Below, piece by piece: positions 1 to 48,015 of a DNA stretch of 48,015 nt. Source of the DNA: Chitinispirillales bacterium. Lineage in GTDB: Bacteria; Fibrobacterota; Chitinivibrionia; Chitinivibrionales; Chitinispirillaceae. The notes under the pieces are model-generated. The model had not been told where the DNA came from and searched no databases. It saw only the letters and a list, made by a program, of their open reading frames with translations. The stretch lies in NCBI GenBank assembly GCA_031286265.1, contig JAITUP010000132.1:1-48015 (forward strand), read 5' to 3'. Positions within the stretch are counted from its first letter, which is position 1. The number at the start of each line of letters is the position of its first letter. The position numbers and the translations under genes were made by a program.

Positions 1-119
1 GCCGTCATTGCGAGTGCCCAGCTCACCGTCATTGCGGGCTTGACCCGCAATCCCCAACGACAAGATTACATAGGGGGATTGCGGGTCAAGCCCGCAATGA
101 CGGCTTTTGAGACAGCCCC
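1..119. repeat. Palindromic repeat family P, copy 1 (left arm cut by window edge; carries an extra nested 28-nt inverted pair)
   Basis: Right arm CGCAATGACGGCTTTTGAGACAGCCCC (93-119) recurs at 17949-17975 and 33002-33028. 28-55 and 74-101 are perfect reverse complements. Spacer AGTGCCCAGCTCACC (13-27) is identical to 17916-17930. Confidence 0.85.
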
Positions 120-512
120 TCACTCACTTCGAGCATAGTCTATCTCCCGTAACGCCCCCATTTTAAAACCGACTTACGCTAAAACCCTTACCCTTAAAAC
201 CATACGGGCGGGTGTAATGCTAAAGTCAAAACAAGTCGATGGTGTGGTTTGGTTTTTGATTTTAGCATTTTTACCCCGATAGTATGCCCACATGTCCCCC
301 GTAAGCGGTCGCCGCTTATGGGGGACCGTAGGGGGCTTATGTATCGGGGCGTTACGGGGCAGAGCCCCGTCCCCAAAAAAGATCAAAAAAAAACTACTGA
401 TATTGCCCCGTCCCCAAAAAAGATCAAAAAAACTACTGATATTGCTCCGTCCCCCAAAAAAACAAAGCCAAACTCAATAGATAGTCGAGGTCAATTACCG
501 CCGGGTTAATAT
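120..512 (+). repeat. Composite non-coding element family R1, copy A (long form)
   Basis: Shares blocks with 17756-18108: CCCGTAACGCCCCCATTTTAAAACCGACTTACGCTAAAACCC, the TAAAGTCAAAAC hairpin, GCCCACATG, TATCGGGGCGTTACGGGGCAGAGCCCCGT and the tail AATTACCGCCGGGTTAATA. Also shares blocks with 3639-3814. 120-145 matches the inverted copy at 43811-43837. Confidence 0.85.
365..462 (+). repeat. Tandem duplication inside R1 copy A (about 2.4 units of 39-41 nt)
   Basis: Unit CCCCGTCCCCAAAAAAGATCAAAAAAA(AA)CTACTGATATTG at 365-405 and 406-444, with a partial third unit at 445-462. Units are directly adjacent. Confidence 0.9.
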
Positions 513-663
513 CTACTGCTTCCTACGAATATACTATAAATTTGTTCGAAAATCAGTTATTATTTTTTCATTTATTTTGCCGATAGCCCCTCTGCCAAAA
601 ACGCGCCCAACTTATCCCTACCCGAAAGCGCTTAGTTTGGCGGTGCGGCTATCAACAAGTTCC

Positions 664-680
664 TGTTTCAATTTGAAACA
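664..680. promoter_or_regulatory. 17-nt perfect palindrome TGTTTCAA-T-TTGAAACA, candidate protein-binding site upstream of dnaK
   Basis: Left arm 664-671 is the exact reverse complement of 673-680. It lies about 107 nt upstream of the sigma54-like box and overlaps a sigma70-like -35. Confidence 0.4.
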
Positions 681-702
681 TTGCCGCGTCGGCGCGTATC
701 AT
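673..702 (+). promoter_or_regulatory. Sigma70-like promoter candidate (TTGAAA-N18-TATCAT)
   Basis: -35 TTGAAA 673-678 lies inside the palindrome and -10 TATCAT is at 697-702. It is about 190 nt upstream of the dnaK ATG. Confidence 0.3.
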
Positions 703-722
703 TATAGCATGGCAACAATCAT

Positions 723-767
723 TCAAATTCCTTTCAAATTCCCTCAAACCCCCTCAAATCCCCCAAA
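723..767 (+). repeat. Helically phased (T)CAAA(T/C)CC motif array
   Basis: TCAAA starts at 723, 734, 744 and 754, and CAAA at 764, giving 10-11 nt spacing. Each is followed by a C-run. Confidence 0.6.
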
Positions 768-786
768 TTTCGCCATTTTCCCATCA

Positions 787-801
787 TGGCACGAAAATTG
801 A
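787..801 (+). promoter_or_regulatory. Sigma54-like -24/-12 promoter candidate upstream of dnaK
   Basis: TGGCACG-AAAA-TTGA against consensus TGGCAC-N5-TTGC. The -24 half and the spacing are exact, while the -12 element reads GA instead of GC. It is 94 nt upstream of the dnaK ATG. Confidence 0.35.
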
Positions 802-894
802 TATGTTTTTATTGGCCGGGCTATGCTTTTCGTCATTGAGCCCGCGATGTTTAATTTGATACTTCAACAACAACAAAAAATATAGGAGGTTTTT

Positions 895-2883
895 ATGGGC
901 AAGATCATCGGTATAGACCTTGGGACGACCAACTCGTGCGTGTCGGTGATGGAGGCGGGGAAGCCGGTGGTTATTCCCAACGCCGAAGGCGGGCGCACAT
1001 CACCGTCTATTGTGGCGTTTACGAAAACCGGCGAGCGGTTAGTCGGCGCTATCGCCAAAAGACAGGCGGTGACCAACCCCGAAAATACCGTCTATTCCAT
1101 AAAGAGGTTTATGGGCCGACGACACAACGAGGTAATGTCGGAAGAAAAGCGTGTACCATACAACGTGACCGGCGGCGCGGAAGACCCGGTAAAGGTGAAT
1201 ATCCAAAATCACGACTATTCGCCCCCCGAACTGTCGGCGATGCTCCTGCAGTACCTGAAGAAAGCCGCCGAAGACTATCTTGGTGAGACTGTTACCGAGG
1301 CCGTAATTACCGTTCCTGCCTATTTTAACGATGCCCAAAGACAGGCGACCAAAGACGCCGGCAGAATTGCGGGACTTGATGTCAAGCGCATCATCAACGA
1401 GCCGACGGCGGCTTCGCTTGCCTATGGCCTCGAGAAGAAGAAGAACGAAAAAATCGCTGTGTTTGACCTTGGCGGCGGTACGTTCGATATCTCCATACTT
1501 GAGATTGGCGACGGTGTTTTTGAGGTGAAATCGACAAACGGCGATACGCATCTTGGCGGCGATGATTTTGACGAGGCGCTTATCGATCACATCGCCGGGG
1601 AGTTCAAGGTGTCTAACGGCATTGAACTTCGCAACGACAAAATGGCGCTGCAGAGGCTGAAAGAAGCCGCTGAAAAGGCAAAAGTCGAACTTTCATCGGC
1701 TATGCAGACGAGTGTCAACCTGCCGTTTATCACCGCCGACGCGAGCGGGCCGAAACATCTCGACATGACCATCAGCCGCTCGAAGCTTGAGCAATTGGTC
1801 GCCGGGCTAATTGAACGGACGGTTGATCCGTGCAAAAAGGCGCTTTCCGACGCGAAACTGGATCCCGCGGATATCGACGAGGTGATATTGGTCGGCGGCG
1901 CGACCCGCATGCCTGCGGTTCAGGCCAAGGTCGAGCAAATTTTCGGCAAGCTACCGAACAAAGGCGTCGATCCGGATGAAGTGGTAGCCGTCGGCGCCGC
2001 GATTCAGGGCGCGATTCTCGGCGGTGATCAGAGCGTGAAAGACGTGTTGCTGCTCGACGTTACGCCGCTTTCACTCGGTCTCGAAACTCTCGGCGGCGTG
2101 ATGACAAGGCTCATTGAGCGCAACACCACGATTCCGACCAAGAAGAGCCAGGTCTTTTCTACCGCTTCCGATAATCAGAACGCGGTAACGATCATGGTCT
2201 ATCAGGGCGAGCGCGAGATGGCCGCGCACAACAGGCTGCTTGGGAAATTCGACTTGCTCGGCATCCCGCCCGCGCCGCGCGGTATTCCGCAGATTGAGGT
2301 CGCGTTCGACATCGACGCAAACGGCATCCTGAACGTGAGCGCGAAAGACATGGGCACCGGCAAGCAGCAGCAAATCAAGATCGAATCGTCGAGCGGAATT
2401 TCCGAAAGCGACATCGAGCGCATGGTGAAAGAAGCCGAAGCCAACGCCGCGCAGGACAAGGAGGAGAAGGAAAAAATCGAAGTTAAAAATCAGGCGGATC
2501 AGGCGATATATCAAACGGAAAAAATGTTGTCTGAAAACGGCGACAAAATTTCGGACGACGACAAAGCAAACATCCAAAAAGCGGTCGACGACCTGAAAGA
2601 AAAAGTGAAAGGGACGGATACGAACGCCATTAAGGAAAGCATGGACGCGCTAATGAAGGCGAGCCACGCGATGGCCGAGGCGATGTACAAACAAGCCGGC
2701 GGCGCACCGGGCGCAAACGGCGGCGCCGATCCGTTCGCCAACATGGCAGGCGCGGCCGCCGGAGCGACGGCAGATGCCGGAGCGCAGCAGCAAGGCCCCT
2801 CGCCGGAGCAGCAGAATAGCAACCAAAGAAAAAACGACAACGGCGCGGTGGATGCCGATTTTGAGGTCGTCGATGAAAAATAG
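895..2883 (+). CDS. dnaK: Molecular chaperone DnaK (Hsp70)
   Basis: 662-aa ORF with Hsp70 signatures GIDLGTTNS and DLGGGTFD and a full substrate-binding and lid region. AGGAGG sits 6 nt upstream of the ATG. Confidence 0.98.
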
Positions 2884-2891
2884 CATTAAGA

Positions 2892-2917
2892 GGGGGTGAC
2901 CGTTTACGGTCGCCCCC
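2892..2917 (+). terminator. GC-rich hairpin after dnaK (weak terminator candidate)
   Basis: GGGGGTGACCG-TTTA-CGGTCGCCCCC, an 11-bp stem with one G.T pair. The downstream T-tract is poor (CATCCATTT). Confidence 0.3.
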
Positions 2918-2956
2918 CATCCATTTGGGACGGCAGTTCGACATTTTGTGAAAAAT

Positions 2957-2985
2957 TTGTTTTTTCGTGAAAAATGCAGTATATT
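2957..2985 (+). promoter_or_regulatory. Sigma70-like promoter candidate (TTGTTT-N17-TATATT) for the 3009 gene
   Basis: -35 at 2957-2962 and -10 at 2980-2985. The box AAAAATTTGTTTTTTCGTG is nearly identical to 6699-6718. Confidence 0.4.
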
Positions 2986-3008
2986 ATTAGTAGAAACGGA
3001 GAAACATT

Positions 3009-3347
3009 ATGGACGCGATTAACTTGATTTTAAGTGCCGACAACCTGCGGACTCTCGTCCTCCTTATCGCGATAGGGTGGGGCTTCACTTGGTTTAAAGC
3101 GTATATCGATGGAAGTCTTAAAGATATCGATGGAAACCTTAAGGATATTAAAAGAGACTTTAAGGCCCTAGATGAAAAGATGGATAGAAAATTTGAGGCT
3201 GTCGATGAAAAGTTCAAACTCCTGAAGGAAAACGACTTCGCACACCTCAACAGAACAATAAAAGCGCTGACCTTCACGCTCGAAAAAAATAAATTCCTCG
3301 ACTCGGAAGACAAAAGATATGTCGACTCATACCTCGACGAAAAATAG
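3009..3347 (+). CDS. Small membrane-anchored coiled-coil protein (hypothetical)
   Basis: 112-aa ORF with one N-terminal TM helix (LVLLIAIGWGFTWF) followed by a K/D/E-rich helical region with an IDGxLKDI duplication. GGAG sits 7 nt upstream of the ATG. Confidence 0.6.
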   Translation: MDAINLILSADNLRTLVLLIAIGWGFTWFKAYIDGSLKDIDGNLKDIKRDFKALDEKMDRKFEAVDEKFKLLKENDFAHLNRTIKALTFTLEKNKFLDSEDKRYVDSYLDEK

Positions 3348-3376
3348 CCGCTCTTAACCCATCAATCATTTCCGCA

Positions 3377-3433
3377 GGAAAACCCCGATTGTTGGGTTAT
3401 GTTTCGTTCCAGCGTAACATTGAAATTTAGCCC
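3377..3433 (-). repeat. 3'-flank repeat family R2, copy 1
   Basis: 3394-3433 matches 4399-4438 at 38 of 40 positions. 3377-3389 (GGAAAACCCCGAT) is identical to 5139-5151. Confidence 0.85.
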
Positions 3434-3638
3434 AAATTTTCCATTAAGAGATAAATCTAGTTTAAAACCTTTTTTAAAAGCTATTTTTTTAAAAAGGTCC
3501 GCCTGACCCTTTGCCATAACTCGATAATGTTTGGGACAACAAAGGCTCGTCTGAACGGAAAGGGCGATGTTCATTCTAAGCATGGTGTAGTTTTGGCTTC
3601 GCCGAAATAAACTAGTTGGCTTCGCCGAGATAAAGAAG

Positions 3639-3814
3639 TTGATTTTAGCATTTTTACCCCGATAGTATGCCCACATGTCCCCCGTAAGCGGTCGCCGCTT
3701 ATGGGGGACCGTAGGGGGGCTAATGTATCGGGGCGTTACGGGGCAGAGCCCCGTCACCAAAAAACAAAGCAAAACTCAATAGATAGTTGAGGTTAATTGC
3801 CGCCGGGTTAATAT
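3639..3814 (+). repeat. R1 element, copy B (short form: promoter-like box, hairpin, GC hairpin, tail)
   Basis: Near-identical to 256-364 plus 455-512 of copy A. Ends with AATTGCCGCCGGGTTAATAT. Confidence 0.9.
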
Positions 3815-4007
3815 ATCCAAGCAATGTAAGTTGACCGAGCATCTTGAATTTATAGACATGAAGCCACGATAAATCACCCTTCTTTTGCTCACCTATATTG
3901 AAATCGGCGATTATCGCTTCAATGGCCGTATGTAGATCGGCCAGTTGATTTTTATGCAGTTTTTTGTAAGCTTTCCTGAAACGGTTAGTCTGCCTTACTA
4001 TCATCAT
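3720..4007 (-). CDS. RelE/ParE-family type II toxin, C-terminal part replaced by R1 repeat sequence (probably disrupted)
   Basis: The N-terminal 65 aa (TNRFRKAYKKL...KKGDLSWLHVYKFKMLGQLTLLGY) look like a RelE/ParE toxin. From codon 66 onward the ORF is translated from the R1 copy B tail (3720-3814). The start overlaps the antitoxin stop (ATGA). Confidence 0.6.
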   Translation of the reverse strand: MMIVRQTNRFRKAYKKLHKNQLADLHTAIEAIIADFNIGEQKKGDLSWLHVYKFKMLGQLTLLGYINPAAINLNYLLSFALFFGDGALPRNAPIH

Positions 4008-4231
4008 GCGACTCGAAACTCAAAATCTGAAATTTCTCCACGCTTCATTTCTTTGCGCGCCTCAAGTATGTTTTTTATGAACTCATACGGTAGATCAGGG
4101 TTTTCCTCGGCGATTTTGCCGATTCTCGCCCAGTATTCTATTTGCTTAGACACCGAGCGGGAGTTTGTTGACGCACGCACTTTGGCCACGCTTAAAATAT
4201 CTGCCGAAAGTTTTACAGCTATACCGTTCAT
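4004..4231 (-). CDS. ParD-like antitoxin
   Basis: 75 aa from the internal ATG at 4231, with GAGG 6 nt upstream. The motif RSVSKQIEYWARIGKIAEENPDL is typical of the ParD-like antitoxin family. The track ORF extends to 4330 but that leader looks non-coding. Confidence 0.7.
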   Translation of the reverse strand: MNGIAVKLSADILSVAKVRASTNSRSVSKQIEYWARIGKIAEENPDLPYEFIKNILEARKEMKRGEISDFEFRVA

Positions 4232-4347
4232 AAAAACCTCATTGTAATAAAAAGGTAAAAAATTCCCACCACCATCGTAATATACGTGACAACATACGCG
4301 GAACGCAAAAAGTTTGTAAAAAAATATCAAAGCAGGGCGAACAGAAT

Positions 4348-4438
4348 CCCCCCCGACAACAATGAATAGCCAGTTATCGGGGGGTGATGGCGATTAATGG
4401 ATTATGTTTCGTTCCGGCGTAACATTGAAATTTAGCCC
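4348..4438 (-). repeat. 3'-flank repeat family R2, copy 2 (both hairpin modules)
   Basis: Hairpin B at 4348-4384 resembles 5145-5176. Hairpin A plus tail at 4399-4438 resembles 3394-3433. The last two codons and stop of hepT lie inside it. Confidence 0.85.
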
Positions 4439-4794
4439 TCATCAAGCAATTTTTGACAATACTCCATAAGTTCGGGAATACGTTCAATGATCGTTCCGTG
4501 CAGTATTTCCATACTGAATTTTCCATAATGGTGTGCGGCAATATTTCGCATCTTTTTAATGCCTGCCCATGGAATTTGAGTATTTATCGCCAAAAAATCT
4601 TTGGAAAAATGCGTTGTTAGCTCGCCTATTTGAAGAACGCACATAGAAACCGCGTTTTTATAGATAACACTTGATTTCAGTGTTTCTAGGGTATTATCAA
4701 ACGCCGCGATTGTCTGATTTATTTCATCACAGTATTTGATAATGCGTTCCAATATGTTTTTGTCGCGGTTATTCAGCATATAACAATATCTCAT
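4432..4794 (-). CDS. hepT: HepT (DUF86/HEPN) toxin of a HepT-MNT module
   Basis: 120 aa. RNIAAHHY fits the Rx4HxY HEPN active-site motif. Overlaps the upstream MNT gene by 26 nt. Confidence 0.85.
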   Translation of the reverse strand: MRYCYMLNNRDKNILERIIKYCDEINQTIAAFDNTLETLKSSVIYKNAVSMCVLQIGELTTHFSKDFLAINTQIPWAGIKKMRNIAAHHYGKFSMEILHGTIIERIPELMEYCQKLLDEG

Positions 4795-5074
4795 CTTTGG
4801 CTATTTTTTCAAGAAAGTTTTTTTCCAAAGCACAAGTCGTCAACAGATCAACTTTGGTTTTTAAAGATTCCTCCAAATCGCCGTATAGCTGTGCCAACTC
4901 AAAATAGTCCCTGATCTTTCCAGCGTCAATCCTCAAATCAATGTCACTACGCGCACCGGCCCCATCGCAAGCGTAAGAACCAAACAAATACATCCGGGTA
5001 ACACCGTAACGCTTCGCAATAGGAGTAATCCTTCGGCGAATTTCTTCAACCGTGTATTTAGGCTTTCGTTTCAT
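4769..5074 (-). CDS. mntA: MNT minimal nucleotidyltransferase antitoxin
   Basis: LFGSYACDGAGARSDIDL is the GS...DxD nucleotidyltransferase motif. Start is taken at the internal ATG 5074 (MKRKPKYTVEE). The track ORF runs to 5110. Confidence 0.8.
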   Translation of the reverse strand: MKRKPKYTVEEIRRRITPIAKRYGVTRMYLFGSYACDGAGARSDIDLRIDAGKIRDYFELAQLYGDLEESLKTKVDLLTTCALEKNFLEKIAKDEILLYAE

Positions 5075-5138
5075 ACACCGTAATATAATACACGCCAAGA
5101 ATAAAAACAAAAAACACAGAAGATGTAGGATTGAGGTT

Positions 5139-5225
5139 GGAAAACCCCGATAACAATGGATAGCCTGTTATCGGGGATAGTAGCTGTTGAGCTATTTGAC
5201 GGTGTTGGTTTCGTTCCAACGGCCC
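5139..5225 (-). repeat. 3'-flank repeat family R2, copy 3
   Basis: CCCCGATAACA-loop-TGTTATCGGGG at 5145-5176 is followed on the minus strand by TTTTCC. GTTGG-TTTCGTT-CCAAC at 5204-5220 overlaps the last codons of the 5192-6364 gene. Confidence 0.75.
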
Positions 5226-6364
5226 ATACTTATGGCTGGGGTGCTGCTTCCATCGCTGATAAATTCACAATCCCCCGCTTCACAAGCATCAGTGCGGTGA
5301 CATTGATGGGGATCTATCATTATTCGAGCTTTCACTCCTCGCATAATCTTGGTTGTGTCATTAATGCTAATTTGGCGTGTCATAAATGAGCGTACGGTTA
5401 TCGGCCCGACAAAATTCCCCCTTCGTGGCATAAACGCGTTAGGATGAGAGGATTCCGGACGATCCCGATTAGTCCGGTGGTCACAGTTCATTCTTGCGTT
5501 ATCACCTTGGGTATGAGGTCCCCCCCACTTATGCACCGCTATGGTACGTTTGTTGGTACCAGTATTCTCCGGATCAATGGAATAATCCCTTCTGGTATCA
5601 TTATTAGGGGCGCTAGTCCCTCCAGCATGAATAGGATCGGGATTGCTCGGGGTCCAATCGCTGGCCACAGTTTCACCAGGCCCGCCCAAGCCCAGTGTAT
5701 AATCGCAAAAGTTATCGTTTGCATTCACCACTCCCACCTGAGCTCCAAGCTTCCAACAGTCATCGCCACTGGGGATTTCCAACCAAATTGATTTTCCGGT
5801 CGGGGAAACGCAAATGTCAAAACCACGACAGTCCCACGGATTGGCACAATCTCCCAACCTCACCACCATTTGGGTTGGCAATGTCGAACCCCCGTCATCA
5901 TCCAAGGGCGCGTCACACTCCTCATCGGATCCCTCCACAATCTCAGGATCCCCGGTCCCCGGGACTCCCTCCACCGTTCTCAAATCCCATGACAAAGTTT
6001 TGGTATACCCCAAATCTCCTACATTAGCAGTTGACCGCAAGTGCCACTCGTCGTCATTCGGGAAACTTGATACATTTACTACTTCAAGGGCAACAGGAAT
6101 GCCGTCTATCTCGATATTCCCCTCTCCAGTTCTCAGCTCTCCATGTTCTCTAAACGTTCCCCTAACCCAGCTTTCAAGCATGTCTAACCCCCCTTCCGCC
6201 GCTAAAAACGCCCTCACCTCATTATGCGCGTCCACCTCCTGGCTGAGCGTATTTCTCGAAACTCCCATCAGTCCGGCCACTCCTATGGCCATAATCAGCG
6301 TAATTACGACTGCTCCGACCAGTGTCGACCCGTCATTTTTTTTCATTCGGCCCAATTTAAACAT
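5192..6364 (-). CDS. PilX-N-like (type IV pilus minor pilin-like) protein with Cys-rich C-terminal region
   Basis: 390 aa. The N-terminus GSTLVGAVVITLIMAIGVAGLMGVSRNTL...AFLAAEGGL resembles the PilX N-terminal domain. GAGGAG sits 7 nt upstream of the ATG. Confidence 0.6.
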   Translation of the reverse strand: MFKLGRMKKNDGSTLVGAVVITLIMAIGVAGLMGVSRNTLSQEVDAHNEVRAFLAAEGGLDMLESWVRGTFREHGELRTGEGNIEIDGIPVALEVVNVSSFPNDDEWHLRSTANVGDLGYTKTLSWDLRTVEGVPGTGDPEIVEGSDEECDAPLDDDGGSTLPTQMVVRLGDCANPWDCRGFDICVSPTGKSIWLEIPSGDDCWKLGAQVGVVNANDNFCDYTLGLGGPGETVASDWTPSNPDPIHAGGTSAPNNDTRRDYSIDPENTGTNKRTIAVHKWGGPHTQGDNARMNCDHRTNRDRPESSHPNAFMPRRGNFVGPITVRSFMTRQISINDTTKIMRGVKARIMIDPHQCHRTDACEAGDCEFISDGSSTPAISMGRWNETNTVK

Positions 6365-6437
6365 AGTCTAACTCCTCTTGTTACTAGAATTATAAAGGAT
6401 TATTATATTATTATAGGGAGTATGCTAATATGGCGGC

Positions 6438-6469
6438 TGTACACTTTAAACGTACGTTTAAAGTGTACA
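6438..6469. promoter_or_regulatory. Perfect 32-bp palindrome, operator candidate
   Basis: TGTACACTTTAAACGT|ACGTTTAAAGTGTACA with 16/16 arms. Located in the divergent intergenic region between 6364(-) and 6785(+). Confidence 0.6.
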
Positions 6470-6551
6470 ACTCCCCCCACCGTAAAAATTTTCAAAAACA
6501 TCGTTTTTCGGTCAATTAACCGCGTTTTCATTTTTTGGCGAACCCAAAAAA

Positions 6552-6587
6552 GTTGTCTAATTTAAACGTACGTTTTCCATAGACAAC
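6552..6587. promoter_or_regulatory. Second, related palindrome sharing the AAACGTACGTTT core
   Basis: GTTGTCT-AATTT-AAACGT|ACGTTT-TCCAT-AGACAAC. The outer 7 bp and the inner 6 bp of each arm pair, and the middle 5 nt do not. Confidence 0.5.
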
Positions 6588-6704
6588 CGTGGTATTTTTT
6601 TTCGGCGGTTACGCCGATTTCAGGCCGCTTACTCCAATATAATGCATGGTAGTTTAAAAAGCAATTTTAAAAATAAAAAAAAATTACATTATTTCAAAAA
6701 AAAT

Positions 6705-6732
6705 TTGTTTTCTTCGTGCGATATATTATATT
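6705..6732 (+). promoter_or_regulatory. Sigma70-like promoter candidate (TTGTTT-N16-TATATT) for the 6785 gene
   Basis: -35 at 6705-6710 and -10 at 6727-6732. The box at 6699-6718 is nearly identical to 2951-2969. Confidence 0.4.
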
Positions 6733-6784
6733 CATCACATAATTTTCCTGTACATATAACATCGCATATTATTAAGGAGGGTTA

Positions 6785-7204
6785 ATGTCCGGAAAAAATT
6801 TAGACCAGTTGATTGGGGATAGGGCTTATCACATCTATCTCAAACGTGAGCGTGAAGGCATCCCCGGTGACCAGAATAGCGACTGGGCGCAGGCCGCGCA
6901 GGAGATAGCGGCGGAGATGAAGGCGAAGGAGGCCGCCAAACCCGCTCCTGCGAAGAAACCGGTTGCTCCGAAAGCGGAGAAAGCGGAGAGCAAGTCGGTT
7001 GGGACGTTTGTTAAGGTAGAGGCCAAACCCGCGCCAGCGAAGAAGCCTGCCGCCCCCGCGCCGAAAGTCGCGGCAAAACCTGCGGTAGCGCCCAAGGTGG
7101 TAGCCAAGCCCGCGCCCAAAGCCGCGGCACCCAAGGCGGCGGCGGCCAAGCCCGCTCCGAAAGCGGCGGTAAAAAAGAAAGCTGCCGGTAGAAGAGGCAG
7201 GTAG
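6785..7204 (+). CDS. DUF2934-like N-terminal domain protein with Ala/Lys/Pro-rich histone-H1-like tail
   Basis: 139 aa with N-terminus RAYHIYLKREREGIPGDQNSDWAQAAQEI, followed by repeated AKPAPAKKPxAP-type low-complexity basic sequence. AAGGAGGG RBS. Confidence 0.7.
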   Translation: MSGKNLDQLIGDRAYHIYLKREREGIPGDQNSDWAQAAQEIAAEMKAKEAAKPAPAKKPVAPKAEKAESKSVGTFVKVEAKPAPAKKPAAPAPKVAAKPAVAPKVVAKPAPKAAAPKAAAAKPAPKAAVKKKAAGRRGR

Positions 7205-7207
7205 GAA

Positions 7208-7972
7208 TTACGTTCGTATTCGGCGGCCGGGTTCGGTTCTGAAAGCGTCGTCGAATACGGACATTTTTATCCGTCCCTCGCGCAGTGAGCGCGCGAACCC
7301 GGCAATGTTTGCCGTGTCCGATTCAAACTCTATGCAGGCGCCGCCTATGTTATGGATGTAGTGTGAGTCCGACGCGGTTATGGCCGTGTAATCTTTGGTC
7401 AACTCCTCGTAGCCTCCCCGTAGCGCTCCGGCGCGTGACAGTTCGACCGCCGAAAATTCACCGTTTAAGGAACCGAGTCGCGACGTAATGCTGAAGCATG
7501 GTTTGTCTACGTGCGCGGCTATGAAAAGTCCGCCGAAATACGCGACCCTCTCCCGCAGGCAGTCTACCGTATACCCGCTCGCGATGCCCAAATACTGTTC
7601 TTCAAAATCCACAACGCCGTCGTCTTCATCAACATAAACCTGGTCTCCCATTTTTTCCGGGATGTTTTTTACCGGTGTCAGGCTGTCGTATATGATTTTG
7701 CCGAATGCCGTTGCGGTGTCGACATCGTCGAACAGGCATACGAAGTGAGCTTCTTCCGCGGACATTACTTCCAATCCCGGGAAAAACAGTATTCCCTCAC
7801 GTTCGCAGAATTTTGCCATAGTCGCGCAGTTGCCGGCGGAGTTGTGGTCTGTGAGCGCGAGGCAGTTCAGGCCGATTTCAGCCGCCCGTTCGACGATCGC
7901 CCGCGGCGACATGTCGAGGGACGCGCACGGGGAGAGGCAGGAATGTATGTGCAGATCGGCCTTGTATATCAT
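7208..7972 (-). CDS. PHP-domain metal-dependent phosphoesterase
   Basis: 254 aa with N-terminal ADLHIHSCLSPC...ALTDHNS PHP motifs. The start overlaps the stop of the DRTGG gene. Confidence 0.8.
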   Translation of the reverse strand: MIYKADLHIHSCLSPCASLDMSPRAIVERAAEIGLNCLALTDHNSAGNCATMAKFCEREGILFFPGLEVMSAEEAHFVCLFDDVDTATAFGKIIYDSLTPVKNIPEKMGDQVYVDEDDGVVDFEEQYLGIASGYTVDCLRERVAYFGGLFIAAHVDKPCFSITSRLGSLNGEFSAVELSRAGALRGGYEELTKDYTAITASDSHYIHNIGGACIEFESDTANIAGFARSLREGRIKMSVFDDAFRTEPGRRIRT

Positions 7973-8301
7973 CCTTTTAATATCTCATGCACCAAATGCG
8001 ATACCGTGAATTGATTTTTTTCCGTGTGCAGAATCGCGATGTTTTCGCGCTTTGCCGCTTCTATCATGTCGTCTGTGATAGGGTAATTATTGCAGACAAT
8101 TATCGCTCCGGCTCCAACGAGCGACGATACCGCTACGGTGTTGAGGTGCGCTTGAATTGTGATGAACGCGCATCCTTCGGCGGCGTTGGCCATGACGTCG
8201 CTCAATAAATCCGATGTATATCCACAGGTGATGTCGTTGTCTTCGCCTACTGGTTGGACAATTTTTATGCCGAGCGCGGCGGCTAATTTTTTGGCGGTCA
8301 T
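7969..8301 (-). CDS. DRTGG-domain protein
   Basis: 110 aa. YTSDLLSDVMANA...FITIQAHLNTVAVSSLVGAGAIIVCNN...AILHT fits the DRTGG domain pattern. Confidence 0.65.
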   Translation of the reverse strand: MTAKKLAAALGIKIVQPVGEDNDITCGYTSDLLSDVMANAAEGCAFITIQAHLNTVAVSSLVGAGAIIVCNNYPITDDMIEAAKRENIAILHTEKNQFTVSHLVHEILKG

Positions 8302-8322
8302 TCGTTATGGCCCTCCGTTTAT

Positions 8323-9198
8323 TTATCGGCTGATAAACATTGATGCCCGCTCCATCTCGGCGGGAATTTCTTCGATTATTTCGATTAGATTGTGCTTCGT
8401 CAATCCCAGCAATTTTGCTTTTCCTTCCAATTTTTCGACCGCTTCGGTTTTGGCCGCCTCATCGCCGTCCTTAATCTTGCTCAATATATCCGCAATGTGG
8501 CAGATCATTACAGAGTCGGCGCTGATTGTGGCTTCGTCGGGTTCGTGGTGGCATACGAGCGGCTGCTCTATCTCGGAGGGCAGCGACCACGATCCCGTGA
8601 GCCATGAGGCCACGTCGCAGTGCGTATACCCGAGCGCCTCTTTTTCCGCTTCAAAGCAAGAGAGGTTGTTGTCGCTTGCGTAGCGCAGGGCCCTGCGCAG
8701 GTCCGTATTCAGATATTGCTCCATCACCACTTTTCCAATGTCGTGCAGAAGCCCCGCGCAAAACGCTTCTTCCGGATCTATGGCGAGACTCCGCTTGCGC
8801 TTGTGAGCCAAAAGGCGCGAGACCACCCCGCATCTGAGGGAGTGGCGCCAAAACTCGTCGCGGTCGAAAGCCGCCCCCTTGCCGTTTTCGCTGTTGTCTA
8901 TAAACATGTCGAATACCGTCAAACTTAGCACCATTGTCTGTATAATTTTGAATCCGAGTATGATTACGGCATTGTTTAGCGTGTTTATGCTTCTCGGCAC
9001 GCCGTAGAACGCGCTATTCGCAAGCCGCAGCACCTTGGCCGAGAGCGAGACATCTTGTGAAACGACCGCCGCGACCATATCGGCGGAAGCGGTAGGCGAG
9101 TTTACAATCCGCATCAATCTCGAGGCAATATCGGGAAGCGTAGGCAGGTTCGCGATCGTTTTAATCCTGTCTTGTAGTTCTTCAATAGTGTAATTCAT
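8323..9198 (-). CDS. HDOD-domain signalling protein
   Basis: LPTLPDIASRLMRIVNSPTASADMVAAVVSQDVSLSAKVLRLANSAFYG and GLLHDIGKVV. Start is chosen at ATG 9198 (GGAG 8 nt upstream). The track ORF reaches 9294. Confidence 0.8.
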   Translation of the reverse strand: MNYTIEELQDRIKTIANLPTLPDIASRLMRIVNSPTASADMVAAVVSQDVSLSAKVLRLANSAFYGVPRSINTLNNAVIILGFKIIQTMVLSLTVFDMFIDNSENGKGAAFDRDEFWRHSLRCGVVSRLLAHKRKRSLAIDPEEAFCAGLLHDIGKVVMEQYLNTDLRRALRYASDNNLSCFEAEKEALGYTHCDVASWLTGSWSLPSEIEQPLVCHHEPDEATISADSVMICHIADILSKIKDGDEAAKTEAVEKLEGKAKLLGLTKHNLIEIIEEIPAEMERASMFISR

Positions 9199-9424
9199 TG
9201 CCATTGCTCCGCTTTTTTTACATAGATACAAAAACCGTCGCCGTTTATTGGATCGGCCCCGTTGCGTTATCGCCTCACTTATATCATTGTACAATTATCG
9301 GGAACGCGGTGTCAATAACTAAATATTTTTTAATATTTAATTTGACAGCCATACGGCCCATATACGATATTGTATACATGGTGGAGTGGCTGTCTGGTAG
9401 GCAACTCAATCCCGGAGGTTGGAT

Positions 9425-9925
9425 ATGATACGCACAGTTATCGTCATAATGTTAGCGGCCGTGGCCGTATTCGCGCAATCTGAAAGCGCCTACGATGTCG
9501 GTGGTTGGCGCGGCGGCGGCACGTCGCCGACGGCGGGTAGTGAGACGGGAGAGACGACGAGCCTGCTTGACCCCTCACGCCTCACGATCAACCACTCCAT
9601 GAGTTTTTACGCGGGCGGGTCACAGGTATCCGACGTGAAATCGCAGAGCATGTATTCGACCATGTTCCAGTATAAATTCAACGCCCCGGTCGTACTCAGC
9701 CTGAATTTTGATATGCCGATACACTCGACGTTCAACCAGCACAGCAATTTTACGTCGGATAACCTGTCTTCACTCGATTACTTCCGAAACATCCCGATAG
9801 ACGCCGCGGTCACGTGGATGCCGACCGATAAATTCATGCTCGGTGTGAGGATCATGAAGATGCCGGAGTCGGGGGGATTTTATAGCGGATTTCATCGGTC
9901 GGACAGATTTCATCGGGGATGGTAA
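9425..9925 (+). CDS. Secreted/outer-membrane hypothetical protein
   Basis: Signal peptide MIRTVIVIMLAAVAVFAQS and C-terminal aromatic residue. GGAGG sits 6 nt upstream of ATG 9425. The track start 9419 is TTG. Confidence 0.55.
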   Translation: MIRTVIVIMLAAVAVFAQSESAYDVGGWRGGGTSPTAGSETGETTSLLDPSRLTINHSMSFYAGGSQVSDVKSQSMYSTMFQYKFNAPVVLSLNFDMPIHSTFNQHSNFTSDNLSSLDYFRNIPIDAAVTWMPTDKFMLGVRIMKMPESGGFYSGFHRSDRFHRGW

Positions 9926-10677
9926 TTTCTAACAGAAGTACCGTATACTTCATATCGGATGCCCACTTTGGGCTCGGCGCGGACGATGACAGGGTTGAGG
10001 TGTTTACCGCGTTGGCGGTGGAGATGCGTGAATGCGCCGCCGCTCTATACATAGTCGGCGACCTGTTTGATTTCTGGATAGAGTATCGCTGTGCCATCCG
10101 CCCGGACTATTTCCTCGTTCTGCACACGCTTCGCGGCCTCGTTGAAGCGGGCGTGAATGTGTGTTATGTAACCGGCAACCACGATTTTGCCATCGGTTCA
10201 TTTTTGGAAGACACGACAGGGATTACCGTTCACCGCGGCGGCGTTGATACCGTGTTGCAGGGTCGGCGTCTGTATATCAGCCACGGCGACAGAGCCCACA
10301 AAAACGGCGTCCCCGGAATAATTGACAGGTTGTTGCGCAACAGATTTCTTCAGGCGCTTTATAAAATGATTCACCCTAATATCGGTGTAAAATTGGGAAT
10401 GCTCTGTTCGGCGATGCTGAAAAAAAGGAGCGTTAGCGGCCACGCGCCGGAAAAAGATTTGGAAAAATGTCGGCAGGCGGCGCGAGCGCGCCTCAAGACC
10501 GGCGAATGTGATCTTGTAATCTTTGCCCACACACACTACGCCGAGCTGCTCGAATTTGACGGAGGTCAAGGCCAGTATTGCAACACCGGATCGTGGATGG
10601 GTAGCCGCGATTACGCGACGCTTCGCGATGGTAAAATTCAACTGCATCGACGCGTCACAGAGGGCCGGGCGTTATGA
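9919..10677 (+). CDS. lpxH: UDP-2,3-diacylglucosamine diphosphatase LpxH-like metallophosphoesterase
   Basis: Calcineurin-like motifs SDAHFG, YIVGDLFDFW and GNHDF in LpxH-like spacing. ATGA overlap with the next gene. Confidence 0.75.
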   Translation: MVISNRSTVYFISDAHFGLGADDDRVEVFTALAVEMRECAAALYIVGDLFDFWIEYRCAIRPDYFLVLHTLRGLVEAGVNVCYVTGNHDFAIGSFLEDTTGITVHRGGVDTVLQGRRLYISHGDRAHKNGVPGIIDRLLRNRFLQALYKMIHPNIGVKLGMLCSAMLKKRSVSGHAPEKDLEKCRQAARARLKTGECDLVIFAHTHYAELLEFDGGQGQYCNTGSWMGSRDYATLRDGKIQLHRRVTEGRAL

Positions 10678-11519
10678 TTATCGACGAAACGGCCCAAAAA
10701 AAATTAGGCAAAATAGGCCTGATCGCCGGTGGAGGCAACTTCCCGTGGCTGTTAGTAAGCAGTATGCTGAAAAACGATACGCCGTTTGCGGTAGCCGGGC
10801 TTCACGGATTTGCCGACGGCAGAATAAGGGAGGCCGCAAAGGCGAAAAATCAATACATGGAAGCCCACGTCTCCGATTTCGCAAAAATCGTGCGATTTTT
10901 CAAAAAAGAGGGTGTAGCAACGGTAATCATCATCGGCAATGTGGATAAAAGAGCCATCAAATTCAATAATATTGATATTTTCATAGCCATTTTCAAGCTG
11001 CTTTTTTACAAGAAGAAAAACGACGCTATTTTCAGGATAATAGTTCGTAACTTTGAAAAAAAAGGTTTTAGGGTCGTCGGCATACAAGATGCCATGCCGT
11101 CGCTGACGGCCAAGCCCGGCTTGCTGACAAAGACAGAGCCGACCGCGCAAAATTTGAGAGATATCGAATATGCCGTTGAAAAATGCAGAGAATTTGGCAA
11201 AACCGACGCGGGGCAGTCGATAGTCGTTAAAGACGGGCGCGTGATCGGAAAGGAGTTTCGGATTGGGACGGACGCGCTGATGAAAGAGGCCCTTGCCGCA
11301 AAAAACGGGGAAAAAGGTGGGGTCATGGCAAAACTCGCCAAGCCCGGGCAGGAAGAGCGGGGGGATATTCCGGCCATCGGGTTCAAAACGATTGAGCAAT
11401 TGATCGGCGCGAAAATAGATGGGATCGTTGTGGATTCCGGGTATAAGAGCATTATTGAAGAAAAGGAAAAATTGGCGGAATTTGCGGATGAAAATGGCGT
11501 TTTTATTATGGCGGTATGA
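10674..11519 (+). CDS. lpxI: LpxI (DUF1009) family UDP-2,3-diacylglucosamine hydrolase
   Basis: 281 aa. GLIAGGGNFPW at the N-terminus and GQSIVVKDGRVIGKE...GTDALM in the C-terminal half are typical of DUF1009/LpxI. Confidence 0.75.
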   Translation: MIIDETAQKKLGKIGLIAGGGNFPWLLVSSMLKNDTPFAVAGLHGFADGRIREAAKAKNQYMEAHVSDFAKIVRFFKKEGVATVIIIGNVDKRAIKFNNIDIFIAIFKLLFYKKKNDAIFRIIVRNFEKKGFRVVGIQDAMPSLTAKPGLLTKTEPTAQNLRDIEYAVEKCREFGKTDAGQSIVVKDGRVIGKEFRIGTDALMKEALAAKNGEKGGVMAKLAKPGQEERGDIPAIGFKTIEQLIGAKIDGIVVDSGYKSIIEEKEKLAEFADENGVFIMAV

Positions 11520-11534
11520 CTTGGAGCATAATTT

Positions 11535-12389
11535 ATGATAACAATCGAATCTCCGACGCGCATAACGTTTGCGCTTGATATTATTAGGCGGCTTGACGAC
11601 GGGCCTTTTTGCGGGTATCATGAGCTTGGAATCGTTAAGCATCAAATCGCGCTTGCCGATACTGTGTCGGTGGAGGCATTTGGCGGCGATAGCGATATTG
11701 TAGAATGTAATGATCCGCGCGTTCCGGTTGACGGGAGTAACATTTGCGTAAAAGTCTGCGAATTATTGAGGGAACGATTCGGGCGCGGCGGGTATGTGCG
11801 TATTTTTATCGACAAAAAAATTCCGGTGATGGGCGGTATGGCCGGCGGATCGGCCAACGCCGCGGCGGCGCTGCGGGCGATCGACCGGCTATGGGAGCTT
11901 GGATTGACGATTGAGCAGTTCAAAAATTTGGGACGGGAATTGGGGATGGATGTGCCGTATTTTTTCACAGGCGGGACGGCGTTCGACAGCGAGGCGACGG
12001 GCGTTATCGAATCGATCGGCGCCACTTTAAAATTCCACATAGTCCTCGCGATTCCCGATTTCGGGATCAGTACAAAAGAAGCGTATGGCGGAATTGATTA
12101 TGAGCGGATTGGGAAAAATGTATCGTTGACAAATGAAATGATAGGCGCGTTTGGGAGTGATGATTTCGATATGGCGGCAAAAAATCTGCACAACGATTTT
12201 GAGTCGTCGATATTTCCCCGCCATCCGCGCCTGAAAGAAATCCGCGACGATTTGTTGAAAGCGGGATGTATCTCGGCCTGCATGACAGGTTCGGGATCAA
12301 CGATAATCGGCATAGCCTCAACCAAATCCGCCGCCCAAAAAATCGCCTCCTCAATAGACTGCCGGACGATTGTTACAGAAACATTCTAA
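11535..12389 (+). CDS. ispE: 4-diphosphocytidyl-2-C-methyl-D-erythritol kinase
   Basis: GHMP kinase motif PVMGGMAGGSANAAAAL and N-terminal GYHELGIV pattern. GGAG sits 8 nt upstream. Confidence 0.85.
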   Translation: MITIESPTRITFALDIIRRLDDGPFCGYHELGIVKHQIALADTVSVEAFGGDSDIVECNDPRVPVDGSNICVKVCELLRERFGRGGYVRIFIDKKIPVMGGMAGGSANAAAALRAIDRLWELGLTIEQFKNLGRELGMDVPYFFTGGTAFDSEATGVIESIGATLKFHIVLAIPDFGISTKEAYGGIDYERIGKNVSLTNEMIGAFGSDDFDMAAKNLHNDFESSIFPRHPRLKEIRDDLLKAGCISACMTGSGSTIIGIASTKSAAQKIASSIDCRTIVTETF

Positions 12390-12398
12390 AAAACAAAT

Positions 12399-12426
12399 TT
12401 GATTTTCTCCAGCCTCATTATATTAT
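12399..12426 (+). promoter_or_regulatory. Sigma70-like promoter candidate (TTGATT-N16-TATTAT)
   Basis: -35 at 12399-12404 and -10 at 12421-12426, about 48 nt upstream of ATG 12474. Confidence 0.4.
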
Positions 12427-12473
12427 ATTCACAATACTACAAAAAAAATTTTAATAAATAATACGGAGCAAAA

Positions 12474-13682
12474 ATGCAATATCGCATAGACCCCAAAACC
12501 GGCAACAAGTTATCAATCCTCGGCTTCGGTTGCATGCGCTTCCCCAGGACGCGCGGCGGGCGTATCGACATGCAAAAATCGGAGGCGATGCTCGTTGATG
12601 CCATAAACCGCGGCGTCAATTACTTTGATACGGCATACATATATCCGGGCAGCGAAGAAGCTACCGGCCACATCATAGCCAAAAACAATCTGCGCGATAA
12701 GGTATACATCGCTACAAAATTGCCGCTATTCCTATGCAAAACATACTCCGATTTCGACAAATACCTCAACAAATCGCTCGAAAGGCTGAAAACGGAATAC
12801 ATCGACTACTACCTGATGCACATGATCACCACCCCCGAACAATGGCAAACGCTTTGTGATATGGGTATGGAAAGCTGGATTGATGAAAAGAGGGAGGAGG
12901 GCAAAATCAAGCAGCTTGGTTTTTCGTTTCACGGTAAGCGCGAGGATTTCGTTTCTATAATCGATGCGCGGGACTGGGATTTTACGATGATACAGTACAA
13001 CTATCTCGACATCAATAATCAAGCGGGCCGCACCGGCCTCAAGCACGCGGCTTCCAAGGGTATGCCGGTGTTCATAATGGAGCCGCTTCTCGGCGGGCGT
13101 TTGGCCAATCAGAAAATGCTGCCGGAAAAAGCCATCAATATAATGAAGCAAGACAGTCCCGTCCATACCCCCGCGGCCCGCGCGCTCCGATGGATATGGA
13201 ATCATGAAGAAGTTACACTGCTGCTATCGGGAATGAGCGCTCAAAATCAGCTTGATGAAAATATCGCCGCCGCTAATGAAATGACATCGCCGAATATTCT
13301 CCCTCAAAACGAACTCGAAGCCGTCGACAAAGTCATAGTCGTGTTCAACGAATCCAACAAGATTTCCTGTACCGGTTGCGGCTACTGTATGCCGTGTCCG
13401 TTTGGCGTAAACATCGTTGACGGTTTTTCGTCATACAACATGTCGTATACCGTCGGGCTGTTATCGGCCATGAAGACCCACGTTCAAGCTACAGCCGCGC
13501 TGACTACCAAAAAAGGCCTCGCCGGGTCTTGCAACGGATGCGGCAAATGCGAGCGTTCTTGCCCACAAAGCATTCCCATCCGTCAATCTCTGAAAGCCGT
13601 TAAAAAGCGTCTCGAACCGTTTTGGTTTACCTCCGCTGTCGCCGTCGCGCGTTTCTTGACCGGCGTCAAGGCAAAAAAATAG
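12474..13682 (+). CDS. Aldo/keto reductase with C-terminal 4Fe-4S cluster-binding region
   Basis: 402 aa. AKR-like N-terminal two thirds (GFGCMRF, DTAYIY) and C-terminal CTGCGYCMPCP and CNGCGKCERSCP cysteine motifs. Confidence 0.8.
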   Translation: MQYRIDPKTGNKLSILGFGCMRFPRTRGGRIDMQKSEAMLVDAINRGVNYFDTAYIYPGSEEATGHIIAKNNLRDKVYIATKLPLFLCKTYSDFDKYLNKSLERLKTEYIDYYLMHMITTPEQWQTLCDMGMESWIDEKREEGKIKQLGFSFHGKREDFVSIIDARDWDFTMIQYNYLDINNQAGRTGLKHAASKGMPVFIMEPLLGGRLANQKMLPEKAINIMKQDSPVHTPAARALRWIWNHEEVTLLLSGMSAQNQLDENIAAANEMTSPNILPQNELEAVDKVIVVFNESNKISCTGCGYCMPCPFGVNIVDGFSSYNMSYTVGLLSAMKTHVQATAALTTKKGLAGSCNGCGKCERSCPQSIPIRQSLKAVKKRLEPFWFTSAVAVARFLTGVKAKK

Positions 13683-13881
13683 CCTTCCCATTAATTAAAA
13701 GGCATTTGGATTTTATAGTTGTTTCACTTGAAGCGGGTCTTTTTAAAAAACATCCTAATCCTAATGGATAATCTGGGTTAAAAAACAGGTTTAAAAAATA
13801 GAAAAATACTGTGAGATGGTAGTGAGCATGAATTAGCGTCAAATAAATGGCGCACCCCTACGTATACTAACGAAAAAAACA

Positions 13882-15057
13882 ATGTTTTTTATGATAAAAA
13901 GAGCGGCCACAAGCCGTATTATGTACATAGCGGGAATTCATCCCGTTATAACGGTTGCCGGCCCGCGGTATGCGGGAAAGACTACGCTTGTGAAGAAGCT
14001 TTTCCAGCGTCACGGGTATGTGGATCTTGAAATGCCGGATATTTTGGAGTTTGCGCGTACAAGTCCGTTTGAGTTTCTCAAATACCACATGAGGAGCGGT
14101 GGGCTTGTGATAGATGAATATCTGCGCGCGCCGGAACTTATGAGCCATATCCGCGCCGCCGTGAAGAGCGTCCGTCAGCCGGGGCGATTTGTTCTTGTCA
14201 CCTCGCGCTTGCCGCAGGCGCAATATAGCATCGCACGGCCTCCGCTTAGATATCCAGCCACGCAGATATTATTGCCGCTTACGATAGAGGAGTTGCGCCG
14301 GGTGAAATTTGACCTTAGCCGTGACGAATATATTTACCGAGGATTCATGCCGCGCGTTTACTGTGGAAAAGAGATTGGCCCTGGGCATATATACAGAAAT
14401 TATCTCACCGATTTCATAGACAGAGATGCCATATATGGTCCGGGTAACCGTATCGCGTTTGCGCATTTCATGATTGGCATTGCGAGGCGTATAGGTCAAA
14501 TCATAAATCTTGCCACCATCGCCAAAGAAGCCGGCGTGTCGATATCGGTCGCCGTCGCGTGGCTGTCTACGCTTGAAGCTGGGTTCATAATATTCAGGTT
14601 GCCGCCATATCCGAAACTCATAGGAAAACGGACAACGAAAATACCAAAGTTCTATTTTACGGATGTCGGCATGGCGGCGTTCCTGCTCAAAATAAAATCT
14701 TCGGATCAGGTTTTTCGGGATCCGTTGTCCGGCAACCTCTTTGAAAATATGGTGGTGGCCGACGCGCAAAAACACTGCTGCAACATAGGTGGAATGACGA
14801 GACTAAGCTACTATCGCGATCAAAATCGGCTTGAAGTAGATCTCATTTTAGACAAGCGAAGTAGCATAGTCCCCATAGAAATAAAATCAAACACCGTATT
14901 CAGCCCGTCTTTCGCGGACAGTATAGTGGAATTTCAGAAATTATCGCGCAAGGCCGCAAACGGCAACATCGTCTACGGCGGGAAAACCCAAAAACGGTTT
15001 GGAGAGCCGCAATACACGAATTTCAAGGATATGGGGAAAATAGTTAGAGGATGGTGA
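13882..15057 (+). CDS. AAA-family ATPase (DUF4143-type)
   Basis: Walker A GPRYAGKTT near the N-terminus, about 390 aa, general layout of COG1373-like ATPases. No clear RBS. Confidence 0.65.
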   Translation: MFFMIKRAATSRIMYIAGIHPVITVAGPRYAGKTTLVKKLFQRHGYVDLEMPDILEFARTSPFEFLKYHMRSGGLVIDEYLRAPELMSHIRAAVKSVRQPGRFVLVTSRLPQAQYSIARPPLRYPATQILLPLTIEELRRVKFDLSRDEYIYRGFMPRVYCGKEIGPGHIYRNYLTDFIDRDAIYGPGNRIAFAHFMIGIARRIGQIINLATIAKEAGVSISVAVAWLSTLEAGFIIFRLPPYPKLIGKRTTKIPKFYFTDVGMAAFLLKIKSSDQVFRDPLSGNLFENMVVADAQKHCCNIGGMTRLSYYRDQNRLEVDLILDKRSSIVPIEIKSNTVFSPSFADSIVEFQKLSRKAANGNIVYGGKTQKRFGEPQYTNFKDMGKIVRGW

Positions 15058-15067
15058 ATGTTGATTT

Positions 15068-16471
15068 TCACATCCGCGTGGCCGTTCCCCTCTCCCGTAC
15101 CGCCGGTTTGGAGAGTGAGAGCATTATTGATCCGTTTTTGAAGACGTTGACCATGCCCGTAGACTCCGATATGGTTATTGCCAAAGCTTGGGTGCAGCTC
15201 GAGATGCCCGCGGCGGCGGCATGTCTGGCGCCAAAGCCGCTTGGGAGCAAGTCGGAGGCTTCCGACGTGTGCGGACGCAAGTAGCTTCCCGCCGAGAGTA
15301 TGACGCCGTCGCCGGTTATGATGAACGCGCCGTCTATGGCGGCGAACTCCTTGATGGTTTCTACAAGCCCGGGGTCGAGGATGTTGCGCTCGGCTTCGCT
15401 GTAGCCCCTGAACGGGTTGATTATCAGTTGGCGGATATTGGCGTTCACCGAGTTGGTGTCGCCAAGAACGAAGATCGTTCCCACGGCCTTGCCCTCGCGG
15501 CCCTCAACGGCAATCTCCCCGGCGAGCCCTATCACGCGTTCGAAAACTTCCGGCTTTATGTCGGGAGGCAGGAGATTATGGGACGATAAAAAATAGAAAT
15601 CATATTCAAGCGCGATGTCTATGCAGACTACCGTGTCGAAGTTCGCCCCGGACGCGCCGCCGGAGACGCAGACCACCTTGTCGTCTTTGTTTATGAGCCC
15701 TCTCGAAAGCGCGAGCAGTATGCCGATCTTGAGCTGGCCGGTTCTCGATATCGGTATGGGCGGCGCTTGCACGAGGCCGAGCACACGCTTGTCTTTGGCT
15801 AAATCAAACCGCATCTTGTTGTTGGTAACGATAATCAGTTTGTGGCGTTCGCCGAGCTGATCGAGGAAATCGTTGTCCTTTACCGCGTCGGCGAAGACGA
15901 CAAGCGCTCTGGCCTTGAAATCGCGCGCTAAATTTTTCGCGGCGGTTATGATGGGCGGTACGGCAGACGCGGCGGCGCCTTGTGCGCGTTTGCGCGGCTT
16001 TTTATCGAGCAACCCTTTTTTAACGGCCGCGCTGAGTACTCGCAAATCGACCACCGAATCCTGCGACAGAATTTTCTCACGCACTTCATCGGATTTGAAA
16101 AACGTGGCAAGCTCGGAAAGTAGCTCTAATTGGCGTTCGTTGTCCGCGCCTTCGCGTGAAATGAGCAGCGCCACGATGTGCGCCGACGCGTTACGCGCCG
16201 CGTCGTAGTTGATGCCGGAAGTGCTGCGTCCCACGATAATCGCAAATTCATCCTTTATCGGACAGCCCCGCGCGTGCGGCAGCGCGACCCCATGGCCTAT
16301 GAATGTCGACGCGCTCTCTTCGCGCCGGAATATTTCGTCGACGATGCTTTTCTGCTTTGTAATATCCAGCGCCTTGCAGAGAGCGGACGTGAGTTCTTTG
16401 AGTGATTCGGCCTTGTCGTTCGAGACGATGTCGAAGACGGCGGGCGTTGCGAGATATTGTTGAAAGTTCAT
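15068..16471 (-). CDS. Diadenylate cyclase (DAC domain) fused to an N-terminal PTS EIIA type-2 domain
   Basis: N-terminus FIGHGVALPHAR (EIIA-2 phospho-His motif). C-terminus DGAFIITGDG...GARHAAAAGIS...ITISESTGMVNVF (DAC DGA and RHR-like motifs). Confidence 0.75.
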   Translation of the reverse strand: MNFQQYLATPAVFDIVSNDKAESLKELTSALCKALDITKQKSIVDEIFRREESASTFIGHGVALPHARGCPIKDEFAIIVGRSTSGINYDAARNASAHIVALLISREGADNERQLELLSELATFFKSDEVREKILSQDSVVDLRVLSAAVKKGLLDKKPRKRAQGAAASAVPPIITAAKNLARDFKARALVVFADAVKDNDFLDQLGERHKLIIVTNNKMRFDLAKDKRVLGLVQAPPIPISRTGQLKIGILLALSRGLINKDDKVVCVSGGASGANFDTVVCIDIALEYDFYFLSSHNLLPPDIKPEVFERVIGLAGEIAVEGREGKAVGTIFVLGDTNSVNANIRQLIINPFRGYSEAERNILDPGLVETIKEFAAIDGAFIITGDGVILSAGSYLRPHTSEASDLLPSGFGARHAAAAGISSCTQALAITISESTGMVNVFKNGSIMLSLSKPAVRERGTATRM

Positions 16472-16494
16472 GTGTAATTTTTGCCTTTCAATAA

Positions 16495-17649
16495 TTAGTT
16501 TTCAGCGTTTATCGCGATTGTCGCCGCGAAATAATTCACGATGTCCGATTTACGGACGGCAGCCGTTTTTGCCTTGGTATTGACCTTTACCGCTTTTAAT
16601 TTGTGCAGCGTGGCCAAACCGTTTTTCACGATCGTCGCGGGTGTCAATTCGTCGAGCGTTTTGCAATTCCGCCCGTCTTTTACAAGCGACGATTTCAATT
16701 CGCCCGCGCCCCGTACCAGATCAATCATAGACACGGTTCCGTCGCCCGATCTCAATAGCAACGCCGATACTATGTGCACCGGCAATATTCTGTACAGTGA
16801 AACGAGCAGCTTGCGTATCTCCGCGCCCGCGATGTCGAGCGAGGCTCTGTGCGCCGCGAACTCGTCTCTTGCGCCCTGTATCCGGTTGGCCTCCAAATCC
16901 ACGAGCGACCTGACCGAGACCGGCTTGCCGTAGTCCATGTAGGCCGCGCCGTATTTGCGTCCGAAAAATCTTGCGAGCATAAACGGTGCAAACGCCGCAA
17001 GATCGGCTCCGAAATAGTATAAATTACCTAAAATTTTCTTGATAAAATTACTCTTGCCCTTGCGCAACTTTTTACCTTTGAGCAATAGCGAGAACCAAGG
17101 CACGTCGGGCGGGCGTTCGTAGGAGACCGCCGTGGGCAGAAGGAAAACATCACGTTCGGGATTGGCCGCCTGGAGCATCAGCGCGGCGTTGAGTATCCCG
17201 CCGCGTATTTCGAGCATCCCGCCGCTGTAGCTGCGGCCTCCTTCGGGAAAAACGAGCACCGAGTCTCCGTCGTTGAGCATTTCGATAACTTTTGCGCACA
17301 GGTTGCGCACGTAATGGCGCTCAAACCCGCTGTCGCGTGATACGGCGAAAGCTCCGAACGTAAGAAACTTCGGCCCGATCCATGGCAGCTTAGTGAGGTT
17401 GTCTCCAGCCGCGAAACGTATGTTTCTAAAGCCCATCAGGCAAAATTTCGAGCCTATCAAAAAATAGTCGGCGTGGCTCCTGTGCGTGCCGACAAACATG
17501 ATCGGCGATTTTTGCACTTCAAGCGGGTCCATGTCGGGGCCGTCAAAACGCACCTCGGAAAACGTCTTTTCAAAAAATTTCACAACGCCGGCGCTGACCC
17601 TTGCCACTTCGTTGTGGTAGTTTTTTTCATTTTTTGCTTTTTTGGACAA
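16495..17649 (-). CDS. PlsB/PlsC-like glycerolipid acyltransferase
   Basis: HRSHADY (Hx4D) and FPEGGRSYSG acyltransferase motifs. The track start is TTG at 17649, with GGAG 10 nt upstream. Confidence 0.75.
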   Translation of the reverse strand: MSKKAKNEKNYHNEVARVSAGVVKFFEKTFSEVRFDGPDMDPLEVQKSPIMFVGTHRSHADYFLIGSKFCLMGFRNIRFAAGDNLTKLPWIGPKFLTFGAFAVSRDSGFERHYVRNLCAKVIEMLNDGDSVLVFPEGGRSYSGGMLEIRGGILNAALMLQAANPERDVFLLPTAVSYERPPDVPWFSLLLKGKKLRKGKSNFIKKILGNLYYFGADLAAFAPFMLARFFGRKYGAAYMDYGKPVSVRSLVDLEANRIQGARDEFAAHRASLDIAGAEIRKLLVSLYRILPVHIVSALLLRSGDGTVSMIDLVRGAGELKSSLVKDGRNCKTLDELTPATIVKNGLATLHKLKAVKVNTKAKTAAVRKSDIVNYFAATIAINAEN

Positions 17650-17673
17650 AGCTGGTTGTCTCCGTTAGAAACA

Positions 17674-18108
17674 TTAAAATCAAAATCTTTAAAATCTTCA
17701 AAACCTTAAAAGCCTTAAAGTCAAAATCTTTTTTTGGGGACAGGGGCTCCGCCCCCGTAACGCCCCCATTTTAAAACCGACTTACGCTAAAACCCTTATC
17801 CTAAAACCCTACGGGTGGGTGTAATGCTAAAGTCAAAACATAACGTGGTTTTGACTTTAACATTTATACTCCCATAATACGCCCACATGGGGCTGTCTCA
17901 AAAGCCGTTATTGCGAGTGCCCAGCTCACCGTCATTGCGGGTCAAGCCCGCAATGACGGCTTTTGAGACAGCCCCTATATATCGGGGCGTTACGGGGCAG
18001 AGCCCCGTAACCAAAAGATTTTTAAAAAGATTTTGATTTCAATCTTTTAAAACAAAACCCTATTGATATTGCCCCAGATAATTAAGAACAATTACCGCCG
18101 GGTTAATA
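17674..18108 (+). repeat. R1 element, copy C (most complete; contains nested P copy)
   Basis: Inverted ends: left AAAATCTTT-type 9-nt array plus GGGGC-TCC-GCCCC and CGTAACGCCCCC (17743-17767). Right GGGGCGTTACGGGGC-AGA-GCCCCGT (17984-18008) plus AAAGATTTT array. Internal hairpin at 17823-17864 and tail AATTACCGCCGGGTTAATA. Confidence 0.85.
17889..17975 (+). repeat. Palindromic repeat family P, copy 2 (nested in R1 copy C)
   Basis: Outer arms 17889-17915 and 17949-17975 pair at 26 of 27 positions. The inner hairpin 17931-17941/17947-17957 shares 17949-17957 with the outer stem. Confidence 0.9.
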
Positions 18109-18172
18109 ATACATGGTTTTACGCATCAATGAATATAATATAATTCGTGCGGGATATGTATATTTATTGTAT

Positions 18173-19063
18173 ATGAATGCTAACGTCCCCAATCCTGTCC
18201 CTGCCCCTGCCGACCAGATTCGTGTGATACGTAATAAGGTTAGGGGGCTTTTGAAGCATGAAGAGCGGAAACTCCTTAAGCAGCGGGCGGAGGTTGAGGA
18301 GGCCGGAATGTTTGGAAAATACGCCGAAATCGCCGATTCGCTTATGGCCGACCTTGCCGCGGCGCCGAGGGGGACGGCTAAAACCGTCATCAAAAATATT
18401 TACACGGAAACAGGCGTGGAAGTCACGCTAAATCCCGCGCTCGACGCGACGCGCAACGCGGAGCTCTACTACCGGCGGGCGCGGAAAGGGCGGCGAGGAT
18501 ACGAAACCGCGACGGCGATGGCCGCGGAGACGGCGGAGCGGATTGATAAACTGAAGACCGTTATATTGGATATAGACGCTGTCGTCGCCGCCGCCGATCC
18601 TCTTGATGCCGCCGTCGACAGCGTCCGCGAGATAGCCGCCGAATTTTTGCCGGAAGAAAGCGTAAACGCCAAAGGACGCCCGAAAAACGTACCGCCGCCT
18701 CCGCCGTTCAAGAAGTACACGATCGACGGATGGGAAGTATACATGGGTAAAACCAGCAGGCAAAACGACGAACTGTCCATACATTTCGCCAAGCCGTCCG
18801 ATCTATGGTTGCACGTGGTTGGCTACGCCGGCAGCCATGTCATCATCCGCCGAGCCAAAAATGTGCCTTATCCGCCGCCAAACGTTATCCAAAAAGCCGC
18901 GCAGATAGCCGTATGGTTCTCAAAAGCCAAACACACGTCGTTCGCCGAGGTTCACGTGACTGAGGCGCGGTTTGTCAGAAAACGCCGGAAAGCGCCGCCG
19001 GGGGAGGTCATAGCGGAGCGGTGCAAGACGGTCAGAGTGGAGCCGAAAAACCCGGAATTATAG
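18173..19063 (+). CDS. NFACT-R (DUF814) domain protein, RqcH C-terminal-half-like
   Basis: YTIDGWEVYMGKTSRQNDELSIHFAKPSDLWLHVVGYAGSHVIIR is a DUF814 signature, preceded by a coiled-coil region. The alternative ATG 18113 lies in the R1 tail, so 18173 is preferred. No obvious RBS. Confidence 0.7.
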   Translation: MNANVPNPVPAPADQIRVIRNKVRGLLKHEERKLLKQRAEVEEAGMFGKYAEIADSLMADLAAAPRGTAKTVIKNIYTETGVEVTLNPALDATRNAELYYRRARKGRRGYETATAMAAETAERIDKLKTVILDIDAVVAAADPLDAAVDSVREIAAEFLPEESVNAKGRPKNVPPPPPFKKYTIDGWEVYMGKTSRQNDELSIHFAKPSDLWLHVVGYAGSHVIIRRAKNVPYPPPNVIQKAAQIAVWFSKAKHTSFAEVHVTEARFVRKRRKAPPGEVIAERCKTVRVEPKNPEL

Positions 19064-19169
19064 GGGTGCCGCCGCGTTTATCTCGGCGGAGCCGCCATTT
19101 GTCTCCGCAACCTCCATCCGATATACCGACATCTCAAAAGTGTTACTCAAAAAATAATTTAAAAAAAAC

Positions 19170-19198
19170 TTGCATTGCGAACGTAACATTGCTATATT
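19170..19198 (+). promoter_or_regulatory. Sigma70-like promoter candidate (TTGCAT-N17-TATATT) for the giant gene
   Basis: -35 at 19170-19175 and -10 at 19193-19198, about 87 nt upstream of ATG 19285. The 5' UTR has a CCCGG-TAAACG-CCGGG hairpin. Confidence 0.45.
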
Positions 19199-19284
19199 AT
19201 GATATGATGGGGAGTTCTGCCCGGTAAACGCCGGGCGGGAAATCGTTGTTATCGAAATAAACCACCAAAAAAGGAGCTTTTATA

Positions 19285-22200
19285 ATGTCTACCAAACAAT
19301 TGAGCGCTATACTGCTTGTAATTGCGCTGTTCGCGATGTCGGCGTTCGCGCAGAGGCCTTGTCCGCCAACCGCGGATATCTGCGTGTCGCAAAATATGAT
19401 GGGGCCGGGAAACCTGAACGGTGATGAAGCCCATTTTACATCCATTCAGACGGCTGTGAACGCTGCGCAGCCAGGGCAAGTGATTGAGATCCTTGATACT
19501 GCCGTCTACACGGAGCAGGTACTCATCTTTGGTATGGAAAATCCGGGGCCAAACGACAACGTGGCCGCGCCTGTCGGTGTTACGGGTGGCAAAAACGGTA
19601 TCACCATAAGGTATACGCCCGTGGGTGGCTGGAGTACGAACGGGCCGCTTGCTGGCGGGCACTCAAGGCCGACCATACTCCATCGAGACATGGCCAACAT
19701 AAGTCCACAGAACCAAACTCAGGCCCAAAACGAGGGGCTGTCGTTGAATCATAGCGGAAATTTTCATACCAACGGGGCACTCCGGATTATTGCCGCGCAG
19801 AACATTATCATTGATGGCATACGCGTAGATGGCGGTGGGCGCTTTACCTACGGTACTAGTGATTTGGGCGGTTGGGACCTTGCGCATGGCAACGCCGGTA
19901 TAGCCGTGACGAATTCCGGCAGTGTGATAATCAGAAATGTAGAGGTGGTTAACGCGGCGCACGGCATATATGTTTGCGACAGGAATATAGGAGGAGTATT
20001 CGCCAACCGCAACCCGCACGACAACATCCCATCGATACCGCTCGGGAATTACGGCCAAATGGGGAACCATATTTTCGAATACAATCGCATACACCAGAAC
20101 AACGTGGGTATGTATTTCCACAGTGTTTGGGACCTTGGGTCAACTATCAGATTCAACCTCATTTTCGATAACTTCATAACCGTCCCGTGGGGGAATCAAG
20201 GGCCCGAAGATCAGCGGAGGGGCGGGGGAATAAGGACAAGAGACATGAGGCAAACGCCGCTTACCATACACAACAACACATTCCATAACAACAGGGTGCA
20301 CATTGAGGGAGCGTGGCAGTCGGGGAACCAGCATTTGCAGTACAACAATATATACGGTTCGACCAATAACTTGGGATCTGCTGGTGTTAACCATCCCGAT
20401 GACGGTTGCGCGGGTACTGATAGCAAAAACATCAGATGTTTCACGCGTACTATGCATGCCTCGGTGATGGCCGCATCGCCCACCGGGCAGAACCAAAACT
20501 ACCAATATGAGTTGCAGGAAGGGAATGGAACGCCGCAAGATCCCTGCCAATATTGGAATCCGCGGGTAGGCGCTGGCTGGCCGCTTGTATTGCAGAGTTG
20601 TGTGAACTTCCCTCACGCGCTGTTCCCTCCCATAAGGAATGCGTGTCAAGCTCAGTTTCCGAGTGGACAGCAACTCAGCGCTGCCGGGCTTACCATATCG
20701 CCTCCTCCTCCCATAGGCACTCACACTGTGACTTCACCGGTTACCGGAGATACGGTCCCGGCCCCGTGTTGGATGTTTATACAAGGCATGAGCGGCCCTG
20801 GAAGTGGTACCGCGCCCGGCACTGTGATACCCAATTTCCTATCCAACAGTGTGTACTGGCTTCAGGTTGGGGGAGAGTACGGGCAACCGCTGTTATTCCA
20901 GAGCACCAACCCGAACGCCTCAAATTTTCTCCATCCCACTTGGAGCGGCGGCGGTGTGGGAACGCCTGAGGCCCAAGCGCTGGTTGGGTCGCACATAGAA
21001 GCGCAGGGCTGGCTAAGCGCGGTCGCCCCGGGCGCCCAGCGCCCGGACCTCGGCGCGATTCAACGTAGCGGCTGGCAGCCTACCATTACGGCGCGTATAC
21101 ACTCTCCGTTCCCTGTTGTGGTGGCCAACAACGGTAACCCGAATGTAACCAATCCGGAACTCACTCTGATGTTCCACCTTACGGTTGAGGACGAAAATGG
21201 TCGTCACGTGACTTTGGAAAATGCGCAGATACATTTTATGAGGTGGAATACTGTCACCTGCCGCTCTAATCCTCAGCCTTGGAACCCTTCCGAGATCGCT
21301 TGTGACGGCGCTGCCAACGTTAACATTGGCGCTCCTGTAGCTCCAACTGTCAGTCCTAACATAATTTCCAACGGCGTTACCACGTTCAATCAGCAGTTTA
21401 CGGGTACGCTCCCGTTGGAACCGAGCATCGGTTACTACGAGATAATCGTGCGTGGTACGGTGGATGGTCAGACGGTAGTATCCAATGTGGGTATTTTGCC
21501 TTACCGCAGGTTGGAGCACCAGATAGTTATGGGGGTATACAACAGTTCTGACGCTACTGTCGAACTCACCAGTATTCAGGCTGGCCAAGCTGCGGAACTC
21601 CGTGTACGGGTTCAGGGGCCTGTGGGTACGCAAAGCCTCCCTCCGCTTCATAGAGTAGACTACAGTCTTACATCCAATACGCTGGCGGAGATGTGGTGCG
21701 GAACACACCAGCCTGCCGGCGGCGGTTCTCCCGGTACCGGGCGCTGTACGCCGGGGACAGTTCAGGGCCTTCCAAATATATATGCCCGCCGTCCGGATTT
21801 GACCGGCCGTCCTTTGAGGCAGGATAACAATATATTGGGTATAAACTCTAACGTTCCGGTTGTTGTCAGGTACCCCATATTTTTTACAAGGGCCGGCAAC
21901 GAGACTATTTATGCGTCGGGTGAGATTTGTCAAATGCCTCTGAACAATCTTGGTAATTGCCCGGACGGTCAAGCGATTCAGTTTTTGGGCATAAAAACCA
22001 TTACAGTTACTCCCGGCCCCGCCGAGCGTGTCGGTTTTGTATCTCCCATGCCTCGTAGCCAACTTGAAGACCCGTTTGGCGAAGGCGCTTGCAGGAGGCT
22101 TGATGAAGGCGGCCCTGGGCCGGGCGTATGCCACAACGCGACGACTATTTCCCGTGGTTTGACCGGCTATCCGGTTGATGTTGAGGTGCAGGACCGTTTC

Positions 22201-25098
22201 GATAACTTGGTCACTTCACCGCCTGTGGAGGTTGCTATCAGTTCCCATAATATCAATATCGGAGATGTGGGTAACCGTACCAGTGCGGATCTTAGTAATA
22301 AGAGTGCCACGACCAACGCCGATGGCATTGCCGAATTTCGTGCCCGCGTTACCTTTGGCGAGCAGCTTCAATTTTTCGATATGACGGCGCTTCTCCCCGG
22401 GCACGCAAACCCTCCTTCAACGCAGGATATCGCCCGATTGAGGGTTGGGCGTCCGCTCAATGCGCTAATGGTGTTTTTCTCGGACGGTTTCCAGTATGGC
22501 CCCGGCGGCGACACGGTACTGGTAGGCGGCGTTCCCGCAGTCAACCAGAATCCCAACTGGAACGAATATTGGAACGATATGCGTGAGATAAACGAGCAGA
22601 TTAGCGAAACACGCCACATGATAATAATTAAGGCGGCTTCTCCGGATGGTGTGATTACCGAATGGGGAGGCGCTACTACCGGCCCGCGCTGGGTTCGGGT
22701 GACTCCCGATGAGCCCACACCCGGTGAATTCGTACGTCTTTTTGCCGGGCCGACAGGCGGTGAACCGACCAACGTGTTCACGGTTCAGCCTGGCGGCTAT
22801 GCCGTTGCATGGATCGCCCCAAATACGAGCAGAACCTCGGACATTCACACTAGTGTAACCGTTAACCCATGCCGGGATGCGGCTTGCACACAACCGGATA
22901 CCGACTTGGAGCCCGGTTGGCGTGGTAACATAAGATTCTTCCCGTCCGATATGAACGTACGCTACGGCGCTGTGTTCGCCGCCAACAATGGAAACGGCAG
23001 ACCGGACTCTCTTATGTTCCGCTTTGAGGATCAGTCGGAAGGCGACATCAGAGGCTTCCTGGATCCGAGCGGCGGCATCCCTGCGCCGCGAAGTGTGACT
23101 TTCTACTGGCCAAGGCATAATTCCGCTGCCGCTTCCTACGAGCGCAGGCAGGAGATAACGGTGACGACAAACCAAGCGCCTACCGCCACCACCGGTTGCT
23201 TCAATTTTGAAGTGGGCGGATTTGACTTGGGCGTCAGTCTCACCAACAGCGCTTGCAACGTTATTGTTAGGGATGTCCATGGCGAGGTAGTGCCTGGAGG
23301 CGTCGGTGCGATTCACAACGGATACACTAACATTGACGGTGGCGCAAACAGATTTGCCACGCTGGCCTTAATGGGTACTGAGGAAGGTGAAGAAGGTCGT
23401 GTCTTTACCGGATTTTCTGTTTACGATGGTCTGGGTCCCATAATAGCCTTGACCAACGAGGGCCAAACTTTGGTTGATAATGGTATAGTCGGCAGACGTA
23501 GCCCCGGTATCGTTGAAAATCTCAACAGTTGCGCGGTAAATCCGGCGAATCCGGATTGCCAGTCTGACGTACTCAGAATTCAGACAACGGAAGCAATTAG
23601 AGGGGCGTTAATCGGTAATGCCTATGTCGGTAACAACATCATACAGATGTTGGAACTTGATGACAGCGCTAACCCGAATGCCCCATACAACGCCGGTGCC
23701 GGTGCTCAGAATTTGATAATTACCGGCGTGGGCTCTCGCTTGCACAGCTACAGCAATGAACTCTGGCTGACGCTTGCGGACAACAGCCCCGCTCCGAGGC
23801 TTGAGGATGGCGCGTCGCCGGGCAGAAGTTTTTGGATACGCCTTAATCCGGAATCGGATAACGGCTTTGAAGATTTTGCCCAAAACGCTCCTAACTGGCC
23901 GGAGAACATGCGGCCGCACCCGCAGAACCGCTGGGTACAGGTGGTCTTGATACCTACCCCACCGGCGATTAACCCCGGCGCGTGGTACACGAGCGACGAC
24001 AGAACCGGCTTCCTCGACACGGCGGTAGTGGTGTTCAATAAGCCGGGCAATATTCAAGATTGGCTTGTGGGTGGAAGCCTCAGACTTGGAAGCGGAGGGA
24101 CCGATGAACGTGAGGTTACGTACGCTGATATAGGCACGAACATCCGTTGGTTAGGCGGTGGCGGCAGAGACTCCATCTTGGTGATTGACCTTCAGTGGCT
24201 CCATAGGAGTAGGACCGGGTTGGTCACGACATCCGGTGTTCCACAGCTCTTTATTACCTTCAGCCCCGGAATGGGATGGGATGTGCTAACAACTCCCCTC
24301 GCAGACCACGCATCGCCGGTTCTCGCAAACGATCGCGACAACAATACGGATAATCCGCGCGTGGCCCTGCTGACTTTCAGCCCGGTTGGAGATAACGACC
24401 AACCAATCGGCAACGACACGCTCAGGGTAAGGTTCAGCGAGCCTGTCGACTTTGCGGGAAGGATCAACATTTTGCAGTTGCATGTGCACAGTACCGGTCA
24501 GGTGATACCCTTGCCTATTGGAGATCGGCACATTCGGACTGTTGGCGCGGGCGGACAATTCATAGAGGCTACGTTTGAGCTTGATCCGCAAGTTTTGGCG
24601 GGTATCAATCTCACATCCGGGTTGGATAGTCTGCGTATTATCCCGGATGAGATCCGAGATGTGGCCACGGACCCGAATTGGCAGATGCACCCTGAAAACC
24701 GCGCGGTGCCGCTTGTTCTCGACTACAAGTCCAACTGGACAGACGTCGCTAAGAACAACCCCGGCAGAAACGATCCCGACAGGCGCTTTGAGATCGTAAT
24801 CAATCGCGGCATCGGAAACGTGTTGCAGGAGTTCACCGCGGAGTTTGTCTTATACAACAATATGGGTAACGTTGTATTAAGGGAAAAAATTGATATGCAA
24901 ACCGATCCGGAAAGAGCGCGCGGTTCTTCGCTCGTGTGGAGTTGGGACGGCCGTAACCATCGTGGCCGCCTTGTGGGCACCGGCACCTATCTCCTCCGCG
25001 CCAACATCATCTCGGATGTCATAACCGAGGGCGGCGCGGTCGACATGAGTCAACGCGACACCCACACAATCAACCGCCTGATCGGATTCGTGAGATAA
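19285..25098 (+). CDS. Giant secreted protein (1937 aa) with parallel beta-helix region and FlgD-Ig/T9SS-like C-terminal domain
   Basis: Signal peptide MSTKQLSAILLVIALFAMSAFAQ. Beta-helix-like repeats (NIIIDGIRVDGGG, GIAVTNSGSVIIRNVEVVNAAHGIYV). C-terminal WSWDGRNHRGRLVGTGTYLLR motif. AAGGAG RBS. Confidence 0.85.
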   Translation: MSTKQLSAILLVIALFAMSAFAQRPCPPTADICVSQNMMGPGNLNGDEAHFTSIQTAVNAAQPGQVIEILDTAVYTEQVLIFGMENPGPNDNVAAPVGVTGGKNGITIRYTPVGGWSTNGPLAGGHSRPTILHRDMANISPQNQTQAQNEGLSLNHSGNFHTNGALRIIAAQNIIIDGIRVDGGGRFTYGTSDLGGWDLAHGNAGIAVTNSGSVIIRNVEVVNAAHGIYVCDRNIGGVFANRNPHDNIPSIPLGNYGQMGNHIFEYNRIHQNNVGMYFHSVWDLGSTIRFNLIFDNFITVPWGNQGPEDQRRGGGIRTRDMRQTPLTIHNNTFHNNRVHIEGAWQSGNQHLQYNNIYGSTNNLGSAGVNHPDDGCAGTDSKNIRCFTRTMHASVMAASPTGQNQNYQYELQEGNGTPQDPCQYWNPRVGAGWPLVLQSCVNFPHALFPPIRNACQAQFPSGQQLSAAGLTISPPPPIGTHTVTSPVTGDTVPAPCWMFIQGMSGPGSGTAPGTVIPNFLSNSVYWLQVGGEYGQPLLFQSTNPNASNFLHPTWSGGGVGTPEAQALVGSHIEAQGWLSAVAPGAQRPDLGAIQRSGWQPTITARIHSPFPVVVANNGNPNVTNPELTLMFHLTVEDENGRHVTLENAQIHFMRWNTVTCRSNPQPWNPSEIACDGAANVNIGAPVAPTVSPNIISNGVTTFNQQFTGTLPLEPSIGYYEIIVRGTVDGQTVVSNVGILPYRRLEHQIVMGVYNSSDATVELTSIQAGQAAELRVRVQGPVGTQSLPPLHRVDYSLTSNTLAEMWCGTHQPAGGGSPGTGRCTPGTVQGLPNIYARRPDLTGRPLRQDNNILGINSNVPVVVRYPIFFTRAGNETIYASGEICQMPLNNLGNCPDGQAIQFLGIKTITVTPGPAERVGFVSPMPRSQLEDPFGEGACRRLDEGGPGPGVCHNATTISRGLTGYPVDVEVQDRFDNLVTSPPVEVAISSHNINIGDVGNRTSADLSNKSATTNADGIAEFRARVTFGEQLQFFDMTALLPGHANPPSTQDIARLRVGRPLNALMVFFSDGFQYGPGGDTVLVGGVPAVNQNPNWNEYWNDMREINEQISETRHMIIIKAASPDGVITEWGGATTGPRWVRVTPDEPTPGEFVRLFAGPTGGEPTNVFTVQPGGYAVAWIAPNTSRTSDIHTSVTVNPCRDAACTQPDTDLEPGWRGNIRFFPSDMNVRYGAVFAANNGNGRPDSLMFRFEDQSEGDIRGFLDPSGGIPAPRSVTFYWPRHNSAAASYERRQEITVTTNQAPTATTGCFNFEVGGFDLGVSLTNSACNVIVRDVHGEVVPGGVGAIHNGYTNIDGGANRFATLALMGTEEGEEGRVFTGFSVYDGLGPIIALTNEGQTLVDNGIVGRRSPGIVENLNSCAVNPANPDCQSDVLRIQTTEAIRGALIGNAYVGNNIIQMLELDDSANPNAPYNAGAGAQNLIITGVGSRLHSYSNELWLTLADNSPAPRLEDGASPGRSFWIRLNPESDNGFEDFAQNAPNWPENMRPHPQNRWVQVVLIPTPPAINPGAWYTSDDRTGFLDTAVVVFNKPGNIQDWLVGGSLRLGSGGTDEREVTYADIGTNIRWLGGGGRDSILVIDLQWLHRSRTGLVTTSGVPQLFITFSPGMGWDVLTTPLADHASPVLANDRDNNTDNPRVALLTFSPVGDNDQPIGNDTLRVRFSEPVDFAGRINILQLHVHSTGQVIPLPIGDRHIRTVGAGGQFIEATFELDPQVLAGINLTSGLDSLRIIPDEIRDVATDPNWQMHPENRAVPLVLDYKSNWTDVAKNNPGRNDPDRRFEIVINRGIGNVLQEFTAEFVLYNNMGNVVLREKIDMQTDPERARGSSLVWSWDGRNHRGRLVGTGTYLLRANIISDVITEGGAVDMSQRDTHTINRLIGFVR

Positions 25099-25130
25099 GG
25101 ATCGGCGCACGGGTGTAGTCATTTTGCAAA

Positions 25131-25175
25131 GGGGCGGCCAAAGGAAAAGGCCGCCCCTTATTTTGTTGTTTTTTT
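25131..25175 (+). terminator. Rho-independent terminator after the giant gene
   Basis: GGGGCGGCC-AAAGGAAAA-GGCCGCCCC, a perfect 9-bp stem, followed by TTATTTTGTTGTTTTTTT. Confidence 0.85.
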
Positions 25176-25245
25176 GGATAGACTTTAGGTGGGGCGTTAC
25201 GGGGGAGCGCATTTTGCGCCCCGTCCCCCGAGAAAGACTTTTAAA
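25176..25245. repeat. R1 element fragment, copy E (solo end)
   Basis: GGGGCGTTACGGGG...CCCCGTCCCCCGAGAAAGACTTTTAAAAG resembles the R1 hairpin end plus AAAGATTTT-type flank. GATAGACTTTAGGTGG resembles the inverted 134-147/43801-43818 block. Confidence 0.6.
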
Positions 25246-25256
25246 AGAGAGACTAT

Positions 25257-26213
25257 ATGAAAAAAGTAATAGGCATTGATTTAGGCGGAACGTCTATAAA
25301 AGGCGTTGTCATGGGCGAGGACGGCGCGTACGGTGAGGCCTTGCGCATACCGACCGAGGCTTACAAGGGCGGCGAGCATGTTCTCGCGAGCATAATGAGC
25401 CTGATTGGCGAACTCTTAGGAACCGTGGGTGACCAGCCTGTGGCTGGCGTAGGCATAGGTACGCCGGGCTTCGTAGACGGCGACGGCACAATCCTCGGCG
25501 GTGCGGAAAACCTGCCCGGCTGGAAAGGAGTGCAGATTTATGCGCCCATCACCGAACGCTATGGCCTCCCGGTGGCCGCCGCCAACGATGTAACCGCGGT
25601 AGCTCTCGCCGAACTCAAATTCGGCGCGGGGCGCGGTGTCAAAAACATTGTTTGCTTCGCTCTTGGTACCGGTGTAGGCGGCGGGATAGTCATAGACGGA
25701 AAGCTATACGCCGGTTCGCACGGTATGGCCGGTGAGCTTGGGCACATAGTGGTAGAAACCGGCGGTCTTCAGTGCGCGTGCGGCCAAAACGGCTGCCTCG
25801 AACGTTACTCGTCCGCCACCGGCATAGTACGCCTCGCCATAGATTACGCGTCGTCGGCCGATGTCGATACCCCGTTTGCGCGGCTTGTCCGCAAAAATCC
25901 CGCGGAGATAACGGCAAAAATAGTATACGAATATGTGGCTCAGGCAGATTCGCTCGCCATGAAAGTTCACCATACCGCTTGCGAAATGCTCGGCCGTGCC
26001 GCCGGTATAATGATGAACGCCCTTTCGCCCGACCGGATAGTTTTGGGCGGCGGCGTGATGATGGCCGGCGACATAATAACAAATACCGTGAAAACTTATG
26101 CCGCCCGTTCGGCTTGGCCCGCGATATTCGAAAGATGCGAAGTCGTTCCGGCGCAAATGGGCGAAGACGCGGGGGTGATGGGGGCGGGGGCCTTGGCCCT
26201 GGAAAGATTTTGA
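25257..26213 (+). CDS. ROK-family sugar kinase (glucokinase-like)
   Basis: IGIDLGGTSIKG ATP-binding motif and CACGQNGCLE zinc motif typical of ROK kinases. Confidence 0.85.
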   Translation: MKKVIGIDLGGTSIKGVVMGEDGAYGEALRIPTEAYKGGEHVLASIMSLIGELLGTVGDQPVAGVGIGTPGFVDGDGTILGGAENLPGWKGVQIYAPITERYGLPVAAANDVTAVALAELKFGAGRGVKNIVCFALGTGVGGGIVIDGKLYAGSHGMAGELGHIVVETGGLQCACGQNGCLERYSSATGIVRLAIDYASSADVDTPFARLVRKNPAEITAKIVYEYVAQADSLAMKVHHTACEMLGRAAGIMMNALSPDRIVLGGGVMMAGDIITNTVKTYAARSAWPAIFERCEVVPAQMGEDAGVMGAGALALERF

Positions 26214-28256
<2,043 letters not shown>

Positions 28257-28257
28257 C

Positions 28258-29802
28258 ATGAGTTCTTCAACAAAATACGATGATTTGATTTCAGGCCTGA
28301 ATCCCGGACAGTTAGCTGCCGTTACCGCGCCTAATGAGGGGTCGCTTCTTGTGTTGGCCGGGGCGGGGTGCGGGAAGACCGCTGTGTTAACGCGGCGCAT
28401 TGCTTTCCTCTCGCGCTCTGGGGTGTTACCATCGCGTGTCTGTGCGCTTACATTTTCGCGTAAGGCGGCGGAAGAAATGGCGGAGCGTCTTGTGAAGATC
28501 GAGCCGGCTTGCGGGGGGCGGGATGGGACACTTGTTACTACATTTCACGCGTTTGCGCTGCGAACGCTCTCTGAAGAGATCGACGGGCGGCGTAATTTCA
28601 ACAGGATTGGTTTTCGCGGTGACGCCGTGCTGATGAATACGCGGCAGCGGTTTGAGGTGTTGTCGCATGTTAGCACTACGCTAGTGCGCAAAACGCTGCG
28701 CATGAGCATTATTGAGCTCAGCGCCGCGCTTGAGCTTTTGTCGTCGTTTCCCGAAAGAGCTTCCGAAAAATGGGGCGATGTCGATGCCAAACTATTGATG
28801 AAGATAGAGAGTGATTTTTCGGCTGTGCGTCGGGAGCGGGGGCTGTGGGATTTTTCGGACTTGATAAGCGGCTGCCTTGAGCTGTTCAAAAATTTCCCGC
28901 ACATCGCGTCTGTTTATACCAACCGTTTCGACGCTATTTTGGTCGATGAATTCCAGGATACGAATCCGATGCAAATAGATTTACTGGAAGTATTGTTGGG
29001 AGCGGGGGAGCGTGGAACGGATTTTGATCGTAGTCATATCAATAAAAATAACGCGACTTTATATGCCGTAGGCGACGACGATCAGGCGATATACGGCTTT
29101 CGCGGCGCGGACATCAGGCCGATAATGAATTTCACATCGCGGTTTGAAAACGCACGCATCATCAAGTTAGAAATCAACTACAGAAGCATAGAATCGATAC
29201 TGAATTGCGCCAACAAGCTCTGGGTAAACAAGCCGCCGGAATACAGAAAGACGCTTGTTTGTGGATTATCATCACCTCCCACAGGTTGCCGCAAGCCGCA
29301 GATCATGCGCTTCGGCACTCAAACTCAGGCGCTCGAATGGATACTTGGCAAGGCGCGTTTCATCTGCCGCCGGGAGAATATCCCGATCACTGAAATGGCG
29401 CTGCTGTTCCGCCTCAACGATACGCTGACTGCGGTAGCGGATCATTTTAAGGAACTGGGAATATCAGACGATGAAATACCGCAATTTCTAACCGTCCACG
29501 CCAGCAAGGGCCTCGAATATCCGGTAGTGTTTTTATGTGATTTGGAGGATGGCATTTTTCCGCACTACAGAATGCGCAAAGAGCGCGCCATTGAGTCATG
29601 GACAGGATTGTTGATGGCGTTGGTCAAACACAAAAAACCGTATATTGACCCTGCTTGCGATTTCGACGAGGAACTCCGCTTATTTTATGTAGGCGTTACC
29701 CGCGCCCGGCGTTTCCTGTTTTTTGTTACCGCCTTCCAAAAACCGTTCTACGGCCGCATGATGAATTTCATCCCGTCGCGTTTTTTAAAATTGGTTAAGT
29801 GA
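28258..29802 (+). CDS. UvrD/PcrA-like superfamily 1 DNA helicase (short form)
   Basis: Walker A AGAGCGKTAVL, motif II VDEFQDTN and C-terminal YVGVTRAR. Start is taken at ATG 28258, directly after the ligA stop. The track ORF starts at 28240. Confidence 0.8.
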   Translation: MSSSTKYDDLISGLNPGQLAAVTAPNEGSLLVLAGAGCGKTAVLTRRIAFLSRSGVLPSRVCALTFSRKAAEEMAERLVKIEPACGGRDGTLVTTFHAFALRTLSEEIDGRRNFNRIGFRGDAVLMNTRQRFEVLSHVSTTLVRKTLRMSIIELSAALELLSSFPERASEKWGDVDAKLLMKIESDFSAVRRERGLWDFSDLISGCLELFKNFPHIASVYTNRFDAILVDEFQDTNPMQIDLLEVLLGAGERGTDFDRSHINKNNATLYAVGDDDQAIYGFRGADIRPIMNFTSRFENARIIKLEINYRSIESILNCANKLWVNKPPEYRKTLVCGLSSPPTGCRKPQIMRFGTQTQALEWILGKARFICRRENIPITEMALLFRLNDTLTAVADHFKELGISDDEIPQFLTVHASKGLEYPVVFLCDLEDGIFPHYRMRKERAIESWTGLLMALVKHKKPYIDPACDFDEELRLFYVGVTRARRFLFFVTAFQKPFYGRMMNFIPSRFLKLVK

Positions 29803-31213
29803 CGGGTTGTTTAACCTCCGATTTGGGGGCTGCTTCCGCTTTCCCCAGTTTTATTTTGTTTGACACAAACATTATTATGCCCAAAATTATAAACAGGAAT
29901 ATACTGCCGAAAAGCAGGGCGAAATCCTGTATTTGCAAAATTACATACAGGAAAGTGTAAAGCGTAATCATAATGCCGCCGAGAATTAAAGTGGCGGCGG
30001 CTTGCCTTATCAGGGAGTTAAAATAGACGGTTATCATCAATACGGTCGCGGCGCTCGCTATCAGATACGCCCAACCGAAACCGACCTGTTCCGAAAATGA
30101 AAGCAATAGGCTGTAAAACAGTATAAGCGCGATGCCGACGAGTATATATTGGAAAAACAATATCGGTTTTTTTGTGAAGATTTCTGCAAAAAAGAACACG
30201 ACAAAAGTGAGCGCGATAAACATCAAGGCATATTTCGCGGAGCGCATGTTCTGCTGATAGTGATCGACGGTTCTGATAAGGTTTACGCCAAAAGAACTAT
30301 TCCTCAAATTAACGGTAGTGCCGTGCGACCATGTCGCTGGGATTTCGCGGTTGAAGCTTAAAACGTTCCAAGTAGCGCTAAACTGCCTGCTATCAATTTC
30401 CGATTCGGGTGAAAAGCTGCCGATAAACGAAGGGGAAGGCCATTGCCCGTTAACGGTAACTTCGGTGCTTTGCCCCAATGGGATAAAATTGAGCGAGCTA
30501 CTGCCGTTCAGCCTCATGGTGCCATTGAAACCGAGCGTTTGCGGCAGACTGTCGGCTGATAAATTGAGGTTTTTCAAATCTACAACTAGGGTTTTACCCG
30601 GAATATTTCTGGTAAGTTCTCTGTTAGACGAGCGTGAACCTGTCGAAATTTGCTCGCCGTGATCCCCAGAAACCGAAAAAAGACTTATTGCTCCAACATC
30701 CGCTTCCAGCGCTTTACCGTCAATCCTGAAATCGGGATTTTGAGTGACGCCTTTCAGGTCGGTTATACCGATAGCGATTTGGGCTTTGTCGAAGTGAAAT
30801 ACGCTGTTTTCAATTGCCAGATCGGCAAGGCCCGAGAATTTACCTTCAAAATGGATTTCGCTTCTGTACAAAATGGCTCTGTAGATTCCGTAATAACGCT
30901 CTTCCGGCATAAGCGAAACGTTGATTTTCAGCTCTTTGGGGGTAACGTAGAGCATATTTGCTACGGAATGGGGGTTTTGATCTGTATCAAGCCTTGTGGT
31001 GGTATAGGGGATGAGCAGAAGCGGCGCGCATAACGTCTGCGAAAGGCTCCACCTCTCATTGATCAGCTGAATGGCTTCGCGGCTGCGCTCCTGCCGTTCC
31101 TTGATCAGACTCTGAATCATCGTGCCGGGGATAAGCAAAAGCATAATCAGCACGGCGATCGTAATTCCCTTAAATGTAAGGGACTGCGTGATTTTTGTTT
31201 TTATAGTTTCCAT
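29795..31213 (-). CDS. creD: Cell envelope integrity inner membrane protein CreD
   Basis: N-terminal TM then ERQERSREAIQLINERWSLSQTLCAPLLLIPY and a C-terminal multi-TM block, the CreD layout. Start at ATG 31213 with GGAG 5 nt upstream. An in-frame extension to 31336 is possible. Confidence 0.75.
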   Translation of the reverse strand: METIKTKITQSLTFKGITIAVLIMLLLIPGTMIQSLIKERQERSREAIQLINERWSLSQTLCAPLLLIPYTTTRLDTDQNPHSVANMLYVTPKELKINVSLMPEERYYGIYRAILYRSEIHFEGKFSGLADLAIENSVFHFDKAQIAIGITDLKGVTQNPDFRIDGKALEADVGAISLFSVSGDHGEQISTGSRSSNRELTRNIPGKTLVVDLKNLNLSADSLPQTLGFNGTMRLNGSSSLNFIPLGQSTEVTVNGQWPSPSFIGSFSPESEIDSRQFSATWNVLSFNREIPATWSHGTTVNLRNSSFGVNLIRTVDHYQQNMRSAKYALMFIALTFVVFFFAEIFTKKPILFFQYILVGIALILFYSLLLSFSEQVGFGWAYLIASAATVLMITVYFNSLIRQAAATLILGGIMITLYTFLYVILQIQDFALLFGSIFLFIILGIIMFVSNKIKLGKAEAAPKSEVKQPVT

Positions 31214-31571
31214 TTTAACTCCGTGAGTTTTATTAAAGATGATAGATATCAGCCACACCGCAAAATGCAGCGTCGCGGCAATTACAGTAATTGCAAGAAC
31301 ATAAAAAACAAGATCAAAAATAAATGAATTCGTCATTTTATGCCGCTTTCGTGATATATAGTGGTTTCACTTTAAAATTGCACCACCACAAGGTAATATA
31401 CTTCACTGAAATTAAAAATTTTAAATTATTTTTTAATTTTGCTTTTTTATTTACCCGTAATCTATATTATAGGTAATTCACGTTGTATCCGCGGCGCCCT
31501 GCCGCTTGCGTTGTACTCTCCCAAAATAACCAATTCTCAAAATTTTAACCTCTCGAGGAAGGGGGCGTATT

Positions 31572-32882
31572 ATGTCTTTTCATTGTTTTTTCCGTCGTCG
31601 CGGTGTCATTTTTCCCTCCGCGCTATTAGTTTTAACGTATGCATTGTTCCTTTTTTGCACGGGCAAATCCAATCCCGTTGATGACAGCGGGAAGACCGGT
31701 ATGATTGAAATCCGGGCGCGTGTTGCCAACTTGTCGTCGTCGCTTGACAAGACCGCCGAGGTTGATGGCATTGCACAGACCGTCGCGGAGAGATTGATTG
31801 TGGAGATTAGCGGGGCGGATATCGCGCCTATACGGTTCGAACGCCATCTCGATTTCTCGCGGCCTACGATACTCGACAGCATCTTGAACGTGCCGATTGG
31901 GAGGAATCTCAGTGTCGAGATCTGGGCGGTTGACGAAAATGGTGCGGCAACGCACATCGACACGCTCGAAAACCAAACGGTAAACATCGAAGCCGGAGTA
32001 GTCACGCCGGTATTCGCGACGCTGATACCGGCGGCGGGGTCGATCTATCTGCAATTTATCGGGCTTCCGACCAATAGCTCAGTACACGCCGATTTCATTT
32101 CGTTCGATGGGGCATTTGAAACGGAGGCTACGGTTAACAGAGCCACAAGAACATTCTTAAATCTCGACGGTATTCCGCATCTTACCGCCGGAACTTTGAC
32201 GGTGACTATCTACAGCCAGGCCAACGCCGGCGGCGATATACTCCGCATAGCGAGCTGCGAACTAACTTTTAACGCACGTAGCGATAATTCCATTGATTTG
32301 GAATTTTCGCCTTACCATACCGGAATGTCGTTTGATCTTATTGTTTATGAACCGGGTGTTACCACAGGCTCATACGATTATGGAAACGATAACTCAAGCG
32401 TTGTCGAAACCGGGGAGCTAATTATCACCGAGATTATGTGGAGCGCGGGTAACAGTAACTATATTGAACTTTATAATATTCAGAATGAAGCGCTCTTTTT
32501 TGACACATTGATAGTTGACGTCAATAATAACACGAATCGTTTCACCAATATAGAAATCGCGCCTCATGCCTATTTTGTCATAGGTCGTCAGGATATGCCG
32601 CATGTCGATGTCTATGCGTCATCGACCAGCGCGTTTGCCATCACTTCCACAGGAAACTGGATAACCGTGAAGCGTAAGGACGGCACGGTGATAGACAGAG
32701 TAATCTGCGGCGGTACGGGCAACACAACGGGCTGGCCGACCATGTCGTCGACAGCAAGGCGTTCAATCGAACTCGCAAAAGATAAATACAACGCGATCGA
32801 TAACAATTTCGGTAAAAATTGGCACATAACAACCGGCGGCCTAATCCCGGGGACGACGGAATACGGTACGCCAGGGTATTAA
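31572..32882 (+). CDS. Lipoprotein with C-terminal lamin-tail-domain (LTD)
   Basis: Signal/lipobox-like ALFLFC|TG. C-terminal LIITEIMWSAGNSNYIELYN...NWITVKRKDGTVIDRV matches the LTD pattern. Confidence 0.7.
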   Translation: MSFHCFFRRRGVIFPSALLVLTYALFLFCTGKSNPVDDSGKTGMIEIRARVANLSSSLDKTAEVDGIAQTVAERLIVEISGADIAPIRFERHLDFSRPTILDSILNVPIGRNLSVEIWAVDENGAATHIDTLENQTVNIEAGVVTPVFATLIPAAGSIYLQFIGLPTNSSVHADFISFDGAFETEATVNRATRTFLNLDGIPHLTAGTLTVTIYSQANAGGDILRIASCELTFNARSDNSIDLEFSPYHTGMSFDLIVYEPGVTTGSYDYGNDNSSVVETGELIITEIMWSAGNSNYIELYNIQNEALFFDTLIVDVNNNTNRFTNIEIAPHAYFVIGRQDMPHVDVYASSTSAFAITSTGNWITVKRKDGTVIDRVICGGTGNTTGWPTMSSTARRSIELAKDKYNAIDNNFGKNWHITTGGLIPGTTEYGTPGY

Positions 32883-32890
32883 TTTTTGGA

Positions 32891-32925
32891 GGGAACAGGG
32901 GGAAATCCCCATTGGGTCCCTTTTT
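32891..32925 (+). terminator. Weak terminator candidate after the LTD gene
   Basis: GGGA..GGGG-GAAAT-CCCC..TCCC interrupted stem followed by TTTTT. Confidence 0.3.
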
Positions 32926-32938
32926 CAATCAAAGGGTA

Positions 32939-33028
32939 GGGGTCTGTCTCAAAAGTCGTCATTGCGGGCTTGACCCGCAATGACGGGGTGGGCTGGGCGC
33001 TCGCAATGACGGCTTTTGAGACAGCCCC
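32939..33028 (-). repeat. Palindromic repeat family P, copy 3 (stand-alone, opposite orientation to copy 2)
   Basis: Aligns along its length to the reverse complement of 17889-17975. Ends 41 nt upstream of the Rpn-family gene. Confidence 0.9.
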
Positions 33029-33068
33029 TCACCCGAAATAATAAAAAATTCTCTAAGAGACGGAAAGC

Positions 33069-33983
33069 ATGGCGAAAATATCACCCGCAAAACGCAAAAC
33101 TTCCGTGAGGCCCGCCGCCAAAGAAGCAAAATCGCCCAAACCGCGCAATAAGTGGACTAGGGTTTTTGTCAACGTAATGACTCACCTGCTTGCCAATTAT
33201 GAAGTTGATATTATCCCCGAATACGAGCTCTACAAGGATCCAATGCGAATTGATGTTGTTGTTATCAAACTTTTGAAAAATGTCGTCATCGACAACACGG
33301 TAATGCGTTTTTTTAGAAAGCACAATATCGTCGAGTTCAAAGGCCCTACCGATACTCTGAACATAAAAGCGTTCGACAGGGTTTTGAGCTATTTTTATGC
33401 CTACTTGTCCAAAAACTCAACACCGTTCAATGAGGCTACAATAACATTCGTCACCGTCAGACGACCAGAAAAATTGTTAGGAATATTGGAAAGGGAGCGA
33501 GAATACAAAATAATCGCATCGGATCAATCTGGAATCTATTATATTGCTACAGGAGCGCAGATTGGCGGCATTCCGGCGATGCAGCTGGTAATAAGCAGCG
33601 AGCTAAGCGCCGAAGATGCCGAGTTGATAAAGGCTATAAGAAACGATTGGACGCTGGAATATGGTATCGAATTATTAGGGAAAATTGAGGATGCTCATAT
33701 TGATCCTCAATTGCGAGAAATACTTTTTTCACTTGGCTCCGCCAATAACCATATTTTGGAAAGGGATATGGACATGACTGCAGAAGAAAAGAGGTTTAAG
33801 AAGCTTATCGATGATTGGGCTGTCACTACCGGTCTTACCGAGAAGTGGAAGCAGGAAGCTTGGCTGGAAGGCATTGAAGAGGAACGAAAGAAAAATGCCA
33901 AAGCTATGAAAACCGAAGGGATAGACGTGAACACCATAGCCAAAATTACAGGGCTAACGGTCAACGCCATCAAGCAAATGTAG
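33069..33983 (+). CDS. Rpn-family recombination-promoting nuclease / putative transposase (PD-(D/E)XK)
   Basis: 304 aa. RIDVVVIKL...NIVEFKGP nuclease-core pattern and a C-terminal helical region ending ...IAKITGLTVNAIKQM, typical of this family as I recall it. Confidence 0.6.
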   Translation: MAKISPAKRKTSVRPAAKEAKSPKPRNKWTRVFVNVMTHLLANYEVDIIPEYELYKDPMRIDVVVIKLLKNVVIDNTVMRFFRKHNIVEFKGPTDTLNIKAFDRVLSYFYAYLSKNSTPFNEATITFVTVRRPEKLLGILEREREYKIIASDQSGIYYIATGAQIGGIPAMQLVISSELSAEDAELIKAIRNDWTLEYGIELLGKIEDAHIDPQLREILFSLGSANNHILERDMDMTAEEKRFKKLIDDWAVTTGLTEKWKQEAWLEGIEEERKKNAKAMKTEGIDVNTIAKITGLTVNAIKQM

Positions 33984-34044
33984 CGGAGGCTGTCTGATTC
34001 ACCCCGCTCCGAGGGTAAAATATCTTTTGAAATTGACGTTGAAT

Positions 34045-36741
34045 TTATTTCAAATTCTCCAACGCTTTTTCCGTCTTCTCCAAATTAACAAGAATCCCTT
34101 GGTATTTCTCCCGTTCTTTTTCTACTACGTCTGCCGGGGCCCGGGATATGAAATTTTCGCTTTCTAATTTTGATTTTGCGGCGGCGGCCATTGATTTCAA
34201 CCGCGCGGTTTCTTTTGTCAATCGCTCGGTTTCTACCTTTTTGTCGATCAGCCCCTCCAAAATCAAGAACAGTTGGTTGCCTCTAACCACTGCCGATCCG
34301 GCGAACGCCGGCTTTTGCGCGTTTTCGTCTACGGTTGTTTCAGACAGCTTGGCGAAGAGGTTTATTGTCGCCGTTTGTGACGCGAGCCAACCGGCGGCGT
34401 CTTTGTTTGCGGGGATAATTAGCGCGGTTCCTGTTTTGTCGGGCGGGATGTTGTTTTCGGAACGGATAGTGCGTAGCGCGATAATGCAGTTTTTTAGCAG
34501 TTCGAAATTACCCTCAGTCAACTCATCAATCAGCGACGGATCGGGTTTCGGATATTCCGCGAACATAATCGAATCGAAACCGGCGGCGCTGCCGGATACC
34601 GTTTTTTCGCGCAGATGGCCCCAGATCTCTTCAGTAATGAACGGCATGATAGGGTGCAACAGTTTTAAAATAGACGCGAGTACGTATCCGCATAGTGACA
34701 GCGCGTCGGTTTTAAGTTGCGGGTCGCCGTCTTGATACATGTCCGCCTTTTTCGCTTCGATGTACCAGTCGCAGAACTCATGCCACGTAAAATCGTAAAT
34801 TATGTGGCAGGCCTCGTTGAACCGGTAGGCGTTTATCGCATCGTCCATGTTTTTGACGACGTGTTGCAATTTTGACAGTATCCATTTGTCTTCGGATTTC
34901 AATCTGCCAATCGGTAGTTCCGGCGTAAGCGCTCGGCAGCCTGCCGTTTCCGCGGGATTGCCGGTATCGCCGCTTGCATTTTTGATGTTGCTCAATAAGA
35001 AGCGGGAAGCATTCCATAGTTTGTTTGCGAAATTTCTCCCAATGTCAAACGTGTCTTTGCCGAGGAATACGTCGGAACCCTGCGCCGTGATCATTATCAT
35101 TGAGAACCGTAGCGCGTCGGTGCCATACGCGGCGATAATCTCAAGCGGGTCGATGATGTTGCCGAGCGATTTACTCATTTTTCGGCCTGTTTTATCGCGT
35201 ACCGTCCCGTGCAAAATAATATCGGTAAACGGGAGTTTGCCGACAAAGTGATAGCCGGCCATAATCATCCGCGCTACCCAGAAAAAGATGATTTCAGGGG
35301 CTGTGGCCAGCGTATCGGTCGGGTAAAATTTTTTCATAAACTCGTTGTCTTCGGGCCAGCCCATAGTAGAGAACGGCCAAAGCCACGATGAAAACCATGT
35401 GTCGAGGACATCGGGGTCTTGAGTTAAATTTGCCGATTGGCATTTTGGGCATTTTGCGGGCGTTTCTTCGGCAACTATGATTTCGCCGCAGTTGCAATAC
35501 CACGCCGGTATTTGATGCCCCCACCAGATTTGCCGCGATATGCACCAGTCACGGATGTTCTCCATCCAGTCGACGTATGTTTTCTTCCAGCGGGCCGGGA
35601 AAAATTTTATCTCATCGTTTACCGCCGCCGCAAGCGCGGGGGCGGCGAGGGGTTTCATTTTGACGAACCACTGATCGGAATAGTAAGGTTCAACGACGGT
35701 GTCGCAGCGGTAGCAATGGCCTACCGAGTGGGCGTGGTCGTCGATTTTTTCCACAAGCCCGGCGGCAGCCAGGTCTTCGATAATCACTTTACGGCATTCG
35801 AATCGATCCATCCCTATATATTTTTCGGGAATGCCGCCTGTCATTACGGCGCCCTCGTCCATCACTACGACCGGCTCAAGATTATGCCGCAGGCCCATTT
35901 GAAAATCGTTGGGATCGTGCGCGGGCGTTACCTTGACCGCCCCCGTGCCGAACTCCCTGTCAACAAATCCGTCTTCAATAAAAGGGATGGCGCGCCCCGT
36001 TAGCGGCAAGACAATTTTTTTATGCTTGACATCGCGGTAGCGGTCGTCTGCCGGATTGACGGCCACGGCGACGTCGCCGAGCATTGTTTCCGGGCGCGTT
36101 GTGGCGACCGACACGTGGCCGCTTCCGTCTTCGTAGGGATATTTCAGATGATAGAGTTTTCCGTTCAGTTCCTTGTGCTCCGCTTCTTCGTCCGACAGCG
36201 CGGTGCGGCAACGCGGGCACCAGTTGATGATGTATTTCCCTTTGTAAATCAACTTATCGTTGTATAGCCGGACGAACACCTTACGGACGGCTTCCGACAG
36301 CCCCTCGTCCATTGTAAATCTCTCTCTGCTCCAGTCGCACGACGATCCCAGTTTTTTGAGCTGGGTGGTAATTGTGGCGTGGTATTCTTCTTTCCACTTC
36401 CACACCTCGCCCACAAACGCCTCACGCCCCATATCGTGCCGGTTTTTTCCATCTTTCGCCAACCGGCGCTCCACGACGTTCTGCGTGGCGATGCCCGCGT
36501 GATCGGTACCCGGCATCCACATCACTTCAAAACCGCTCATCCTTTTGTGGCGGATGATGATGTCTTGAATGGTGTTGTTGAGCGCGTGTCCCATGTGTAG
36601 CACACCAGTGACGTTTGGCGGCGGTATTACGATGGAGTATTTTTCTTTTTCAGACGTTTCATCGGCGCGGAAGTATCCTTGCTCCATCCAGTGGGCGTAG
36701 AGACGCTCTTCAACGATTGACGGGTTATATTGTTTTTCCAT
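34045..36741 (-). CDS. valS: Valine--tRNA ligase
   Basis: PPPNVTGVLHMGHALN (HIGH) and KMSKSLGN motifs plus a C-terminal coiled coil. Start at ATG 36741 (MEKQYNPSIVEE) with GGAGG upstream. The track ORF reaches 36813. Confidence 0.95.
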   Translation of the reverse strand: MEKQYNPSIVEERLYAHWMEQGYFRADETSEKEKYSIVIPPPNVTGVLHMGHALNNTIQDIIIRHKRMSGFEVMWMPGTDHAGIATQNVVERRLAKDGKNRHDMGREAFVGEVWKWKEEYHATITTQLKKLGSSCDWSRERFTMDEGLSEAVRKVFVRLYNDKLIYKGKYIINWCPRCRTALSDEEAEHKELNGKLYHLKYPYEDGSGHVSVATTRPETMLGDVAVAVNPADDRYRDVKHKKIVLPLTGRAIPFIEDGFVDREFGTGAVKVTPAHDPNDFQMGLRHNLEPVVVMDEGAVMTGGIPEKYIGMDRFECRKVIIEDLAAAGLVEKIDDHAHSVGHCYRCDTVVEPYYSDQWFVKMKPLAAPALAAAVNDEIKFFPARWKKTYVDWMENIRDWCISRQIWWGHQIPAWYCNCGEIIVAEETPAKCPKCQSANLTQDPDVLDTWFSSWLWPFSTMGWPEDNEFMKKFYPTDTLATAPEIIFFWVARMIMAGYHFVGKLPFTDIILHGTVRDKTGRKMSKSLGNIIDPLEIIAAYGTDALRFSMIMITAQGSDVFLGKDTFDIGRNFANKLWNASRFLLSNIKNASGDTGNPAETAGCRALTPELPIGRLKSEDKWILSKLQHVVKNMDDAINAYRFNEACHIIYDFTWHEFCDWYIEAKKADMYQDGDPQLKTDALSLCGYVLASILKLLHPIMPFITEEIWGHLREKTVSGSAAGFDSIMFAEYPKPDPSLIDELTEGNFELLKNCIIALRTIRSENNIPPDKTGTALIIPANKDAAGWLASQTATINLFAKLSETTVDENAQKPAFAGSAVVRGNQLFLILEGLIDKKVETERLTKETARLKSMAAAAKSKLESENFISRAPADVVEKEREKYQGILVNLEKTEKALENLK

Positions 36742-36756
36742 ATAATTTGCGGCCTC

Positions 36757-36784
36757 CGTGATATATTTTACGTGATATATTTTA
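36757..36784. repeat. Exact 14-nt tandem direct repeat (CGTGATATATTTTA x2)
   Basis: 36757-36770 is identical to 36771-36784. Located in the divergent valS/lipoprotein intergenic region, abutting the valS RBS. Confidence 0.9.
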
Positions 36785-36846
36785 TTATCAATGGATGAAT
36801 AGCATTGCGACAATCATATAATATAAATCAGGGCAAAGCGCGGTTG

Positions 36847-38082
36847 ATGAAAACAAAATTTATCGGGGCGATTATCGTGGCAGCGTTTTTGGCCGCGTTG
36901 ATGTTTTCCTGCGCCAACCAGTCCGCGCCGGGCGGCGGGCCGATAGACACGGAGCCGCCGGAGATGGCCGCGTCGTCGCCGGAAGACGGGCAGGTCAATG
37001 TCGATTTGCGGGCAAGAATCAATATCACGTTTTCGGAGTGGATAAACCTCGCAAATGCCCGCCGCGCGGTAGCGGTGTATCCGAGGCTGCCGCAAGGGAT
37101 AACGGTCAGGACTGCCAGAAACAGGATAACAATCATTCCAAACGAGCCGCTCAAAGAGAATACGACATACCACATAGTGATTGGTACGGCGCTAAGCGAT
37201 TTGCGCGGCAACGCCATTACGCAGCCGATAAACATCATCTTTTCCACCGGCGCCGAACTTGACAGCGGCCGGCTTTACGGGAGGGTCGTTCCGCTTGAAC
37301 GCCTCACGGCGCTCCCGCGGGTCGGGCTATATTTTGAAGACGAAGAATGGGAAAACGCGAGATATTTCGCCGCGCCCGATTACATGACCCACACCGACAG
37401 CGCCGGCGCGTTCACCTTTTCGCATCTGCGGGAAGGGCGGTACCGGATAGTCGCGTTTGTCGATCAATACCGGATAGGGCGGCTGCACATGAGGGACACG
37501 TGCTTTACGTCGTTGGAAAAAACTATTACGGTCACAAGAGAAGCGCAAACGATACGTCTCTATCCGGCGCTTAGCGATACGGTCGTCGCGGTAGATACAT
37601 CGGTTGTCGATACGTTGGAAGCCGATGTGTCTATAGTTGATACGCTGGAAACGGATGTGTCAATAACCGACACATTAGAAATAGATACATCAATTATCGA
37701 TACGTTAAAATTAGACACGTTGGAACTGAAGCCCGATACGTCGGATTTGGACACGCTTAACCAAAACGACAATATCTGCCCTCTCTTAAGCGGCCGCGCG
37801 GCCTGCCTTGAACCGAACGACAGGCGTAAGTGGATGTTCCGCCCTCAAAATCAAACGGAGGGTTTTGTTGTACCGGACAGCGCGGGAACATTCACATTCG
37901 TCAACATCCCCGCCTCTAAAGGAACGCTCCTGTGGTTTATTGACAACGACGGCGACGATCAAATAACCTTTGGCCGCTTGGCCCCGTGGCGCCCGCCCGA
38001 ACAATTTTTCATTGTCCCCGGCATGATAGAAGCAAAGGCTCGGTGGGAGATAGTTGACTTGGAGGTGGAGGGCTGTGAGTGA
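36847..38082 (+). CDS. Lipoprotein with N-terminal Ig-like (SbsA/Big_5-like) domain
   Basis: Lipobox AALMFSC at the N-terminus, then PPEMAASSPEDGQVNVDLRARINITFSEWI typical of Big_5-type Ig domains. Start at ATG 36847. The track ORF starts at 36805. Confidence 0.7.
   Translation: MKTKFIGAIIVAAFLAALMFSCANQSAPGGGPIDTEPPEMAASSPEDGQVNVDLRARINITFSEWINLANARRAVAVYPRLPQGITVRTARNRITIIPNEPLKENTTYHIVIGTALSDLRGNAITQPINIIFSTGAELDSGRLYGRVVPLERLTALPRVGLYFEDEEWENARYFAAPDYMTHTDSAGAFTFSHLREGRYRIVAFVDQYRIGRLHMRDTCFTSLEKTITVTREAQTIRLYPALSDTVVAVDTSVVDTLEADVSIVDTLETDVSITDTLEIDTSIIDTLKLDTLELKPDTSDLDTLNQNDNICPLLSGRAACLEPNDRRKWMFRPQNQTEGFVVPDSAGTFTFVNIPASKGTLLWFIDNDGDDQITFGRLAPWRPPEQFFIVPGMIEAKARWEIVDLEVEGCE
37591..37710 (+). 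repeat. In-frame 30-nt tandem repeat x4 (xD[TV]S[VI]xDTLE)
   Basis: VDTSVVDTLE/ADVSIVDTLE/TDVSITDTLE/IDTSIIDTLK, with degenerate continuation to about 37760. Confidence 0.85.
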
Positions 38083-38515
38083 AAATTTTTTGAACGCTTA
38101 TCGTTTCACCCGACAAACGCGCCGTGAATTAGCCGAATGGCTCCCCGAAATCGCCTATCGGGAAAACATTTCTGTGGATGATGTTATAAACAGTGAAGCC
38201 ATTCAGTCGATATTACGTGATGAAAAATTAAACGCTCCCCAAAAACACAAAAAAATCCGTGATATCTTGTATAGAATGCGTTTCCCGGAGTTTTCTAAAT
38301 TACAGGATAGCTGGAAAAAAAACGCCGCCGCCGCCAACCCGGCCCCGTCAAGGATACAATTCACACCATCTCCTAATTTTGAGAAAAAAAAGTTGGAAAT
38401 TAAGCTGACGATAGAAAATGCGGATGAAGCACGGGAATTATTGGCATTATTGTTGAAGATAGACCCTCAGATTTGGGATGATTTATTGTTGCCCAAAAAA
38501 TATTTTGAAAATTAA
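38054..38515 (+). CDS. Hypothetical protein
   Basis: 153-aa ORF overlapping the end of the lipoprotein gene. No recognisable motif. The start is uncertain (in-frame GTG at 38075). Confidence 0.45.
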   Translation: MTWRWRAVSENFLNAYRFTRQTRRELAEWLPEIAYRENISVDDVINSEAIQSILRDEKLNAPQKHKKIRDILYRMRFPEFSKLQDSWKKNAAAANPAPSRIQFTPSPNFEKKKLEIKLTIENADEARELLALLLKIDPQIWDDLLLPKKYFEN

Positions 38516-38525
38516 AAAAAAAATG

Positions 38526-38554
38526 TTGCATTATTGCGTACACATTGTTATCTT
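38526..38554 (+). promoter_or_regulatory. Sigma70-like promoter candidate (TTGCAT-N17-TATCTT) for the V-ATPase operon
   Basis: -35 at 38526-38531 and -10 at 38549-38554, about 120 nt upstream of the subunit E ATG. Confidence 0.35.
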
Positions 38555-38674
38555 TAAATTTTGGGGGCGCTACCGGACCCCCTACGGCATTTTAGAGTTT
38601 GATACATTAGTACTTATATTTTCAATAATGTGGTATTTTACAGCAAAAACCATATATTATTAGGGGAAAACCAA

Positions 38675-39289
38675 ATGGATCAGAAGATTCAGGAGCTTAC
38701 GAAGAAGATCTTTGAGGAAGGCGTTGAGAAGGGCGACGCCAAGGCCAAGGAGATAGTCGCCGCCGCCGAGGGGAAGGCGGAGCAGATCGTTAAGGACGCC
38801 AGGGTGGAGGCCGAGAAGGTTGTCGCCGATGCCAAAAAACAGGCCGAAGACCTGAAGCGCAACACCGAATCGGAGCTTAAGTTGTCGGGTTCGCAGGCGA
38901 TAGCCGCCATAAAAAACAGGATCGTCGACCTCGTTACCGCCAAGGTTATGGACGACGCGTCGGTTAAGGCTCTTTCCGACCCCGCGGTACTCAAGGATTT
39001 TGTGTCCGTCGTCATTTCCAACTGGAAAATGTCCGAGGGCGAGGCCCCGAATTTTGAGGCGCTTCTGCCTGCCGCCAAGCAGGACGAGCTCGCCAACAGT
39101 TTCGCGAGCGGCGCGTCGGCGGCGCTTTCGGGTGGCCTGCAGGTCGCTTTTTCCAAGGATATCAAGGCCGGTTTCAGGATTGGCCCGGCGGGCGGCGCGT
39201 TCAAAATAAGCCTCACTGACGAGGATTTTAATGAGTTCTTTAAGGAATATTTGCGTCCTAGAACCCGTGCGTACCTTTTCGGCGAATAA
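38675..39289 (+). CDS. atpE: V-type ATPase subunit E
   Basis: 204 aa with a long K/E/A-rich N-terminal helix and a globular C-terminus. First gene of the V-ATPase cluster. Start at ATG 38675. The track ORF starts at 38630. Confidence 0.75.
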   Translation: MDQKIQELTKKIFEEGVEKGDAKAKEIVAAAEGKAEQIVKDARVEAEKVVADAKKQAEDLKRNTESELKLSGSQAIAAIKNRIVDLVTAKVMDDASVKALSDPAVLKDFVSVVISNWKMSEGEAPNFEALLPAAKQDELANSFASGASAALSGGLQVAFSKDIKAGFRIGPAGGAFKISLTDEDFNEFFKEYLRPRTRAYLFGE

Positions 39290-39301
39290 GAGAAGAAACT
39301 G

Positions 39302-40150
39302 ATGGCGCGTAACTACTACTACTTAGTAAGCAGTCTGCCCGACCTGCTCATCGACGACAGCAAGAACGTCCCGGCGTTTCGCACCGTCGTAGGCGAGGTG
39401 ATGGATGAGCTTTCGACGGAAGACCGCGAGTTCGTGAGCGCGATGATGCGGCCGGTAGATAACCGTAATCTCGTCAATATGCTCGAACAAAACAGCGAAG
39501 AATTCGATGATCGCGGCAACTATTCCCGCGAAGAACTGGCCGCCGCCGTCAGAATGCCGGGCGATTTGCCGGAATACATGCAGGTATTCATGTCAGCGCA
39601 CAAAGAAAGCCGTCAACTGTTCCCGGGTCTCTCCGCACTCGACCAGCTAACGTGGCTGTTTTACGACGCAATGGCCGAATCCGGCAATGACTTCTCCAGA
39701 AACTGGTTTGAGTTTGACGCCAACCTGCGGAATGTGGCAGTCGGTATCAATATAAGGAAAGAACTGGGCCACATAGAGGCCCTTGCCACCGACCGCGACC
39801 GCCCCGCCGCTCTGACGGTAGTAGGCCGCGGCGACGCCGCCGAGGCCGTACTGCGTTCCACCGCGCCGGATTTCGGCTTGGCCAGCTCGTTGCCTTGGGT
39901 GGAAAAGGTCAACGCGCTGAGCAAGGGTGGGCTAACGGATATGGAAAAAGGCCTGGACGAACTCCGCTGGGGCATGCTCGACGAGCTTTCCCCGTTAGAC
40001 TATTTTCAAGCGGAAACGGTAGCCGTGTTCATGGTAAAATTGCAAATAGTCTACAGATGGCTAAAATTAGACCCGGTAACAGGCCGGGAAAAATTAGATA
40101 AATTAGTAAGTGAGTTGATGGAAAGTTTTGTTATGCCGGAAGGTTTTTGA
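39302..40150 (+). CDS. DUF2764-family protein (V-ATPase subunit C/d analogue of Bacteroidota-type operons)
   Basis: N-terminus MARNYYYLVSSLPDL, about 280 aa, positioned between subunits E and A. Confidence 0.65.
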   Translation: MARNYYYLVSSLPDLLIDDSKNVPAFRTVVGEVMDELSTEDREFVSAMMRPVDNRNLVNMLEQNSEEFDDRGNYSREELAAAVRMPGDLPEYMQVFMSAHKESRQLFPGLSALDQLTWLFYDAMAESGNDFSRNWFEFDANLRNVAVGINIRKELGHIEALATDRDRPAALTVVGRGDAAEAVLRSTAPDFGLASSLPWVEKVNALSKGGLTDMEKGLDELRWGMLDELSPLDYFQAETVAVFMVKLQIVYRWLKLDPVTGREKLDKLVSELMESFVMPEGF

Positions 40151-40183
40151 TAGATACATTTATGTTTAGGGAGATTGTGTTTT

Positions 40184-40513
40184 ATGGCAGTCAAAGCATT
40201 GACTCTTATGGCTATCATTTTGACCATGCTCATGGGTGGCTGTGTCGCAAATAAAATGATGGTGAGGGCTATAGAGGTCACCGAAGGGCGGGCCCCATTT
40301 GACATGGAATGCGATGATGTTACAAGTCAGTTGTTGGGTGATGCGACTTATCCTGGGACAGACATACTGGAGGTGAATATCGGTGTTACCGGGTGTGGCA
40401 GGAGAGCATCGTACTTTACGAGATGTACACTCGGTAATTTGGGGGCTATTGTATGTACGCCTCATCTGAATAGTATTACAGGTGGTAAATCACTTACCAC
40501 CACTGAAGAATAG
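40184..40513 (+). CDS. Small lipoprotein (hypothetical) inserted in the V-ATPase operon
   Basis: MAVKALTLMAIILTMLMGGC lipobox, AGGGAG upstream of ATG 40184, visibly lower GC than its neighbours. The track ORF starts at TTG 40175. Confidence 0.55.
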   Translation: MAVKALTLMAIILTMLMGGCVANKMMVRAIEVTEGRAPFDMECDDVTSQLLGDATYPGTDILEVNIGVTGCGRRASYFTRCTLGNLGAIVCTPHLNSITGGKSLTTTEE

Positions 40514-40582
40514 GTATTGCTGATGTTATGATAACGTTAATTAAAATTTGTGAATAACGGATAAACGGAGGAAAACGAAAAC

Positions 40583-42367
40583 ATGAGCACCAAGGGAAAA
40601 GTAACGGGAATCATCGCGAACCTCGTTACCATCGAGGTTGACGGCCCGGTCGCCCAAAACGAGATCTGCCACATCGATCTCAAAGGCATCAAGCTAATGG
40701 CCGAGGTGATCAAGATCAGCGGCAAAAATGCATACGTGCAGGTGTTTGAAAGCACGCGCGGGCTTTACGTCGGCTGCACGGCGGAGTTCACCGGGCACAT
40801 GCTCGAAGTGACGCTTGGCCCCGGCATGCTGTCTAAGAACTACGACGGCCTGCAGAGCGACTTGGACGCGATGGACGGCGTTTTCCTTAAGCGCGGCGAC
40901 TATACGCAGGCCTTGGATCAGTCCAAAAAATGGGGATTCACGCCTCTTGCCAAGGTTGGCGACACCGTGTCTGCGGCGGCGTGGCTCGGGACGGTCAAGG
41001 AGGGCTGGATTGATCACAGAATCATGGTGCCGTTCAGGCTTGAGGGCAACTATACCGTCAAGAGCATCGTGGGCGCCGGCGACTATACGGTCACAGAGAC
41101 CGTGGCGGTGCTGGCCGACGCGAACGGCAACGAACACAACGTGTCGATGTCTATGAAGTGGCCGGTGAAGGTGGAGGTGAAGGGCTACAAGAACAAGCCA
41201 CGCCCGTTCAAGATCATGGAGACGGGCATCCGTACCATCGATACGTTCAACCCGATTGCCGAGGGCGGGACCGGTTTTATCCCCGGGCCTTTCGGTTGCG
41301 GCAAGACGGTTCTCCAGCACGCGATTTCAAAGAACGCCGAGGCCGATTTGATTATCGTGGTGGCTTGCGGCGAGCGCGCCAACGAGGTTGTGGAGATTTT
41401 CACGGAGTTCCCGGCGCTCGACGACCCGCGCACGGGGCGCAAGCTGATTGAGCGGACCATTATTATATGTAATACGTCGAACATGCCCGTCGCCGCCCGT
41501 GAGGCGAGCGTTTACACGGGGATGACGATCGCGGAATATTATCGCATGATGGGCCTCAAGGTTTTGCTTCTCGCCGATTCGACCTCCCGCTGGGCGCAGG
41601 CGCTTCGCGAGATGTCTAACCGCATGGAAGAGTTGCCCGGCCCCGACGCGTTCCCAATGGACTTGCCGGCGGTCGTCGCGAACTTCTACTCGCGCGCCGG
41701 GTTTGTTTACTTGAATAACGGCGAGACGGGTTCTATCACGTTTATAGGTACGGTTAGCCCTGCCGGCGGTAACTTGAAAGAGCCTGTTACGGAGTCTACG
41801 AAAAAGGCCGCGAGGTGTTTCTTCGCGCTGTCGCAAAACCGTGCCGACTCGAAGCGTTACCCGGCGGTCGATCCGATTGACAGTTATTCCAAATATCTTG
41901 AATACGACGAGGTGATAGAATACCTCGGCAAGGTTATTGAGCCGGAGTGGGTGAACAAGGTTCTAACCCTGAAAGACATACTCCTGCGCGGTACGGAAGC
42001 GCGCGGCCAGATTAACATTTTGGGCGACGACAGCGTTCCGCTTGATTACCACATTCTGTACAACAAGGCGGAGGTCATAGACTTTGTGATTCTTCAGCAG
42101 GACGCGTTTGACAAGACGGACTGTTCGACGCCGCTTGACCGCCAGCAGCATGTGGTCAACACGGTGCTCGACATCTGTAACGCGAAGTTTGTTTTTGACG
42201 GCTTTGAGGAGATCGGTATCTACTTCAAGCGGTTGATAAACCATTTGCGTCAGATGAACTATCAAACTTTCAAGAGCGATAAATTCAACGAACTCGAGCG
42301 GCAGCTCAAAGACCTGCTGGCGGAACGAGTATCGGAAACCCAGGCCCAGGCGGCGCAGGCGTCGTAG
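40583..42367 (+). CDS. atpA: V-type ATPase catalytic subunit A
   Basis: 594 aa, Walker A GPFGCGKTV, with the non-homologous-region insert typical of A subunits. Confidence 0.95.
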   Translation: MSTKGKVTGIIANLVTIEVDGPVAQNEICHIDLKGIKLMAEVIKISGKNAYVQVFESTRGLYVGCTAEFTGHMLEVTLGPGMLSKNYDGLQSDLDAMDGVFLKRGDYTQALDQSKKWGFTPLAKVGDTVSAAAWLGTVKEGWIDHRIMVPFRLEGNYTVKSIVGAGDYTVTETVAVLADANGNEHNVSMSMKWPVKVEVKGYKNKPRPFKIMETGIRTIDTFNPIAEGGTGFIPGPFGCGKTVLQHAISKNAEADLIIVVACGERANEVVEIFTEFPALDDPRTGRKLIERTIIICNTSNMPVAAREASVYTGMTIAEYYRMMGLKVLLLADSTSRWAQALREMSNRMEELPGPDAFPMDLPAVVANFYSRAGFVYLNNGETGSITFIGTVSPAGGNLKEPVTESTKKAARCFFALSQNRADSKRYPAVDPIDSYSKYLEYDEVIEYLGKVIEPEWVNKVLTLKDILLRGTEARGQINILGDDSVPLDYHILYNKAEVIDFVILQQDAFDKTDCSTPLDRQQHVVNTVLDICNAKFVFDGFEEIGIYFKRLINHLRQMNYQTFKSDKFNELERQLKDLLAERVSETQAQAAQAS

Positions 42368-42388
42368 AGCGCGAGGAGACAAAAACAG

Positions 42389-43714
42389 ATGAAGACGAAA
42401 GCTTTTCAGAAAATTTACACGCACATCGAAAACGTGACGAAAGCTACTTGTACGGTACATGCCGAAGGTGTGGCTAACGAGGAGATGGCGATAGTCGACG
42501 GGCGTCCGGCGCAGGTCGTGAAGATTGCGGGCGACCGCGTGACGCTTCAGATTTTCCCCGGCACGCAGGGTATTGCCACAAACGCCGAGGTGGTGTTTTT
42601 GGGTAAGCCGCCCACCATCAAGGTGTCGGACGAGCTCAAAGGCCGCTTCTTCAACGCCTATGGCGACCCGATAGACGGCGGCCCCGAAATTGAGGGCAAG
42701 GAAATCGAGATTGGCGGCCCGTCGGTGAACCCTGTGCGGCGCAAACAGCCATCGGAACTCATCGCCACGGGTATTGCGGGGATCGACCTCAACAATACAC
42801 TCGTGACAGGGCAGAAAATCCCGTTCTTCGCCGACCCCGACCAGCCGTACAACGCCGTCATGGCCGACGTGGCGCTCAGGGCAAAAGCCGACCTCATCAT
42901 ACTCGGCGGCATGGGCATGTCTAACGACGACTATCTATACTATAAAACGCTGTTCGATAACGCCGGCGCGCTCGACCGCATCACCGCGTTTATCAACACG
43001 ACGGATAACCCGCCGGTAGAACGTTTACTCGTGCCCGATATGTGCCTCACGACGGCGGAATATTTTGCGGTAGAGAAAAACATGAAGGTACTCGTGCTTC
43101 TCACAGACATGACGCTCTTTGCCGACGCGCTTTCCATCGTTTCAAACCGCATGGACCAGATTCCGTCTAAAGACAGTATGCCGGGTTCGCTCTATAGCGA
43201 CCTCGCGAGCCGCTACGAAAAAGCGTCCCAGTTTCCGGACGGCGGGTCGATCACGATTGTTGCCGTGACGACGCTTTCCGGCGGCGATATTACTCACGCT
43301 ATTCCTGATAATACCGGATATATCACTGAGGGGCAATTGTATTTGCGCCGTGACACGGACGTTTCGAAAGTTATCATCGATCCGTTCCGCAGTCTGTCGC
43401 GCCTGAAACAGCTTGTTATCGGTAAGAAAACAAGAAAAGACCATCCGCAGGTGATGAACTGCGCTATCCGTTTGTTTGCCGACGCGGCAGGCGCCAAGAC
43501 GAAGCTCGAAAACGGTTTTGACCTGACGGATTACGACAGGCGTACTTTGGATTTCGCGAAGGAGTATTCCCGCGAGCTCCTGGCGATCGACATCAACATA
43601 GAAATCGACACGATGCTCGACACCGCTTGGACGCTGTTCGGCAAATACTTCACCCAAGACGAAGTAGGCATCAAAAAAGACCTAATGGACGAATACTGGA
43701 AAGCATCGGCCTAA
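42389..43714 (+). CDS. atpB: V-type ATPase subunit B
   Basis: 441 aa alpha/beta-fold ATPase lacking a canonical P-loop, directly following subunit A. GAGGAG RBS. Confidence 0.95.
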   Translation: MKTKAFQKIYTHIENVTKATCTVHAEGVANEEMAIVDGRPAQVVKIAGDRVTLQIFPGTQGIATNAEVVFLGKPPTIKVSDELKGRFFNAYGDPIDGGPEIEGKEIEIGGPSVNPVRRKQPSELIATGIAGIDLNNTLVTGQKIPFFADPDQPYNAVMADVALRAKADLIILGGMGMSNDDYLYYKTLFDNAGALDRITAFINTTDNPPVERLLVPDMCLTTAEYFAVEKNMKVLVLLTDMTLFADALSIVSNRMDQIPSKDSMPGSLYSDLASRYEKASQFPDGGSITIVAVTTLSGGDITHAIPDNTGYITEGQLYLRRDTDVSKVIIDPFRSLSRLKQLVIGKKTRKDHPQVMNCAIRLFADAAGAKTKLENGFDLTDYDRRTLDFAKEYSRELLAIDINIEIDTMLDTAWTLFGKYFTQDEVGIKKDLMDEYWKASA

Positions 43715-43756
43715 GGTCAAGGTTGTATGGCAATCGCTGTATGGATTACCGATTAT

Positions 43757-43952
43757 ATCCCCCGTAATTGGTTTTAGGATACGGGTTTTAGCGTAGTCGG
43801 TTTTAGGTGGAGATGGACTATGACCGAAGTAAGTGAGAATGTACAGTGTACATTCCGTCCTTTGGTTGAGAGAGGGGCTCTGTGGGGGGCGCGTGCGGAA
43901 GCACATCTTGCCCCCCGTCCCCAAAAAAAGATTTTAAAGATTTTGACTTTAA
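43757..43952 (-). repeat. R1 element, copy D (left half only, inverted) between atpB and atpD
   Basis: GGTTTTAGGATACGGGTTTTAGCGTAGTCGGTTTTAGG is the reverse complement of the 17768-17812-type block. CCCCGTCCCCAAAAAAAGATTTTAAAGATTTTGACTTTAA matches the inverted left end at 17705-17746. Confidence 0.8.
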
Positions 43953-43966
43953 TAAGGTGACGATTA

Positions 43967-44563
43967 ATGGCCATAAAATTTCAATACAACAAAACGTTCC
44001 TGCAACAGCTCAACCGTGAGCTCAAGGTACGCGAAAACGCGCTGCCCACGCTCATCGCCAAAGAGTCGGCACTCCGCCTCGAGGTGAAAAAAGCGAAAGA
44101 ACAGGCGCAGGAGTTCGAAACACGCATCGCCAAGGAGCACGAGACGCTAACGGCGACAAACCGCTTGTGGGGCGAAATGCCGACAGGCCTCGTGAAGATT
44201 AACAAAGTCGACGTCATCGTCAAAAAAATTGCTGGCGTGAAAACCCCGATACTCGACAAGGTGATATTCGACGTATCGCGCTACAGCCTTGTAGCCGAAG
44301 CGGCGTGGATACCCGAAGGCGTAGAAATCCTGAAACGATTAGCGGAATTGAAAATTTGTGTGGAATTAGCCAGAAAAAAAGTCACCATCCTCGAATACGC
44401 GCGGAAAAAAACCACGCAAAAGGTCAACCTGTACGAAAAAGTACAGATACCGGAGTATAACGAAGCGATCCGCAAAATCAAGCGGTTCATGGAAGACGAG
44501 GACAATCTGGCAAAATCATCCCAGAAGATTCTCAAGGTAAAGATAGCTGCGGAGGCCGCGTAA
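43967..44563 (+). CDS. atpD: V-type ATPase subunit D
   Basis: 198 aa helical protein in the D position. AAGGTGA RBS. Confidence 0.85.
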   Translation: MAIKFQYNKTFLQQLNRELKVRENALPTLIAKESALRLEVKKAKEQAQEFETRIAKEHETLTATNRLWGEMPTGLVKINKVDVIVKKIAGVKTPILDKVIFDVSRYSLVAEAAWIPEGVEILKRLAELKICVELARKKVTILEYARKKTTQKVNLYEKVQIPEYNEAIRKIKRFMEDEDNLAKSSQKILKVKIAAEAA

Positions 44564-46485
44564 TGATAGTCAAAATGAAAAAATTAGACCTTCTGCTCTA
44601 CCATCGCGAGCAGGAAAAGTTCCTTGAAGAACTCAGAGGCTTGGGTGTTGTGCACATCACATCCGAAATCCCTATGGAGTCGGCCGCCGTGCAGAATTTA
44701 GGCAGCGAGGTCCAGCGTGCACACCGAATCGCCACGGCGCTCAAAAAAACGCGAAAGGCGAAAGGCGCAGAGACAACGGCGATATCCGCCGCGTCCGCCG
44801 CCGATGATGCCGACGTGTCGGCGATATTGACACGCTTTGAAGATTGCGAATTGAAGCGCGATGGCATTGAACAGGAATTAACAGCCATTGCCAAGGATAA
44901 AACAACGCTTACGCCGTGGGGCGATTTTGACCCGCAATCCGTAAAACGCCTCGCCGAAGTTGGAGTGTTCATAAATTTTTATGCCGCGCCGCAGAAAAAA
45001 TTTGACAAGATCGACAGATCAAACTTAAATGTTGAAATTATATCCAACGTGGGCGACACTGTCCATTTTGTAACGATTTTCCGCGACGATGCCCCGGAAC
45101 TTACCGGCATAGAAGAGGTGCGTCTGCCCGAAGCGAGCATCAAGGCGTTGGACGCCAAATCCGAAACTCTGAAATCCGAGCAAGCCGCGGCTATAGCCGA
45201 AATGGAAAAAATGGCCGCCCATATTCCAGCCATAGAAAAATATCGCGACGAACGATTCAACAGCCTGAAGTTTGAAGAAGCGCGCGGCGCGATGACCGGA
45301 GAAGCCGAGGGTAAACTCTTAAAATTTTCCGGCTGGCTACCGCAGAAAGACGAGGCGAAAGTTGCCGCTTTTCTAAACGATTTTCCAGTCTACGCGAGTT
45401 TCCGTGACCCCGCGGAAGGCGAAGACGCGCCGGTGAAACTCAAAAACGGAAAATTCAACAGCCTGTTTGAACCGGTGGTAAAAATGTATGCGCTACCGGG
45501 CTACCGCGAAATGGATGTCGTCCCGTTTGTCGCGCCGTTTTTCACCGTTTTTTACGGTCTTTGCCTTGCCGATGCCGGATACGGCTTAATAATAACCGTT
45601 GCGGCAATCATCGCCATGATAAAAGTCAGCCCGAAATTCAGGCCGATTATGGCGCTTGGCGCGATTCTCGGTATATCGACGATGACTGCCGGTGTCCTGA
45701 TGAACGGATTCTTCGGCCACGAATTAACCGCATTCGAGAGGTTCGCCATATTGGCCAGCTATAGGGGCGAGCAAGGCATGGTATACCCGGCTATGGGTTT
45801 GTCATTAGTGGCGGCATTTCTACAAATGTTTTTGGGAATGGGTATGCAAGTCTATATGCAGATGCGCGACCGCGGTTTTTTCGCCGGCCTGCAACCTATA
45901 TCGTCAATCTTGATAGCATCGGGCATCATCATCATGGGCGCGAAAGTCGGTCCGGGAGCTACTTTCGGTATAGACTTCACAGGATTTGAGGTAAGCGGCT
46001 TGATGATTGGCGCGGCGCTTGCGGCTATCGGCCATTACAACATCGGACTACCGTTCGGCATCGGCGAAATACTGATGTTCGGCGGCACCGCAATGCTGTT
46101 GCTATTCAACAATATAGACAAAAAGATTTTCATACGCCCGCTAACGGGTATATGGGAACTTTACAATTACGTAATGGGCCTTCTCTCAAACGTCTTATCG
46201 TATATGCGTCTTTTCGCGTTAGGCCTCGCGGGAGGGCTTTTGGGCGGTGCGGTAAATCAGATCGCGTTTATGCTGGTAGGCGGTATGGAGAATCCCAACT
46301 ATGCGTCAATCGGCGTTGTGGGAATGGTTCTCGTGTTGCTTTTCGGCCATGCGCTGAACTTTGGGCTTTCGGGCTTAGGCTCGTTCATACATCCGTTGCG
46401 TTTAACGTTTGTTGAGTTTTATGGGGCGGTTGGATTTAACGGCGGCGGTAAGCCGTATGTGCCTTTCGCGAAAGTGGAGCGGTAA
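44563..46485 (+). CDS. atpI: V-type ATPase subunit I (a-subunit)
   Basis: 640 aa with a soluble N-terminal half and a multi-TM C-terminal half containing YMRLFALG. The start overlaps the atpD stop. Confidence 0.9.
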   Translation: MIVKMKKLDLLLYHREQEKFLEELRGLGVVHITSEIPMESAAVQNLGSEVQRAHRIATALKKTRKAKGAETTAISAASAADDADVSAILTRFEDCELKRDGIEQELTAIAKDKTTLTPWGDFDPQSVKRLAEVGVFINFYAAPQKKFDKIDRSNLNVEIISNVGDTVHFVTIFRDDAPELTGIEEVRLPEASIKALDAKSETLKSEQAAAIAEMEKMAAHIPAIEKYRDERFNSLKFEEARGAMTGEAEGKLLKFSGWLPQKDEAKVAAFLNDFPVYASFRDPAEGEDAPVKLKNGKFNSLFEPVVKMYALPGYREMDVVPFVAPFFTVFYGLCLADAGYGLIITVAAIIAMIKVSPKFRPIMALGAILGISTMTAGVLMNGFFGHELTAFERFAILASYRGEQGMVYPAMGLSLVAAFLQMFLGMGMQVYMQMRDRGFFAGLQPISSILIASGIIIMGAKVGPGATFGIDFTGFEVSGLMIGAALAAIGHYNIGLPFGIGEILMFGGTAMLLLFNNIDKKIFIRPLTGIWELYNYVMGLLSNVLSYMRLFALGLAGGLLGGAVNQIAFMLVGGMENPNYASIGVVGMVLVLLFGHALNFGLSGLGSFIHPLRLTFVEFYGAVGFNGGGKPYVPFAKVER

Positions 46486-46528
46486 CAAATAATTTATTAA
46501 CCATAAATAATCACTTAGGAGGTTTAGG

Positions 46529-46981
46529 ATGGATTGGGGTTTTTTGTTTGCATTGATTGGGATGGGGCTTATGGTTGGCGTGGCCGGCGCCGGTTCGGCG
46601 GTAGGATTGGGCGCCGGCGGTTCGGCGGTTCTCGGGGTGCTTAAAAAGAAGCCCGAGGCTTTTGGCCCTTGCCTTATTCTCGCGGGTCTTCCCGCGTCGC
46701 AGGGACTCTACGGCTTCGTGGCGTTCATCATGTATAGCGGCACGGTTGCTCCGGGCATGTCGCTTGCTCAAGGCGCCCTTGCGCTCGGCGCCGGTATTGC
46801 TATGGCGTTTGCTTGCTTCGTATCCGCCAAGCATCAGGGAAATATATGCGCCAACGGCATATCAGCAATCGGCAGCGGCGCCAACGTTTTCGGCAACACG
46901 CTGATCCTCGCCGTGTTCCCGGAACTCTATGCCATCCTCTCGCTCGTCGCCGCGATTCTCATGATGGGCATCAGCGTCTAA
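46529..46981 (+). CDS. atpK: V-type ATPase proteolipid subunit K (c-subunit)
   Basis: 150 aa, four-helix duplicated proteolipid with motifs LPASQGLYGF and FPELYAIL. AGGAGG RBS. Confidence 0.9.
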   Translation: MDWGFLFALIGMGLMVGVAGAGSAVGLGAGGSAVLGVLKKKPEAFGPCLILAGLPASQGLYGFVAFIMYSGTVAPGMSLAQGALALGAGIAMAFACFVSAKHQGNICANGISAIGSGANVFGNTLILAVFPELYAILSLVAAILMMGISV

Positions 46982-47066
46982 ATCGACACACTACGTCGAA
47001 ACCATATAACCGCGCACCACCCCCCGACATCGGGGGGCACCGCGCGGCCCCCCAAAAAATACTCAA

Positions 47067-47151
<85 letters not shown>

Positions 47152-47181
47152 GGGGTTTTTTTGGGGGGTATATGGCGTAGA

Positions 47182-47733
47182 TTAATTGCTTAGATTGGCA
47201 ATATGATTGAATTGGAGCCGCCCAGGGCTATATATCTTCATCGCTGTTTCTGGAGTACTATGAGTTTGTTTTTCTTTGTCAAGCCTTGTTTTTCTTTTAC
47301 GGCTGATATGGCGAATATTTATAAATTGATTTTTATAGCCAGCTAAAAAATCTTTTTTATTCCAAAATACATTGGCAATTTCTTGACAATATTTGACAAA
47401 GCACTGAGCACCTTTAAATTGCTTGACAATTTTTCCCCAACTATCCCTCATCATCTTTAGTTCAACGTATAGTATACATTTTTTTTCTACGCTAATAATT
47501 ATATAATCGGCACGTTTACATTCACCTTTTTCACCTTTGAAAATATTATCAAGTGAAAAGCAAGCATCTGCTTTGATAACGATAGTATCTAATGGTGGTT
47601 GATATATAGTTACATTAGAATCAGGTATCTCTGGCTCATTAAGTAGGATATACGGTTTATCGTATTCATTAAATTGCAGAGCTATCAATGCGGTGTCTTT
47701 GATCATTTCGTTAAGGATGTCAGTATCTGTCAT
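47182..47733 (-). CDS. Hypothetical protein with PD-(D/E)XK-like nuclease motif
   Basis: 183 aa. RAD76[15 protein letters not shown]91-L-K93 fits a D...ExK core on predicted beta strands. AT-rich gene, 3 nt downstream of the preceding ORF. Confidence 0.5.
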
Positions 47734-47736
47734 CGC

Positions 47737-48015
47737 CTACCCCCAAACGATTTCATCTTGAATTCGGTTCATTTCATCTATAGTTCTGTCAAAGCACTTA
47801 GCCTCTATTCCAAGTTCGTTGTCAATATCGGCGGGAATAAGGGTTTGACACTTGGTTTTCCGCTCGCTCCCGTCAAGCTTGATACGGGCTTCTTCGGCCA
47901 TATACACCCGTACTTTTTGAGGGTCAAGCAATTCCGATACTTTGTATTTCTCACGTTCAGCAAGAGCCTCAAGACGTTCCCCGCCCCGATTAAGCATGAT
48001 TAAAGTATTGAGTTC
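47737..48015 (-). CDS. Hypothetical protein, 5' end probably outside the window
   Basis: The reading frame stays open to the window edge. The first ATG is at 47997. No recognisable motif. Confidence 0.4.
   Translation of the reverse strand, partial: ELNTLIMLNRGGERLEALAEREKYKVSELLDPQKVRVYMAEEARIKLDGSERKTKCQTLIPADIDNELGIEAKCFDRTIDEMNRIQDEIVWG

Follow-up and report, generated by a model that had tools for sequence, protein, structure and literature searches.

Outside Proteobacteria, Firmicutes, and a few Bacteroidetes, hardly any interspersed mosaic repeats have so far been characterized. BOX and Correia/ERIC-type repeats lie near gene starts or in operons and can affect mRNA processing and expression, and IS608 has TTAC and TCAA as its cleavage tetranucleotides. 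REP, BIME, and REPIN elements occur with RAYT transposases in Enterobacteria, Pseudomonas, and Stenotrophomonas (PMC2817692, PMC3116915), and the head next to the REP palindrome is a conserved GT(A/G)G (PMC2817692). BrickBuilt, a MITE of Porphyromonas gingivalis, contains an internal minisatellite with a single 23-nt repeat and has small inverted ends; it lies 49 to 591 nt from genes and carries promoter-like sequence (PMC4596501).

The window, that is, the whole stretch of 48,015 nt analyzed here, is a 48-kb contig from a termite-gut member of the Chitinispirillales (Fibrobacterota). It contains five stretches, named R1 (copies A to E) (Table 1), which were confirmed to be true copies of a previously undescribed modular repeat family with an intergenic spread. 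The earlier note had reported five loci with shared non-coding blocks, and all the blocks it listed were found, far above the level in shuffled sequence. The repeat search of the window showed 100% identity over 80 nt between copy A (256 to 335) and copy B (3639 to 3718) and 95% identity over 56 nt between copies A and C (146 to 201 versus 17754 to 17809). Copies C and E shared two inverted 26-nt blocks (96%), and the hairpin was the sole part of copy D in common with the other copies. Compared with dinucleotide shuffles of the window, GGGGCGTTACGGGG with up to two mismatches was observed 7 times (0.32 expected), the tail motif AATTRCCGCCGGGTTAATA 3 times (0.03 expected), CCCCGTCCCCAAAAAA 6 times (0.08 expected), and the AAAGATTTT dimer 3 times (0.11 expected). 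The full-text literature, searched with a 14-mer and for repeats in Chitinispirillia, Treponema, and Fibrobacter, yielded no description of the R1 motif. R1 would be the first interspersed mosaic repeat family described for Fibrobacterota (class Chitinispirillia), and it appears comparable to enterobacterial REP/BIME, pneumococcal BOX, and the Porphyromonas BrickBuilt MITE.

R1 is a mosaic of separable modules, with no single element that has fixed ends. The modules are a hairpin unit (HP), an A/T-rich tandem array with a period of 6 to 9 nt, an optional block of three TAAAACC motifs, an internal hairpin, a slot, and a genome-specific tail. Their combinations differ, giving one form that is short, one with two arrays, and one that is long and has inverted arms, and HP is the only module common to all copies; the single five-part element with defined termini proposed in the earlier note was not recovered. 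Its inverted ends, made of array plus GC hairpin, do exist as arms in both the repeat search and the folds, but their outer limits are blurred, since the number of array units changes from arm to arm and from copy to copy. Some copies were, for their part, near-identical within one genome.

No credible ORF was present in R1, as had been proposed, and ORF 3362-3772 gave no Pfam match, in keeping with ORFs that are only the repeat in translation. Likewise, R1 corresponded to no known IS end and to no Rfam family: a tRNA-Ser was the sole window match at the gathering threshold, the best window scores at a permissive threshold were microRNA models far under their cut-offs, and the related loci gave nothing relevant. 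The periodic stretches of 39 nt (window) and 62 nt (related locus L069) are plain tandem repeats with identical units and no unique spacers, in agreement with the previous view that R1 is not a CRISPR.

With BOX and Correia/ERIC-type repeats, R1 shares a modular A-(B)n-C build, a variable number of modules, folding into a long hairpin, and a place near gene starts or in operons, although these repeats have no sequence relation to it. Correia elements, moreover, carry inverted ends of a defined 26 nt together with a TA duplication, whereas R1 has neither definable ends nor a duplication. BrickBuilt is also a species-restricted intergenic repeat of the Fibrobacteres-Chlorobi-Bacteroidetes group; its subunits are a leader, tandem repeats, and a tail, its ends are inverted, and its repeat number varies. 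However, it has no dominant GC hairpin and no sequence similarity to R1, in which the arrays are placed outside the hairpin and have a period of 6 to 9 nt, with further higher-order repeats of 39 or 62 nt.

Table 1. Coordinates of R1 and R2 features in the 48,015-nt window
Feature	Positions	Strand	Evidence
Copy C, left A/T-rich array, AAAATCTTT type, 9-nt period	17674-17733	-	TRF; inverted repeat I17 with 18024-18051; sequence reading
Copy C, left HP, - strand reading GGGGCGTTACGGGGGCGGAGCCCCTGTCCCC	17737-17767	-	exact 14-mer at 17753-17766, - strand
Copy C, three TAAAACC motifs (17772, 17788, 17802; 16 and 14 nt apart), iteron-like	17772-17808	+	sequence reading
Copy C, internal hairpin, inverted array-like arms TAAAGTCAAAAC / GTTTTGACTTTA	17823-17864		folds
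Copy C, sigma-70-like promoter match, TTGACT-16-CATAAT, towards slot	17851-17878	+	consensus scan 10/12, consensus match only
Copy C, slot, filled by R2 (independent 87-nt palindromic element)	17889-17975		repeat search
Copy C, right HP, inverted relative to left HP	17984-18012	+	exact 14-mer; fold -18.0 kcal/mol
Copy C, right A/T-rich array, AAAGATTTT type	18013-18051	+	inverted repeat I17; sequence reading
Copy C, tail module, end AATTACCGCCGGGTTAATA (tail read at 18090-18108)	18054-18108	+	repeat search; motif 3 versus 0.03 expected
Copy A, long form	120-512	+	repeat search, TRF, sequence reading
Copy B, right half only: slot hairpin, HP 3730-3758, tail	3639-3814	+	repeat blocks D4 100%, D2 96%, D1 93%
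Copy D: HP with extra loop palindrome (25191-25228) and degenerate array	25176-25245	+	HP motif; fold -19.2 kcal/mol
Copy E, short form, inverted	43757-43952	-	repeat blocks I4, I14, I15; nhmmer E = 4.8e-13
Compound palindromic element of R2 type, truncated at the contig end, immediately upstream of copy A	1-119		repeat search; sequence reading
Stand-alone R2, between LTD-domain gene and ORF 33069-33983	32934-33034		repeat search; sequence reading

Copy C (17674-18108), the fullest copy, is two HP/array units set head to head. Its left array (TRF, 9 nt by 4.3 copies, 17682 to 17719) faces the start of an acyltransferase gene (17649, or an ATG at 17631). The left HP is predicted to fold with outer and inner helices of 4 and 8 bp and a CGUU bulge between them (-19.4 kcal/mol), with a G.U pair on the - strand where the opposite strand has an A x C mismatch. 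The three TAAAACC motifs and the internal hairpin claimed for this copy were both confirmed, and the claim of a conserved tail agreed with the motif count. Copies A and E, together with 15 metagenome loci, also kept the TAAAACC block; two copies of locus L129, which were not selected by the search pattern, retained the heptamers with altered spacers. Imperfect counterparts of the internal hairpin were observed in copy A (218 to 275) and in the related copy L122, while the tail had no intergenic counterpart in the related loci examined. A slot holding a variable hairpin, as previously described, is present; its content in copy C is, however, the separate palindromic R2, which was found at two further places in the window. 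Another hairpin occupies the slot of copies A and B, and L122 has an empty one. The tail of copy C ends 64 nt upstream of the likely start of the NFACT gene at 18173; between the two starts put forward, 18113 and 18173, the latter is probable, and the database protein of this contig has 296 aa.

In copy A, the left arm is truncated, with CCCGTAACGCCCCC at 145 to 160 alone remaining, and is followed by the TAAAACC block, the internal hairpin, the slot hairpin, an HP at 346 to 374, a 39-nt tandem repeat (TRF, 2.4 copies, 364 to 461), and the tail. Copy B overlaps the 3' end of a ParE-like ORF on the minus strand (3720 to 4007; Pfam ParE match over residues 4 to 76 of 95). Copy D is directly preceded by a canonical terminator-like hairpin (25131 to 25175) and ends 12 nt before the ATG of a ROK kinase gene (25257). 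Copy E, composed of an array, a variant GC hairpin, a 68-nt insert, the TAAAACC block, and TTACGGGGGAT, fills the spacer between the V-ATPase B and D genes, with its array end 15 nt before the subunit D ATG.

The position of copy C between divergent genes, with long inverted arms around one internal promoter-like site, would suit an inverton, in which the 216-nt segment between the long-form arms flips and directs the promoter to either the acyltransferase or the NFACT gene. Short-read contigs from the same sample do break inside both copy C hairpins, one in each arm, but the repeat itself explains these breaks equally well. Given also that the window contains no recombinase gene, that most copies are missing the second arm, and that no contig in the flipped orientation was seen, this explanation is highly improbable.

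HP is an imperfect palindrome of 27 to 38 nt with the layout GGGG-CGTT-AC-stem-loop-stem-GT-CCCC. Its head, GGGGCGTTAC, is fixed, as is its foot, GT usually followed by CCCC, while the top of the stem and the loop vary freely; the foot side nearly always joins an A/T-rich tandem array with a 6- to 9-nt period. Six intergenic copies were found in the 48-kb window and more in 23 related loci, with fold energies of -14 to -23 kcal/mol. The stem covaries at position 5 (96 of 117 variants pair, against a shuffle maximum of 81) and at position 6 (74 of 117, against 62). This covariation fits DNA and RNA equally well.

In its general design, HP resembles REP sequences. It is also a short, GC-rich imperfect palindrome within the 20- to 40-nt range, whose head is fixed and whose top varies; R1 too is extragenic at many loci, as single or inverted-pair units that join other short motifs into mosaics, and its copies, like those of REP, would be co-transcribed with their neighbors. 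In addition, the Pseudomonas fluorescens REP GTGGGAGGGGGCTTGCCCCCGAT resembles HP variants such as GTTACGGGGGCTTGCCCCCGT. However, neither GTAG nor GTGG abuts the stem in the window copies, and every copy examined, in the window and in related loci, has the head GGGGCGTTAC in place of GT(A/G)G. HP also differs in its 4-nt bulge and outer GGGG/CCCC helix, each R1 unit bears a micro- or minisatellite array, and the host belongs to the Fibrobacterota and not to the Proteobacteria. Finally, no HP-flanked RAYT gene was found in the window or among the 106 ORFs of the repeat-bearing contigs.

A role of HP as a terminator was ruled out, given that no U-tract follows the hairpin on either strand. The GC hairpin is not a canonical terminator because A-rich sequence, and not a U-tract, comes next. 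This bears on the possibility that R1 is a family of small RNA genes starting at the internal promoter-like site, running through the slot hairpin, and ending at the GC hairpin. The TTGACT-16-CATAAT match, which has weaker equivalents in copy A and L122, the stable hairpins downstream of it, and the covarying HP stem are consistent with such a family. Nevertheless, a scan detected no canonical terminator within the element, the short forms and copy D have no promoter-like segment, the slot can take different contents or none, and no Rfam match was obtained. The structure z-scores (-11.7 on the + strand and -10.4 on the - strand for copy C) are similar on both strands, so that the strand is not assignable from folding energy. 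Small RNA genes are a very unlikely explanation.

R1-related copies were found on 15 JGI metagenome contigs and in several Chitinispirillales MAGs, up to three per 12.6 kb, in accordance with the expectation of further copies elsewhere; they lie at unrelated loci of related genomes, between housekeeping genes. The nhmmer search rendered 20 full R1 cores, three of them on one 12.6-kb contig; these counts cover the 48-kb window and related loci, and a genome copy number drawn from them is an extrapolation. Alignment A1, made of 18 R1 copies from the window and the 15 JGI loci, showed a conserved core of approximately 95 nt with variable flanks. In the Chitinispirillales MAG loci, the common part was HP plus array only, joined with other hairpins or with 62-nt or 9-nt tandem repeats. 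The family was shown to be lineage restricted within termite-gut Chitinispirillales. The repeats account for the fragmentation of the MAGs of these termite symbionts: three contigs, namely the source contig and two from short reads, terminate within them. The variable arrays are also markers usable for strain typing.

At two orthologous junctions, the relatives had much shorter, R1-free spacers. The acyltransferase/NFACT spacer measured 86 nt in the syntenic locus L152 versus 523 nt in the window, and the V-ATPase B/D spacer 83 nt in L133 versus 252 nt; the latter junction was also without R1 in L130, L132, and L135. Indeed, no R1 module was found in approximately 95 kb of non-redundant sequence of relatives L130 to L135 and L151 to L153. 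These relatives are distant (64 to 94% protein identity), and at the empty junctions loss or spacer replacement cannot be told apart from insertion. The complete identity of copies A and B over 80 nt, in contrast to the 76.5% identity of the sole gene shared at the DNA level with a copy-bearing relative, may reflect recent spread or homogenization. The reading of R1 as a mobile element thus gained real support from copies at unrelated loci, a patchy distribution among relatives, and the two R1-free junctions.

On balance, we lean towards R1 being a new REP/BIME- or MITE-like non-autonomous mosaic, probably mobilized through its hairpin by a putative enzyme, probably co-transcribed with its neighbors, and possibly functional. 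HP/array units would spread as non-autonomous DNA, with HP as the recognition site of an enzyme that acts in trans; an enzyme of the HUH/Y1 type, specific for single strands, would fit the fixed-head hairpin design and the strand bias. The arrays would lengthen and shorten by replication slippage. Inserted copies may be co-transcribed with the flanking genes, and a hairpin plus A/U-rich array by a start codon could, as a side effect, influence mRNA stability, insulation, or initiation.

A classical MITE would require that the long form, with its inverted arms of approximately 85 nt, be a deletion derivative of a DDE-type IS moved by that transposase, the short forms being decayed halves. The inverted arms of copy C and L122, the folding of the whole element into one long hairpin (z of about -11), its small, non-coding, and intergenic nature, and its patchy distribution are in agreement with this model, which we nonetheless consider improbable. 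Most copies have a single arm, the short and two-array forms have no terminal inverted repeats, the arms end in variable-length arrays and not in defined termini, and the conserved tail lies outside them. The search for target-site duplications gave no flanking direct repeat at any checkable copy and none common to the copies inspected, with fuzzy borders, and no IS with matching ends was present in the window or in 26 loci.

The earlier note had also suggested a PATE-like element of the IS200/IS605 type. Subterminal hairpins as recognition sites and strand polarity are points of likeness, and TTAC and TCAA occur at the R1 hairpin foot and throughout the arrays. However, the IS608-type cleavage site lies outside the conserved element, approximately 10 to 19 nt from the hairpin, whereas the R1 TTAC lies inside the conserved head, abutting the stem; the long-form hairpins are, in addition, inverted and not co-oriented. 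This suggestion was not borne out, and no TnpA or TnpB gene was found among the window ORFs or the 106 ORFs of repeat-bearing contigs.

More generally, the search for an autonomous partner was negative in the window and among the 106 ORFs on 26 repeat-bearing contigs, in which no mobilizing gene was recurrent. The 39 window ORFs scanned were housekeeping genes, toxin-antitoxin genes, or genes with no assignment, with no transposase, RAYT, or recombinase. Between the only inverted copy pair, 2.6 kb apart in L129, lie ordinary genes, PTS-EIIA-like and FloA among them. A Y1_Tnp-like ORF (Pfam E = 5e-4) was detected beside a related spirochaete repeat, in 5 of 113 loci. This multi-copy family was confined to termite Spirochaetaceae among its best 120 matches, with no Chitinispirillales member among them, and was rejected as the partner of the Chitinispirillales repeats because of this restriction and because the ORF does not adjoin the hairpins.

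Regarding gene context, the proposal that element ends lie near start codons at four loci was supported, the array end being 12 to 65 nt away. In 17 of 24 cases the array end pointed to a gene start, and in 16 of 23 the opposite end pointed to a gene end; the bias is modest (one-sided binomial of about 0.03) and derives from rough ORF calls and non-independent copies. The bias could equally be read as selection for a function at the transcript level. In that case, R1 would be a cis-acting expression cassette under selection, its hairpin and A/U-rich array serving as a 5' leader, a processing or stabilizing module, an insulator, or a promoter piece, which spread mainly by recombination because it is useful. 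Besides the position and orientation of the arrays, this alternative is consistent with the like polarity of an unrelated HP-headed spirochaete repeat (50 of 74), with the recurrence of TTGAC(T/C) boxes in arrays, and with an excess of promoter-like matches between 17600 and 18200 (6 versus 1.6 expected). Five of 14 distinct HP variants form a G.U pair on the gene-sense strand at a site that is A x C on the opposite one, and BrickBuilt shows that such repeats are able to carry promoters (PMC4596501). We regard the cassette alternative as unlikely, although less so than the MITE model above. Downstream of the copies lie unrelated genes (acyltransferase, NFACT, ROK kinase, V-ATPase D, ABC transporter, and tRNA), approximately 30% of the copies point towards gene ends or lie between convergent genes, and copy B enters the 3' end of the opposite-strand ParE ORF. 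Moreover, relatives do without the module at the same junctions, and at the ROK and atpD genes there is no room for a promoter between hairpin and ATG. Under the favored reading of a hairpin-mobilized mosaic, the hairpin-plus-array modules a few nucleotides from start codons, including the one in the V-ATPase operon, may still tune expression.

HP also heads unrelated repeats in Treponema and other Spirochaetota, Fibrobacter, Bacteroidales, sphingomonads, Verrucomicrobia, delta-proteobacterial MAGs, and IMG/VR viral contigs. Among the modules tested in IMG/VR, the spirochaete-type HP repeat was the sole one present; the TAAAACC block and R2 had no occurrence in these contigs. It is conceivable, if doubtful, that HP is a widespread, previously undescribed hairpin recognized in trans by one conserved class of enzyme or RNA-binding factor. 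If true, this would be a REP-like system with a non-GTAG head and a spread across phyla, most visible in gut communities, with R1 as its Chitinispirillales form, and the action of one enzyme family on it would widen the REP/RAYT paradigm past the known head motif and host range. The hairpin also shows a consistent polarity towards the downstream gene.

R1 is a real, previously undescribed and lineage-restricted family of mosaic repeats. Comparison of the window with itself recovered all the shared blocks that the earlier note had reported at five loci (copies A to E). Copies A and B had 80 nt in common at 100% identity, with adjoining blocks at 93 to 96%, copies A and C shared four blocks (82 to 95%), and copies C and E, which are inverted relative to each other, shared two blocks of 26 nt (96%); the common ground of copy D with the other copies was the GC hairpin only. 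The counts of the R1 motifs were far above those expected from dinucleotide-preserving shuffles. The base-level anatomy proposed for copy C, the fullest one, also agreed with the sequence, and on folding the entire copy formed a single long hairpin on both strands (z = -11.7 and -10.4).

Features of the window and of related contigs (L-numbers), with motif counts and the design of the GC hairpin unit HP
Feature	Position	Description
R1 copy A	120-512	
R1 copy B	3639-3814	
R1 copy C	17674-18108	
R1 copy D	25176-25245	
R1 copy E	43757-43952	inverted
Copy C, inverted arms		self-comparison (I17)
Copy C, array		9-nt period, 4.3 units
Copy C, TAAAACC motifs	17772, 17788, 17802	
Copy C, internal hairpin and tail		both present
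GGGGCGTTACGGGG, up to 2 mismatches		7 observed, 0.32 expected
Tail AATTRCCGCCGGGTTAATA		3 observed, 0.03 expected
CCCCGTCCCCAAAAAA		6 observed, 0.08 expected
AAAGATTTT dimer		3 observed, 0.11 expected
R2, in slot of copy C	17889-17975	87 nt, independent palindromic element
R2, stand-alone copy	32934-33034	
R2, compound form	1-119	contig start lies within one copy
HP outer helix		4 bp, GGGG/CCCC
HP bulge		4 nt, CGUU
HP inner helix		6-9 bp, opens AC...GT
HP loop		3-4 nt
R1-flanking ORF	19285-25098	1937 aa, no Pfam match
Terminator-like hairpin	25131-25175	
48-nt direct repeat	3386-3433, 4391-4438	92%
Second hairpin motif	4348-4400, 5143-5185	
46-nt inverted repeat	6427-6472, 6551-6596	72%
V-ATPase B-D spacer	43715-43966	
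B-D spacer inserts	L130:9097-10000, L132:7508-9369, L135:115-872	
Y1-like gene	L020:6822-7463	
tRNA-Ser	47067-47151	

The description of R1 as one element of five parts had to be abandoned, as the parts turned out to be separable modules. The slot of copy C does hold a palindrome; however, this belongs to R2, an element independent of R1 with the structure GGGGCTGTCTCAAAAGCC-GTCATTGCG(A/G)G...CTCGCAATGAC-GGCTTTTGAGACAGCCCC and three copies in the window. A diverged R2-like element, with GTCATTGCGAGCGAAGCGAAGCAATC as its unit, was observed in a related Chitinispirillales contig (L153:28-170). The slot contains another hairpin in copies A and B and nothing in a related copy from metagenome locus L122. 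When metagenomes were scanned with the TAAAACC block as the query, 15 JGI contigs were recovered, and their alignment (A1) revealed a conserved core of ∼95 nt consisting of an A/T array, TTTGGGGAC(A)GGGG-loop-CCCCCGTAACGCCCC, N3-6 and TAAAACCGACTACGCTAAAACCCRTATCCTAAAACC. Beyond this core, the copies fell into three types. Window copy E, L115, L125 and L126 are of a short type that ends in TTACGGGGGAT; the Ga0123356 contigs have a second array with AATCAAC- or CATCAA-type units; and window copies C and A, L122 and L119 are of a long type whose second arm is inverted. The loci found in Chitinispirillales metagenome-assembled genomes (MAGs) via the hairpin had only the hairpin and the array in common with R1, and paired them with other G/C hairpins, a perfect array of 7.3 units of 9 nt and a tandem repeat of 3.1 units of 62 nt. 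The tail module had no intergenic counterpart among the fetched loci. Since the five parts are separable across copies and relatives, the common denominator is the hairpin unit HP (head GGGG-CGTT-AC, foot GT, usually followed by CCCC) plus its adjoining A/T-rich array.

The HP fold was identical in design across 14 distinct Chitinispirillales variants, at -14 to -23 kcal/mol. Covariation was quantified by comparison with shuffles for the 117 different variants present in the full set of fetched loci. Stem position 5 was paired in 96 of them (GC in 70, CG in 19, AT/TA in 6 and GT in 1; shuffle mean, 66; maximum, 81) and position 6 in 74 (shuffle mean, 44; maximum, 62), with compensatory changes in the upper stem. 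Both positions thus covary beyond the shuffles, which indicates that the structure of the hairpin is constrained. Such a constraint fits the DNA and RNA levels alike. In one sub-lineage, bases that form a G.U pair when the GGGGCGTTAC strand folds correspond to A x C on the opposite strand, a weak hint in favor of the gene-sense strand.

The window comprises a complete contig of 48,015 bp from a termite-gut member of the Chitinispirillales (Fibrobacterota). The genes adjoining the R1 copies were all ordinary: those for DnaK, ParE/ParD and HepT/MNT toxin-antitoxin pairs, a glycerol-phosphate acyltransferase, an NFACT/RqcH-like protein, a ROK kinase and a V-type ATPase operon, plus a 1937-aa ORF, which is followed by a canonical terminator-like hairpin and then by copy D. 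The V-ATPase D subunit of the window has homologs with 83 to 94% identity that are named as Chitinispirillales in their sources. Further copies occur in relatives: in several genomes, R1 was found between housekeeping genes at sites unrelated to one another, at densities of up to 3 copies per 12.6 kb (L129). Its distribution was patchy, with no R1 module in six other Chitinispirillales contigs (∼95 kb, nonredundant) chosen solely by V-ATPase D or NFACT homology.

Orthologous junctions differed as well. Contig L152 has the gene order of the window (GHMP kinase, aldo-keto reductase, AAA/DUF4143, DAC, acyltransferase and divergent NFACT), and its acyltransferase-NFACT spacer measures 86 nt and is repeat free, whereas that of the window measures 523 nt and contains copy C. 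Similarly, the genes for V-ATPase subunits B and D are separated by 83 nt in L133 and by 252 nt, including copy E, in the window; the corresponding spacers of L130, L132 and L135 contain small genes of unrelated kinds and lack R1. The single gene shared at the DNA level with a copy-bearing relative was 76.5% identical, compared with perfect identity over the 80 nt common to copies A and B. Taken together, these data favor a gain of R1 specific to the lineage, with copying or homogenization in recent times, falling short of proof of transposition because the relatives are distant (64 to 94% protein identity) and provide no empty site that is clean and shows a target duplication. The B-D spacer is a hot spot in Chitinispirillales whose inserts vary by lineage: PNPOx and BOF genes, a 273-aa/52-aa/Zn-ribbon set, PDZ-like and 71-aa genes, none, or R1. 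Two Logan contigs of SRR14710892 with the genes flanking copy C (L001:1-133 and L154:1-100) both stop within GC hairpins; R1 repeats thus fragment short-read assemblies of this lineage.

A scan of genome collections with the pattern GGGGCGTTACGGGG-N3-25-CCCCGT returned at least 113 loci. About 70 of those listed, from Treponema, Spirochaetaceae, Fibrobacter, sphingomonads, Verrucomicrobia and others, also had the sequence that follows the pattern in common, ...CCCCGT-AGA-GGGGGTAGCG-hairpin-GAGGGGGAGACTTCCCCC-TTTT, and are therefore homologous elements of ∼95 nt rather than chance matches. In one Spirochaetaceae MAG the ∼95-nt repeat was set inside a 155-nt unit with GCCTGTTCAAAA inverted ends, and delta-proteobacterial and Bacteroidales MAGs carried the hairpin in other contexts. 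IMG/VR contributed 15 contigs with the pattern, mostly with the spirochaete-type repeat. Chitinispirillia MAGs contained hybrids (L061) with a Chitinispirillales-type 5' context and a spirochaete-type 3' continuation, which again shows module exchange at the hairpin. The spirochaete-type elements have the polarity of R1: for 50 of 74, the next downstream gene starts on the strand of the element. The invariance of the 14-mer GGGGCGTTACGGGG is an ascertainment effect, as it served as the search key; a literature text search for it gave no match. The occurrence of the hairpin across phyla could raise the importance of the R1 family.

An autonomous partner was sought in the window and in 26 repeat-bearing contigs and was not found. 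The 48-kb window encodes no transposase, integrase or recombinase, and the only recurrent families among the 106 ORFs of the 26 contigs were ABC transporters, radical SAM proteins, response regulators and similar proteins. In L129, two inverted copies enclose 2.6 kb of DNA whose protein products are of ordinary kinds, PTS-EIIA-like and FloA among them. Near a related repeat in a termite Spirochaetaceae MAG lies an ORF of 168 to 213 aa with weak similarity to Y1_Tnp, an IS200-like transposase family (E = 5e-4, below the Pfam cutoff), recurring in 5 of the 113 loci listed. Its family is highly multicopy in termite Spirochaetaceae, and one JGI name for it is 'RayT'. We rejected it as the partner, as it is not adjacent to the hairpins and no Chitinispirillales appear among the best 120 relatives of the family. 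In the 168-aa family of termite-gut Spirochaetaceae MAGs (L020 and its relatives L023, L050, L090 and L110), the HUH region appears altered, with LAFFIKP in place of the expected H-x-H; the L020 gene has direct repeats of ∼85 nt on both sides and lies beside an HP-headed 155-nt repeat.

When every hairpin was oriented with the array on one fixed side, a polarity trend emerged. Of 24 copies that could be scored, 17 had the array side towards a gene start (one-sided binomial, ∼0.03), and the non-array side faced a gene end in 16 of 23; both counts are subject to crude ORF calls, and the copies are not fully independent. Read along the flanking genes, the usual order was gene end, three GGTTTTA, GGGGCGTTAC-hairpin-GTCCCC, AAAAGATTTT array and start codon. 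The closeness to start codons noted earlier was borne out, with array-to-ATG distances of 12 nt at ROK and 15 nt at atpD. At ROK and atpD, as well as in L126 and L127, the gap between hairpin and ATG is too small for a promoter, which places those copies within the transcript; copy E lies within the V-ATPase operon. Other arrays carry TTGAC(T/C) boxes upstream of A/T-rich -10-like sequences (e.g., L123 and L124, beside a tRNA gene), and a consensus scan of 17600-18200 gave 6 promoter-like sites versus 1.6 expected. A canonical terminator role for HP was ruled out, given the A-rich sequence after it on one strand and nothing U-rich on the other. The polarity bias possibly reflects selection on transcripts or, equally in accordance with the data, strand-specific insertion combined with co-orientation of genes and replication.

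The closest functional and architectural analogs of R1 include REP/BIME/REPIN elements (PMC2817692), the BrickBuilt MITE-with-minisatellite of P. gingivalis (PMC4596501), and BOX, Correia and ERIC repeats. However, R1 lacks the REP head GT(A/G)G and no RAYT was found in the window or the 26 contigs; termini, target duplication and a parent IS, as in MITEs, are not demonstrable; its geometry is not of the IS200/IS605 type; and its periodic stretches, unlike CRISPR, are plain tandem repeats. R1 matches no Rfam family either: an Rfam scan of the window matched tRNA-Ser only, and a permissive scan of the element returned only microRNA models far below threshold. Therefore, R1 works like a REP/BIME-type mosaic outside any described family, and it adds a solid new family of repeats to a phylum that has been little studied. 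As to its mobilization and any effect on expression, we infer that, on balance, hairpin-mediated non-autonomous spread is likely to act together with array slippage, module exchange and transcript effects. Hairpin-plus-array units would spread non-autonomously through a trans-acting enzyme recognizing the hairpin, arrays would change by slippage, modules would be swapped by recombination, and effects on neighboring transcripts would be incidental or secondarily exploited.

Three further regions of the window deserve mention. The 48-nt direct repeat, an imperfect palindrome (GGGTTATGTTTCG..CGTAACATTGAAATTTAGCCC), flanks the ParE/ParD cassette, and another hairpin motif, CCCCGATAACA..TGTTATCGGGG, is repeated in the stretch separating the ParDE cassette from that of HepT/MNT. 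Together they look like a small toxin-antitoxin cassette array with recombination-site-like palindromes in between; by eye, the core did not match GTTRRRY, the attC consensus of integrons. An inverted repeat with TTTAAACGTACGTTTAAA palindromes occupies the spacer that follows ORF 5192-6364. Beyond tRNA-Ser, G+C falls to ∼42% and Pfam gives no match for the ORFs; 47067-48015, where the contig ends, may mark the border of an island that integrated at this tRNA gene.
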